From the NCBI GenBank assembly GCA_019651095.1, contig BOXR01000001.1, positions 224,405 through 288,404 on the forward strand: a stretch of 64,000 nt of DNA. The letters are read 5' to 3'. Shown here in pieces: positions 1 through 64,000 of the stretch (positions within the stretch are counted from its first letter, which is position 1; every line of letters begins with the position of its first letter). The notes beneath the pieces were generated by a model. The model was not told the DNA's origin, did no database searches, and saw only the letters and a list, made by a program, of their open reading frames with translations. This DNA comes from Ectothiorhodospiraceae bacterium (GTDB taxonomy: Bacteria; Pseudomonadota; Gammaproteobacteria; GCA-002705445; GCA-002716945). The translations under genes were made by a program, and so were the position numbers.

Positions 1-4104
<4,104 letters not shown>

Positions 4105-4107
4105 AAA

Positions 4108-5076
4108 AAAAATCCAAGTGAATTTTGGTTTTGATTATTTTGGGACTACGCAACCGATTTTTTGGTCATTAAAAATTATGTGTCTCCATCAAGAGTATCT
4201 ATAACGTCTTGAAGTAGGATTTAAATCCAATAAATCTCTCGCCAGATATTCAAAATCTATCTGATCTTCACCTATTTCGCTTAGTTTACTAGAAATTAAA
4301 TGCAATGGTTTTTTTGGGGGCAGCTTAACCCTTTATATGTTGATTGACAACCTTGAATGATGTTGAGGGTTTTTAATGTTATTTTTCACAATAAACTCTG
4401 GTTGTTTCTCTGGTATAAATTTGTTAAAATTTGGGGAATTTTATAGCTTCGATATAATCACATAATCTTAAATTTTAATTGAAAATCTTTTATTTGTATA
4501 TTTCATTTTAATCTTTTTTTCTTAAAAAGTTTATAATTCCCAAATTTTTAGAAGCCTTTCTTGGATTATTAAAGGTTTTTCACCATCTGCTTGAGATTTA
4601 TATTGCTAATCTATGCCGTCAGTACAAACCGAAACATTTTCCGCCTCGAAATAGTGTAGACCTTGGGAAAAGTCTTTGCTCTTGATAGGCCATTAAAAAG
4701 AGGTTTTATGAAAATGCTAATCATGTCATTATCCCCAAAATCGTTTCATTGCCAAGCTGATCAAGATCAAAAAAATTTTGGTTTTGGGAAATTGGTAAGA
4801 TATTTTACCCTTTTCCGCGTATATCTACTTTTTTATCTGATACAGAAAAAATGACAAGTAAAGGGGTAAAGCGCTCAAAATCTCAAGGAGTTTCTGGCTG
4901 GAGTGAAAAATCCAAATTTTATCTGGGTACAATCAGATGAGGGTATGAATTTCTGATTAAGCTGTAAAAAGGTTTATTATTTACTTTTAAAAAATTTAAG
5001 GGTCATAATTCTGCTTCCTTCTGTAGGGCAAAATTTTGATTTTTTCTTTAGTTTTTGTATTAAAGATTATTTTCAT
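4108..5076 (-). pseudogene. dnaN: probable dnaN (DNA polymerase III beta clamp) remnant, unreadable because of dense indels
   Basis: Called from synteny (dnaA-dnaN-recF-gyrB) and length only. About 1 kb lies between the recF remnant and dnaA, with a candidate start ATG at 5076 reading MKIIFNTK. No continuous frame survives and I could not recover diagnostic clamp motifs. Confidence 0.3.
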
Positions 5077-5143
5077 ATATTTATTATATGTTATTTTTAA
5101 GTTTCACTTATTATTTTCGAGCCTATTTCTCAAAACATGTTAT

Positions 5144-6505
5144 TTAAGATAATAAAAAGTTTTTAGTGTGTTTATCCTTGGAAAATAAAGTAGTTTTTAA
5201 AAACATTTTTACCCGTTTTTTTAAATTGACTATGTTGATATAATCTTGCTCTATTTGTGAATCTTCTTTTCTGAGTTTTTGTATCTTTTTATTTGCATGT
5301 AAAACTGTTGTGTGGTCCCTACCTCCGAATCCATCACCAATTGATGGCAAGCTATTGTTTGTTAAATCTTTACAAAGAGACATCGCCATGTGTCTTGGCA
5401 GTGTATTTTTCTTATCTCTTTTGGTTGATAGTATGTCACTAACTCTTGTTTTATAATAATTAGCTGTAACTTTTTGTATCTGTTCTATAGTTATTAACCT
5501 TTGATTCAGTGAGATAAGGTCCGCGAGAGTTTCTTTTGTAAACTCTAACGTAATATCACATTTTCTAAATCTTGCTGTCGCTAAAACTCTTCTTAAGTTT
5601 CCCTCTAATTCTCGAACATTAGAGTTTATATTTCTAGCTAAAAAGAACGCCACATCATTTTCTATCGGCATACCAAGAGTTTCTGCCTTAGCCTGAAGTA
5701 TAGCTACTCTTGTTTCTAGATCTGGCGGGTCAATAGAGACATTAAGACCCCACACTAATCTAGATTTTATCCTATCCTCCAACCCATTTATTTCTTTTGG
5801 ATATTTATCACACGTTAAAACTACTTGTTTTTTATATTCAAATAAAGCATTAAATGTATGAAAAAATTCTTCTTGTGATCTCTCTTTCCCAGCAAAAAAC
5901 TGTATGTCATCCAACAACAAAACATCAAGATTTCTATAAAACTTCTTAAACTCCTCAATTTGGTTATTTCTTAATGCGGTAACCATGTTTTGTACAAACT
6001 TCTCAGAGTGAAGATAAACCACTTTTTTATTTTCATTACTTAACTTGTTACCTATCGAATGAAGAAGATGTGTCTTTCCTAGCCCAACACCACCATATAT
6101 ATACAATGGGTTGAAAGCACCAGGCTCATTGACAACAGACAAACATGCAGCTTTTGCCAACTGATTAGATTTTCCTTCAACAAACGACTCAAATGTCATG
6201 TCACTATTTAAATTTGAGACAAACCCTGACGGCATTGTTCTAACTTTTTCGTTTGTCTTTACAGGCGAACTGACGTCTAAGCTAATTAATGTATTATCCG
6301 TAAGCTGGTTTACTACGTCAGATATTTTACTAAGGAAGTTCTTTTCAATCTCCTCTTTCATAAACTTGTTTGGAGCATACAACTTTAGTGCGTCACCATC
6401 AGTCTTGACCTTTAATGGGGCAATCCACAACCTCATCTCTTTTTCTGTAAGAGTCTCTGATAGTTTGTTAAGACATTTATTCCAAATGTTGTGTTTTGTA
6501 ATCAT
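5144..6505 (-). CDS. dnaA: chromosomal replication initiator protein DnaA
   Basis: 453 aa. AAA+ Walker A GGVGLGKTHLLH, Walker B LLLDDIQF, sensor/box VII region, and C-terminal DNA-binding signature GGRDHTTVLHA. The last ~20 aa (KKRVKMFLKTTLFSKDKHTKNFLLS) extend past the usual DnaA end and lie in the stuttered sequence, so the true stop is probably near 5210. Confidence 0.95.
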   Translation of the reverse strand: MITKHNIWNKCLNKLSETLTEKEMRLWIAPLKVKTDGDALKLYAPNKFMKEEIEKNFLSKISDVVNQLTDNTLISLDVSSPVKTNEKVRTMPSGFVSNLNSDMTFESFVEGKSNQLAKAACLSVVNEPGAFNPLYIYGGVGLGKTHLLHSIGNKLSNENKKVVYLHSEKFVQNMVTALRNNQIEEFKKFYRNLDVLLLDDIQFFAGKERSQEEFFHTFNALFEYKKQVVLTCDKYPKEINGLEDRIKSRLVWGLNVSIDPPDLETRVAILQAKAETLGMPIENDVAFFLARNINSNVRELEGNLRRVLATARFRKCDITLEFTKETLADLISLNQRLITIEQIQKVTANYYKTRVSDILSTKRDKKNTLPRHMAMSLCKDLTNNSLPSIGDGFGGRDHTTVLHANKKIQKLRKEDSQIEQDYINIVNLKKRVKMFLKTTLFSKDKHTKNFLLS

Positions 6506-6585
6506 AGTCGGAAGTTAACTATGTCACGAAAAAATATGAATTAATATATTGACATAAAGTAATAATCGAATCACTATACTGACCT

Positions 6586-6720
6586 ATGAAAAGAACATTT
6601 CAACCTAGCAATATTAAAAGAAAGAGAACTCATGGATTTCGTTCTAGGATGAAGACTGCAGCAGGAAGAGCAGTTCTCGCATCAAGAAGAGCAAAAGGAA
6701 GAGCTGTTCTTTGCCCATAG
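6586..6720 (+). CDS. rpmH: 50S ribosomal protein L34
   Basis: Not in the ORF track (44 aa). Manual translation gives [44 protein letters not shown], the canonical L34 sequence, in the canonical position upstream of rnpA. Confidence 0.95.
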
Positions 6721-7056
6721 TTGTATACATTCAAAAAAGACCTCATCACTATCTCTAGAGACACTCTCAAATATTTCAGCGATAAAAACACTCTGAAATC
6801 AGCTCATCTCAAGCTACAGTTTTCTGAATCAAGCGCGAAACGCTTAGGGATTGTAATCCCGAAAAGAATTGTTCCACTATCTGTGACTAGGAACTCTCTC
6901 AGACGAAGAATGAGAGGTTTTTTCAGAGATCAAAAATTCCCAAACGGCTCATATGTGATTTTGTTGTCCTTAACCACAAAAATTCAGGCTGAAAAAAAAA
7001 TTATAAATGATATTCTAATGCGTGAATGGAAATCTTTACTAAGTCAATTACTTTAA
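6721..7056 (+). CDS. rnpA: ribonuclease P protein component
   Basis: 111 aa, TTG start directly after the rpmH stop. Basic RNR-type motif [16 protein letters not shown]. Lies in the rpmH-rnpA-yidD-yidC synteny. Confidence 0.85.
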
Positions 7057-7268
7057 TTATCGTTGGAATCATCAAATTCTATCAGTTTGTTATATCACCT
7101 GTGATGGGCCCATCATGTAGGCATTATCCTACATGTTCAGAATATTCTATTGAATCAATAAAAACACATGGGGTAATAAGAGGGGTTTACTTAGCATTGA
7201 AAAGAATATCAAGATGTAGACCCGGAGGAACTCATGGCTACGACCCTGTGCCTAAGAGAGAGAAATGA
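7026..7268 (+). CDS. yidD: membrane protein insertion efficiency factor YidD
   Basis: 80 aa. [45 protein letters not shown] matches the YidD family pattern. Overlaps rnpA and yidC as usual. Confidence 0.9.
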
Positions 7269-8830
7269 ATAGACTATTTTTGTATAGCGGCTTTCTTTTC
7301 ATATTAATTCTAATATTTGATGCATATGATAGGGACTATAATCAACCAAAAACAGAAATAACTCAATCCGAAACCATTGGCAGTATAAATGAATCTGCCA
7401 AGCAACCACCTCAAGACTCCATAATTAATAAGACACCACTAGGTACCGAACAGCCAACTCAAAAAGAAATAAAGTCATTAGAAAATAATAAACTTTTTAT
7501 AAATTTTGACGCAAAATCAGGTGAATTATTATTTTCTAAACTAAAAAATTATCCTATAGAACTAGGCGCACTAGACAGTGTTGTAATTTTAGATTACGAC
7601 AAAAAAAGATATACCGCAGCATCTAACATACAAATAAAAGATGAACAGTTTATACCAATCTTCAGCGTTGTTGAGAAATCAGATGACAGCGTAAAATTAT
7701 CCTCTACTAATTTACCAAACATCACACTCACAAAAAAAATAACACTTATCGAAGATAGCCATCAGCTATTGGTTACAAACAACGTATTCAATAACTCAAA
7801 TCAGAATATATATGTTAGGAACTATGAGATAATTTCACGAGATAACAATAGTACTGCAAGTCTAATGTTGCCAACCTACACAGGTAGCGCCTTCTACGAT
7901 AGTGAAAACAAATTCTCTAAAATTTCTTTTGACGATATGTTGGAAAGCGAACAGGCAATCAGAGTACAAGATAGCTGGATAAGCATGATAGAGCATTATT
8001 TTTTTTCTGCATGGCTCCCAACAGATGCACAAACAAAAACCGTCTACACTAACCACGAAAAGGGAGTATTTACAATTGGAAGCACAACACAATATGACAC
8101 TTTAGAGCCCGGCCAGAACTATGAGTTTAAGTCAGTCATGTTTGTTGGTCCAAAACTTCAATCTGAAATTTCTGATCTAGCTGAAGGCCTTGATCTTACT
8201 GTAGATTATGGCGTGCTGACATTTCTGTCTGCGCCTCTATTTTGGATCCTAGAGATAATACATGCGGTTTTTGATAATTGGGGCATCTCTATTATTGTCT
8301 TAACGATATTAATCAAGGCTATATTCTTCAAATTATCAGAGACTAGTTATCGATCAATGGCACAAATGAAAAAACTTAACCCTAGAATGCAGGCACTGAA
8401 AGAGAGATATGCTGAAGATAAAAAGAAATTTAGTGAAGCTCTTATGAGAATGTACAAAGAAGAAAAAGTAAATCCTCTTGGAGGATGCCTACCTATTTTA
8501 ATACAAATACCTGTTTTTATAGCGTTGTACTGGGTGCTTGTTGAAAGCGTAGAAATGAGGCATGCTCCCTTTGTGGGGTGGATTCAAGACCTTGCTTCAG
8601 CCGATCCATATTTCATATTACCGATAGCCATGGGCGTATCGATGTATATTCAACAAAAGCTTAACCCAGCTCCTACTGATGCAACACAACAAAAAATATT
8701 TCTTTTCTTGCCTTTTATCTTTACTGCCCTTTTCGCAACGTTCCCATCAGGCTTGGTATTGTACTGGTTGACCAACAACATTCTGTCAATTGCTCAACAG
8801 TATGTTATTAACAAAAGAATTGTTGGCTAA
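7265..8830 (+). CDS. yidC: membrane protein insertase YidC
   Basis: 521 aa. N-terminal TM, large periplasmic domain, and a C-terminal 60-kDa-IMP core ([39 protein letters not shown]). Confidence 0.95.
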
Positions 8831-8832
8831 CA

Positions 8833-10170
8833 ATGAAATCAAATGCAATATGTGCTATTGCAACGGCCAAAGGAAGTTCAGCACTAGGCGTAATTAGAAT
8901 AAGCGGAGAGAATCTAAATTCTTTATTATCTCACTTATTTACAAAAAAACTCTCAGATAGGAGGGCCATCTTAACTGATATTAAATTTAAGAATGTCGTA
9001 TTTGATAATTGCATAGTAATTTTATACTGCGCTCCAAAATCTTATACTGGTGAGGATGTAATAGAGATTATCACTCATGGAAATCCTGTGATAATGAACT
9101 CCATTATAGAGCTCTTGTGTCAGCATGGTGTTTCGAATGCAGCGCCTGGAGAGTTTACCGAGAGAGCTTTCCTAAATAACAAGATATCTCTCGAGAAAGC
9201 TGAGGCTGTTGCAGATTTGATTTCTGCCTCAGATATTCAGGCTGTGAGGGCAGCACAAAATTCGCTTAGCGGAAAATTTTATGATGATGTCAACGAGGTG
9301 CTAACTAGTATAGTTAGTCTTCGAGCAGAGCTGGAGACTATTATTAACTTCCCTGAAGATGATGATACTCCAGACCTAATGATCAAAAAAATTATTGAGC
9401 AAGTAGAGCGAATAGCTTTGCTTCTTGATAATATACTTATCAATTCAAGAGAGGGGCGTTCATTAAATCACAAAAGAACATACGCATTTATCGGCAAACC
9501 TAATTCAGGCAAATCATCTATTATAAATTGCTTGCTAAGAGAGGATGCGTCCATTGTAACCAGCATAGCAGGCACAACTAGAGATTCTATTGAGTATGAA
9601 TTATCTATAAATAATAAGATTGTAACAATTGTAGATACTGCAGGAATAAGAACGACTCAAGATAAAGTTGAAATTGAGGGAATAGAAAGATCTATAAAAG
9701 CTGTACTGAAAGCCGATAAGATATTCTACGTAGTCGATGTTTCTAGAGGACTAGATAAAGATGATCATACTATATTGAAAAACTATAATATTACAAACTA
9801 TGACATCGTATTCAATAAAATTGATCTAAAGGGTCTTGAGCCAAGAGTAATTAGAAAATCTCCTACCGAGATATATTTGTCCGCCATCAATAATATAGGT
9901 ATAGATCTTATTAGAGATAGAGTTGACGAGGACTTTATTAAAGTAGAAAAAGCTGAAGATCTCTATCTTGCGAGATCAAGGCATGTTGACCATCTAATGG
10001 ATGCAAAAGAATGTATCAATCGATGTCCAAGTCATATCTCAGACTGTAAGTATGACATTCTCGCTGAGGACATGAGAAACGCACATGTAGCTTTATCATC
10101 TATTTTAGGGCAAAATCCAACAGAAGAATTATTAAATAAAATTTTCACAAGTTTTTGTATTGGTAAATGA
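8833..10170 (+). CDS. mnmE: tRNA modification GTPase MnmE
   Basis: 445 aa. G-domain GKPNSGKSS, DTAGIR and NKIDL, plus the C-terminal CIGK motif. Confidence 0.95.
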   Translation: MKSNAICAIATAKGSSALGVIRISGENLNSLLSHLFTKKLSDRRAILTDIKFKNVVFDNCIVILYCAPKSYTGEDVIEIITHGNPVIMNSIIELLCQHGVSNAAPGEFTERAFLNNKISLEKAEAVADLISASDIQAVRAAQNSLSGKFYDDVNEVLTSIVSLRAELETIINFPEDDDTPDLMIKKIIEQVERIALLLDNILINSREGRSLNHKRTYAFIGKPNSGKSSIINCLLREDASIVTSIAGTTRDSIEYELSINNKIVTIVDTAGIRTTQDKVEIEGIERSIKAVLKADKIFYVVDVSRGLDKDDHTILKNYNITNYDIVFNKIDLKGLEPRVIRKSPTEIYLSAINNIGIDLIRDRVDEDFIKVEKAEDLYLARSRHVDHLMDAKECINRCPSHISDCKYDILAEDMRNAHVALSSILGQNPTEELLNKIFTSFCIGK

Positions 10171-12042
10171 ATATTTATGACGTAATAGTTGTTGGTGGAG
10201 GGCATGCTGGTTGCGAAGCAGCTCATGCAAGCGCTCGTCTTGGCTCTAAGACACTTTTAATTACGATGAAAATAGATGGGATTGGCCAAATGAGTTGCAA
10301 TCCAGCTATTGGGGGTATTGGAAAATCACACCTTGCGCGTGAGGTTGATGCTCTTGATGGCCTAATGTGCAAAGCTGCGGATGATGCCTCTCTTCAGTCT
10401 AGAGTTCTCAATTCAAGCAAAGGGGCAGCAGTCAGAGCAACTAGGATTCAAACTTGCAGAGATGAGTATAAGAAAGCCATGCAAAAGCATATTTTAAATC
10501 ATGAAAACCTTACTGTCCTTCAATCAACTGTAAAGTCTGTAAAGTTTTCAAAAAACAGAGCTGATGGTGTTGTTATTGAAACGGGAGATTTCATAAAATC
10601 AAAATGCGTAGTGCTCACTGCCGGAACATTTTTAGACGGTGTAATTCATATGGGAGAAAAAACATTTTCTGCCGGGCGGTCAGGTGACAGAGCCTCTGTC
10701 AATTAGAAAAGTACTTTAAAGATTCCGGATTCAATATTGAAAGATTGAAGACAGGAACACCACCGAGAATTAAGACCGAATCTATTAATTTCGACAGACT
10801 TCAAAAACAAGACAGCGACCATCCTCTCCCTATGTTGTCATACCTAAATGATCACTACGGATTTTCTCCAAGTCACATCCAAAAGATACCATGCTATATA
10901 ACTCATACAAATATGCATACACATGAGATCATTGAATCTAGTAAAGATAAGTCACCCTATTCAATGGAAAAATCAAATCAGTTGGGCCAAGATACTGTCC
11001 TTCTATTGAAGATAAGGTTTACAGGTTTTCAGACAAATCTAGCCATCAAGTTTTTCTTGAACCTGAGACTTCTGATAACTTAGAAATATATCCAAATGGT
11101 CTATCAACAAGTTTACCGCTAGAGGTACAAGAAGAGTTCTTGCAAACAATATCTGGCTTGGAACGTTGTGAAATAACACAGCCGGGATATGCTATTGAGT
11201 ATAGTTACTTTGACCCTAGGGGCTTGAAATCAAGCCTTGAAACAAAAAATATTGATAGCCTATTCTTCGCTGGGCAAATAAATGGGACGACCGGCTACGA
11301 AGAAGCTGCTGCTCAGGGAATAATCGCTGGGATCAATGCTGCCAGAAAATCTCAGGGTAAATCTAGTTGGACACCCCAGCGTCATGAGTCATATATCGGT
11401 GTACTAATTGATGATCTTATCACTCAGGGCGTTACAGAACCATATAGGATGTTTACAAGTAGGGCGGAGTATCGACTAAGGCTAAGAGATGACAACGCAG
11501 ACATACGTCTCACCAAACAGGGATTTGAAATTGGTGTAGTTGGCGAGGCGAGATATCAGTCATTCTGCGATAAAGTTGATAGAATCAATTCTGAAAAGAC
11601 TCGTCTTGATAAAATAAAAGTTGAAATCGAATCTGAGGACCATGAATTACTTAAAAGTAAATATGGTCTTCATTTATCTGAAAATAAGTCATATGCCTCT
11701 TTACTTAAAACATCAAAAATACAATATTCTGACTTAATGAATTTATCTAATTTTGGAATGACTACAAATGCATCCGTAGGCCATCTTGTTGCTTCTGATA
11801 TAAGATACGCAGGTTATGTTGCTAAGCAAGAAAAAGAAATTGAGCAATTAAAGGCGAGCTATATGACACTAATACCTGAGAATGTTGATTATGCCGATAT
11901 TAAAGGTTTATCAAATGAGGCGGTCGAGAGACTCAACAATGCGCGACCTGAGAGTATTGGACAGGCATCTCGTATCTCTGGTATCAACTCTTCATCAGTA
12001 GCGCTAATTAAAATACACCTAAAAAAAAATAAAGTCATTTAA
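10167..12042 (+). CDS. mnmG: tRNA uridine 5-carboxymethylaminomethyl modification enzyme MnmG (GidA); two frameshifts (~10695 and ~10955)
   Basis: The pieces read YDVIVVGGGHAGCEAA (FAD fold), ..ERLKTGTPPRI.., and GPRYCPSIEDKVYRFSDKSSHQVFLEPE..PGYAIEY. Together they reconstruct a full-length MnmG. At the first break the text gtcaattagaaaag would be in frame if one T were added to the T run. Confidence 0.92.
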
Positions 12043-12043
12043 C

Positions 12044-12685
12044 ATGGCAGATAAAATCGCCGTCACCGTAGATGAGGTATTTTCGAAGCTTCCTTTGGAG
12101 CAGGTGAGCTTGATCAAAAATTACCTAACTCTATTATTTAAATGGCATGCAACAAGTAACATAGTGTCCTCATCGAATGAGGAGTATGTCATCAAAAGAG
12201 AAATATTTGATTCAAGTATACTCAGCAAATTCATTTCAGTGAGTTCCATTACAGACGTTGGATCGGGCGGGGGGATACCAGGTATGATATTAGCCATACT
12301 CAATCCTAATAAAAAAGTCACTTTAATAGATAGAAAGTCAACATTTATTGATTTTTTAGAAATAGTAAAATCTGAGCTCAAGCTCGAAAATGTCGTCGTC
12401 GAAAAGCAAGATTTTTTTGATAATAAATATAGCATTAATTCCGAGTGCACGTTATTTAAAAATTTTAGTAACAAAAAAATAGCTAAAATGGATTTTGAAA
12501 ATAAATTAAAGTATTTGATAGAAACTGTTAAAAAGAGTAAATCTGTATCGAAAGTATATATTCTTACAGGTACCCCAGTGTTACAGTTAAGTAAGCAATT
12601 TCATGAGGACTATAAGATGAATGTGAATAAGATTGCCTCACCTTATTTTGATACCTCTCGTTTTATTGCTGAGGTTTTTCTATGA
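12044..12685 (+). CDS. rsmG: 16S rRNA (guanine527-N7)-methyltransferase RsmG (GidB)
   Basis: 213 aa. SAM-binding DVGSGGGIPG. Sits directly after mnmG. Confidence 0.85.
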   Translation: MADKIAVTVDEVFSKLPLEQVSLIKNYLTLLFKWHATSNIVSSSNEEYVIKREIFDSSILSKFISVSSITDVGSGGGIPGMILAILNPNKKVTLIDRKSTFIDFLEIVKSELKLENVVVEKQDFFDNKYSINSECTLFKNFSNKKIAKMDFENKLKYLIETVKKSKSVSKVYILTGTPVLQLSKQFHEDYKMNVNKIASPYFDTSRFIAEVFL

Positions 12686-13440
12686 AAATTCTGTCTGTCG
12701 TAAATCAGAAAGGAGGGGTTGGTAAAACGACCACGTCTATTAATTTATCAGCTTGTCTTTATAAAATGAAAAGAAGAGTTCTTTTGGTTGATCTCGATCC
12801 TCAATCTAATGCCACGAGGGGTTCGGGAATAGACGCATCTATGATACAAAATAGTATTAATGACGTTCTTCTTGATAGAGTTCATATTGAAAAAGCCATT
12901 ATAAAATCACAATTTGACGGATACGATATATTGCCAGCAACACCATCACTCACAGAGAGCGAGGTGGTTTTAGTCACTAGAGATGAGCGTGAATTTATTC
13001 TTAAAAACAAATTAACATCAATCCTTAGTAGGTATGACTACGTACTTATGGATTGCCCACCCTCACTGAATATTCTTACAGTCAACTCGCTAGTCTCTGC
13101 AACTGGAGTTTTGATTCCAGTTCAATGCGAGTTCTATGCACTCCAAGGCCTAAGTGAACTTATTAACACTATCAATCAGATACAAAATACCTCCAATCAA
13201 AAATTAAAAATCGAGGGAATACTCAGAACGATGTTTGATTCGAGGAATAATTTATCTAATGACGTGAGTGATCAGCTCAAAGAACACTTTCCTAGTGAAT
13301 TATATAAGACAAAAATACCAAGAAATATTAGAGTTGCTGAAGCCCCTAGTTTTGGAAAATCAATTTTGGAGTATGATGGTTTATCTAAAGGATCACTATC
13401 CTATTACTCCCTTTCAGGCGAAATAATAAAAGACGAATAG
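12682..13440 (+). CDS. parA: chromosome partitioning ATPase ParA/Soj
   Basis: 252 aa. Deviant Walker A NQKGGVGKTTT and DLDPQSNAT. Confidence 0.93.
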   Translation: MKILSVVNQKGGVGKTTTSINLSACLYKMKRRVLLVDLDPQSNATRGSGIDASMIQNSINDVLLDRVHIEKAIIKSQFDGYDILPATPSLTESEVVLVTRDEREFILKNKLTSILSRYDYVLMDCPPSLNILTVNSLVSATGVLIPVQCEFYALQGLSELINTINQIQNTSNQKLKIEGILRTMFDSRNNLSNDVSDQLKEHFPSELYKTKIPRNIRVAEAPSFGKSILEYDGLSKGSLSYYSLSGEIIKDE

Positions 13441-13482
13441 ACAGTTATGTACAAAAATGATGTCTAGGGTTATATTTGATAT

Positions 13483-14340
13483 ATGACTAAACGCAAGGCA
13501 TTGGGTTCAGGGCTAGATTCACTTCTCAGCAGTGCTCGCCGCGTTACAGAATCTGAAACTTCCGATCAGCCCCAACCACCATCATCTTTACCGGTGCATA
13601 AGATAGTGAGAAACAGGCACCAACCAAGAAAAGTATTCCATGAAAATGAAATTAAACAGCTTGCAGATTCGATAAATGAGAATGGACAAATCTCGCCAAT
13701 AGTTGTCAGAAAAATGGGAGAAAAATTTGAGCTCATAGTAGGAGAAAGAAGATGGAGAGCTACACAGCTATTGAAGAAGGATACAATCGATGCAGTAATA
13801 ATTGATGCTGATGAGAAAACTTCAGCAGTTTTATCTATTGTTGAGAATGTCCAAAGGGAGGATCTGAATTCTATGGAAGAAGCAGAATCTTTGCTTCGCT
13901 TGGTGAATGAATTTGGAATGAGTCATGACGATGTTTCAAAATATATTAGTAAATCAAGAACGCATGTAACTAATCTAATAAGGCTTAATGAATTATCAGA
14001 TTATGGAAAAGAACAACTGAGAATGGGAACAATTAACATGGGCCACGCCAGAGCAGTATTGACTTTGTCTCCTGATGAGCAATCTAGGATACTGAGGGAA
14101 GCAGTAAGGAAAAATCTATCTGTCAGAGCTGTTGAAAATCTTGCAAAACCGGATTCTAAGACTCAGTCCAAAAACAAGGATCCTGATACAGCTATACTTG
14201 AGAGGCAGCTCTCAGAGTCACTGGGAGCCAAAATAAATATTAAACATAGCAAAAGCGGCGGCGTTATTAGCATAAAGTATTCAACTATGAACGAACTTCA
14301 GAGTATTATTGAAAAGATAAGGAATACCAATAAGAAATGA
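13483..14340 (+). CDS. parB: chromosome partitioning protein ParB/Spo0J
   Basis: 285 aa. ParB box IVGERRWRA, HTH region, follows parA. Confidence 0.93.
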   Translation: MTKRKALGSGLDSLLSSARRVTESETSDQPQPPSSLPVHKIVRNRHQPRKVFHENEIKQLADSINENGQISPIVVRKMGEKFELIVGERRWRATQLLKKDTIDAVIIDADEKTSAVLSIVENVQREDLNSMEEAESLLRLVNEFGMSHDDVSKYISKSRTHVTNLIRLNELSDYGKEQLRMGTINMGHARAVLTLSPDEQSRILREAVRKNLSVRAVENLAKPDSKTQSKNKDPDTAILERQLSESLGAKINIKHSKSGGVISIKYSTMNELQSIIEKIRNTNKK

Positions 14341-14447
14341 TGTGTTGATAGAGTTTTTTCTGCATATAAATTGAATCCACAGCCATACTAAACTATACTA
14401 AGCGTGACCAAAATGTTGGTCATAATTGCTCATGGTGAACATCAAAA

Positions 14448-14798
14448 GTGAGAAGAGTAATTGCCTTTCAAGGCACAATAGCGTTAGTTACAGCGCTCGT
14501 ATTTATGTATATGGGCTACCAAAAAATAGAATCATCTCTATTTGGCGGGGTTATCTCAATACTCAATACTATTCTTCTTGCTAAAAGTGTAGAACAAGCA
14601 GGCGAGGCTGCACTTGAGCAAAATGTTAGTGGAGGCACACTAGTTTTATTTAAGAGTTTGCTGATTAGAATAGCTCTTATTTTAGTTGGTTTCTACATTG
14701 GCATCGTGACTTTGAGCCTAGACGCTCTGCAAATGTTGGTCGCATTCGCAGTCACACAAATAGGGTATGTCTTTAATAAGAATAAGACGATTTATTAG
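14448..14798 (+). CDS. atpI: F0F1 ATP synthase protein I
   Basis: 116-aa hydrophobic protein immediately upstream of atpB; GTG start. Confidence 0.6.
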   Translation: MRRVIAFQGTIALVTALVFMYMGYQKIESSLFGGVISILNTILLAKSVEQAGEAALEQNVSGGTLVLFKSLLIRIALILVGFYIGIVTLSLDALQMLVAFAVTQIGYVFNKNKTIY

Positions 14799-14806
14799 GT
14801 AGTTAG

Positions 14807-15586
<780 letters not shown>

Positions 15587-15608
15587 CGATAATTAAAGAG
15601 GAAAAATA

Positions 15609-15902
15609 ATGGAAACACTATCACCAGACATGATCACTCAAATTTATTCATCTACTAGTCTAGGTGTATCTATAATGTTAGCTGCAGCTGGACTCGGATC
15701 AGCATTAGGTTGGGGTTTGATCTGCATGAAGTATATCGAAGGTATCGCCAGACAACCAGAAATGCTTCCGGCACTTAGAACACAAATGTTTATCACAGCA
15801 GGCCTAATGGAATCATTTCCATTCATAGTGCTTGCCTTTGCAATGTTCTTTGTGTTTGCAAATCCGTTTGTTGGAGCAGCAAAAGCTGCGCTTGGAGCAT
15901 AG
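15609..15902 (+). CDS. atpE: F0F1 ATP synthase subunit c
   Basis: 97 aa hairpin protein with loop motif ARQPE. The ion-binding carboxylate is Glu (GLMESFPF). AGAGGA RBS upstream. Confidence 0.93.
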   Translation: METLSPDMITQIYSSTSLGVSIMLAAAGLGSALGWGLICMKYIEGIARQPEMLPALRTQMFITAGLMESFPFIVLAFAMFFVFANPFVGAAKAALGA

Positions 15903-15916
15903 GGAGCTAAGTCTTA

Positions 15917-16384
15917 ATGAATGTAACTGCAACACTTTTTGGACAAATGATCACATTTATTGTGTTTGTATGGTTTATTAAAGCTTATTTATGGGAGCCT
16001 CTAACACAGGCAATGGAAAGTAGAACTAAGAAAATATCAGATGGCCTGGCAGCTGCTGAACAAGGCCAAAAAAAAATAGAACAAGCGACGATAGAATTCT
16101 CTACGCGTATTGATCAAGCAAAAACACAAGCTTCATCTATCATTACAGACGCTGAATCAAAATCAAAAAATATCGTAGAAGAAGCAAGGGTAGCAGCAAG
16201 GGAAGAGGCCCAAAAAATCGCTAAAACATCATCTCAGCAACTTGAACAAGAGATAAACGCCGCTAGAGAAAAACTTAAATCTGAGGTTGCAGCAATGTCA
16301 TTATTATGTGCTGAGAAGATCATCAGTAAAGAAATTGACAAAAAAATGCACGACAAGATTATCGATGAGGTTGTGAACAAGTGA
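15917..16384 (+). CDS. atpF: F0F1 ATP synthase subunit b
   Basis: 155 aa with a single N-terminal TM and a long charged helix, in the expected operon position. Confidence 0.9.
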   Translation: MNVTATLFGQMITFIVFVWFIKAYLWEPLTQAMESRTKKISDGLAAAEQGQKKIEQATIEFSTRIDQAKTQASSIITDAESKSKNIVEEARVAAREEAQKIAKTSSQQLEQEINAAREKLKSEVAAMSLLCAEKIISKEIDKKMHDKIIDEVVNK

Positions 16385-16920
16385 CCGACAGCATTACATA
16401 TTCTAGACCATATGCAGAGGCAGCGTATAAAATCGCATCAGAGTCAAAATCCATACCGATGTGGAATGACAATCTTATGACCCTATCGGGGATTATAGTA
16501 GATATGGAAGTCAAAGCTATAATAGCAAGTCCCAAGATCGACTCAGACCAAACTCTTAATTTCCTTGCCAGTTTCTTGCCACAAAAGGATGAATCGTTCA
16601 GTAATTTTCTCAGCATAATGATAGCCAACAAGAAAGTTTATTTTCTTGATGAGGTTTACAAACTATTTAACGATATGGTTTTGGAGGATAAGAATACAAC
16701 GATTGCTGAGGTTGAAACAGCTTTTGCCCTAAGTGATACACAAAAAAGTGATATTGTTGACAGTCTTACAAAAAAATATGATAAAAAAATTCAAATCCAT
16801 GAAGTGATAAACGAAAGACTTTTAGCGGGTATCAAAATCAGTGTCAACAATGAGGTAACTGACTACAGTGTAAGAAACAAATTAAATCTAATGAAAGAAC
16901 AAATCATAAATAATAGGTAA
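16381..16920 (+). CDS. atpH: F0F1 ATP synthase subunit delta
   Basis: 179 aa, OSCP-like, between atpF and atpA; GTG start overlapping the atpF stop. Confidence 0.88.
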
Positions 16921-16924
16921 AGTC

Positions 16925-18466
16925 ATGACAATTAATCCAACAGAAATTAGCGATATCATTAAAGACAAGATAAAGAATCTTGATATTAAAACCCAGTCTC
17001 ATAACGAGGGCACGGTTGTATCTCTCACTGACGGCATAGCTCGAATTTATGGAATTACAGATGCTCTACAAGGTGAAATGTTAGAGTTCCCAAATAACAT
17101 ATATGGTTTAGCACTTAATCTCGAGAGAGATTCTGTCGGTGCCGTAATCCTGGGTGATTATAAATCTATCTCAGAAGGAGATACAGTAAAGTGTACTGGT
17201 AACATCTTAGAAGTACCTGTGGGAGATGAGTTATTGGGTAGAGTGGTAAATTCTCTCGGAGAACCAATAGATAATGGAGGGCCCATAACCACAAAACTTA
17301 AATCTCCTATAGAAAAAATTGCACCTGGTGTTATTGAGAGAAAATCTGTGGACCAACCTGTTCAGACAGGCCTGAAGTCCATTGACTCAATGGTCCCAAT
17401 TGGACGTGGACAGCGAGAGCTAATTATTGGCGACAGACAAACTGGTAAAACGGCTGTTGCAATTGATGCGATCATTAACCAGAAAGATACAGGTGTGAAA
17501 TGTATTTATGTTGCTATTGGCCAAAAAGCCTCGTCGATAGCCGCTGTTGTGAGGAAACTTGAAGAGCATGATGCTCTTAAACATACGATTATTGTTGCTG
17601 CATCAGCATCAGATTCTGCAGCCATGCAATATATAGCGCCTTACTCAGGTTGTGCAATGGGTGAATATTTTAGAGATTCTGGAGAGGATGCGTTAATAGT
17701 CTATGATGACTTAACTAAGCAAGCGTGGGCGTATCGTCAAGTATCACTCTTATTGAAACGACCTCCTGGGCGAGAGGCTTATCCTGGAGATGTATTTTAC
17801 TTGCATTCAAGATTGCTAGAGAGATCAGCTAGGATTAATGAGGATGCTGTTGGAGATATAACTGGCGGGAAAGTTAAAGGTAAAACAGGGTCATTAACAG
17901 CACTTCCTATTATCGAAACACAAGCAGGAGATGTATCTGCATTCGTTCCAACAAATGTTATATCTATCACAGACGGCCAAATATTTTTAGAGACAGATTT
18001 ATTTAACGCAGGAATACGACCAGCAATTAATGCAGGATTGTCAGTTTCTCGTGTGGGTGGCGCTGCTCAAACAAAAATTATTAAAAAGCTTGGAGGTGGT
18101 GTCAGACTTGCACTTGCTCAATACCGTGAGTTAGCAGCTTTCTCACAATTTGCGTCTGATCTAGATGAAGCAACACGAAAACAGTTAGAGCGCGGTAAAC
18201 GTGTCACAGAACTTATGAAACAATCGCAGTATTCACCGTTATCTGTTGCTGGTATGGCTATTTCACTTTATGCAGCCAATGAGGGTTATCTTGATGATGT
18301 TGATCTGGAAAAAATTATATCTTATGAGAAATCTCTTCATGAGTTCTCTGCTGAAAAATATCCTGATCTAGTTGAAGAGATTAATACTAACTGTGACTAC
18401 AATGATGATGTAGCAGCCAAGCTTAAAACTCTCATGGATGACTTCAAAGAAAAGGGAGTCTATTAA
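16925..18466 (+). CDS. atpA: F0F1 ATP synthase subunit alpha
   Basis: 513 aa. Walker A GDRQTGKT and [20 protein letters not shown]. Confidence 0.98.
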
Positions 18467-18468
18467 TC

Positions 18469-19332
18469 ATGTCTGGCAGCCAAGAGATCAGAACACAGAT
18501 AGCAAGTATTCAAAATACTCAAAAAATCACAAAAGCTATGGAGATGGTTGCAGCCAGTAAAATGAAAAAAGCACAGGATCAGATGACCAAAGCAAGACCG
18601 TACGCAGATAAAATATTAAATGTTATAAAGCATTTAGCACACGCTCATCCTGAGTATACTTCTGAGTTTTTTGCTCAGAGAGATGTATCAAAGAAGGGTT
18701 ACATCATAATATCCTCAGATAGAGGACTTTGCGGAGGTTTAAATAATAACTTATTTAAACTTGTTGTTGAAAATATTGAAAAGGATAGCAGTTCAAGCAT
18801 AAAGCCTGCCTTCTCCCTGATAGGAGGAAAAGCCTCATCTTTTTTTCAAAGGATGGGAGGAGATGTGATAGCTCAAACGTCACAACTTGGCGACAAACCC
18901 AAAATAGAGCAGGTGCTTGGTTTAATAAAAAATACTATCGACAGTTTTATTAGCAAAGATATAGATGAAGTTTATATTGTCTATAACAAATTCATCAACA
19001 CTGTCAGTCAAGAACCCATAGTGCAAAAAGTACTACCTATACAAACAGAAGATAAAAATGAGGAGTATGATTATTATTGGGACTATTTATATGAACCAGA
19101 TGCTGAAGCAGTGCTCGAGTCACTATTTACAAGATATATTGAGTCTCTAATTTACAGAGGACTTGTTGAAAACTTAGCATGTGAGCAAGCTTCAAGAATG
19201 GTAGCAATGAAAGCAGCTTCAGATAATGCTTCAGATCTAATATCAGAATTACAATTAATTTATAATAAAAATAGACAAGCCGCTATTACACAAGAAATTT
19301 CAGAGATTATCTCTGGTGCAGCAGCGCTTTAA
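18469..19332 (+). CDS. atpG: F0F1 ATP synthase subunit gamma
   Basis: 287 aa. N-terminal IQNTQKITKAMEMVAASKM and C-terminal RQAAITQEISEIISGAAAL. Confidence 0.96.
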   Translation: MSGSQEIRTQIASIQNTQKITKAMEMVAASKMKKAQDQMTKARPYADKILNVIKHLAHAHPEYTSEFFAQRDVSKKGYIIISSDRGLCGGLNNNLFKLVVENIEKDSSSSIKPAFSLIGGKASSFFQRMGGDVIAQTSQLGDKPKIEQVLGLIKNTIDSFISKDIDEVYIVYNKFINTVSQEPIVQKVLPIQTEDKNEEYDYYWDYLYEPDAEAVLESLFTRYIESLIYRGLVENLACEQASRMVAMKAASDNASDLISELQLIYNKNRQAAITQEISEIISGAAAL

Positions 19333-19337
19333 TATAG

Positions 19338-20723
<1,386 letters not shown>

Positions 20724-20724
<1 letters not shown>

Positions 20725-21149
20725 TGGCAGATAAAATAAGACTTGAGATTGTAAGTGCTGAAGAGGAGCTCTTTTCAGAAGATGTTGAAATGGTTTATGC
20801 GCCAGCAGAAATGGGTGAAGTTGGCGTATCACCTAAACATACACCACTAATCACAAAGCTAAAGCCTGGGGATGTTCGAGCTCAAATTAGCAAAGACGAA
20901 ATGAAGACCTTTTACGTTAGTGGTGGTATATTGGAAATACAACCAAACGAGGTGACGATTTTGTCAGATACTGCTATTCGTGAAGATGATTTGGATGAAG
21001 AAAGAGCTCTTGAAGCTGAGCGTCAAGCAAAAGAAGCTATGAAAAATAGTTCTAGTGAGATTGACTCTTCAAAAGCTAAAACAGAATTATTACAAGCAGC
21101 TGCACAATTACGTCTTATTAAAAAGTTGAGAAGTAATACTAAAAAATAA
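20724..21149 (+). CDS. atpC: F0F1 ATP synthase subunit epsilon
   Basis: 141 aa, last gene of the atp operon. Its ATG overlaps the reconstructed atpD stop. Confidence 0.92.
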
Positions 21150-21165
21150 GCAAGGGGTAGCTTGT

Positions 21166-22542
21166 ATGTTCACATCTGTAATTCTTGGTGCAGGAAAAAG
21201 CACTAGAATGAAAGCCAACAAATCAAAGCTTCTCTTTAATATTGCCGGTAAACCTGTAATCAATCATATCTTATCGTCTTTAAAAGCTGCAAAAGCAAAA
21301 CATAATATATGTGTTATAAATAACTCCTCAGCTGAATTGAAAAAAATTTTACAAGCTGAAAAAATCAGTTTTGCATATCAAAAAATATTAGATGGAACAG
21401 CAGGTGCAGTTAAGGCTGCTCTTAAATCAAAAAAGAATTCTAACTCAAAGATACTTATTCTATGTGGAGATGTTCCGTTCATTACAAGTAACTCAATCAA
21501 AAAGCTCGTTGCAAAGCTCAAAAATCATGATGCAGTGGTAGGAACTGTAGAGCTTGAATCACCGAAGGGTTATGGCAGGATAGTACGTGTAAATAACAAA
21601 TTTAGTTCTATTGTTGAAGAAAAAGAGACAACTCCTGATGAAAGACAGATCAGAGAGGTCAATACTGGCATTATCGCTATCCAAGAAAATGTACTGAGAA
21701 AATATATTTCATTGATAAAAAACAATAATCAAAAAAAAGAATATTACCTTACAGATATCATTAAAATTTTAATAGATCATGATAAGAAAGTGACTACCTT
21801 TAAATTCAGCAATGAACTCGAAGTAAGAGGTGTGAACTCAAAAGTTGATTTAGTAAACCTAGAACAACAATACTTGAGACACAAAGCTGAACAACTTCTT
21901 GAAAAAGGGACTTTGATAAGAGACCCATCAAGAACAGACATCAGAGGAAAATTAACAGTAAGCAAAAATGTTGAAATAGATATAAACTGTGTGTTCGAAG
22001 ACGATGTCTCTATAGGAGAGAATAGTTCTATCGGATACAACTGCCTATTGAACCGATGTAAAATTGGAAAAAATGTGAATATAAAGCCAAACACCATTAT
22101 CTTTGGCGCTACCATAGGTGATAATTCAACTGTTGGACCATTCGCGCGGATTAGGCCAGGCACAGTCATTAAAAAATCTTGTAACATAGGAAACTTTGTT
22201 GAAATTAAAAACTCTACAATAGGAGATGGTACAAAGATAAATCACCTAAGCTATGTAGGAGACGCAACACTTGGGAAAGAAGTGAATATAGGCGCAGGCG
22301 CGATAACATGTAACTATGATGGCGTGAATAAACATAAAACGATTGTAAGAGACAACTCTTTCATCGGCTCGGGTTCAATGCTGGTAGCTCCAGTGATTAT
22401 TGGCAAAGGTTCATTTATTGCTGCTGGCTCTACAATTACTAAAGATACTTCAGGATCAGGACATTTAACCATTGCTAGAAGCAAGCAAATGACCATAAGG
22501 AATTGGACAAATAGAGCCAATAGAAAAACAAAGAAAAAATAA
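21166..22542 (+). CDS. glmU: bifunctional UDP-N-acetylglucosamine pyrophosphorylase / GlcN-1-P acetyltransferase
   Basis: 458 aa. N-terminal LGAGKSTRMK nucleotidyltransferase motif and C-terminal left-handed beta-helix hexapeptide repeats. Confidence 0.93.
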   Translation: MFTSVILGAGKSTRMKANKSKLLFNIAGKPVINHILSSLKAAKAKHNICVINNSSAELKKILQAEKISFAYQKILDGTAGAVKAALKSKKNSNSKILILCGDVPFITSNSIKKLVAKLKNHDAVVGTVELESPKGYGRIVRVNNKFSSIVEEKETTPDERQIREVNTGIIAIQENVLRKYISLIKNNNQKKEYYLTDIIKILIDHDKKVTTFKFSNELEVRGVNSKVDLVNLEQQYLRHKAEQLLEKGTLIRDPSRTDIRGKLTVSKNVEIDINCVFEDDVSIGENSSIGYNCLLNRCKIGKNVNIKPNTIIFGATIGDNSTVGPFARIRPGTVIKKSCNIGNFVEIKNSTIGDGTKINHLSYVGDATLGKEVNIGAGAITCNYDGVNKHKTIVRDNSFIGSGSMLVAPVIIGKGSFIAAGSTITKDTSGSGHLTIARSKQMTIRNWTNRANRKTKKK

Positions 22543-24356
22543 TGTGCGGCATTTTTGGAATATCTTCAACTAAACCGATTTCAAACCAACTGATTAAGGG
22601 ATTATCAAAACTTGAGTACAGGGGCTATGATTCAGCAGGCATTTCAGGTCATGATATCAATAGTAAATTAGTCACGATTAAAGCTACTGGTCCGATAAAA
22701 AATCTAAAACATAAACTCTCCAAGTTAAAAGGGATCACAACAGCTGTATCACATACGAGATGGGCAACACATGGACAGCCAACATTAAAAAACACTCATC
22801 CACATTTATCTGAATACATTGGTATTGTCCATAATGGGATCATAGAAAATTACTTAGACCTTAAGTCATATTTAAAGAAGAAAGGATACGTTTTTAGAAG
22901 TGATACAGATTCAGAGGTTATATGTCATTTGATGAACTACTATTTTAATAAGTCTGCTGATATGCAATCTTCAATTATTTCTACAGCGAATTCACTGGAA
23001 GGAAGTTATGCAATAGCAGCAATCAATTCGCACACACCTCATACAATTTATACATCATGCAAAGGAAGCCCAATAATTTTAGGTAAAGGTGTAGATGCAA
23101 ATTACATTTCGTCCGATATAACTCCAATAATTGATCACACTAAACACTTTATACCAATGGATGATAGTGAATTTGCAGAAATCAATTCGACAAGTATTAA
23201 AATATTTAATAAAAATAAAAGAACAATAAGAAAGCCAACTAAAGTATCAAAGATCAACAAAAATCAAGCATCGCTAATGGGCCATAGACATTTTATGCAC
23301 AAAGAGATCTATGAGCAGAGAACAATTATACAAGATATGACAAGTCGCTTTGTCGGGAAGAATAAAATCTTGCCGAATATATTTGGACACAATACTGATA
23401 AATTTCTTGAAAATATTGAACATATCCATTTTGTAGCTTGTGGTACAAGTTATCATGCATCTTTAGTCGCTAAAGATTGGATAGAGCAATTCACTAAAAT
23501 TACATGTACTGCAGAAGTCGCCAGTGAATATAAATATAAAAAGATAAATGTATTACCTAAGACACTATTTGTAAGTATTTCTCAGTCTGGGGAAACTGCT
23601 GATACTATATCATCTCTTAAGAAAGCTCTAAAACTTAGCTATACAAACACTCTAGCTATATGTAATGTAGCAGAAAGTACGCTTACAAGATTATCCGGTA
23701 TGAATTTTCTTATGAATGCAGGACCAGAAATAAGCGTTGCCTCAACCAAGGCTTTTACATCACAACTATTTACTCTTTTATTGCTAACAGTCATTTTGTC
23801 AAGAAAGTACGGCAAAACAGAAAAAAAGATGGTTCAAGATATAAGACAAATCGATAAAAAAATAGATGAACTGTACAAAATGGAAGATGAGATTAAGAAA
23901 ATATCCACTAAATTCAAAAACAAAGAGCATACTCTTTTTTTGGGTAAAGGGACATCTTATCCCATAGCTCTAGAGGCTGCTCTAAAACTGAAAGAAATAT
24001 CATATATTCATGCATCTGCATATCATTCTGGTGAACTTAAGCATGGCCCCTTAGCTTTGGTAGATAAAAAAATGCCCGTTGTCTGTTTTTTACCTGATAA
24101 TCATTTAGCAAGGTTAGTCTTATCCAACCTTGCTGAAGTTGAGGCAAGGCAAGGACAAACATTTATTTTCACTAACAAAAAAATTGCTAGAAACAAGAAA
24201 AAAGTGGAAGTGATAAAGATGCCAGATTGCCCTGATCTCATCGTTCCCATACTTTATATAATCCCAGCGCAACTTTTAAGCTATCACGTGGCTTTGAAAA
24301 AAAATACTAATGTAGATAAGCCAAGGAACCTTGCGAAATCAGTTACAGTAGAGTAA
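22542..24356 (+). CDS. glmS: glutamine--fructose-6-phosphate aminotransferase
   Basis: 604 aa. N-terminal MCGI Ntn amidotransferase nucleophile, two SIS domains, C-terminal KPRNLAKSVTVE. Confidence 0.97.
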   Translation: MCGIFGISSTKPISNQLIKGLSKLEYRGYDSAGISGHDINSKLVTIKATGPIKNLKHKLSKLKGITTAVSHTRWATHGQPTLKNTHPHLSEYIGIVHNGIIENYLDLKSYLKKKGYVFRSDTDSEVICHLMNYYFNKSADMQSSIISTANSLEGSYAIAAINSHTPHTIYTSCKGSPIILGKGVDANYISSDITPIIDHTKHFIPMDDSEFAEINSTSIKIFNKNKRTIRKPTKVSKINKNQASLMGHRHFMHKEIYEQRTIIQDMTSRFVGKNKILPNIFGHNTDKFLENIEHIHFVACGTSYHASLVAKDWIEQFTKITCTAEVASEYKYKKINVLPKTLFVSISQSGETADTISSLKKALKLSYTNTLAICNVAESTLTRLSGMNFLMNAGPEISVASTKAFTSQLFTLLLLTVILSRKYGKTEKKMVQDIRQIDKKIDELYKMEDEIKKISTKFKNKEHTLFLGKGTSYPIALEAALKLKEISYIHASAYHSGELKHGPLALVDKKMPVVCFLPDNHLARLVLSNLAEVEARQGQTFIFTNKKIARNKKKVEVIKMPDCPDLIVPILYIIPAQLLSYHVALKKNTNVDKPRNLAKSVTVE

Positions 24357-25053
24357 TCATTAAAGACTTATTTTGAGGCAAGGAAGTTTCTGTAATTCTT
24401 CCTTCTTCATTCTTGACTAGGATAAGAGTTTTTACCATTTTGAAAGATATCGATTTAAAAACTTGATCATTCTTCAAATGTAATGCACATCCACCATCTA
24501 TTGCAAAACAGTCACCAATCTCTCCATTTGAGATGAAATTAGATAAAGAGGGTTTTCTCTCAGGCTCTTCATCATAATGTGGACAACAATTACCTTTTGT
24601 ATAACCTAAACATTCTAAAACATTTAGATTGTCTGCCCATGAATCTGTAATGCCTTTTTCAAACCAACATATCGCGCCAGCACTAACTCCGCTCATGATG
24701 GTTCCTGATTCGTATGCATTCTTTAAAATTATATCCAAACCCCATTCACGCCAAACAGCTAACATACTTTTAGTATTTCCACCGCCAACAAAGATGACAT
24801 CTTGCATCTGAATAAATTTTTCCAAGTTTGGAGTTCTCTTAAAAAAATCTAAATGAGTTGGATTACAGTCCAACTTAGTCATTGTTGAATAATAACTAAC
24901 TTTATAAGATTCACTATCTCCTGTTGCTGTCGGAATAAAGCAAATGTTTGGAGTATCTTTGTCTGATTGATCTAGTATATATTTTTCAATAATACCAACC
25001 CCAGGATTTCTCCCAAATCCACCACCACCAATTGCTATGATTTGTTTATCCAT
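24343..25053 (-). CDS. S51 family peptidase (peptidase E / cyanophycinase-like)
   Basis: 236 aa. IAIGGGGF.., FVGGGNT and the nucleophile block MSGVSAGAICW are typical of S51 dipeptidases. 3' end overlaps glmS convergently by 14 nt. Confidence 0.7.
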   Translation of the reverse strand: MDKQIIAIGGGGFGRNPGVGIIEKYILDQSDKDTPNICFIPTATGDSESYKVSYYSTMTKLDCNPTHLDFFKRTPNLEKFIQMQDVIFVGGGNTKSMLAVWREWGLDIILKNAYESGTIMSGVSAGAICWFEKGITDSWADNLNVLECLGYTKGNCCPHYDEEPERKPSLSNFISNGEIGDCFAIDGGCALHLKNDQVFKSISFKMVKTLILVKNEEGRITETSLPQNKSLMITLL

Positions 25054-25149
25054 ATTTTTAAGTTAGACAGTCCTCCCTGATCTTTAGCATTATACAACTA
25101 TTAGAATAACTTATATAATACCTAAAGTAGTAAACGCAAGGAGAACGCA

Positions 25150-25596
25150 ATGCTTAACGTATATTTATCAGGTGAAATTCATACTGATTGGAGACAAGAA
25201 ATAATTGATGAGTGCCAAAAAGAAGGGTTAGATATTAACTTTTCATCGCCAGTTACTAATCATGAATTATCAGACAATTGTGGAGTTGATATTCTGGGTG
25301 CAGAGGAAAATAATTTCTGGAAAGACAACAAAGGTGCAAACATAAATTCAATTCGCACAAAAAAATCAATCGAAGATAGCGATGTTGTTATTGTCAAGTT
25401 TGGAGAAAAATACAAACAGTGGAATGCTGCATTCGATGCAGGCTATGCCTCAGCATTGAATAAATCTATAGTTGTGATTCATGGAGATGAACATCAACAC
25501 CCACTTAAAGAGGTTGATGCTGCGGCGTGCGCGGTAACAAAAGATCAAAGTCAGGCAGTAAAGATACTTAAGTATATCGTTCAAGGCTCCCTGTGA
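25150..25596 (+). CDS. YtoQ family protein (nucleoside 2-deoxyribosyltransferase-like fold)
   Basis: 148 aa. The N-terminal VYLSGEIHTDWRQEI and overall length match my recollection of the YtoQ family. AAGGAG RBS upstream. Confidence 0.6.
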   Translation: MLNVYLSGEIHTDWRQEIIDECQKEGLDINFSSPVTNHELSDNCGVDILGAEENNFWKDNKGANINSIRTKKSIEDSDVVIVKFGEKYKQWNAAFDAGYASALNKSIVVIHGDEHQHPLKEVDAAACAVTKDQSQAVKILKYIVQGSL

Positions 25597-25605
25597 TTGC
25601 TAAGC

Positions 25606-25827
25606 ATGACTGTTAATAAAAATAATAAACTTACTGAGGCACAAATCGGAGAGATTATATTTATGGCTCTTTCTGATGATGTAAGTTTTGACAGCATCAA
25701 TGAACGTTTCGGTATAGATAGTGATCAAATTAAAAGAATAATGAAACAAAATATTTCATTTGGCTCTTATAAAAAATGGAGAGAGCGTGTGAAAAAATTC
25801 TCAAAAAGAAGGATGCACTATAAGTAA
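25606..25827 (+). CDS. DUF2805 / TIGR03643 family small protein
   Basis: 73 aa from the ATG. LTEAQIGEIIFMALSDDVSFDSINERFGIDSDQIKRIMKQNISFGSYKKWRERVKKFSKR matches the TIGR03643 pattern (..FEAIE.QFGL.E..VI.LMR..LK..SF..WRKRV). Confidence 0.65.
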   Translation: MTVNKNNKLTEAQIGEIIFMALSDDVSFDSINERFGIDSDQIKRIMKQNISFGSYKKWRERVKKFSKRRMHYK

Positions 25828-26100
25828 ATGAGTGAAGAAAAAATTATTATAAAGCAGTCGACTCCTATTTATGGAACACTTGGTATCATATTTGGGTTTG
25901 TAGGAATTTTTATTTTATCACCACTCTTTAGCCCTCTGGCGTTGATACTCGGTTCTTTGGCATGTCTCCAAAAGGAATTTACAGCTGGCATCCTGAGTAT
26001 CGTATTCGCAATTTTAGGAATCATCACCTCGCCCATTCTGATGGCACTACTTAACATGCCAAATATCATAATTTATCAAAATCAGGGTGTTTTTCTATGA
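25828..26100 (+). CDS. small hypothetical membrane protein (2-3 TM)
   Basis: 90 aa. Its ATG abuts the previous stop (TAAATG). Strongly hydrophobic, Gly/Ile-rich helices. No family recognised. Confidence 0.5.
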   Translation: MSEEKIIIKQSTPIYGTLGIIFGFVGIFILSPLFSPLALILGSLACLQKEFTAGILSIVFAILGIITSPILMALLNMPNIIIYQNQGVFL

Positions 26101-26138
26101 TTTGCACCAAATTTGACCATACTTTTTGTAATAGATAA

Positions 26139-26166
26139 TTGATAAATATCCGATTTTATATAGAAT
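26139..26166 (+). promoter_or_regulatory. candidate sigma70 promoter of the proteorhodopsin gene
   Basis: TTGATA (26139-26144), 16-nt spacer, TAGAAT (26161-26166), about 45 nt upstream of the ATG. AAGGAG RBS 8 nt before the start. Confidence 0.4.
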
Positions 26167-26210
26167 AAAAAGGTATTAATTTAAATTAATTTAATAAAAA
26201 GGAGTTATTT

Positions 26211-26972
26211 ATGAGGAACGTTTTATCATATGCTCTCTCACTACTATTCGTAACAGCTCTACCATCCGTAGCATTCGCTGGGGATCTTCAAGCTAACGAT
26301 TTTGTAGGGGTGACATTCTGGATAATATCGATTTCGATGGTTGCAGCAACTCTCTTCTTCTTCTCTGAAAGATCAAGAGTATCAGCTAAATGGCAAACAT
26401 CGTTATCAGTCATATCACTAGTAACGTTAATCGCAGCTGTACACTATTTCTATATGAGAGAAGTATGGGTTGAAACAGGCGAATCTCCAACTGTATTCAG
26501 ATACATCGATTGGATTTTAACTGTACCGTTACAAATGATCGAATTCTACTTAATACTAGCAGCTGTAACAACTGTTAGTGCAGGTGTATTCAATAGACTG
26601 CTTGTAGGTACACTAGTCATGTTGATTGGTGGTTACTTAGGTGAAGCTGGAGTAATCAATGCGATGCTCGGATTCATCATCGGGATGGCAGGCTGGATAT
26701 ACATCCTGTATGAAATTTTTGCTGGTGAAGCAGGACAAAAAAGTACGTCTTGTGGAAGCGTGGGTGCTCAAATGGCATTCAATGCATGTCGTATGATCGT
26801 ATTAGTCGGTTGGGCGATTTATCCACTCGGATATCTATTCGGATACCTAATGGGTGGTGTAGATGCAGCAAGCTTGAACTTGATTTATAACCTTGCAGAT
26901 TTTGTAAACAAAATCGCATTCGGTGTATTTATCTGGGCAGCTGCAATAGCAGATTCAGCAGAAACTGCATAA
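26211..26972 (+). CDS. proteorhodopsin, proton-pumping (DTE motif), blue-absorbing type (Gln at spectral tuning position)
   Basis: 253 aa with signal peptide ..ALPSVAFAGD and 7 TM. RYIDWILTVPLQMIEFYL carries the Asp acceptor, the Thr, Gln at the position-105 equivalent and the Glu donor. His in VHYFYMR. Retinal Schiff-base Lys in NLADFVNKIAFG. Near-colinear with the classical SAR86 proteorhodopsin as I recall it. Confidence 0.95.
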   Translation: MRNVLSYALSLLFVTALPSVAFAGDLQANDFVGVTFWIISISMVAATLFFFSERSRVSAKWQTSLSVISLVTLIAAVHYFYMREVWVETGESPTVFRYIDWILTVPLQMIEFYLILAAVTTVSAGVFNRLLVGTLVMLIGGYLGEAGVINAMLGFIIGMAGWIYILYEIFAGEAGQKSTSCGSVGAQMAFNACRMIVLVGWAIYPLGYLFGYLMGGVDAASLNLIYNLADFVNKIAFGVFIWAAAIADSAETA

Positions 26973-26990
26973 ATAAACTTAAAAATATGT

Positions 26991-27014
26991 ACAAGGAGCG
27001 CTTGCGCTCCTTGT
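26991..27014 (+). terminator. perfect 10-bp stem / 4-nt loop hairpin between proteorhodopsin and crtI (partial terminator or mRNA-stabilising element)
   Basis: ACAAGGAGCG-cttg-CGCTCCTTGT, 19 nt after the PR stop. The downstream tract ATTATGTCT is only weakly U-rich. Confidence 0.45.
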
Positions 27015-27025
27015 ATTATGTCTAA

Positions 27026-28495
27026 ATGAAAAAAACTATTGTTATTGGTTCAGGCTTTGGTGGCCTAGCAATTGCTTGCAGACTAAAAGCAATGGGACAT
27101 GATGTCACTGTTCTAGAAAAACTAGACAATCTCGGTGGCAGAGCCAGAACACTCTATCATAATGGTTTTGAATATGATGCTGGACCTACGGTAATTACAG
27201 CTCCATATCTATTAAATGAAATATTTGATCTTTTCGGTAAAGATTCGAGAGATTACTTTAATCTATTAAGAGTTAAGCCTTACTATAGATTCGTATTTAG
27301 TGATAAATCTTTTTTTGACTATGGATCATCCCTCAAAGGGATGCTTAATCAAATCAAGAAAAACTATTCAAAAGAGGATGCTATTGGATATATTAGACTA
27401 TTGAAACATTCCAAACGTATTTTTGATACGGCCTATTTAAAACTCGCAGACTATCCTTTTGAGAACATTCAAAGCATGTTTCCTTATGTACCCGAGTTGA
27501 TGAGGATCAAGTTTTACAAATCAGTACATAGTTCTGTAAAGTCATACCTTCATAATGAAAATCTTGTAAAAGCACTCAGCATGCATCCACTTTTAGTAGG
27601 TGGTAATCCATATACAACTACATCTATTTACCTTCTCATTCAATATTTAGAATGGAAATGGGGCGTCTATTATGGAGATGGCGGGACCCGTTCTATTGTG
27701 AGTGGTTTTAAGAAGTTGTTTGATGAAGAGGGAATAGAGTATAAGACTAACTGCGAAGTTTTAAATATTAATCATGACAATAAACGTATTAAAACAGTAG
27801 AGACTTCTGAGGGTACTTTGGATGCTGATTTAGTAGTGAGTAATGCAGACCCCTCACATTTCTATGAGAATATACTTAAAATTGCACCTAAGAAAATATT
27901 CAATAAAAAATCTATCTTGAAGCATTCAATGGGACTGTTCGTTTTTTATTTCTCCACAAAAAAGATTTACAGCGATGTTCAGCACCACACTATAATCTTT
28001 AACAAACGACATAAAGAACTGCTTGATGATATTTTTGATAATAAAATCTATATCAACGATCCTAGTCTGTATCTTCATAGACCCTCTGCAACTGATAAGA
28101 AAAACATTCAAAATAGCTGCGATTCTTTTTATGTTCTTGCGCCAGTCGCAAATAATCAAAGTAATATTAACTGGAATGAAAAAGGAGAAGAGTTCTGTCA
28201 GCATGTTATAAGCATACTGAGCGAGACTGTACTACCTGATCTTAAATCTAATCTTGTTGACCAGTTCTTTGTTACACCTGACTATTTTGAGAATGAATTG
28301 AATTCATTTAATGGAAGTGGTTTTGGCATACAGCCTATTTTCAGACAATCTGCTTATTTTAGATACTCAAATAAATCTCAAGAACTCAACAATTTATATT
28401 TTGTTGGTGCAGGCAGTCACCCAGGAGCAGGTGTACCAGGTGTATTATCCTCTGCAAAAGTTACTGAAAAGCTTATACTTAAATATAATGCCTAG
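27026..28495 (+). CDS. crtI: phytoene desaturase
   Basis: 489 aa. N-terminal FAD fold VIGSGFGGLA..LEKLDNLGGRA and C-terminal FVGAGSHPGAGVPGVLSSA, typical of CrtI. Confidence 0.92.
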   Translation: MKKTIVIGSGFGGLAIACRLKAMGHDVTVLEKLDNLGGRARTLYHNGFEYDAGPTVITAPYLLNEIFDLFGKDSRDYFNLLRVKPYYRFVFSDKSFFDYGSSLKGMLNQIKKNYSKEDAIGYIRLLKHSKRIFDTAYLKLADYPFENIQSMFPYVPELMRIKFYKSVHSSVKSYLHNENLVKALSMHPLLVGGNPYTTTSIYLLIQYLEWKWGVYYGDGGTRSIVSGFKKLFDEEGIEYKTNCEVLNINHDNKRIKTVETSEGTLDADLVVSNADPSHFYENILKIAPKKIFNKKSILKHSMGLFVFYFSTKKIYSDVQHHTIIFNKRHKELLDDIFDNKIYINDPSLYLHRPSATDKKNIQNSCDSFYVLAPVANNQSNINWNEKGEEFCQHVISILSETVLPDLKSNLVDQFFVTPDYFENELNSFNGSGFGIQPIFRQSAYFRYSNKSQELNNLYFVGAGSHPGAGVPGVLSSAKVTEKLILKYNA

Positions 28496-29316
28496 AACTT
28501 TTGAACATGTACTTAAATCAAATAGCAAAACTTTCTATATTGCCTCTAGGCTCCTGCCTAAATACGTGAGGAGGGATGTTTTTAAAGTTTACTCTTTTTG
28601 TAGACTTGTATGATGATAACGTGGACCTTGATAGGAAGGATGACACAAATGACTTAGAAGAATATATTCTCAAACTGGGGATAGATGGTAGTGTCGTAAG
28701 GGAATTGAAAAATGGTATTAATTCCGATATTAATCGTTCCAGTATTAAAGATCTTAACGACTTGCTGAAGTATTCATATAAAGTAGCTGGCTGTGTCGGG
28801 CTAATGATGTGTGATGTATTATCTATCAAAAGTACTCTAGCAAGATATTACGCAATAGACTTAGGAATTGCTATGCAAATAACAAATATATGCAGGGATG
28901 TCCTAATTGACTATAGAGGTGGCAGAGTATACTTACCAAGCACTATGTTAGGTGATAATGAAATTTCATCTATGACAGACGCAGAAATACTATCCGTTGT
29001 AACGAAGCTAATTAAACTCGCAGATGATTATTACAATAGCGCCTTAAATGGTATTAAGCTTATACCAATCAGATCGCGCTTTTCTATACTTTACGCATTG
29101 AGGCTCTATCAGGCTATCGGTCACAAAATTTTAAGAGAACAACAAAAGTATTTCAAAGAAAAAATAAATACTACATTGAGTGAAAAGATGATTATATTTT
29201 TTAAGTCATTTTTTGAGTTTATGACTATGTCTTTAAGACAATCTAATAGAAAGCAACATAACCAAACTCTTCATAAATCACTACAGGGACTCCCGTACGT
29301 CAATGAAACAGTATGA
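28488..29316 (+). CDS. crtB: phytoene synthase; one frameshift near 28610
   Basis: The ATG overlaps the crtI stop by 8 nt. The N-terminal piece MPRTFEHVLKSNSKTFYIASRLLPKYVRRDVFKVYSFCRLV joins to DDNVD.. in the 28576-29316 frame, restoring the YxFCRxxDDxxD motif. The second Asp-rich region NICRDVLIDY follows. Confidence 0.88.
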
Positions 29317-30423
29317 TGTGGTAATAATAGGCGCAGGTTGCTCGGGTCTTAGTCTAGCCTACAGATTGATTGGGTCACTCTCAAAGTATGCGTACTAGAT
29401 AATATGAAAAGAGATAACAGGCATAGGAAGACCTGGTCATACTGGAATACATATCAGCACCCATTTGAACACTTACAAGCGTATTCTAACAGCTCTCTTA
29501 TAGTAAAAAACTCCTCACAAACAACACTAGATTGTAATACATATAACTACTCTACAATTGACTCTAATGATTTTGATGATTTTGTTTTTTCTGAATTAGA
29601 ACAAAGTGAAAACATAGATGTTATCTTTGATACAAATATTGAAGATATAGGACTAGAAGGTACTGAATATATTTTCAGAGTCTCAGAGAATCTTGATTGT
29701 AGCGCGCGTTATGTATTCGATAGCAGACCAAATAAATCACCCTTTAGTATGAAGCAAATATTTAAAGGAATTTTCGTTGAATTCCATGAACCTCTCGAAA
29801 ACTTTAAACCTCATCTAATGGATTTTTCAGATAAAGATCAGTTTCATTTTTTTTACAGTCTTCCATTGGGAAAAGCTAAGTATTTATTTGAATCTACCTA
29901 TTACACATCCCTAAATATGGATAGTGAATTAATGACTAATGAGGTTCATGATTACATTAAAGAAAAATATGGAGATGGTTATTCAGTAGTTCGAGAAGAG
30001 TATGGTGAAATACCCCTTACAACGAATATAAAACTAAACGAGAATAAATCCAACTATATCAAAATTGGTATTCCTGCAGGTTCTACGAGAGCCTCTACAG
30101 GATACACTTTTTTAAACATTCAAAAACAAGCAGACGAATACATTAGAATGTTAAATGGTAAAAAATTCATTGAATATCCCAAGACCTTTAAGAACAAAAT
30201 TCTTAGAAAAATGGATAACTTACTACTGATGATAATAAGAGATCATCCATCAGAAAGTAAAAAAATCCTTTTTGAAATGTTTAATCGTAATAAGGCAAAG
30301 AGAATTATTAGATTTCTCTCTGACACACCAACGCTGGTAGATATAATATCTATCATATGGAACATGCCTAAAGTAATATTCATCAAATATGCAATTAAGT
30401 CATTCACAGCATCAAAGATATAG
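29303..30423 (+). CDS. crtY: lycopene beta-cyclase; one frameshift near 29380
   Basis: The ATG overlaps the crtB stop by 14 nt. MKQYDVVIIGAGCSGLSLAYRL (FAD/NAD fold) joins after a shift to KVCVLDNMKRDNRHRKTWSYW.., continuing into ORF 29404-30423. Confidence 0.85.
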
Positions 30424-31288
30424 TAAATATCAATTAATTCTTCTCACTAACCTGAGTGTTCTATCTTGGGTAATTATCATTCTTGCTCCAAGTCTAGTTT
30501 CAATTAATACTCAACTGATATTACTTGTTACAACTGTAACTATTATAGGTATACCGCATGGATACTTTGACTTTCTTGTTGCTAAAAAACTTTACTCCAA
30601 CTCTGATTATTGGTTGAGCAAGTTTATCTTGGTCTATACAGCAACATCTTTGTTGTACTTATATGTATGGGTTATTTCACCGATTTTTGCACTTATAGTA
30701 TTCTTATTGATGGCTCAGTATCATTTTGCAGTTGAAGAATCAGGTAATCTAGATTCTAGGAATATTATTCTGATGTTTATATTGGGGGGAGTGCCAATTT
30801 TTACACCTATAATTTTCCAGACTAATGATGTTTTTAGTCTATTTGCTATTCTACTGAACCATGAGTTCTTTGATATTGTATTTTCTGCTCTTCATCAAAC
30901 TATATATATCCTTACAGTACTAGCTGTAATATTTTTGTACGCACGAAGATTATCATTATTGTATGTTCTACTATTAATAAACTTTATATATCTCCCACCC
31001 CTATTATCATTTATTTTATATTTCTGTTTTCATCACTCATTAAGACACTACTTAGATGCATTGATAGATTCTAATTTATTTGAAAAAAAGATTTCATTAA
31101 CTAAATATGTTTTTTTCTTTTTATTCCTAACAATTGCTTTCACTTTTATCACACTTTTTATGTTATCGTCATTGGCACAAATATCACTTGAGAGCGCAAT
31201 AATAAAATATATTTTTATTACCTTGGCATGCCTTACACTTCCTCACCTGCTTTTAAATTCAATATATGAAAATAGATACAGTAAATAG
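30389..31288 (+). CDS. blh: beta-carotene 15,15'-dioxygenase (Brp/Blh family), retinal-forming
   Basis: 299-aa polytopic membrane protein with the four conserved His blocks of Blh: GIPHGYFD, AQYHFAVEE, FCFHHSLRHY, LTLPHLLL. Overlaps the crtY 3' end. Confidence 0.85.
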   Translation: MQLSHSQHQRYSKYQLILLTNLSVLSWVIIILAPSLVSINTQLILLVTTVTIIGIPHGYFDFLVAKKLYSNSDYWLSKFILVYTATSLLYLYVWVISPIFALIVFLLMAQYHFAVEESGNLDSRNIILMFILGGVPIFTPIIFQTNDVFSLFAILLNHEFFDIVFSALHQTIYILTVLAVIFLYARRLSLLYVLLLINFIYLPPLLSFILYFCFHHSLRHYLDALIDSNLFEKKISLTKYVFFFLFLTIAFTFITLFMLSSLAQISLESAIIKYIFITLACLTLPHLLLNSIYENRYSK

Positions 31289-31433
31289 AACAAGAATTCT
31301 AGTAACACATAATTTATGTTGCTTTTATCTATTATTAGAAGATACTCAATAAAGGATAAAGCAATTGATAATTTCAAATGAAATATTTATCTTATTTACT
31401 GATACAAATCGATACTGGGGATATTTAAACTAA

Positions 31434-33374
31434 ATGAGCTCATCTGATATTTATAAATCTAAAGATTGGATTACCGAAAAAGCCTTTATAAAAAAAGATG
31501 ATTATAAAGCTATGTACGAACAATCTATCTCTAAACCTGACGAGTTTTGGTTTGAACAAGGACAAAGATTAGATTGGTTTACTCCCTATACAAAGGTTAG
31601 AGACTACTCATATGAAAAAGATGATCTATATATTAAGTGGTATGAAGATGGTGAACTCAACGCATCATATAATTGCCTCGACCGACATATAGAAAAAAAT
31701 GCTGACAAGATTGCAGTTATCTGGGAGGGAGATGATCCCTCTAATTCGAGAAAAATTACATATCAAGAACTACTCACAGAAGTATGTAAATTTTCTAATG
31801 GGTTAAAATCTTTAGGTGTAAAAAAAGGCGACAGAGTTACCATTTACATGCCTATGATTCCTGAAGCTGCCATTGCTATGTTGTCATGTGCCAGAATTGG
31901 CGCTGTCCATTCTGTTGTATTCGGAGGATTTTCTCCCGAGGCTCTCGCAGGTCGTTTAGAAGATTGTGATTCTAAATACATAATAACTGCGGATGAGGGC
32001 GTCAGAGGCGGTAAGACAATACCCTTAAAGGAAAATGTTGATAAGGCTATTTCCAAGATAGAGGATTTTAAGAAATGTGTTGTCGTGAAAAGAACTGGTA
32101 ATGCAATTAATTGGGACAGCAGTATTGATCACTGGTACGACGATTTAGTGTCTTCTGCTTCAGCCATTTGCGAACCAGAAAAAATGTCCTCTGAGGACCC
32201 GATATTTATTCTGTACACTTCTGGCTCAACAGGGAAGCCAAAAGGTGTATTACATACCACGGGCGGATATCTTGTATATGCATCTATTACACATCAATAT
32301 ATTTTTGATTGTCATGACGACGATATTTATTGGTGCACTGCAGATGTGGGATGGGTAACCGGACATTCTTATATAATTTATGGACCATTGTGTAATGGGT
32401 CTACAACAATTATGTTTGAAGGAGTTCCAAACTATCCAACACCCAGTAGGTTTTGGGAGATTGTTGATAAGTATGAGGTGAATATTCTATATACCGCACC
32501 TACAGTCATAAGAGCACTTATGTCTGAAGGTAAAGGGCATGTTGATAAGACATCTAGAAAATCTCTCCGAATCTTGGGAAGTGTAGGAGAACCAATTAAT
32601 CCTGAGGCGTGGCGTTGGTATTATGACGTGGTTGGAAATTCTGACTGTCCAATTGTGGATACCTGGTGGCAAACAGAGACAGGAGGCATTATGATAACGC
32701 CACTTGTCGGAGCTATTGATATGAAACCGGGTTCAGCAACACTACCATTTTTTGGAATCGAACCAGTTTTAGTTGATGATAATAACAACGAAATTAAAGG
32801 CCCTGGAGAGGGCAGTTTATGTATAAATATGTCATGGCCTGGTCAAATGCGAACAGTTTACGGTGATCACAAAAGGTTTATAGATACATATTTTACTCAA
32901 TATCCTGGTCGTTATTTTTCAGGAGATGGATGCAGAAGGGATGAAGATGGTTATTATTGGATAACCGGAAGAGTAGATGATGTCATAAATGTCTCAGGAC
33001 ATCGCTTGGGTACTGCAGAGGTAGAGTCCGCGCTTGTGCTTCATAAAGACGTATCAGAGGCAGCAGTAGTTGGATATCCCCATAAGATTAAAGGTCAAGG
33101 ACTGTATGCTTTTGTTGCATTGAATAAAAATGTCAAACCAAGTACTGGTCTTGAAAATGAGTTACTACAATGGGTTAAACAAGAAATTGGATCTATAGCT
33201 AAGCCTGATTTCTTACAATTCACTGAGGGGCTGCCAAAAACTCGATCAGGTAAAATTATGAGAAGAATTTTGAGAAAGATTTCTATAAATGATTATAATA
33301 ATCTTGGAGATACCTCTACTCTTGCTGACTCCACCGTAGTAGAAGGTCTCATAAAAAATAGGAAGAATATTTAG
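31434..33374 (+). CDS. acs: acetyl-CoA synthetase (AMP-forming)
   Basis: 646 aa. AMP-binding [19 protein letters not shown], and C-terminal [17 protein letters not shown]. Confidence 0.97.
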
Positions 33375-33375
33375 T

Positions 33376-33762
33376 ATGATAGACATAGTTAAAAAAAGAG
33401 TAATAGACTGGGATAATCAATTAAGAAAAGAAAAACATTTCAATGAAAAGTTCGGAACTAATTTGTCACCAAGCTCTGTAAAAGAACTTACGGGCTCTTT
33501 TCGGAGGTTGACTGAGAAAAGTAAATCAAAAATTGGAGATGGAACCTTACAACAATGTGAGGAATTTTATCTTTCTTTAGACTTGATGAAACAGAATCAA
33601 TACACACACATTTGCAAGAATCGAAGTGCTGCATTCTACAAGATAGGAGACGAACCAGATTCTGATAAGGAAAATTCTGAATACCAAAGACAATTTTCTG
33701 AGTGGGATGAAAAACTTAATGAATTCAAGGCTCAAAACAATTGGGACAAATTCAGTAAATAG
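33376..33762 (+). CDS. hypothetical protein
   Basis: 128 aa, charged and soluble, starting 2 nt after the acs stop. No family recognised. Confidence 0.4.
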   Translation: MIDIVKKRVIDWDNQLRKEKHFNEKFGTNLSPSSVKELTGSFRRLTEKSKSKIGDGTLQQCEEFYLSLDLMKQNQYTHICKNRSAAFYKIGDEPDSDKENSEYQRQFSEWDEKLNEFKAQNNWDKFSK

Positions 33763-33766
33763 CCGT

Positions 33767-34345
33767 ATGTGCGGAAGGTACACTCTTACAAACAAGAAAG
33801 AAGTAAAGAGAAAATTCGAAATAGATATCGAACAGAACTTCAATATCTGCCCTAGTTCAAAAGTTCTTGTGTATACAAATAAGCCTGAGTGGATGGAATG
33901 GAACTACTCACCATCTTGGGCAAAAAAGCCAATGAATCTAATAAATGCTAGATATGAGACTATTGATGAGAAACCGTCTTTTAAAGATATGAACAGGTGT
34001 GTTTTTATCATGGATGGTTGGTATGAATGGAAAAGATATTTTAATTGGAGTAAAAGAGAGAATGTTAAAGATCCTTACTATCATCATTTCAACAGCGATA
34101 TTATATTTGTAGCAGGGTTATACCATGAAGGTAGATGCGTCTGTGTGACAAAAAAATCTGTTAAGCCGATCTCTGATATACATAATCGTCAGCCATTACT
34201 ATTAGAACAATCACAAATAGAAAAATGGATCAGTGGTGATTATATCCTTAGAGACAACCTTTCAAAAAATATCCAAATTCATAGAGTATCAACTTATGTG
34301 AATTCTCCAAAAAATAATGATGCGAATTGCGTAAAACCTACATAG
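33767..34345 (+). CDS. SOS response-associated peptidase (SRAP/YedK family, abasic-site processing)
   Basis: The N-terminus MCGRYTL carries the invariant catalytic Cys2. About 192 aa from ATG 33767. The ORF-track start at 33707 is upstream read-through. Confidence 0.85.
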   Translation: MCGRYTLTNKKEVKRKFEIDIEQNFNICPSSKVLVYTNKPEWMEWNYSPSWAKKPMNLINARYETIDEKPSFKDMNRCVFIMDGWYEWKRYFNWSKRENVKDPYYHHFNSDIIFVAGLYHEGRCVCVTKKSVKPISDIHNRQPLLLEQSQIEKWISGDYILRDNLSKNIQIHRVSTYVNSPKNNDANCVKPT

Positions 34346-34475
34346 AAAGCGTATTTAAGAATTTAGAGAAGAAAAATAAAATGACAGAGGCTATCACATC
34401 GTAAAGTGGGGAAGCTTCAGGGTATCCATAATTCCACAATATTATTAAAAGTACCCAGATGATAAATACGATCAT

Positions 34476-34795
34476 TTATTGGATTTTATCTAGTAATATA
34501 GATTTCTTATCACTAAATTCAGCTTCTGTAATAATGCCGCGATCTCTCAGATCAGCAAGTTTCTCAATCTGAGATAGTATTTGAGTATTACTATCATTAA
34601 AACTCTGATCTTCTTATTGTTTGATCCCATTATATCTGATTCATCATTGAAAAGCTTATAAAAGAAGGTATCTTTCTTTTCTTGAGCATCCTTTTTGGTA
34701 TGGCCTATCTTGTTGTGAGGTCCAGGTCTTGCTTTGTCATCAGCAATAACTTGCATTGATAAAAAAGCTATAGCTATGAATAGAATACTTCTCAT
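34476..34795 (-). CDS. small secreted protein with C-terminal SHOCT-like domain; one frameshift near 34620
   Basis: Signal peptide MRSILFIAIAFLSMQVIA. After a frame change the minus strand reads ..SQIEKLADLRDRGIITEAEFSDKKSILLDKIQ*, matching the SHOCT pattern (L..L...G.IT..EF...K..LL). Confidence 0.5.
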
Positions 34796-34826
34796 ATGTG
34801 CATTATATGACTTATAAGAATTAAAA

Positions 34827-35834
34827 TCATTCTTCTGTTAAGGTTTTGATGAAGAATTTTTGTACTTTATCTAGTGTAATTTTGGTAGCCTTAGAATTAT
34901 ATTTAACAGTTACTCCTTTAACCGAACATTTATTTAAAAAGAATTCACTTAGTTCAGGAGTATTTATAATCGTTCCATTCATATTTTGAATTTCGCCATC
35001 ATCGGTTATTGTCAGTGTGCAGTCTAAATTCATTACCATTAGATTAGGAAGTTTTTCAAATGTAAATCCAAAGTATAAAAATGGGTTATCAAAACCATGT
35101 CTAGCATTTTCTATCGATAAAAATTCAATTTTTCCATCGTTCCTAAAAAATTTTGAATATAAATTTCTACATGCGGCTTCAGGTGTCAAGTCATCATCAG
35201 CACCCGTGATCATTAAAAGTGGAGTCTCAGTCTCGGATGGACCAGGAAATGTGAATCCACAGTAAGGGTATATAGCAACCGCGGATTGAAATCTATGGTC
35301 TGTAGGAATCAGATCATTGACGAATTTAAAATGTGACAAAATAGGACCTACTCCGCCTTGCGACCAGCCAAGGTAGCCAATATTTTTAATCCTGGCATTT
35401 GTTTTCAATAAGCTTAAAGCAGCGTATGCATCGTTCATAAAAGTTATTCCTGATACTTTGGAAAAAGTTTTATCATATTTGATCTTTCTGGCAGAATAAT
35501 GATCAATTTGAAAGACAATCAGACCACTATCTGTAAGTAGATCTACATATTTTTTATGATACCTTCTTTTGCCCCCAGATCCATGAGTCATGATTACAGC
35601 ATCGTAAACCTCTCTTTTGACTTTCGGTAAAAATAATTCACCATTTATAGTAATATTTTTTTTATTTGTGTAGTTCAAATCATAGCTATCGATTGATTCA
35701 AAACAAACAATAGCCTCTGAATTAACATCTATAGTAGTTTGTGGATTTGTGTTTTCACATGGATCACTGATTTTTCTTGAACAAGATGTCATTAACATCA
35801 CCACAAATATCCAAAATATAGTTCTGTTAAGCAT
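34827..35834 (-). CDS. dienelactone-hydrolase-like alpha/beta hydrolase lipoprotein
   Basis: 335 aa. Lipobox LMTSC, HGSGG oxyanion region, nucleophile elbow GWSQGG, and GADDD plus a His block near the C-terminus. Confidence 0.7.
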   Translation of the reverse strand: MLNRTIFWIFVVMLMTSCSRKISDPCENTNPQTTIDVNSEAIVCFESIDSYDLNYTNKKNITINGELFLPKVKREVYDAVIMTHGSGGKRRYHKKYVDLLTDSGLIVFQIDHYSARKIKYDKTFSKVSGITFMNDAYAALSLLKTNARIKNIGYLGWSQGGVGPILSHFKFVNDLIPTDHRFQSAVAIYPYCGFTFPGPSETETPLLMITGADDDLTPEAACRNLYSKFFRNDGKIEFLSIENARHGFDNPFLYFGFTFEKLPNLMVMNLDCTLTITDDGEIQNMNGTIINTPELSEFFLNKCSVKGVTVKYNSKATKITLDKVQKFFIKTLTEE

Positions 35835-35839
35835 TAACG

Positions 35840-37030
35840 TTACTTAAGCTGAGAAATATTTGTCTTGTAGTCTTCTAAGATAGAAATGATTTGATTATCA
35901 GTGTTATAAGGATCAGGCAGTAGTGAGCTTGGTATCTCTAGTTCTTTAAATTCAATTTTGACATCTGGCGTAATTCCATTCTCATGTATGTGTCTATCAT
36001 TTGGTGTGTAGTACTTAGCTGTTGTTAGTTTAAGAGCAGAACCATCCATCATTTCTTGTATCGATTGAACGGAAGCCTTACCAAACGATTTTTCTCCATA
36101 AATTATAGCTCTTTTATGATCTTGTAGAGCACCTGCCACGATTTCTGAAGCAGAGGCAGATCCTCCGTTTATAAGAACATATAAAGGTAAACCTTCAAGG
36201 ATATCCTCACTGTTTGCAAAATATTCTAAATCGGAATTATTTGTACGCCCTTTTGTATATACAATCTTTCCTGATTTTAAAAATAAATCAGATATACCTA
36301 CAGCAGAACCAAGGACTCCCCCGGGGTTATTTCTAAGGTCAAGAATAAGGGCAACCATCATATTTCCACTTTTCTTTCTTAGATCATATATTGCTTTTCT
36401 GACATTTGCAGTTGAGTTGGATTGAAAACTAGATAATCTTAAGTATCCTACTTCACCATTAAAGATCTCTGTTTTAATTCCTTTAGATACTATTATTTGT
36501 CTTACTAATTCAAAATCTAAAGGTGATTCTTCTTTTTCACGTAAAATTTTCACTTTCACTTTTGTGCCAGGTTCGCCGCGCATCAATTTTACAGCATCAT
36601 TTATAGATTTATCTTTTAATGAAATATCTTGAACTTCAATAACGAGATCACCAGCTTTGAGACCAGCTCTTTGTGCAGGTGTATCATCGATTGGAGATAT
36701 AATTTTAACAAAACCATCTTCCATTGTGATTTCTATACCTATGCCTCCAAATCTTCCCGTTGTTCCGATTTTTAGTTCAGAAAAATCATCTTTAGAGAGA
36801 TAATCAGAGTAGGGGTCTAAATTAGAGACCATTCCCTCAATTGCATAGTTAAACAATGTGTCATCATCTACTTCGTCAACATACTGATCTTTAATTTTCT
36901 TATACACATCAACAAACTGCTGAATTTTTTCTGTTGGAACCTCATCATCAGATGAATACCCAGGTATGCAAACTAGTGCAAGGAATGCAGAAAAAAGTAC
37001 AATTTTAAAGGTTTTATAGTTGTTGATCAT
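35840..37030 (-). CDS. ctpA: carboxy-terminal processing protease (S41A) with PDZ domain
   Basis: 396 aa with signal peptide. PDZ PAQRAGLKAGDLVIEV. S41 blocks LDLRNNPGG, GGSASASEIVAGALQD and FGKASVQ. Confidence 0.9.
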   Translation of the reverse strand: MINNYKTFKIVLFSAFLALVCIPGYSSDDEVPTEKIQQFVDVYKKIKDQYVDEVDDDTLFNYAIEGMVSNLDPYSDYLSKDDFSELKIGTTGRFGGIGIEITMEDGFVKIISPIDDTPAQRAGLKAGDLVIEVQDISLKDKSINDAVKLMRGEPGTKVKVKILREKEESPLDFELVRQIIVSKGIKTEIFNGEVGYLRLSSFQSNSTANVRKAIYDLRKKSGNMMVALILDLRNNPGGVLGSAVGISDLFLKSGKIVYTKGRTNNSDLEYFANSEDILEGLPLYVLINGGSASASEIVAGALQDHKRAIIYGEKSFGKASVQSIQEMMDGSALKLTTAKYYTPNDRHIHENGITPDVKIEFKELEIPSSLLPDPYNTDNQIISILEDYKTNISQLK

Positions 37031-37100
37031 CAGGCTAATAATAGCACTTTATTACTAGATTTATTATTAGTTTCGGCTAATATAGGTATATAATAATACA

Positions 37101-37442
37101 ATGGAAAACGAACAAGTACAGATAGAAGAAAAGATTGATTATTCTTCTGCAGATCAAGAAAGAGATATTGAAACTGCCTCACGATCACTGAAAGCAATGT
37201 CCCACCCTTTGAGGTTGATGATATTATGCAAGCTCGGCGAGGGAGAGTTTAGCGTACAAGATATTGTCGATAATGTAGGCACATCTCAAAGTAATATCTC
37301 TCAACATCTTGCGATACTAAGAGACAAGGGCATTCTTTCTGCAAGAAAAGATGCTAACAAAGTTTTTTACAAAGTCAGTGATTTTAAAACATTAAAGTTA
37401 ATTGATATGATGAGAGAAGTTTTCTGTTCTAAGCATAACTGA
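37101..37442 (+). CDS. ArsR/SmtB family transcriptional regulator
   Basis: 113 aa. LKAMSHPLRLMILCKL..FSVQDIVDNVGTSQSNISQHLAILRDKGIL is the winged-HTH ArsR signature. Confidence 0.88.
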   Translation: MENEQVQIEEKIDYSSADQERDIETASRSLKAMSHPLRLMILCKLGEGEFSVQDIVDNVGTSQSNISQHLAILRDKGILSARKDANKVFYKVSDFKTLKLIDMMREVFCSKHN

Positions 37443-37450
37443 TCCATACA

Positions 37451-37858
37451 ATGGGTCACTCACTTGAATTTATCCTAAATCATCCAGTTTTATCGGTAGC
37501 ACTATTTATTTTCATTTATCTCATCATTTCTTATGAGATTAAAAACTTTACTAAAAAATATAAAGGCATCAACTGCAATGATCTTGTTACAAAAATTAAT
37601 GAGAGTCAAATTGTTGTCCTTGATACAAGAGAAAAAACAGAATATAAAAAAGGACACATCTCACAGGCTATACTACATGATGCATCAACAACAAAAAAAA
37701 TAGATTTTGATGAAGTTGTTGTTTATGATAAGGACGAAATGACAAGTGTCAGCAGTGCTGAGAAAATATCGAAGATTAACTCTATAAAAGTGTTTTACCT
37801 AGAGGGTGGGATCCAGTCTTGGACTGAAAATAATCTTCCTTTAGTGGAGGGAAAATGA
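37451..37858 (+). CDS. membrane-anchored rhodanese-domain protein (YibN-like), active-site Cys absent
   Basis: 135 aa. N-terminal TM and rhodanese fold (VVLDTRE..YKKGHISQA..LEGGIQSW). The loop where CxxGxRS is expected reads YDKDEMTS. Confidence 0.75.
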   Translation: MGHSLEFILNHPVLSVALFIFIYLIISYEIKNFTKKYKGINCNDLVTKINESQIVVLDTREKTEYKKGHISQAILHDASTTKKIDFDEVVVYDKDEMTSVSSAEKISKINSIKVFYLEGGIQSWTENNLPLVEGK

Positions 37859-38292
37859 GCGATAATAAAGTTCAATTCAATATTCAAAGAGTCTATTTGA
37901 AAGATCTTTCATTTGAGTCACCAATGACGCCAGACATTTTTACTAATTTATCATCATCTCCAAAGGTTGGTTTCAATTTTGAATCTAATATTAATGAATT
38001 AGCAAATGATATACATGAATTGACGCTTACATTTAATGTAAAAGCAGAAGTAGATGATAAGACCTTGTATTTAGTTGAGTTAAAACAATGCGGTGTTTTT
38101 CTAATCTCAACAGATGATGAAGATCTCAAAAAAAGATTCCTCAATGTCCACTGCTCTGAGATAGTATTTCCATATGCAAGAGAAAATATATCTAACATTA
38201 TACAAAAAGGCGGATTCCCTCCTTTATTCCTAAATCCAATAGACTTCCATACTATTTACCAAAACGAACTGGATAAAAGAAAAGATAATTAA
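37855..38292 (+). CDS. secB: protein-export chaperone SecB
   Basis: 145 aa. FNIQRVYLKDLSFESP and EIVFPYARENISNIIQKGGFPPLFLNPIDF. Confidence 0.93.
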   Translation: MSDNKVQFNIQRVYLKDLSFESPMTPDIFTNLSSSPKVGFNFESNINELANDIHELTLTFNVKAEVDDKTLYLVELKQCGVFLISTDDEDLKKRFLNVHCSEIVFPYARENISNIIQKGGFPPLFLNPIDFHTIYQNELDKRKDN

Positions 38293-39305
38293 TGACCACT
38301 AAATTCAGGGTGCTTGGTGCTGGCGTATGGGGGTTAGCCTTCTCAGATTATCTTTTGAACTTGGGTCATACTGTTGAAATATTTCGAAGAGATACAAGCC
38401 TAGAGAATGAGAGTATTCAACAACTCGGACTTAAGAACGTATCATCTAATCACATTAAATCTCTAGAGACTCTTAATGATCAAAAACATGATGATGAAAT
38501 AAATATCATTGCTGTTAACAGTAAAGGTTTTAGTGATCTTTTAAATAATTATGAGAACTACTTTAGTAGATTGACTGAGTTAGTATCACTTACAAAAGGC
38601 ATTGATCATCAAAGTGGTCAGTTATTTAGTAATTTTGTATTTGATAGATTTACAAATATACAAAAATATGGACTCATATCAGGTCCATCCTTCGCTAAGG
38701 ATTTATGTGATGGGAAAAGAATTATCGTATCGATTGCCTCTCTAGATGATGGTTTATGTAAGGCTATGTCTGAAGCAACTAGAAGTTCATATTTTCAGAT
38801 GACTCCAACAAAATATATCCGCCATATTGAAATAGCAGGAATCATCAAAAATATTGCTGCAATAATATGTGGAATGGCTGATGAATATTTTGACAAGGGT
38901 ATTCACACCAACAAAATTATCAAAAAGGCTTGTGAAGAGACATGGCAATTAGCATTAGGTCCATTTGGTGATTCTCAACCTAATGGATACCAAGATATAG
39001 TTGATAATCTTAATCAAGATAAAGATATAATTATTTCTTCTCCTGGTTATATAGGAGATATGATTTTAACCTGCAAACAAAATCAATCTCGCAACTATCA
39101 ATTTGGGAAGCTTATTGCAGATCAAAAGATAAGTATTGAAGATGCTAAAAATAGTATAGGAACGATCGAGGGCTATGAATGTTGCCATACTCTCATGAAG
39201 CATTCGAAACAGAGTGGTGATGGCTTGACAATGCTTTTGTATGAGATTTTAAAGTCTAAGTTTACAGAGCGTGAGGGACTACTCAAAGAATTTTTACAAA
39301 TCTAA
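38292..39305 (+). CDS. gpsA: NAD(P)H-dependent glycerol-3-phosphate dehydrogenase
   Basis: 337 aa. N-terminal VLGAGVWGLAF Rossmann motif, SGPSFAKD, and secB-gpsA synteny. Confidence 0.88.
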   Translation: MTTKFRVLGAGVWGLAFSDYLLNLGHTVEIFRRDTSLENESIQQLGLKNVSSNHIKSLETLNDQKHDDEINIIAVNSKGFSDLLNNYENYFSRLTELVSLTKGIDHQSGQLFSNFVFDRFTNIQKYGLISGPSFAKDLCDGKRIIVSIASLDDGLCKAMSEATRSSYFQMTPTKYIRHIEIAGIIKNIAAIICGMADEYFDKGIHTNKIIKKACEETWQLALGPFGDSQPNGYQDIVDNLNQDKDIIISSPGYIGDMILTCKQNQSRNYQFGKLIADQKISIEDAKNSIGTIEGYECCHTLMKHSKQSGDGLTMLLYEILKSKFTEREGLLKEFLQI

Positions 39306-40694
39306 TTCCTTTATTTTTCTTGTGATTGTATTTCGGCCCAAACCTAGAATTCTAGCGGCCTCGATTCGTTTTCCTTTACTTGCTGACAATGCTTCTTTTA
39401 GAAGTAGTTTCTCAAGCTCTCGAGAAAATACACTTAAATCATTACTATCTGAGAGTATACCTTTTATGTGACTTGATAAATTTTCCTCCCATGATGAGCC
39501 TGTATTCTCACTTCCATTTAAAGTTGTACTACTACTATTTGAACGTAAACTCCTAACTTCGTCTGGGACATCATCGACTGTGATGGTTGATGATGGAGCC
39601 ATGACTGTCATATATCTGCATATATTCTCAAGCTGTCTAATATTACCTGGCCAATCATATTTATTTAATAGTTCCATAGCAGCACTTTCTATAGTTTTAG
39701 AATCACTTTTAAGCTCCTCAGCACTTTTACTCAAGAAGTATTTTACAAGCTCATTTATATCCTCTTTCCTATTTCTGAGGGGAGGCAGCTCAATTCTAAA
39801 AACATTTAACCGATGATAGAGATCCTCTCGAAACTTACCCTCCTTAATTAAATTTTCTATGTCCTGATTCGTGGCAGCTATTATTCTAACATCTGATTTT
39901 ATTGGTTTCTGTCCACCTACTCTGTAAAACTCATAGCTAGATAAGACTCTAAGGAGTCTAGTTTGTAGTTCAGGATGCATATCTCCAATTTCATCGAGAA
40001 ACAAAGTTCCACCTAATGCTTGTTCAAACCTACCAATCCTTTGTGTTTGTGCACCTGTGAATGAACCTTTCTCATGACCAAACAGTTCACTTTCAAGTAA
40101 CTCGTGAGGAATCGCAGCAACATTTATCGCAACGAAAGGCTTATCACTCCGAGGACTATTAGTGTGCACTGACTGTGCTATGAGCTCCTTTCCTGTACCA
40201 GATTCACCCCTGATAAGCACAGTGATGTCTGTTTTTGAAATTTTACCTATAGCTTTGAACACATCCTGCATTGCATCAGCTTTTCCAACAATATTATTTT
40301 CTGTGTTGTTGGTTAAATCGGTGCTGTAATTGTTACTTGTTCGAGTTGCTTTGATGGCTAGTTTTCTTATTTCATTAATATCAAAAGGCTTTGTTAAATA
40401 TTCAAAAGCACCACCTTTGTAGGCTGAGAGAGCATTATCAATATTTGCATGTGCGGTAATGATTATTGTTGGTATTTCTGGAAATTTATCAGAGACTTTA
40501 TCTAGGAACTCTAACCCAGACATTCCAGGCATCTTTATATCTGTGATAATGAGGTCGGGCTGTGTTGAATTAAGCTCAAGTAATGCTTCTGACGCATTTG
40601 CAAATGATTCTACTGTGAAGAGATCCTCCAGTGCGCTCGTGCAGATAGTTCTTATACTCTCTTCATCATCAATTATCCAGATTTTAGGCATCAA
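39294..40694 (-). CDS. glnG: nitrogen regulation protein NR(I), sigma54-dependent response regulator NtrC
   Basis: 466 aa. Receiver domain ([21 protein letters not shown]). AAA+ sigma54-activator core ([14 protein letters not shown]-type [21 protein letters not shown]). C-terminal Fis-type [19 protein letters not shown]. Confidence 0.95.
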
Positions 40695-41766
40695 TTTTGC
40701 TCCTAATAGGAAGGACTATAGTAAAAGAAGTTTCCCTCTGCTTACTTGAACACTCAATGAGTCCAGAATTTTGCATTATAATAGATTGTGCAATTGTAAG
40801 TCCAAGCCCCATACCGCCTGTTTTTGTGCTTACCATTGGATAGAAAATTTCTTTTAATTTGTCTTCTGGAATACCAGGGCCATTATCAATTACACTAATT
40901 TTCGTAACTAGAGGGTAATAGTCGTTACCAATAGTATAACTTGGTTCCGTTCTTGTCCTAATTGTAATATTACCCTTAAACTCAAGAGCTTGGATAGAGT
41001 TTCTAACAAGGTTGATTAATGCCTGGATAAGTTGTTCCTTGTTTGTATTCACATCAGGGATACTAGGATCATAATCTTTTACGAAGTTAACATTCTTATT
41101 TTTTAGATCAAATTGAAAGAGATCTACCACATGTTCTGTAACTTCATGAATATTAATTGGCGATTTCTTGACTGAGGTCGCTGGTAATGCCATATCATTA
41201 AGAAGATTCACCAACCGCCCAGTTTCTTTTTTTATGATATCTGTAAATTTAGTGTAAGAATCATCTAAAGACTTTTCAAGAATCTGCGCCGCACCCAATA
41301 TACCGCCTAGTGGGTTTTTAATCTCATGAGATAGACCTTTTATCATTTCTCTAGTTGCTCTTTCTTGTTCAATAAGGTTCTGTTCAAGTGAAATACTGTG
41401 AAGTCTTCCCGTTTCAGTAAATTCAATCAAAGTTACCTCTTTATTGTCAAACCTCGATAGGGACAAATTACAATCTACAATCTTTTCATGACCTTCAAAG
41501 TTTTTGAACTTAAAATCTCTGATCATTTTTGAGTGCCTTTCCTGACGAATAGAATTTATGTGCTGCAAGAGATGTTGATGTCCTATGATAGATTTAAGAG
41601 ACGACAATTCAGGAAACTTACCACTAATACCAAGTAAATCTAATCCAGCAATATTGACAAAAAAGTAACTATTATCATCATTAAGAACAACAACTGCTGT
41701 TGAGATATTTTCAAGTATATCCAGAAGCAACTTTGAGTCTAATGCTATTTTGTCTTGTAATTCCAT
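40684..41766 (-). CDS. glnL: nitrogen regulation sensor histidine kinase NtrB (NR-II)
   Basis: PAS region, H-box GLSHEIKNPLGGI, N-box LINLVRNSIQA, G-boxes DNGPGI and GGMGLGL. Start placed at MELQDK (41766), because the longer ORF would overlap glnA. Confidence 0.92.
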   Translation of the reverse strand: MELQDKIALDSKLLLDILENISTAVVVLNDDNSYFFVNIAGLDLLGISGKFPELSSLKSIIGHQHLLQHINSIRQERHSKMIRDFKFKNFEGHEKIVDCNLSLSRFDNKEVTLIEFTETGRLHSISLEQNLIEQERATREMIKGLSHEIKNPLGGILGAAQILEKSLDDSYTKFTDIIKKETGRLVNLLNDMALPATSVKKSPINIHEVTEHVVDLFQFDLKNKNVNFVKDYDPSIPDVNTNKEQLIQALINLVRNSIQALEFKGNITIRTRTEPSYTIGNDYYPLVTKISVIDNGPGIPEDKLKEIFYPMVSTKTGGMGLGLTIAQSIIMQNSGLIECSSKQRETSFTIVLPIRSKIDA

Positions 41767-41806
41767 TTTTTTTGTATGCTGCCCAAGAAGGGCAGCATAT
41801 GTTTTT

Positions 41807-43219
41807 TTATAGACTATAGTACATTTCAAATTCACATGGATGAGTTGATTGTCTTAATCTTTGTACTTCATCCATTTTCAGATCAATATACGAGTCAATC
41901 ATGTTGTTAGTGAACACATCACCAGCGTTTAAAAATGCTCTATCTTTATCAAGTGCATCAAGAGCAACATCAAGACCAGGTGCAACAGTTGGAAGGAGCG
42001 CTTCTTCTTCCCTACTAATTGCAAATAAGTCTTTATCCATAGATGGACCTGGATCAATTTGATTTTTTATACCATCTAGACCGGCCATCATCATTGCTGA
42101 GAAAGCAAGATATGGATTTGCAGTTGAGTCCGGGAACCTAACTTCAATCCTTCTTGCTTTATCGCTCATGACATATGGAATTCTTATTGATGCGGATCTG
42201 TTCCTTGCTGAGTAAGTTAATATCACAGGAGCTTCAAAACCAGGAATCAATCTTTTGTAACTGTTAGTAGATGCATTAGTAAATGCATTTAGAGCCCTAG
42301 CATGTTTGATTATTCCGCCTATATACCAAAGCGCTTCTTGTGATAAGTTGCCGTATTTGTCACCGGCAAAAATATTTTTGCCATCTTTGGATAATGACTG
42401 GTGAACATGCATACCTGTTCCATTGTCACCAACTACAGGTTTAGGCATGAAGGTAGCTGTTTTACCAAAAGCATGTGCAACATTTTGAACTACATACTTA
42501 TACTTTTGTACTTCGTCAGCTTTTTTAACAAGCGTGTTAAATAAAGTACCAATTTCACATTGTCCTGCAGTTGCAACCTCATGGTGATGAACTTCACATT
42601 GAACACCAACCTCATGTAATGTGGTTATCATTGCAGATCTACAGTCTTGAAGGGCGTCGACTGGTGGTACAGGAAAATATCCTCCTTTAACACCAGGTCT
42701 ATGTCCCATGTTACCATCTTCATATGTCTTACCACTATTCCAGATTGCCTCAGATGAGTCTACTTTGAAGAAGCAACTACCAATTGTATCTTCAAATTTA
42801 ACATCATCGAAAACAAAGAATTCATTTTCAGGTCCAAAATATGCTGTATCAGCAACACCTGAGTCAATCAAATATTTTTCTGCTTTTTTAGCAATCCCTC
42901 TAGGATCTTTTTCATATATGGAACCATCTGAAGGTTCAATGACATCACATGTAACATTAATAGTAGGTTCATCGTAAAAAGGATCAACAAAGGCTGTAGT
43001 AGTATCAGGCATAAGTATCATGTCTGATTCATTAATATCCTTCCAGCCTGCAATAGATGAACCATCAAACATTTTGCCTTCTGAACAGTCAGTTTCTATT
43101 CCCTCTTCAGAAGCTGTTACAGTGACATGTTGCTCCTTACCTTGGGTGTTTGTAAATCTATAATCGATGAATTTTGCTTCTTTTTCATCGACTAGTTTCT
43201 TAATATCATTTGCACTCAT
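41807..43219 (-). CDS. glnA: glutamine synthetase type I
   Basis: About 470 aa. [35 protein letters not shown], and adenylylation-loop region KDLFAI... Start at MSAND (43219), preceded by a GAGGA RBS. Confidence 0.97.
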
Positions 43220-43259
43220 TTTATTCCTCACTAGTGATTTTTATTTGCATTGTTAAATC

Positions 43260-43275
43260 TGCATTAATCGTGCCA
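43260..43275 (-). promoter_or_regulatory. sigma54 (-24/-12) promoter of glnA
   Basis: The minus strand reads TGGCACGATTAATGCA, i.e. TGGCAC-N5-(A)TGCA with canonical GG/GC spacing. It sits 41-56 nt upstream of the glnA ATG, in an operon that encodes the cognate activator NtrC. Confidence 0.75.
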
Positions 43276-43321
43276 TACCACTAACTATGTTTTTTTCATG
43301 GATGTTCTAAATTGTATCATA

Positions 43322-43371
43322 TAGTGCACTAAATATGAACATATTATGATCTATATAAGTGCATATGCACT
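43322..43371. promoter_or_regulatory. two TGCAC-containing palindromes, candidate NtrC enhancer sites
   Basis: TAGTGCACTA (43322-43331) and AGTGCATATGCACT (43358-43371) lie 50-110 bp upstream of the sigma54 promoter. NtrC half-sites contain TGCAC, but the spacing differs from the E. coli TGCACC-N5-GGTGCA consensus. Confidence 0.35.
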
Positions 43372-43475
43372 ATTTTAAGGAAATGCATGATACTTTAAAT
43401 TTATGCGAAATATCTAAAAATCTTATGCTTATAAAGCTTATAGAAGTATAATTTCAATATTCCCAAGGAGAAGAT

Positions 43476-44831
43476 TTGGCACAACATACTATGGAAGATT
43501 TGGTAGCTCTCTGCAAAAGAAGAGGCTTTATTTTTCAATCAAATGAGATTTATGGAGGCATTCAAGGATTATATGACTATGGCCCATTAGGCGTAGAATT
43601 AAAAAATAATCTTAAAAATGCTTGGTGGAAATCGACAGTATATAACAGAGATGATGTAGAAGGTCTCGACACTTCTATTCTTACTCATCCTGATGTCCTT
43701 AAATATTCAGGACACCAAGATACCTTCACTGATCCTCTAGTTGACTGCAAAAGCTGTGGTCTGAGGTTTAGAGAAGATCAAATACCTGAGCAGTGTATAG
43801 GTGAGGAATTAACTGATCCAAGAGAATTTAATCTGATGTTTGAGACCAGCGTTGGCCCTATCGTAGATGATTCATCTGTTGCATATTTACGACCAGAGAC
43901 CGCACAACAAATTTACATTAACTTTAAAAACGTCATTGATAGTACATCTAGATCATTACCGTTTGGTATTGCTCAAATTGGAAAGTCATTTAGAAATGAA
44001 ATCACACCAAGGAACTTTATCTTTAGAGTTCGCGAGTTTGAACAAATGGAGCTTGAGTTTTTTGTCACTCCTGGTGAAGATGATAAATGGCATAAAATAT
44101 GGGTTGATGAGAGAGTCAAATGGTGGATTGATCAGGGATACCAAAAGAAAAACTTGAACTTCTCACTGTAACGGGCGACGACCTAGCACATTATTCTAAG
44201 GCAACTGTTGATATTATGTATCAATTTCCACATGGCTCAGAAGAGCTTGAGGGTATTGCAAATAGAACAGATTTTGACCTTGGCTCTCATACTAAAAATC
44301 AGAAAGAACTTAACATAAATGCAAATGTCATGGAAAATAAAGACTCTAATACACGTTTAGCCTATACAGAATGAAAATAATGAATGGATAGTTCCATACG
44401 TAATTGAGCCTTCAGCAGGCGTAGATAGGGGAGTATTAGCAATTATAAATGAGGCTTTTACTATCGAGACTCTTCCAGACAATAAAAAAAGAACTGTGTT
44501 GAAATTAAAAAAACATCTCTCGCCAATTAAAGCTGCGGTTATACCTTTAAAAAGAAACAATGAGGATCTTGTGAAGCTTGCTCATGACATTAAGAAATCA
44601 TTGCAAAAGTATCAAATCGGGAGAGTTGTAGTTGAGAACACAGGAAACATTGGTAAAAGTTATAGAAAACATGATGAGATTGGGACTCCATTATGTATGA
44701 CGATAGACTTTGATTCTTTGGAAAAAAATACATTGACAATTAGAGATCGTGATTCAATGGATCAGAAAACTATAAAAATAGATGATGTAGAACATTTTTT
44801 TATTAATTATTTTTCAGATGAATCAGAGTAA
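43476..44831 (+). CDS. glyQS: glycine--tRNA ligase, homodimeric alpha2 (GlyQS) type; at least two frameshifts (~44135 and ~44375)
   Basis: N-terminus [65 protein letters not shown] (class II motif 2). Shifted pieces read [55 protein letters not shown] and the anticodon-binding [11 protein letters not shown]... Total length is about 452 codons. The start is either TTG 43476 or ATG 43491. Confidence 0.9.
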
Positions 44832-45377
44832 GTTCATAATTTTAGATCGTGATGGGGTGATCAACCAGGACTCATCAGCTTATGTAAAGACACCTGATGA
44901 GTGGGTTCCAATTGAAAGGAGTATGGAGGCAATTTCATTGCTTACAAAAAATTCATATAAAATTATTCTCATATCAAATCAAGCAGGAATAAGCAGGGGA
45001 ATAATCAGTTACAATGAAATGCTCAATATTCATCAGAAGCTTTTGAAAACATGTAACAAATTTGGAGGTGATATTTTTTCAACTTATTACTGTTATGACC
45101 ACCCGGATGACAACTCATCATTTAGGAAGCCTAAACCTGGTATGTATCTAGAAATATCAGAGAGATTAAATATCGATCTATCAGAGTATTTGCAATAGGG
45201 GACTCTATTCGCGACATAAAAGCAGCACTCGCTTCTGGATGTAAACCATTAGGTGTTAAAACAGGAAATGGCAGTGAGCTATCTAAATGAAATACCTGAT
45301 TTAGATATTTTTGACGATCTATTTGATGCTGTTCAATTTGTTGTCGAAAATGATAAACAATATATTCTTAATATTTA
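44818..45377 (+). CDS. gmhB: D,D-heptose 1,7-bisphosphate phosphatase-like HAD-IIIA hydrolase; two frameshifts (~45195, ~45290)
   Basis: FIILDRDGVIN (HAD motif I), ISNQAGI (motif II), RKPKPGM. Shifted continuations read GDSIRDIKAALASGCKPLGVKTGNG (motif III/IV) and ..DLFDAVQFVVEN..*. Confidence 0.8.
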
Positions 45378-46037
45378 GATCAGTTTCTTTTTGGCTTAAT
45401 CTAGTTATTTCAGTTTTATTGTTTGGGCCTATTGCGTTCTTTATCTGGCATTGTGTCATATAGTGTGTGTTTAAAAATAAGTAAATTATGGTGCAGGTAT
45501 AATCTATATTTCTTAAAATTATTTTGCTCACTGTCTTACACATACGACGGACCTTGGGTTAACTCCTCTCAGCTTATAATCTCTAAACATCAATCTGCAT
45601 GGGAGACTCTGTTCCTTGCAGCGTATGCTGAAAAACCAATTTTCATCTTAAAAAAGGAACTACTAAGGATACCGCTATTTGGATGGTGTCTTTTTTTGTT
45701 GAAAAATATAGCGATAGACCGGTCTGATGGAGTGACAGCACTGAAAAAAATAATGAATTCATGTAATGAGCATATAGCCAATAAAAGGACTTTAATTATT
45801 TTTCCAGAGGGCACGAGAGTACCTTACGGGCAAACAGGCACAATCAAAAAGGGTATTTTTAAAATTATTGAATCTTTGAAGATTACATCTTTAGTTTTGA
45901 ATCATGATGCAGGCAAGTATTGGAGTAGAGACTCATTTATAATTAAACCAGGAAGTATTGCTATCAAAACATTAAGCTTAGACTACACCGCAAAAGCTGA
46001 TAATCTAAACACTATAATTAGAGAACACTTTAACTGA
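45350..46037 (+). CDS. plsC: 1-acyl-sn-glycerol-3-phosphate acyltransferase; one frameshift near 45455
   Basis: Acyltransferase block I KHQSAWETLF and block III IFPEGTR. The N-terminal TM piece MINNIFLIFRSVSFWLNLVISVLLFGPIAFFIW is in another frame. Confidence 0.82.
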
Positions 46038-46047
46038 TGTCTTTATG

Positions 46048-47076
46048 TTATGGTGCCGGATTAGGTTGGTTCTCATGTACCTGATTAATCTCTTCAATAA
46101 TTTCATCACTTAAATTTATATCAACAGATTCAATATTTTCTTTGAGCTGTTCCATAGTTGTAGCGCCAATAATATTAGAAGTCACAAAAGGCTGTAAATT
46201 TACGAATGCAAGCGACAAATGAGTTAGTGATAAGTCATGATTTTTCGCAATTGCCGCATATTGTTTGACAGCATTAAGGCACCTTTCATTACTGTATCGA
46301 GTGAACCAATCGCCGTATAGACCAAGTCGGGAGTGTTTATCAGTCTTGTCGATATACTTACCAGTTAGTTGACCAAAACCAAGAGGTGAGTAAGCAAGCA
46401 ATCCAACATTTTCATGTTGTGAAATTTCAGCTAATCCCACTTCATATATCCTATTCAGTAACGAATAGGGGTTTTGTATGGAGACGATTTTTTCAAAACC
46501 TTTTTCTCTTGCTAACTCTAAATATTTTTTTGTTCCCCATGGAGTCTCATTAGAAATACCGATGTAGCGTACTTTACCTGATTTAACTAATTCGGACATC
46601 GCTTCAAGCGTCTCCTCAATTGGAACACCCATATCTTCAGTATATTGGTATCCTAGCCTCCCAAAATAATTAGATTTTCTCTCTGGCCAGTGAACTTGGT
46701 ATAGGTCGATATAATCAGTCTTTAGTCTTTTCAACGACTCGTCTATAGCTTGAAATATGCTTTTCTTATCTAGTCGAGAACCTCCTCGTAAATATTCCAT
46801 ACCAGGACCGGCAACTTTAGTTGCTACAATAATTTTCTCACGATCACTTCTTGTTGATAACCAAGTTCCAATGATTTCTTCAGTTCTTCCTTGAGTTTCC
46901 TCTTTTGGGGGAATTGCATACATCTCTGCTGTATCAATAAAGTTTACACCCTCTGATAGAGAGTAATCTAATTGTTCATGTGCTTCGCGTTCATTATTTT
47001 GTTCACCATACGTCATGGTCCCTAAACATATAAGGCTGACACTCAAGTCTGTATTAGATAATTTTTTATATTTCAT
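46048..47076 (-). CDS. NADP-dependent aldo/keto reductase (Tas/YajO-like)
   Basis: 342 aa. LGTMTYGEQ, FIDTAEMY, DLYQVHWP, GISNETPWG, and a C-terminal AKR signature region. Confidence 0.88.
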   Translation of the reverse strand: MKYKKLSNTDLSVSLICLGTMTYGEQNNEREAHEQLDYSLSEGVNFIDTAEMYAIPPKEETQGRTEEIIGTWLSTRSDREKIIVATKVAGPGMEYLRGGSRLDKKSIFQAIDESLKRLKTDYIDLYQVHWPERKSNYFGRLGYQYTEDMGVPIEETLEAMSELVKSGKVRYIGISNETPWGTKKYLELAREKGFEKIVSIQNPYSLLNRIYEVGLAEISQHENVGLLAYSPLGFGQLTGKYIDKTDKHSRLGLYGDWFTRYSNERCLNAVKQYAAIAKNHDLSLTHLSLAFVNLQPFVTSNIIGATTMEQLKENIESVDINLSDEIIEEINQVHENQPNPAP

Positions 47077-47158
47077 AAATTTAATTATAAGTCTTGTGTT
47101 ACATTTCTAGTGATATAATAAATACATGTTCACAAAACATTCTTGTAAAAAATTCATT

Positions 47159-48573
47159 ATGTTTATATTATACCGACTTAACAGAGTCCAGAAGAGGTTT
47201 TAAACATCAATTACATTATTTATATCAGATCTCTAGCACTCAATTTTGCTTCTTGGCTGCCTGACGCACTCTCAAAAAAAGAATATATTACAAGAGACGT
47301 AATTGCTGGAACAACCATCGCTATGATTATTATTCCACAATCTATGGCATATGCGTCATTAGCAAACCTTGATCCCGTTTATGGATTATATGCATCTTTT
47401 ATTCCTGTTGCAGTTGCTGCATTCTTTGGTTCTTCGAGGTATCTTGCTACCGGGCCAGTTGCAATGGTAAGCCTATTGACTGCTGTTGCTGTGTCATCGT
47501 TGACGTATGGTGATCAGACAATGTATATTTCTTTTGCAGTAATGCTAGCCCTGAGTGTTGGCATCTTCCAAGTAGCCCTCTCTCTAGCAAAAGCAGGCAA
47601 GTTTATTGATATCGTTTTGAAAGAACATGTGATACTTGGCTTTACTTCAGCAGCAGCATTAATCATTGCAAGTTCTCAATTAAGTAAAGTTTTTGGTTTT
47701 GATAAAGTCCTACTCAGCGATTTACTGGAGATAAGTACTTTCCTAGAACAAACACCAATAAATTTCTATGCTGTATTAATGTCACTAACTGCACTGATAG
47801 TTTTATATATTCTTAAAAATAAGTTAACCAAGTATCAATTCTTCGGGAACATAGCAGTGCTTACTGCTGTTATAGTGACGATAATTATTTCTAAATTTAC
47901 CAGTTATCAAGGGCCAATAGTGGGCACAATACCCGAGGGTCTTCCTAGATTCTCATTCAATGGATTTGACATTAGTCCAGACTTAATATTTATGTTTATT
48001 ATTCACACAGTAATTATAAGCTTTGTTGGGTTTATGGAAGCCATAGCGATTGCCAGACAGTTAGAACAAAAAGAGCCTATTAAGAACTCAAAAGGTATCG
48101 AAATGTATAAATATCCAACACCTGTAAATTCTAATCAAGAGTTACTTGGTCAAGGTCTTGGTAACATTGCATCTAGTGTTTCAGGTTCTTACCCTGTGTC
48201 TGGTTCATTTTCAAGATCGGCAGTAAATGAATCTGTAGGATCGTATAGTCCGATATCATCAATTACTACAACTATAATCGTAATGATTACTTTGTTATAC
48301 GCAACACCACTCTTATTTAATTTACCTGAAGCGACATTAGGAATAATAGTCATTTTTGCTGTTCTTCCACTCATTAAGATCAAAAAAATGAGAGAGCTGC
48401 TAGCCAATAATTCAGAAAAAGGATTAGTATGTTGGATTACTTTTTTGAGTACGCTGTTATTCCCAATACTCTCAATAGAATTATTCTCTGGTATCAATAC
48501 TCACATATGGACAGGTATTATTTTTGGATTTTTGATGTCACTAATGATTGAGAAAACAAAAACTAGTTCTTGA
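47159..48573 (+). CDS. SulP-family anion transporter, transmembrane core only (no STAS domain); probable frameshift near 47190
   Basis: The in-frame region upstream of the ORF-track start reads ..FASWLPDALSKKEYITRDVIAGTTIAMIIIPQSMAYASLANLDPVYGLYAS, the SulP N-terminal signature. The only usable ATG (47159) is in another frame. The protein ends about 20 aa after the last TM. Confidence 0.8.
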
Positions 48574-49147
48574 AATAGATTAGATCAAAGATAAAGTTTC
48601 TTTTTTTGATGCCTTTAACTTCATACTTTGTAACTGGTCTGAAACCTCTATGCTTTGAAAATTCAATATCTTTAGAGGATGCTTTTTCAATAATACGTTT
48701 AGCTTGAAAAGCATAATTTATATTGTCAGAGGCAAAGTGAAAGAATCCATCTCTTTTGAGGATACGATCTATGATCTTAAAAGTGTATTCGCTAAATAGT
48801 CTCCGTTTTCTATGTTTAACTTTCTGCCATGGATCTGGGAAAAGCATATAAATTTGCGAAATTTTGTTGTCGTCAAATTTCTCAATTATCTCAGCTGCAT
48901 CTCCATATTCCACTGGTATTTTCTCTGCCATCAACTTCTTAACACCGGGTTTATATGCCTCTATTCCACAAACAACATGTTCAGAGAATATTTCATTAAG
49001 CGCCATGGTTGACTCTCCAGTTCCAAAGCCGATATCTAAGATAACATCGTCTGATTGATTTGTAGCATCTAATATTGAAGTAGATGTTAAGTGTATATTT
49101 TGGAATTTCCTTGATCTAAATGACTTGTAATATACTGGTCTAGTCAT
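48563..49147 (-). CDS. trmB: tRNA (guanine46-N7)-methyltransferase
   Basis: 194 aa. SAM motif [10 protein letters not shown] and the family signature [16 protein letters not shown]. Confidence 0.9.
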
Positions 49148-49922
49148 CTGTAATCATTCCATCTTTTGGAGATGACGCAACGCCTCTAAGTGTTTTTTCA
49201 ATTCTACCGGCTTCATATGCTTTACTACCTGCTTCAATTGCATGTTTCATTGCGGATGCCATCAATATAGGATTTTTAGCACATGCTATTGCAGTATTCA
49301 TGAGCACTCCATCACATCCAAGTTCCATCGCTATACAAGCATCACTGGCAGTGCCTACTCCCGCGTCAACGATTATTGGAACGTCTGCATTCTCAACTAT
49401 TTCTCTAATATTGAACTCATTTATAATGCCTAATCCTGAGCCTATAGCAGAACCTAATGGCATTATGCATTCACATCCAATTTTTTCTAGTTCTTTCGCA
49501 ACGACAGGATCATCAGTTGTATAAACCATTACTTTAAAACCTTTTTTCACGAGTATTTCTGAAGCTTTGAGTGTCTCCACGACGTTTGGGTAGAGTGTCT
49601 TGCTATCACTTAGCACTTCTAGTTTGACGAGCATTTTCCCAGACAAAAGTTCTGAAGCTAATTCACAAGTTCTTACTGCATCTTCGCTGGTATAGCATCC
49701 AGCTGTGTTTGGTAATATTGTAAACTTCTCAGGTGAAACTACATCAAGTAAGCTAGGTGAGTCCTTATCCTGACCAATGTTTAGTCTTCTGATTGCTACT
49801 GTTACCATTTCACATCCACTTGCTTCTACGGCCTTACCTGTTTCTTCAAAGTCTTTATATTTCCCGGTTCCAAGGATTAGTCTAGATTTGTACTCTTGAT
49901 TATCGATGATTAATTTTTTCAA
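49140..49922 (-). CDS. thiG: thiazole synthase
   Basis: 260 aa. [31 protein letters not shown] block [13 protein letters not shown], and VLMNTAIA. Confidence 0.95.
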
Positions 49923-49924
49923 AC

Positions 49925-50125
49925 TTAACCCCCGCCAATGGCAGTTATAATTTCGATTTTGTCTCCCTCTTTTAACTCATGCTTGTAATAACTAGACTTA
50001 GGAATAATTTTTTTATTTATCTCTATAGCGATATATTGTGTGTGAATCTTTTTATCATCTAAAAGTTCTTCAATCGTAATACCATCATGGACTTCATCAG
50101 ATTCATTATTAAGTATAATATTCAT
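49925..50125 (-). CDS. thiS: sulfur carrier protein ThiS
   Basis: 66 aa from MNIILNN, ending in the diagnostic ..ITAIGGG*. Lies immediately upstream of thiG. Confidence 0.88.
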
Positions 50126-50174
50126 AAGCAGACCACTATGATAATATAAACACCTGTTCATGGACAGTATTCTA

Positions 50175-50247
50175 GCCGGAATAGCTCAGTTGGTAGAGCA
50201 CCGCATTCGTAACGCGTAGGTCAGTGGTTCGATTCCACTTTCCGGCA
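50175..50247 (+). tRNA. tRNA-Thr (anticodon CGU)
   Basis: Hand-folded cloverleaf. Acceptor GCCGGAA/TTCCGGC, D arm GCTC-AGTTGGTA-GAGC, anticodon loop TTCGTAA, T arm AGTGG-TTCGATT-CCACT, discriminator A. Close to E. coli thrW as I recall it. The anticodon stem has two mismatched end pairs. Confidence 0.85.
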
Positions 50248-50308
50248 AATTTACAAACAGCCATAGAAATAGAAATGATATTAAATTATCATTAGCATTA
50301 GTTACTTT

Positions 50309-51187
50309 ATGGGAAATCATGTGGATAGAAAAGGAATCATTCTGGCAGGAGGAAAAGGGACAAGACTCTACCCATTAACGAAATCTACAAGTAAATGTAT
50401 ACTTCCCGTATATGATAAACCCATGATTTATTATTCTCTGGCTACACTGATGATGTCAGGCATAAGAGATATCCTGGTAATATCGACTCCAGATGATATA
50501 AAAAATTATTCAAATCTCATCGGAGATGGTAAAAATTTTGGAATTAATGTCTCGTATGAAATTCAACCAAGTCCGGATGGTATAGCACAAGCACTTATTA
50601 TTGCCGAAAACTTTTTAACTAACCATCCCTCAGCTCTTATGTTAGCTGATAATATATTTTATGGTGACGGTCTAGAGAGCAAGCTTGTTGAAAGTTCGAT
50701 GAGAGATAGTAGTACTGTTTTTTCATATGAGGTTCATGACCCTGAACGGTTTGGAATATGCGAAATTGATGACAACAATCGCGTGATTAGTTTAGAGGAA
50801 AAGCCTGCGATGCCTAAGTCTAATTTGGCAGTAACCGGATTGTACTTTTACGATTCAGATGCACCACAGATAGCGAAAAATTTAGAGCCATCAGATAGGG
50901 GAGAACTTGAAATTACCGATGTGAATATTGAATACATGAAATCAAATAATCTTTATAGTGAGGTTCTAAATGACAGCTATATGTGGATTGATGCAGGTAC
51001 CCAAGAATCCTTTTTGATGGCAAGCAATTATGTTAAAAGCGTGGAGGATAAAACTGGTATGAAGATTTTATGTCCTGAAGAAATAGCTTTTAAGAAAGGA
51101 TATATATCATCTGATGATTTATGCAAAATAGCTGAGGAATATTCAAACAGTGAGTATGGAAAGTATCTGAAAAAGTTAATTGCTTAA
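50309..51187 (+). CDS. rfbA: glucose-1-phosphate thymidylyltransferase
   Basis: 292 aa. GIILAGGKGTRLYPLT, QPSPDGIAQA, and the RGELEITDVN block. Confidence 0.93.
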   Translation: MGNHVDRKGIILAGGKGTRLYPLTKSTSKCILPVYDKPMIYYSLATLMMSGIRDILVISTPDDIKNYSNLIGDGKNFGINVSYEIQPSPDGIAQALIIAENFLTNHPSALMLADNIFYGDGLESKLVESSMRDSSTVFSYEVHDPERFGICEIDDNNRVISLEEKPAMPKSNLAVTGLYFYDSDAPQIAKNLEPSDRGELEITDVNIEYMKSNNLYSEVLNDSYMWIDAGTQESFLMASNYVKSVEDKTGMKILCPEEIAFKKGYISSDDLCKIAEEYSNSEYGKYLKKLIA

Positions 51188-51237
51188 AAGTACAGCAAAT
51201 CTCTGATCACAAAACATTCTCACTTAATACAAATACT

Positions 51238-51912
51238 CTAAAATTTTATATATTTTTTAAATAGAAGCGGAATCAGACCTAACAAGGTCAGATATATAAC
51301 TAGGTCAATACTGAAAGGGCTTCCTTTGATCAAAAAGTCATTCAATTCTGATCCAATAAGAATAATTATAATAGTTCCAGGTAACATCCCAAGTTGACTT
51401 ATCAAATAAAAAGTTAATGTTTTGATTTTTGTTAAACCAAAAGCAGCATTAATGACAAAGAAAGGAAATATAGGCGACATTCTAAGAGCGAATAGATAAT
51501 ATGCTCCATGTTCATTAACTTCATTATTAATCAAAGAAATTTCATTCGAAAATCTTCTACTTATGTAACCGCTTATTAGATACCTTGAGATTAGCATAGC
51601 TGCAGTTGCCCCGAGTGATGATGCAAAAGATATAAGTATAATGGCGCTGAATAAATCAAATATAAATCCTGACAGTAGACCAAGTATTAGTGCAACTGGA
51701 AGAGATAATGCTGTAAGAACTACATATACAATAAAATACACAAACATAAAAAAAATAGGATTTTGTATATAATAATTCTCTAAGTTCACAATATTATCTA
51801 AAATAGTTTTCTCAAATAATGAATTATTGTAGTAAAAATAAATTACAAGAGCTAAGAGTGCGACAAGATATAAATATTTTTTACTTTTCATATAGTTTAA
51901 TCTTTCTGTCAT
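51238..51912 (-). CDS. TVP38/TMEM64 (DedA-related, SNARE-associated) family membrane protein
   Basis: 224 aa, 5-6 TM, with the family-typical ..LPG...F..G..FG / R..P..P...N.A.G.T block (LRMSPIFPFFVINAAFGLTKI). Confidence 0.65.
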   Translation of the reverse strand: MTERLNYMKSKKYLYLVALLALVIYFYYNNSLFEKTILDNIVNLENYYIQNPIFFMFVYFIVYVVLTALSLPVALILGLLSGFIFDLFSAIILISFASSLGATAAMLISRYLISGYISRRFSNEISLINNEVNEHGAYYLFALRMSPIFPFFVINAAFGLTKIKTLTFYLISQLGMLPGTIIIILIGSELNDFLIKGSPFSIDLVIYLTLLGLIPLLFKKYIKF

Positions 51913-51925
51913 AATAGACTAACTA

Positions 51926-52747
51926 ATGATAAAAAAATATATATCAAGCCAGAGAAAGTTATTTAACAAAGATCTAAAGAAGTTCTTCGATTCCTACAGA
52001 ACATCGAATATTTTGCAAACAGCAATGTGGTATAGCTTAAGTAATGGTGGGAAAAGACTGCGTCCTATCATACTGGCTGAAGTATCTAAAGCACTTGGAC
52101 TAAAGAAGAGTCGATATTTAAACATGATGTTAGCAACAGAGTTAATCCATTGTTATTCTCTAGTGCACGATGACTTACCAAGCATGGATGATGATGACTA
52201 CAGAAGAGGTAAACTATCTACTCACAAAAAATTTAATGAGGCACAGGCAATACTTTCTGGTAATGGCCTTTTAACTTTAGCATTCGAGCTTCTATCAAAA
52301 AAATATGATTCTAAAATATCTCATGAAATTTCAAAAGTGTCTGGTGCTTATGGCTTAGCTGGAGGACAATCAATAGACATCTCACTAGAATCAAAAAAAC
52401 TAAGCTTGAATAAAGTTCTTCATATTCATGAACTGAAAACTGCTAAGTTATTTGAATTTTGTGTATCAGCACCATTTTTAGATTTAGCTGACACAAATAA
52501 GACAAATATTGCAAGGAAATATGGCAATTTATTGGGAAGATCTTTTCAGATTGTCGATGACATAATCGATCAAGACCAAGATGAGGATAATAAAAATATT
52601 CTTAACTACATGAGTAAAGATAATGCATTAGCATTGTGTAATGAATATAAAGTTAAGGCAGACAAATATCTAAACAAACTTTTTCCAAAAAAAGATAATA
52701 AACTACCTGAGATATTTAATTATATCATTGAACAAGCGGACACCTAA
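51926..52747 (+). CDS. ispA: short-chain (E)-polyprenyl diphosphate synthase, FPP-synthase-like
   Basis: 273 aa. FARM LIHCYSLVHDDLPSMDDDDYRRG and SARM FQIVDDIID. The aromatic Tyr five residues before the FARM is as in E. coli IspA (FPP product), unlike CrtE-type GGPP synthases. Confidence 0.8.
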   Translation: MIKKYISSQRKLFNKDLKKFFDSYRTSNILQTAMWYSLSNGGKRLRPIILAEVSKALGLKKSRYLNMMLATELIHCYSLVHDDLPSMDDDDYRRGKLSTHKKFNEAQAILSGNGLLTLAFELLSKKYDSKISHEISKVSGAYGLAGGQSIDISLESKKLSLNKVLHIHELKTAKLFEFCVSAPFLDLADTNKTNIARKYGNLLGRSFQIVDDIIDQDQDEDNKNILNYMSKDNALALCNEYKVKADKYLNKLFPKKDNKLPEIFNYIIEQADT

Positions 52748-53575
52748 TGCCGGTCGCTTTAGTCACAGGAGCATCTGCAGGCATTGGCTTAGAGACAGCC
52801 AAAGGATTAGCTAAGAAAAATTTCGATTTGATTCTTGTTTCAAGAAGTTCAAAAAAGTTGAATGCAATTAAGGATGACCTAGAGACACAGTATTCAATAA
52901 ATTGTGATGTATTTAGCTACGATTTGTCACTAGTAAAATCAAACATCAAGTTTCATGAAGAAGTTGTTAATAAATTTCGTAAGATTGATGTATTGATAAA
53001 TAATGCAGGAGCTATCTTTATGGAAAAAACCATTACAGATGAAGGCTTAGAAAAAACGTTTGCATTAAATCATATGAGCTATTTTGTTCTCTCGAATTTA
53101 TTTATAGAATCTTTCAATTCCATCAAAGTCATAAATGTCAGTTCAGAAGCACATCGAGGAATAAAATTGAACCTAGATGATTTACAAAATAATATAGACT
53201 ACTTCGGATGGCATGCTTATAAAAGGAGCAAACTTGCAAATATCTACCTAACATATGAATTAGCTAAAAAATATGAAAAGAAAGGATATTACTGTTAATT
53301 GCCTCCATCCAGGATTAGTTAATTCAGACTTTGCAAATAATAATTCTTTGAGATATAAAATTATGTCAAGCTTGATTAAATGCTTTGGAATATCAACACG
53401 TGAAGGCGCTTTAACATCTATATATCTTGCTTCAGAAGAAAACTTAGAAAATATATCTGGGCTATATTTTGATAAATGTAAACCTAGAAAGTCATCGAGT
53501 ATTTCCTATAATAATGAGATAGGTAAATTTTTATGGGAATATAGTAACAATATCATGAAAAGCAATAGCAAATGA
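52747..53575 (+). CDS. short-chain dehydrogenase/reductase of the retinol-dehydrogenase-like (RDH11-14/WWOX-like) subgroup; one frameshift near 53285
   Basis: TGASAGIG, NNAG, VSSEAHRG..DDLQ..Y..WHAYKRSKLANI (YxxxK). The shifted continuation reads DITVNCLHPGLVNSDF. Confidence 0.8.
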
Positions 53576-53868
53576 GAATCTTAGTTTTTTTTCTAGTTGT
53601 TTTATTAATTACTGGTTGTCGGGACGCGGTTTCAGGGTCATATGAATTCCCAATGCAAATTAATACATTTAATAAATATAACGATCCTCTTGGGTCATCA
53701 TGTAAACTATATTCATCTGAGACCAGAATGGAGTTTACATCACCGAGTAAAATTAGATATCAAGCTAACTGCGGGCCTATAAACATTATATGTAAAACAG
53801 GAACTCTTGTTGGCGAGTATGGATATATGCCTGAAGCTGAGGAGGCAATAAACCTAATACCATTCTAA
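53572..53868 (+). CDS. hypothetical lipoprotein (possibly longer; a further frame continues to ~54036)
   Basis: Signal/lipobox LLITGC. No family recognised. A second frame, 53845-54036, stays open (..GNKPNTILSTGQGIIFNRIVDTTTPFGMFIRY..), which suggests another indel. Confidence 0.45.
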   Translation: MRILVFFLVVLLITGCRDAVSGSYEFPMQINTFNKYNDPLGSSCKLYSSETRMEFTSPSKIRYQANCGPINIICKTGTLVGEYGYMPEAEEAINLIPF

Positions 53869-54038
53869 GTACTGGGCAGGGAATTATTTTTAACAGAATT
53901 GTTGATACGACAACACCATTTGGTATGTTCATAAGATATACAAATGCATTTGACGATTCAACATGTCTCATACCAAAGAGATCGATATTATCCTTGAGTG
54001 AGGCTTGTGATATTTTTTTATCAATGATAGCTTAAGCT

Positions 54039-54242
54039 ATGACTTTAATCATCGGTACACTTTTCTTCTTCGCTGTAGGCTATTTCGCTTATAACTTTGG
54101 TCAATGCGTCGCCAAATTTTCAAGGCTAAATAAGTTTATAAATCAAAAAATATTTGGCGCAGGCTTTTTAGTATTTTATGTCTATTTTGTTATAACAAAT
54201 CAAGAAAAGATTATAGATGCATTCATGGCTCCTCTCAGATAA
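54039..54242 (+). CDS. small hypothetical membrane protein
   Basis: 67 aa with two predicted TM helices. No family recognised. Confidence 0.3.
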   Translation: MTLIIGTLFFFAVGYFAYNFGQCVAKFSRLNKFINQKIFGAGFLVFYVYFVITNQEKIIDAFMAPLR

Positions 54243-54663
54243 TCTTTAAAAAGCTCAGTACCCAATAAAGCACAAAAGATATCATTCCACCTATTACGAT
54301 CATATTTATGAAAAAGGTTACTAACCGGTATTCTTGAGTTGCTATTTTATCTTCATTGTTTACAAATGACCCTTTAATCCAAGTTCCGTTGTAAACTCTT
54401 CCATCAGCATACGTCCATTGACCTTCACCAACAGGTTTACCATTTTCAAAATTACCAGTATAGATTTTTCCATTTGGAAACGTGTTGATGCCAAAGCCAT
54501 GTGGCTTGTCATACTTCCACTCGCCTTCATAAGACCTATCGTTTCTTGTTCTTAAAATACCTTTTCCGTGCTTTTTACCGTCTTTGAAAGCACCCTGATA
54601 AACATCACCATTTTCAAAAGTTTGTACTCCCTCAAGTTGCTTATCGTCTTTGTATTTAATCAT
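54235..54663 (-). CDS. MORN-repeat protein with C-terminal membrane anchor
   Basis: 142 aa with about five tandem MORN units (YQGAFKDGKKHGKG, YEGEWKYDKPHGFG, YTGNFENGKPVGEG, YNGTWIKG), then a TM helix at the C-terminus. Confidence 0.7.
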   Translation of the reverse strand: MIKYKDDKQLEGVQTFENGDVYQGAFKDGKKHGKGILRTRNDRSYEGEWKYDKPHGFGINTFPNGKIYTGNFENGKPVGEGQWTYADGRVYNGTWIKGSFVNNEDKIATQEYRLVTFFINMIVIGGMISFVLYWVLSFLKII

Positions 54664-54751
54664 GAGTTTTTATTATACATGTATAATTAAAAATCCTTAA
54701 AATCGAAGAGAATCAAGCATTGGTTATTATCACATTTGGCTAAATGTGTAA

Positions 54752-56830
54752 TTAAGCTTTCTCAATTTGAGCAAGTACAGTATAGAAGATTGGGCCATCA
54801 CCCATATCTGTGAGTTCTTGCGAGTTCAATGCGTTTGCATTAAGCCCATTTTTAACCAGCGATCCTCTGTACTGTTTTTGTGTAGAGGCTACTCCTTGAA
54901 GCATTGAATCTCTTGATAATTGCATGAGCATAAGTTTCACCTACATCGTTAAATACTCTACAAAGATCTCCATCTTTAATTTTTCTTTTTTTTGCATCGT
55001 CTGTAGATATTTCAATTGTTGGTCGAGATGCCATATTCCTAAGTCGCTCAACAGGGACGAATGAATTTCCGATAAATTGATGAGTTGCTGGACTTAATAT
55101 TTGAATAGGATATTTCTTTTTGATTTCAGATTTTTTGAACTCTTCTGTATAAGATGGATAAGGACCTAATCCAATTTTTTTTGTATCTTCAGAGTAGATC
55201 TGTATTTTTTTATCTTTAGTAGGCCAACCTTTTTTAAGATAGTTTCGCCTAGGGTTATCTACATCACCTTTTACCCAACCATTTTTTTTAAGTTTTTCAT
55301 AAGTAACACCTTTAAATAGCGGATTATGCTTTGGATCAATCATATTTTTAATCATACTCTCATCTGTCTCTTTGAAGCATTTTTCTTTATAACCCATGTG
55401 CTTTGCTAAATCTCTAAATAGATCTTGATTAGATTTACTCTCACCAAGCGGCTTTATTGCTTGTTGCGTTAGACTAAAATAATAATGACCATATGGTGCG
55501 TGAAGATCTGTGTGCTCAAGTTGAGTGTCAGCAGGTAGAACAACATCTGCGTACATACAACTGTCAGTCCAAAAAGTATCATGTACTACTGTAAATAAAT
55601 CTTTTCTCTGCAAACCTATTCGAACCTGACCGCTGTCAGGGGTACAGTTTGCAACATCTGAATTCCAGACAAATAAATGTTTTATTGGTGGGTCAAGCTT
55701 CTTATCATTTAGAGCTTTACCTATCTGAACCATATTAATTGATCTTGGATTTTTTCCATCAAGGAGATCCGGTCTTTGCAGTTTCTGCAAGTCTACATTC
55801 CACATCTCTTCAATGGATCCAACAAAACAACCTGACTCTTTATATTTCCAAGCACCAGTGATAGCTGGTAGAAGCATTATCGTTCTTGTCATCATGCCTC
55901 CATTTCTATGTCTATTCAGACCATAGTTTGGCCTTATGTAAGTTCTCTTCGCTTTGGCATATTCATGAGCAAGTTTCTTGATATCTTCTTTTTTAATTCC
56001 TGTAATTTTTGCTACTTTGCTAAGATTATATTTAGGAAGCTCTTTTTAATAAAATCTTCATGGCCAGTTGTATGATTTTTAAGGAAGGATTTATCATGCA
56101 AATTATTTTTAACAATTTCATTCATCATACCTAGTGCAAGTGCTGCATCAGTTCCAGGTTTTGGTTGAAGGTGCCAATGACTCATAACACTGGTTCTAGT
56201 TTCTCTAGGATCAATGCAAACAATTTTCGCACCATTTTTTTTAGCTTCCTCTAAAAAAGGAACCATATGAACATGTGTTGAGGCAACGTTAGTGCCCCAC
56301 AAAATAATAAGAGTCGTTTTTAGGACTTCATCAATAGCTGGTCCACAGGCAGCGCCATAAGTATAAATACCAGCTGTGGAGGCTGCCGCAATACAAATTG
56401 TTCTCCCAAGTCTAGATGCACCTACTTTGTTCCAGAACCTCTCTGACATACCCCAGTAACCCAGCATGCCAAGTGTTCCTGAATAAGAGTAGGGCTGAAT
56501 GGAATCACCGCCGTACTTTTCAAGATTAGTTTTGATATTTTTTGAAATCAATTTTAGAGCATAATCCCATGATACTTTTTTAAATTTACCTTTTGATCCC
56601 TTAGGACCAATCCTTACATGAGGATAGAGAACGCGATTTTTATTGTAGACAAGATCAAGGTAGTGATTAACTTTATTACACAGAAAGCCTTTTGTAATTG
56701 GGTGCTTGTCGTTGCCCTTCAATTTGACTGCTTTACCTGATGACTTATCAACAGTAACTACAAGAGAACACGTATCCGGACAATCATGAGGACAGGTTAC
56801 ATTTATATTTTTAAATTTAGGCTGGCGCAT
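54752..56830 (-). CDS. cytoplasmic molybdopterin (bis-MGD) oxidoreductase catalytic subunit, substrate unknown; two frameshifts (~56040, ~54925)
   Basis: N-terminal 4Fe-4S motif CPHDCPDTCS..(27)..C with no Tat signal. The shifted linker reads KELPKYNLSKVAKITGIKKEDIKKLAHEYAKAKRTYIRPNYGLNRHRNGG. C-terminal MGD-binding barrel (..DGDLCRVFNDVGETYAHA / ..NANALNSQELTDMGDGPIFYTVLAQIEKA*). Confidence 0.8.
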
Positions 56831-58451
56831 TGATTTTACTCACTTTTGATAATTTTATAGCACCAGTAGGACACGCCTTTTCACACTCACCGCACCTCAC
56901 ACAAACCTTAGGATCTATATACAATAATCCATGATAGATTCCATGAGACTTTCCAGGATTTAGTTTCTCGAAGGAGACTTCGCCGCTTTTATCGATATTT
57001 TTTGATGAAAGCTCTTTGATGCACTCATTTACAGGTCTCACCAGTAGGCACTCATCGCACAGAACACACAAGTCATTATTAATCTCAAATTGATAGTGAC
57101 ATAAATAACACCTCGATGATTCTTTCTTACTTTCTGATTTGTTATAGCCAAGCTCCACCTCTGAGGTAAATGTTCTTTTTGATAGGTCTCTTAGCCTCAT
57201 ATCTGTAATAGGAATATAATTATCTTTGAGAGATCTTTTTGTTGATACACTGCTCTCTATGGAGTATTTCTCTTCTAGAATATTTCGTCTCATTAAAAAA
57301 TGATCCACGTTCCTAGCGATTTCTTTTGCATGACCAATCGCATTAATCAAAGTTGTTGCCCCGAGCTTGTAATCACCTGCAAAAAAAATATTCTTATTCT
57401 TCGAGGCTATAAATTCTTGTCTTTGACCAATTGCTAAAATTATATGGTCAGTTTTGATTTTAAATTTACTGTTTGGGATATCTTTCAATTTCTCACCTAC
57501 AGTCTCTGTTTTTATTAATTCTAGGTATTTCAGCTTCCCTTTATCGGTAATAAGTTTGTTTGGTCTCGCACGAAATATCATCTTGCCATTTTCATTTACT
57601 AACTCTTCTAATTCTCCGGGAAGTATATCTAAATCACCTTGTTCTCTTCTGTAAAAAGTTTTTACAGATTTCGCGCCTAATCTCAAAGCTGTCCTAGCAC
57701 AATCCATGGAAGTATACCCTCCACCAATGACTATTACGTTCTTGCCAACATATCGATCATTTTTTTCATTAACACGTAACAAGAAATCAAGTCCATCCTC
57801 AACATTTGGGTCATTACTAAACTTCTGATCTAGTTTGTTTGGTTTTAAAGTTCCCATTGCGCATACAACGGCATCAAATTTTTTTGATAGTGATTGTATT
57901 TCAGAGGAAGTATTAATTGATTTATTCAATTCAACTTTTACTCCTAAATCTATAATCTGTTTCACTTCTTTTTCAATTAGTTTCCTTGGTAGACGAAACA
58001 CTGGGATACCTTGATTAAGCATTCCTCCAAGTGATTTATGCCGCTCATATATAGTGACGTTATGACCAAATCTTTTTAGTTCAGCCGCAGAGGCCAATCC
58101 TGCCACCCCGCCACCGATTATGAGGATATTCTTGTTCGTGTTTTTTTGTTTATCTCTAAGTTTTACTTTTTTTGATGATGTGAATTTTCCAGCTGCTCTT
58201 TTTGAAAAACATATTGATACAGGTTCTCCATTATCATGCTCGCCGTGCCTGCAATTATCTTCACAGGGTCTAGAACAGACTCTACCTAGGATCTCAGGAA
58301 AGAAGTTATCGTTGAAGTTAATCTGATACGCTTTATCGAATTCGTTATTATAAATTGCTTCGAGGTAACCGGGTATATCTGTGTCCGCTGGACACGCACT
58401 TCTGCACGGCACACTATCCTTATACCAATGTTTAAGTAGATTTTTCCCCAT
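56817..58451 (-). CDS. GltD-like NAD(P)H-binding flavoprotein with N-terminal Fe-S region and C-terminal 2x[4Fe-4S] ferredoxin domain
   Basis: CRSACPADTDIP and RVCSRPCEDNC (GltD-type clusters). Two dinucleotide folds, IIGGGVAGLA and VIGGGYTSMDCA. C-terminal CVRCGECEKACP. Its stop overlaps the start of the molybdoenzyme gene. Start placed at MGKNLL after an AAGGGG RBS. Confidence 0.8.
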   Translation of the reverse strand: MGKNLLKHWYKDSVPCRSACPADTDIPGYLEAIYNNEFDKAYQINFNDNFFPEILGRVCSRPCEDNCRHGEHDNGEPVSICFSKRAAGKFTSSKKVKLRDKQKNTNKNILIIGGGVAGLASAAELKRFGHNVTIYERHKSLGGMLNQGIPVFRLPRKLIEKEVKQIIDLGVKVELNKSINTSSEIQSLSKKFDAVVCAMGTLKPNKLDQKFSNDPNVEDGLDFLLRVNEKNDRYVGKNVIVIGGGYTSMDCARTALRLGAKSVKTFYRREQGDLDILPGELEELVNENGKMIFRARPNKLITDKGKLKYLELIKTETVGEKLKDIPNSKFKIKTDHIILAIGQRQEFIASKNKNIFFAGDYKLGATTLINAIGHAKEIARNVDHFLMRRNILEEKYSIESSVSTKRSLKDNYIPITDMRLRDLSKRTFTSEVELGYNKSESKKESSRCYLCHYQFEINNDLCVLCDECLLVRPVNECIKELSSKNIDKSGEVSFEKLNPGKSHGIYHGLLYIDPKVCVRCGECEKACPTGAIKLSKVSKINAPA

Positions 58452-58546
58452 TTGAATACCCCTTAACATCAATTTATCAAAAAAATATACACCAAGCCAG
58501 TATTGATACTGCGTCCAAGTGCAGCTACTGCTGAATTTTCACTATA

Positions 58547-58564
58547 TATTAGTAAAAACTAATA
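58547..58564. promoter_or_regulatory. 18-bp palindrome in the divergent intergenic region (candidate operator)
   Basis: TATTAGT-aaaa-ACTAATA lies between the gltD-like/molybdoenzyme operon and the DUF1326 gene. The AT-rich background makes a chance occurrence plausible. Confidence 0.2.
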
Positions 58565-58631
58565 TAATGTTTATGCTATATTTTTCCGATATAAAGTATT
58601 AATATTATTTTAGAATTATTCGGAGATTACT

Positions 58632-59234
58632 ATGAGTTGGAGTTTAGAAGGAACATATGCAGAAAACTGCAATTGCGATGTAATGTGCCCTTGCTTATAC
58701 TTGCAAACACCTACAGAAGGTTTTTGTGAGGCTATGTTGGTATGGGATATCAAGTCAGGACATCTTAATGATGTGAAACTTGATGGTTTAAAAGTGTCTA
58801 TCTGGTTGCATGCACCTGGGCCTCAATTAACTGAGGGCGGATTCAAAATAGCACTTTATATAGATGAAAATGCAACTGATGAGCAAGCAACTGCGCTTGA
58901 AGAACTATATGGCGGCAAACATGGCGGCCATTTAGGAGTAATTGCAAGCTTAGTTGGCGAAGTCATGGGTGTCAAAAGAGCTAAGATTACATGTGATGTC
59001 TCTGGCAACCACAAAACATTAAAAGTTGATGGTGCTGGTGAATGGGATATGGATGCAATTGAAGATGGTAATGGTAACGTTGCTAAATGCGAGTATCATC
59101 CATTAGCTATTAATCCAGGATTTCCTGTTGAGGTCAGCAAAACTAACAAGCAGGCTTATTCTGATTATGGGCAGAATTGGAGTCCGAAACCAGACAGAGT
59201 TGGTTTATCAGGACCTTTCTCATACGCGCCATAA
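58632..59234 (+). CDS. DUF1326 domain-containing protein
   Basis: 200 aa. The N-terminus WSLEGTYAENCNCDVMCPCLY is the characteristic DUF1326 Cys cluster. GGAG RBS. Confidence 0.7.
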   Translation: MSWSLEGTYAENCNCDVMCPCLYLQTPTEGFCEAMLVWDIKSGHLNDVKLDGLKVSIWLHAPGPQLTEGGFKIALYIDENATDEQATALEELYGGKHGGHLGVIASLVGEVMGVKRAKITCDVSGNHKTLKVDGAGEWDMDAIEDGNGNVAKCEYHPLAINPGFPVEVSKTNKQAYSDYGQNWSPKPDRVGLSGPFSYAP

Positions 59235-59252
59235 GATAAAAATATTATCTAT

Positions 59253-64000: not shown

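Follow-up and report, generated by a model that had tools for sequence, protein, structure and literature searches.

A blue-type proteorhodopsin with a crtI-crtB-crtY-blh retinal pathway in a marine gammaproteobacterial assembly, and two frameshifts that are almost certainly consensus errors

The window analyzed in this study, a stretch of 64,000 nucleotides, contains a proteorhodopsin (PR) gene followed on the same strand by four genes for carotenoid and retinal synthesis. The features of the cluster and of its genomic context are as follows.

14448-21149, + strand: atpIBEFHAGDC operon (context), located from gene calls in relatives
19347-20727, + strand: atpD, with two private 1-nt deletions
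26139-26166, + strand: promoter-like site TTGATA-16-TAGAAT, 10 of 12 consensus matches, putative function
26199-26204, + strand: Shine-Dalgarno sequence AAGGAG, 6 nt 5' of the opsin ATG and invariant in relatives
26211-26972, + strand: opsin, ORF of 253 aa
26211-26279, + strand: putative signal peptide, N-terminal 23 residues ending in AFA before G, predicted from the sequence only
26990-27015, + strand: stem-loop TACAAGGAGCG-CTTG-CGCTCCTTGTA, candidate terminator or attenuator between the stop codon of the opsin and the start codon of crtI
27026-28495, + strand: crtI, phytoene desaturase, 489 aa, intact
28488-29316, + strand: crtB, phytoene synthase, frame broken by a single extra base at 28607/28608
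29303-30423, + strand: crtY, lycopene cyclase, frame broken by loss of a C after 29377
30389-31288, + strand: blh, beta-carotene 15,15'-dioxygenase (Brp/Blh family), 299 aa, intact
51926-52747, + strand: IspA/FPP-synthase-like gene (context), the sole short-chain prenyl-diphosphate synthase gene in the window

The five gene assignments proposed in an earlier note on this DNA were all upheld by profile searches (Bac_rhodopsin, crtI_fam, SQS_PSY, Lycopene_cycl and BCD/blh_monoox). The overlaps of 8, 14 and 35 nt between the four coupled genes that follow the opsin were likewise confirmed from gene coordinates and direct reading. The order PR-crtI-crtB-crtY-blh is identical in 22 species-level gammaproteobacterial genomes.

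The opsin matched PF01036 with 156.1 bits (cut-off 24.6, E=1.3e-45) over profile positions 3-222 of 224, and its 12 best solved-structure matches are proteorhodopsins or their flotillin-associated paralogues. The closest solved structure is the blue PR 4KLY/4KNF (E=1e-86, about 60% identity). The segment RYIDWILTVPLQMIEF, for which a proton-pump triad had been claimed, lines up with RYIDWLLTVPLLICEF of GPR, and Asp97, Thr101 and Glu108 are matched. The Schiff-base Lys was placed correctly in DFVNK: the segment NLADFVNK aligns gap-free with 4KLY, 4KNF and 8CQC, and its Lys corresponds to K231 of helix G. The Gln at the tuning position matches Q105 of HOT75 BPR (4KLY) and stands where GPR has L105, which assigns the opsin to the blue type as had been proposed. 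Leu or Met occupies position 105 in green proteorhodopsins. Alignment to blue and green proteorhodopsins thus leaves the Lys and Asp/Glu assignments standing column for column, and H75 and D227 of proteorhodopsin are matched as well. The blue PRs HOT75 (4KLY, 4KNF) and Med12 (4JQ6) belong to the same fold family (E from 1e-86 to 7e-81) and share D97/T101/E108, K231, H75 and Gln105 with the opsin, although identity to them is only about 60%. The green PR of SAR86 BAC EBAC31A08 (2L6X, 7B03, 8CQC) is about 59% identical and has the same pump residues, but carries Leu105 instead of Gln105. The DTE motif is kept in 29 of 32 related loci, and in the remaining three the opsin gene is truncated ahead of the segment. 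Position 105 switches between Q and L from species to species within the opsin gene family. From this homology, the opsin would act as a DTE-motif outward proton pump, and its Gln105 predicts absorption near 490 nm. An identical protein, from uncultured bacterium EIL5A08, is on record under ALS56124.1 ('Proteorhodopsin'), and 1740 blocks of the assembly collection contain it.

Position 26139, given as the start of the cluster in the earlier note, is the -35 hexamer of the promoter-like site. Both hexamers are unchanged in 12 relatives, including locus L026 with 79% overall identity, while the sequence directly 3' of them varies. No purine run comparable to the Shine-Dalgarno sequence of the opsin was found upstream of the crtI ATG by direct reading. 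A sigma-70-like promoter together with a strong Shine-Dalgarno sequence would be expected to drive the opsin gene.

CrtI, which is GIR42446.1, scored 489.9 bits against TIGR02734 crtI_fam (cut-off 238.1), also matched PF01593 and PF13450, and possesses the FAD-binding GxGxxG motif as IGSGFGGLA at residues 6-14. SQS_PSY matches both crtB fragments, and the repaired CrtB reaches 159.4 bits against PF00494 (cut-off 26). Against the NCBIfam equivalogs NF042419/NF045921 it scored 135-152 bits with cut-offs of 480-500; CrtB falls some 30 aa short of the profile, of which positions 33-84 find no match. Its Asp-rich motifs are DDNVD, restored on removal of the extra base, and RDVLIDYRGGRVYLP; direct reading shows DDNVD and DVLID. 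The repaired CrtY matched PF05834 with 152.1 bits (cut-off 23.4) over profile positions 1-373 of 380 and has the N-terminal GxGxxG motif VIIGAGCSG; it scored 84 bits against TIGR01790 (cut-off 209.5) and 53.5 against TIGR01789 (cut-off 215.2). The exact activities of CrtB and CrtY are predicted from their Pfam families, their conserved motifs and the operon in which they lie. Blh scored 142.5 bits against TIGR03753 blh_monoox (cut-off 95.25) and 129.3 bits against PF15461 (cut-off 28, E=3e-37). Across 52 homologues, its residues His57, His112, His216 and His220 show 98-100% conservation, and we take these four histidines to be the proposed iron ligands. In the established pathway, CrtB forms phytoene from GGPP, CrtI converts phytoene to lycopene, CrtY converts lycopene to beta-carotene, and Blh cleaves beta-carotene into two all-trans-retinal. 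Acting in series, the four enzymes of the cluster would turn GGPP into retinal.

The cluster is a canonical 'PR + crtIBY + blh' photosystem, and it lies in the chromosome of a marine gammaproteobacterium that is abundant and uncultured and has a small genome. The cluster type is an ordinary one, already described in the literature. Fosmids HF10_19P19 and HF10_25F10 resemble it in holding PR and the carotenoid and retinal genes in one contiguous unit; Martinez et al., in PNAS in 2007, reportedly found that this PR photosystem gave E. coli light-driven proton pumping and photophosphorylation. The HF10 clusters are self-sufficient in E. coli because they include crtE and idi, whereas the block in the window has neither and needs GGPP from outside. 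The Mediterranean BAC MED13K09 is similar by its published description (PMC1175822), with a blue proton-pumping PR followed by crtI, crtB, crtY and blh, no crtE in the operon, and a host described as a deep-branching gammaproteobacterium. A prenyl synthase that bears the annotation crtE follows about 25 kb downstream in MED13K09, and here the IspA-like synthase starts 25.7 kb 3' of the start of PR. In contrast, a reverse dsr operon and genes for ribosomal proteins are also present in MED13K09, and no dsr genes were found in the 64-kb window. That Blh makes retinal, and that crtIBY,blh is linked to blue PR, was reported by Sabehi et al. 2005 (PLoS Biol 3:e273; PMC1175822). The SAR11 (Pelagibacter) loci L033-L090 have the same enzyme order crtI-crtB-crtY-blh, with CrtI 53-55% identical, and like the lineage of the window they have no crtE homologue within 6 kb; they differ in that the opsin is not beside the crt genes.

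The description of the cluster as a self-contained module was too strong, because the block depends on GGPP supplied from elsewhere. The absence of crtE and idi that went with this description was borne out: no prenyl-synthase motif is present in 26139-31288, and all ORFs of the block belong to other families than Idi. Further, no match to an IPP-isomerase family was obtained among the window ORFs scanned, and none of 80 loci carries an IspA/CrtE homologue within 6 kb of its crtI. The gene at 51926-52747 is the sole one in the window with FARM and SARM motifs. The product of this gene scored 226.6 bits against NCBIfam FPPsyn (cut-off 275) versus 166 bits against CrtE (cut-off 460), and its closest solved structure is the FPP synthase 5AYP, with which it shares a Tyr five residues before the first DD. 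No GGPP synthase was thus identified in the window, where the lone prenyl synthase resembles FPP synthase. This IspA-like synthase is a candidate source of the C15/C20 precursor, and the GGPP would in any case come from outside the block. A bolder proposal, speculative and on balance unlikely, is that the streamlined lineage of the window, and possibly SAR11 too, lacks any dedicated CrtE and obtains GGPP from its single IspA-type short-chain prenyl synthase, 25.7 kb downstream of the opsin, while the structurally conserved, leaky terminator between PR and crtI fixes a ratio of high opsin to low enzyme. If true, this would be a minimal four-enzyme design of the retinal pathway in genome-reduced marine bacteria.

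A perfect 10-bp hairpin had been described between the opsin and the crt genes. The hairpin is present, but its stem has 11 bp: 26990-27000 pairs with 27005-27015 around the loop CTTG, with 6 GC pairs of 11. It has a dG of -20 kcal/mol and a z of -6.6, and none of 200 shuffled sequences was equally stable. In a terminator scan, the site was listed for the - strand alone. A stem-loop occupies the opsin-crtI position in all 22 related gammaproteobacterial species, with 17 distinct 5' arms, and compensatory changes are seen at three stem pairs in the near clade. This conservation adds support to the proposal that the hairpin sets high opsin and low enzyme levels. Lying 10 nt 5' of crtI, the stem-loop would be a leaky intrinsic terminator or a stabilizer of the mRNA 3' end, and much less transcript would then reach the four overlapping enzyme genes, which lack Shine-Dalgarno sequences.

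The stem-loop may instead be a full terminator, with crtIBY-blh transcribed from a promoter of their own inside the final part of the opsin gene, or merely a protector of the opsin mRNA 3' end, and no attenuator in either case. PR is monocistronic in many bacteria, and loci L027-L032 carry textbook terminators at this position, with runs of 6-7 T. In the clade of the window, however, the T-tract 3' of the stem is degenerate (TTATGTCT, interrupted, 5 T in 8). Nor does any promoter fit between the stem and crtI in this clade, because only 10 nt remain before the ATG, and a + strand consensus scan of the final 300 opsin nucleotides detected no strong promoter-like site. We regard full termination or simple end protection as possible but doubtful. 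The preservation of the opsin-crtI stem-loop across 22 species, with compensatory changes, is a modest novelty, and it offers a testable handle on the balance between opsin and enzymes.

The cluster was correctly placed about 5 kb from the ATP synthase operon: atpC ends at 21149 and the opsin starts 5.06 kb downstream. Selection for co-regulation or co-localization of the pump with the F1Fo ATP synthase could be proposed as the cause, and in two clades the cluster does lie close to glmS and thereby to the atp operon, even with the block inverted in one of them (L019, L023, L025). However, atp-glmUS is part of the conserved array dnaA, rpmH-rnpA-yidC-mnmE-mnmG-rsmG-parAB-atp-glmUS, and six genes intervene between the operon and the cluster (glmU, glmS, an S51 peptidase gene on the opposite strand and three small genes). 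The spot 3' of glmS varies between strains, L027-L032 have neither glmS nor atpC within 6 kb, and the SAR11 crt genes have no adjacent PR. Selection for co-localization is accordingly very improbable. Judged by gene order, the proximity of PR to the ATP synthase operon follows conserved oriC-proximal synteny (dnaA ... gidAB-parAB-atpIBEFHAGDC-glmUS).

One frameshift each in crtB and crtY had been noted, and both were confirmed inside the intervals 28600-28620 and 29370-29395. At the crtB site the window reads CTTGTAT where relatives have CTT-TAT or CTG-TAT, and at the crtY site it reads TCA-CTCTC where relatives have TCACCTCTC. Removal of the extra base gives a CrtB of 275 aa, and restoration of the C gives a CrtY of 373 aa. 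Neither indel is shared by any of 12 relatives with 79-99% identity. The crtB frame of 275 aa is intact in all 12, none of which has the extra base, and the crtY frame of 373 aa is intact at the indel site in all 12, with L007 and L010 broken elsewhere in crtY. The same kind of damage is found in other genes: private 1-nt deletions break atpD twice (after 20392 and 20550, by three-frame translation and alignment) and mnmG twice, at least three further genes are split in the window, and an error-dense stretch of 2 kb with about 245 bases missing destroys recF and dnaN. At the crtB indel site the population is polymorphic for T and G. Three of the four indels in atpD, crtB and crtY fall on polymorphic columns, which make up 5% of columns among 9 references, and the fourth falls on a C/T column once L005 is included. 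The frameshifts belong with the private single-base indels that recur across the whole window. Together with the hairpin and the missing crtE, which are lineage-wide, they had been listed as three unusual details, and none of the three is unusual.

It could be argued that the frameshifts are genuine, so that the strain lost crtB and crtY but keeps the opsin and takes retinal or beta-carotene from neighbours, or is losing phototrophy. The indels do stand in the deposited assembly, sporadic breaks of crtY, crtI or blh occur at other sites in the long-read contigs L007, L010, L005 and L009 from the same population, and rhodopsin-bearing bacteria without known retinal genes are reported to exist (PMC7734400). 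However, the breaks in those contigs are also scattered over housekeeping genes such as glmU, glmS, atpC and dnaA, the indels coincide with population SNP positions, and the repaired CrtB is 100% identical to the protein on 12 other contigs. Genuine loss is hardly credible. Both frameshifts are almost certainly assembly consensus errors and not signs of a dead pathway, because the housekeeping genes atpD and mnmG are doubly broken and recF-dnaN is obliterated in the same sequence. Programmed ribosomal frameshifting (+1 in crtB, -1 in crtY) that throttles enzyme synthesis is effectively refuted by the intact orthologues, since 12 of 12 relatives read through both sites in a single frame; the crtB site (CUU GUA UGA), with its terminal in-frame UGA, bears a superficial resemblance to the prfB +1 site, but by direct reading tRNA-Val at GUA-U has no re-pairing option and the crtY site has no X XXY YYZ heptamer, and the same class of indel occurs in atpD and mnmG.

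Taken jointly, a canonical PR-crtIBY-blh cluster with a leaky stem-loop, GGPP from outside the block and frameshifts due to assembly consensus errors is the reading we favour, with a probability of about 0.88. PR + crtIBY-blh clusters, like the Q/L105 colour switch and the dependence of retinal synthesis on Blh, became known in 2003-2007, and public databases already list this very opsin as a proteorhodopsin, so the biological addition is small. The practical value is one of caution: metabolic reconstruction from the MAG record would wrongly deny the organism a retinal pathway. In the source GenBank MAG, the opsin, Blh and the CrtB fragment are called 'hypothetical protein', and atpD, mnmG, crtB and crtY are truncated. 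The broken fragments in the window correspond exactly to GIR42447.1, GIR42448.1, GIR42437.1 and GIR42426.1 of MAG CM15mP53; the 372-aa atpD fragment is GIR42437.1 and the 339-aa crtY fragment is GIR42448.1. In the study behind this MAG, PacBio HiFi reads were assembled with wtdbg2, and polishing is described only for the ONT contigs.

The proteorhodopsin (PR) block at 26139-31288 comprises an opsin gene followed by crtI, crtB, crtY and blh. All five assignments, made in an earlier note from the sequence alone, were borne out by the profile searches that it had proposed, and the gene coordinates confirm the start-on-preceding-stop overlaps of 8, 14 and 35 nt among the four pathway genes. The features of the block are as follows.

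26139-26166, + strand: promoter-like site TTGATA-16-TAGAAT (promoter scan)
26199-26204, + strand: strong Shine-Dalgarno sequence AAGGAG upstream of the opsin gene
26211-26972, + strand: opsin, 253 aa (PF01036, E = 1e-45, profile search)
26990-27015, + strand: stem-loop between opsin and crtI
27026-28495, + strand: crtI (TIGR02734, 490 bits; cut-off 238)
28488-29316, + strand: crtB (SQS_PSY matched by each of two fragments)
29303-30423, + strand: crtY (Lycopene_cycl matched by each of two fragments)
30389-31288, + strand: blh (TIGR03753, 142.5 bits; cut-off 95.25)

The block belongs to the PR photosystem clusters already known, has the crtIBY, blh layout without crtE that was published in 2005, and holds nothing surprising to a specialist. 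In the Mediterranean BAC MED13K09, crtIBY and blh are linked to a blue, fast-cycling PR, crtE lies about 25 kb downstream, and Blh was shown to turn beta-carotene into retinal (Sabehi et al. 2005, PMC1175822). Family scans found no dsr genes in the 64-kb window, which bears on whether it could belong to the MED13K09 lineage. A scan of the whole window at Rfam gathering thresholds gave no known RNA family or riboswitch in or near the block and no 16S, its sole match being a tRNA at 50175. No terminator was found 3' of blh, where the fold of 31286-31436 is ordinary (z = -1.7). In the public annotation of the source genome, CM15mP53, the opsin (GIR42445.1), Blh (GIR42449.1) and a CrtB fragment (GIR42447.1) are named 'hypothetical protein'. 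CrtB is short (about 275 aa) both in the window clade and in SAR11; positions ~33-84 of the Pfam SQS_PSY profile are unmatched, and the NCBIfam CrtB equivalogs score far under cut-off.

The opsin is a typical blue proteorhodopsin. Its best solved relative is the blue PR HOT75 (4KLY/4KNF; E about 1e-86, 60% identity), and it shares 59% identity with green proteorhodopsin. Alignments to the solved blue and green PRs are gap-free near the functional residues and uphold the pump triad, Schiff-base Lys and Gln tuning residue read by the earlier note: Asp97, Thr101, Glu108, His75, Asp227 and Lys231 are all present, and position 105 is Gln, like the blue forms. Across related genomes this position switches between Gln and Leu, the known colour switch. 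The N-terminus (MRNVLSYALSLLFVTALPSVAFA followed by G) looks like a signal peptide. An identical protein is entered in UniProt/GenBank as the proteorhodopsin of Red Sea clone EIL5A08, for which our literature search found no paper, and 1740 blocks of the assembly collection contain the protein.

The block had been described as self-contained, which is too strong because crtE and idi are both missing; for the same reason it is not a complete seven-gene, E. coli-sufficient photosystem. Their absence had also been called unusual. No IspA/CrtE homologue was found within 6 kb of crtI in 80 genome loci, so that the lack of crtE from the cluster is a lineage trait and not a peculiarity of the window. 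Of these loci, 22 are from gammaproteobacterial species that carry PR-crtIBY-blh; the other 58 are alphaproteobacterial, mostly SAR11, and have crtIBY without an adjacent opsin, with blh detected in about a third. The window contains only one FARM/SARM-bearing prenyl synthase, an IspA-like gene (51926-52747) that starts 25.7 kb beyond the start of the opsin gene, similar to the spacing of crtE in MED13K09. Its highest score is for an FPP synthase (FPPsyn 226.6 bits against 166 bits for CrtE, both under cut-off), and it carries a Tyr five residues ahead of the first Asp-rich motif, as in its best solved match, the Geobacillus FPP synthase. Given this FPP-synthase-type Tyr, it is no more than a candidate GGPP maker.

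One frameshift each in crtB and crtY had been noted, and both are present in the sequence at the positions reported. We compared them with 11 same-population contigs (95-99% identical), ten retrieved through the exact opsin protein and L011 through CrtI, and with one relative at 79% identity, L026. In crtB an extra base stands in CTTGTAT (28605-28611), where the other contigs read CTT-TAT or CTG-TAT; in crtY the window has TCA-CTCTC, short of one C after 29377, against TCACCTCTC or TCATCTCTC in the other contigs. Both changes are confined to the window. By gene calling, all ten exact-opsin relatives have a 275-aa CrtB and eight of them a 373-aa CrtY; crtY of the contigs L007 and L010 is broken at sites of their own, elsewhere in the gene. 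After removal of the single base, CrtB is identical to the protein on 12 other contigs.

Housekeeping genes of the window are damaged as well. Two private 1-nt deletions each split atpD (19347-20727; after 20392 and 20550) and mnmG (10167-12042; 10700 and 10956) into two or three ORFs. At least three more split genes, recognised by ORF and family patterns only, are a class-II aminoacyl-tRNA synthetase (43476-44831), an SDR (52747-53575) and a molybdopterin oxidoreductase (54852-56830). The region 3250-5250 is error-dense, with about 245 bases missing and about 15% mismatches against the related contigs L097/L100, to which its flanks align almost gap-free with about 1-8% mismatches. No ORF of at least 60 aa is found on its coding strand; recF and dnaN, whose products have 362 and 368 aa in relatives, are erased, and dnaA lacks its stop (453 aa vs 432). 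An exact-protein look-up gave no match for the gyrB product or for a 126-aa ORF at 44818.

Three of the four indels in crtB, crtY and atpD fall on columns variable among nine reference contigs, as against 5% of all columns, and the column of the fourth is C/T when the contig L005 is included. The extra base of crtB looks like the alleles T and G written in succession. The truncated products match exactly GIR42447.1, GIR42448.1, GIR42437.1 and GIR42426.1 of the MAG CM15mP53 ('Ectothiorhodospiraceae bacterium'), on a contig of 297,121 bp. The CM15mP genomes were assembled from HiFi reads with wtdbg2, and the methods mention polishing for ONT contigs only (Hiraoka et al. 2022). From the private indels, the housekeeping-gene damage, the polymorphic columns and the wtdbg2 HiFi assembly, we read the frameshifts as probable consensus errors from a mixed-strain read pile-up. 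Genuine pseudogenes, which would mean that the pathway is lost, are unlikely because atpD, mnmG, recF and dnaN show the same kind of damage. Programmed frameshifting was rejected because the orthologues have an unbroken frame across both sites. The reading as consensus errors has a practical use, in that an apparent loss of the retinal pathway is traced to an assembly artefact.

The perfect hairpin described between opsin and crtI is present there, with a stem of 11 bp instead of the 10 bp claimed, a loop of CTTG, dG of -20 kcal/mol and z = -6.6. All 22 related gammaproteobacterial species have a stable stem-loop (dG -18 to -24) in the interval from the opsin stop to crtI; its 5'-arm has 17 different sequences among 20 of these loci, and compensatory changes occur at three stem pairs in the near clade. 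This structural conservation is a small useful observation, and a literature search found no paper describing a PR-crtI terminator. Textbook T-tract terminators occupy this position in the loci L027-L032, and in the window clade the T-tract 3' of the stem is interrupted (TTATGTCT). The crtI gene has no Shine-Dalgarno sequence, and a separate crtI promoter cannot fit downstream of the stem since only 10 nt separate it from the ATG. Most economically, the stem-loop would act as a partial terminator or stabilise the 3' end of the opsin mRNA, with weak transcription continuing into the crt genes, which agrees with the high-opsin, low-enzyme stoichiometry suggested before.

The window covers the replication-origin region: one strand carries gyrB-recF-dnaN-dnaA, and the opposite strand carries rpmH-rnpA-yidD-yidC-mnmE-mnmG-rsmG-parA-parB-atpIBEFHAGDC-glmU-glmS. 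Next after glmS are genes for an S51 peptidase, YtoQ, a TIGR03643/DUF2805 protein and a membrane protein of 90 aa, then the PR block and acs. In the related clade L018-L025 the block is inverted in the same neighbourhood, and neither glmS nor atpC is found within 6 kb in L027-L032. That the block lies 5 kb from the atp operon thus results from its insertion 3' of glmS within a conserved array, and we found no evidence that position couples the two functionally. PR-crtIBY-blh appears to move as a unit; in L019 (3845-11175), L023 and L025 it is inverted entire relative to the DUF2805, YtoQ, 90-aa protein and glmS genes. The small, conserved genes directly upstream of the opsin promoter (25150-26100), encoding the YtoQ family (TIGR03646/PF11071), TIGR03643/DUF2805 and a two-helix membrane protein of 90 aa that matches no family, accompany glmS and not the PR block in clade L018-L025. 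Just downstream of glmS (24356-25150) the sequence is strain-variable: the S51 peptidase is intact in some strains and split or shortened in others, L004 carries a ~0.3-kb insertion and L008 a 0.5-kb rearrangement, and the glmS-ytoQ gap of L011 is 3.5 kb vs 0.8 kb. Speculatively, the spot adjoining glmS may be an integration hot spot.
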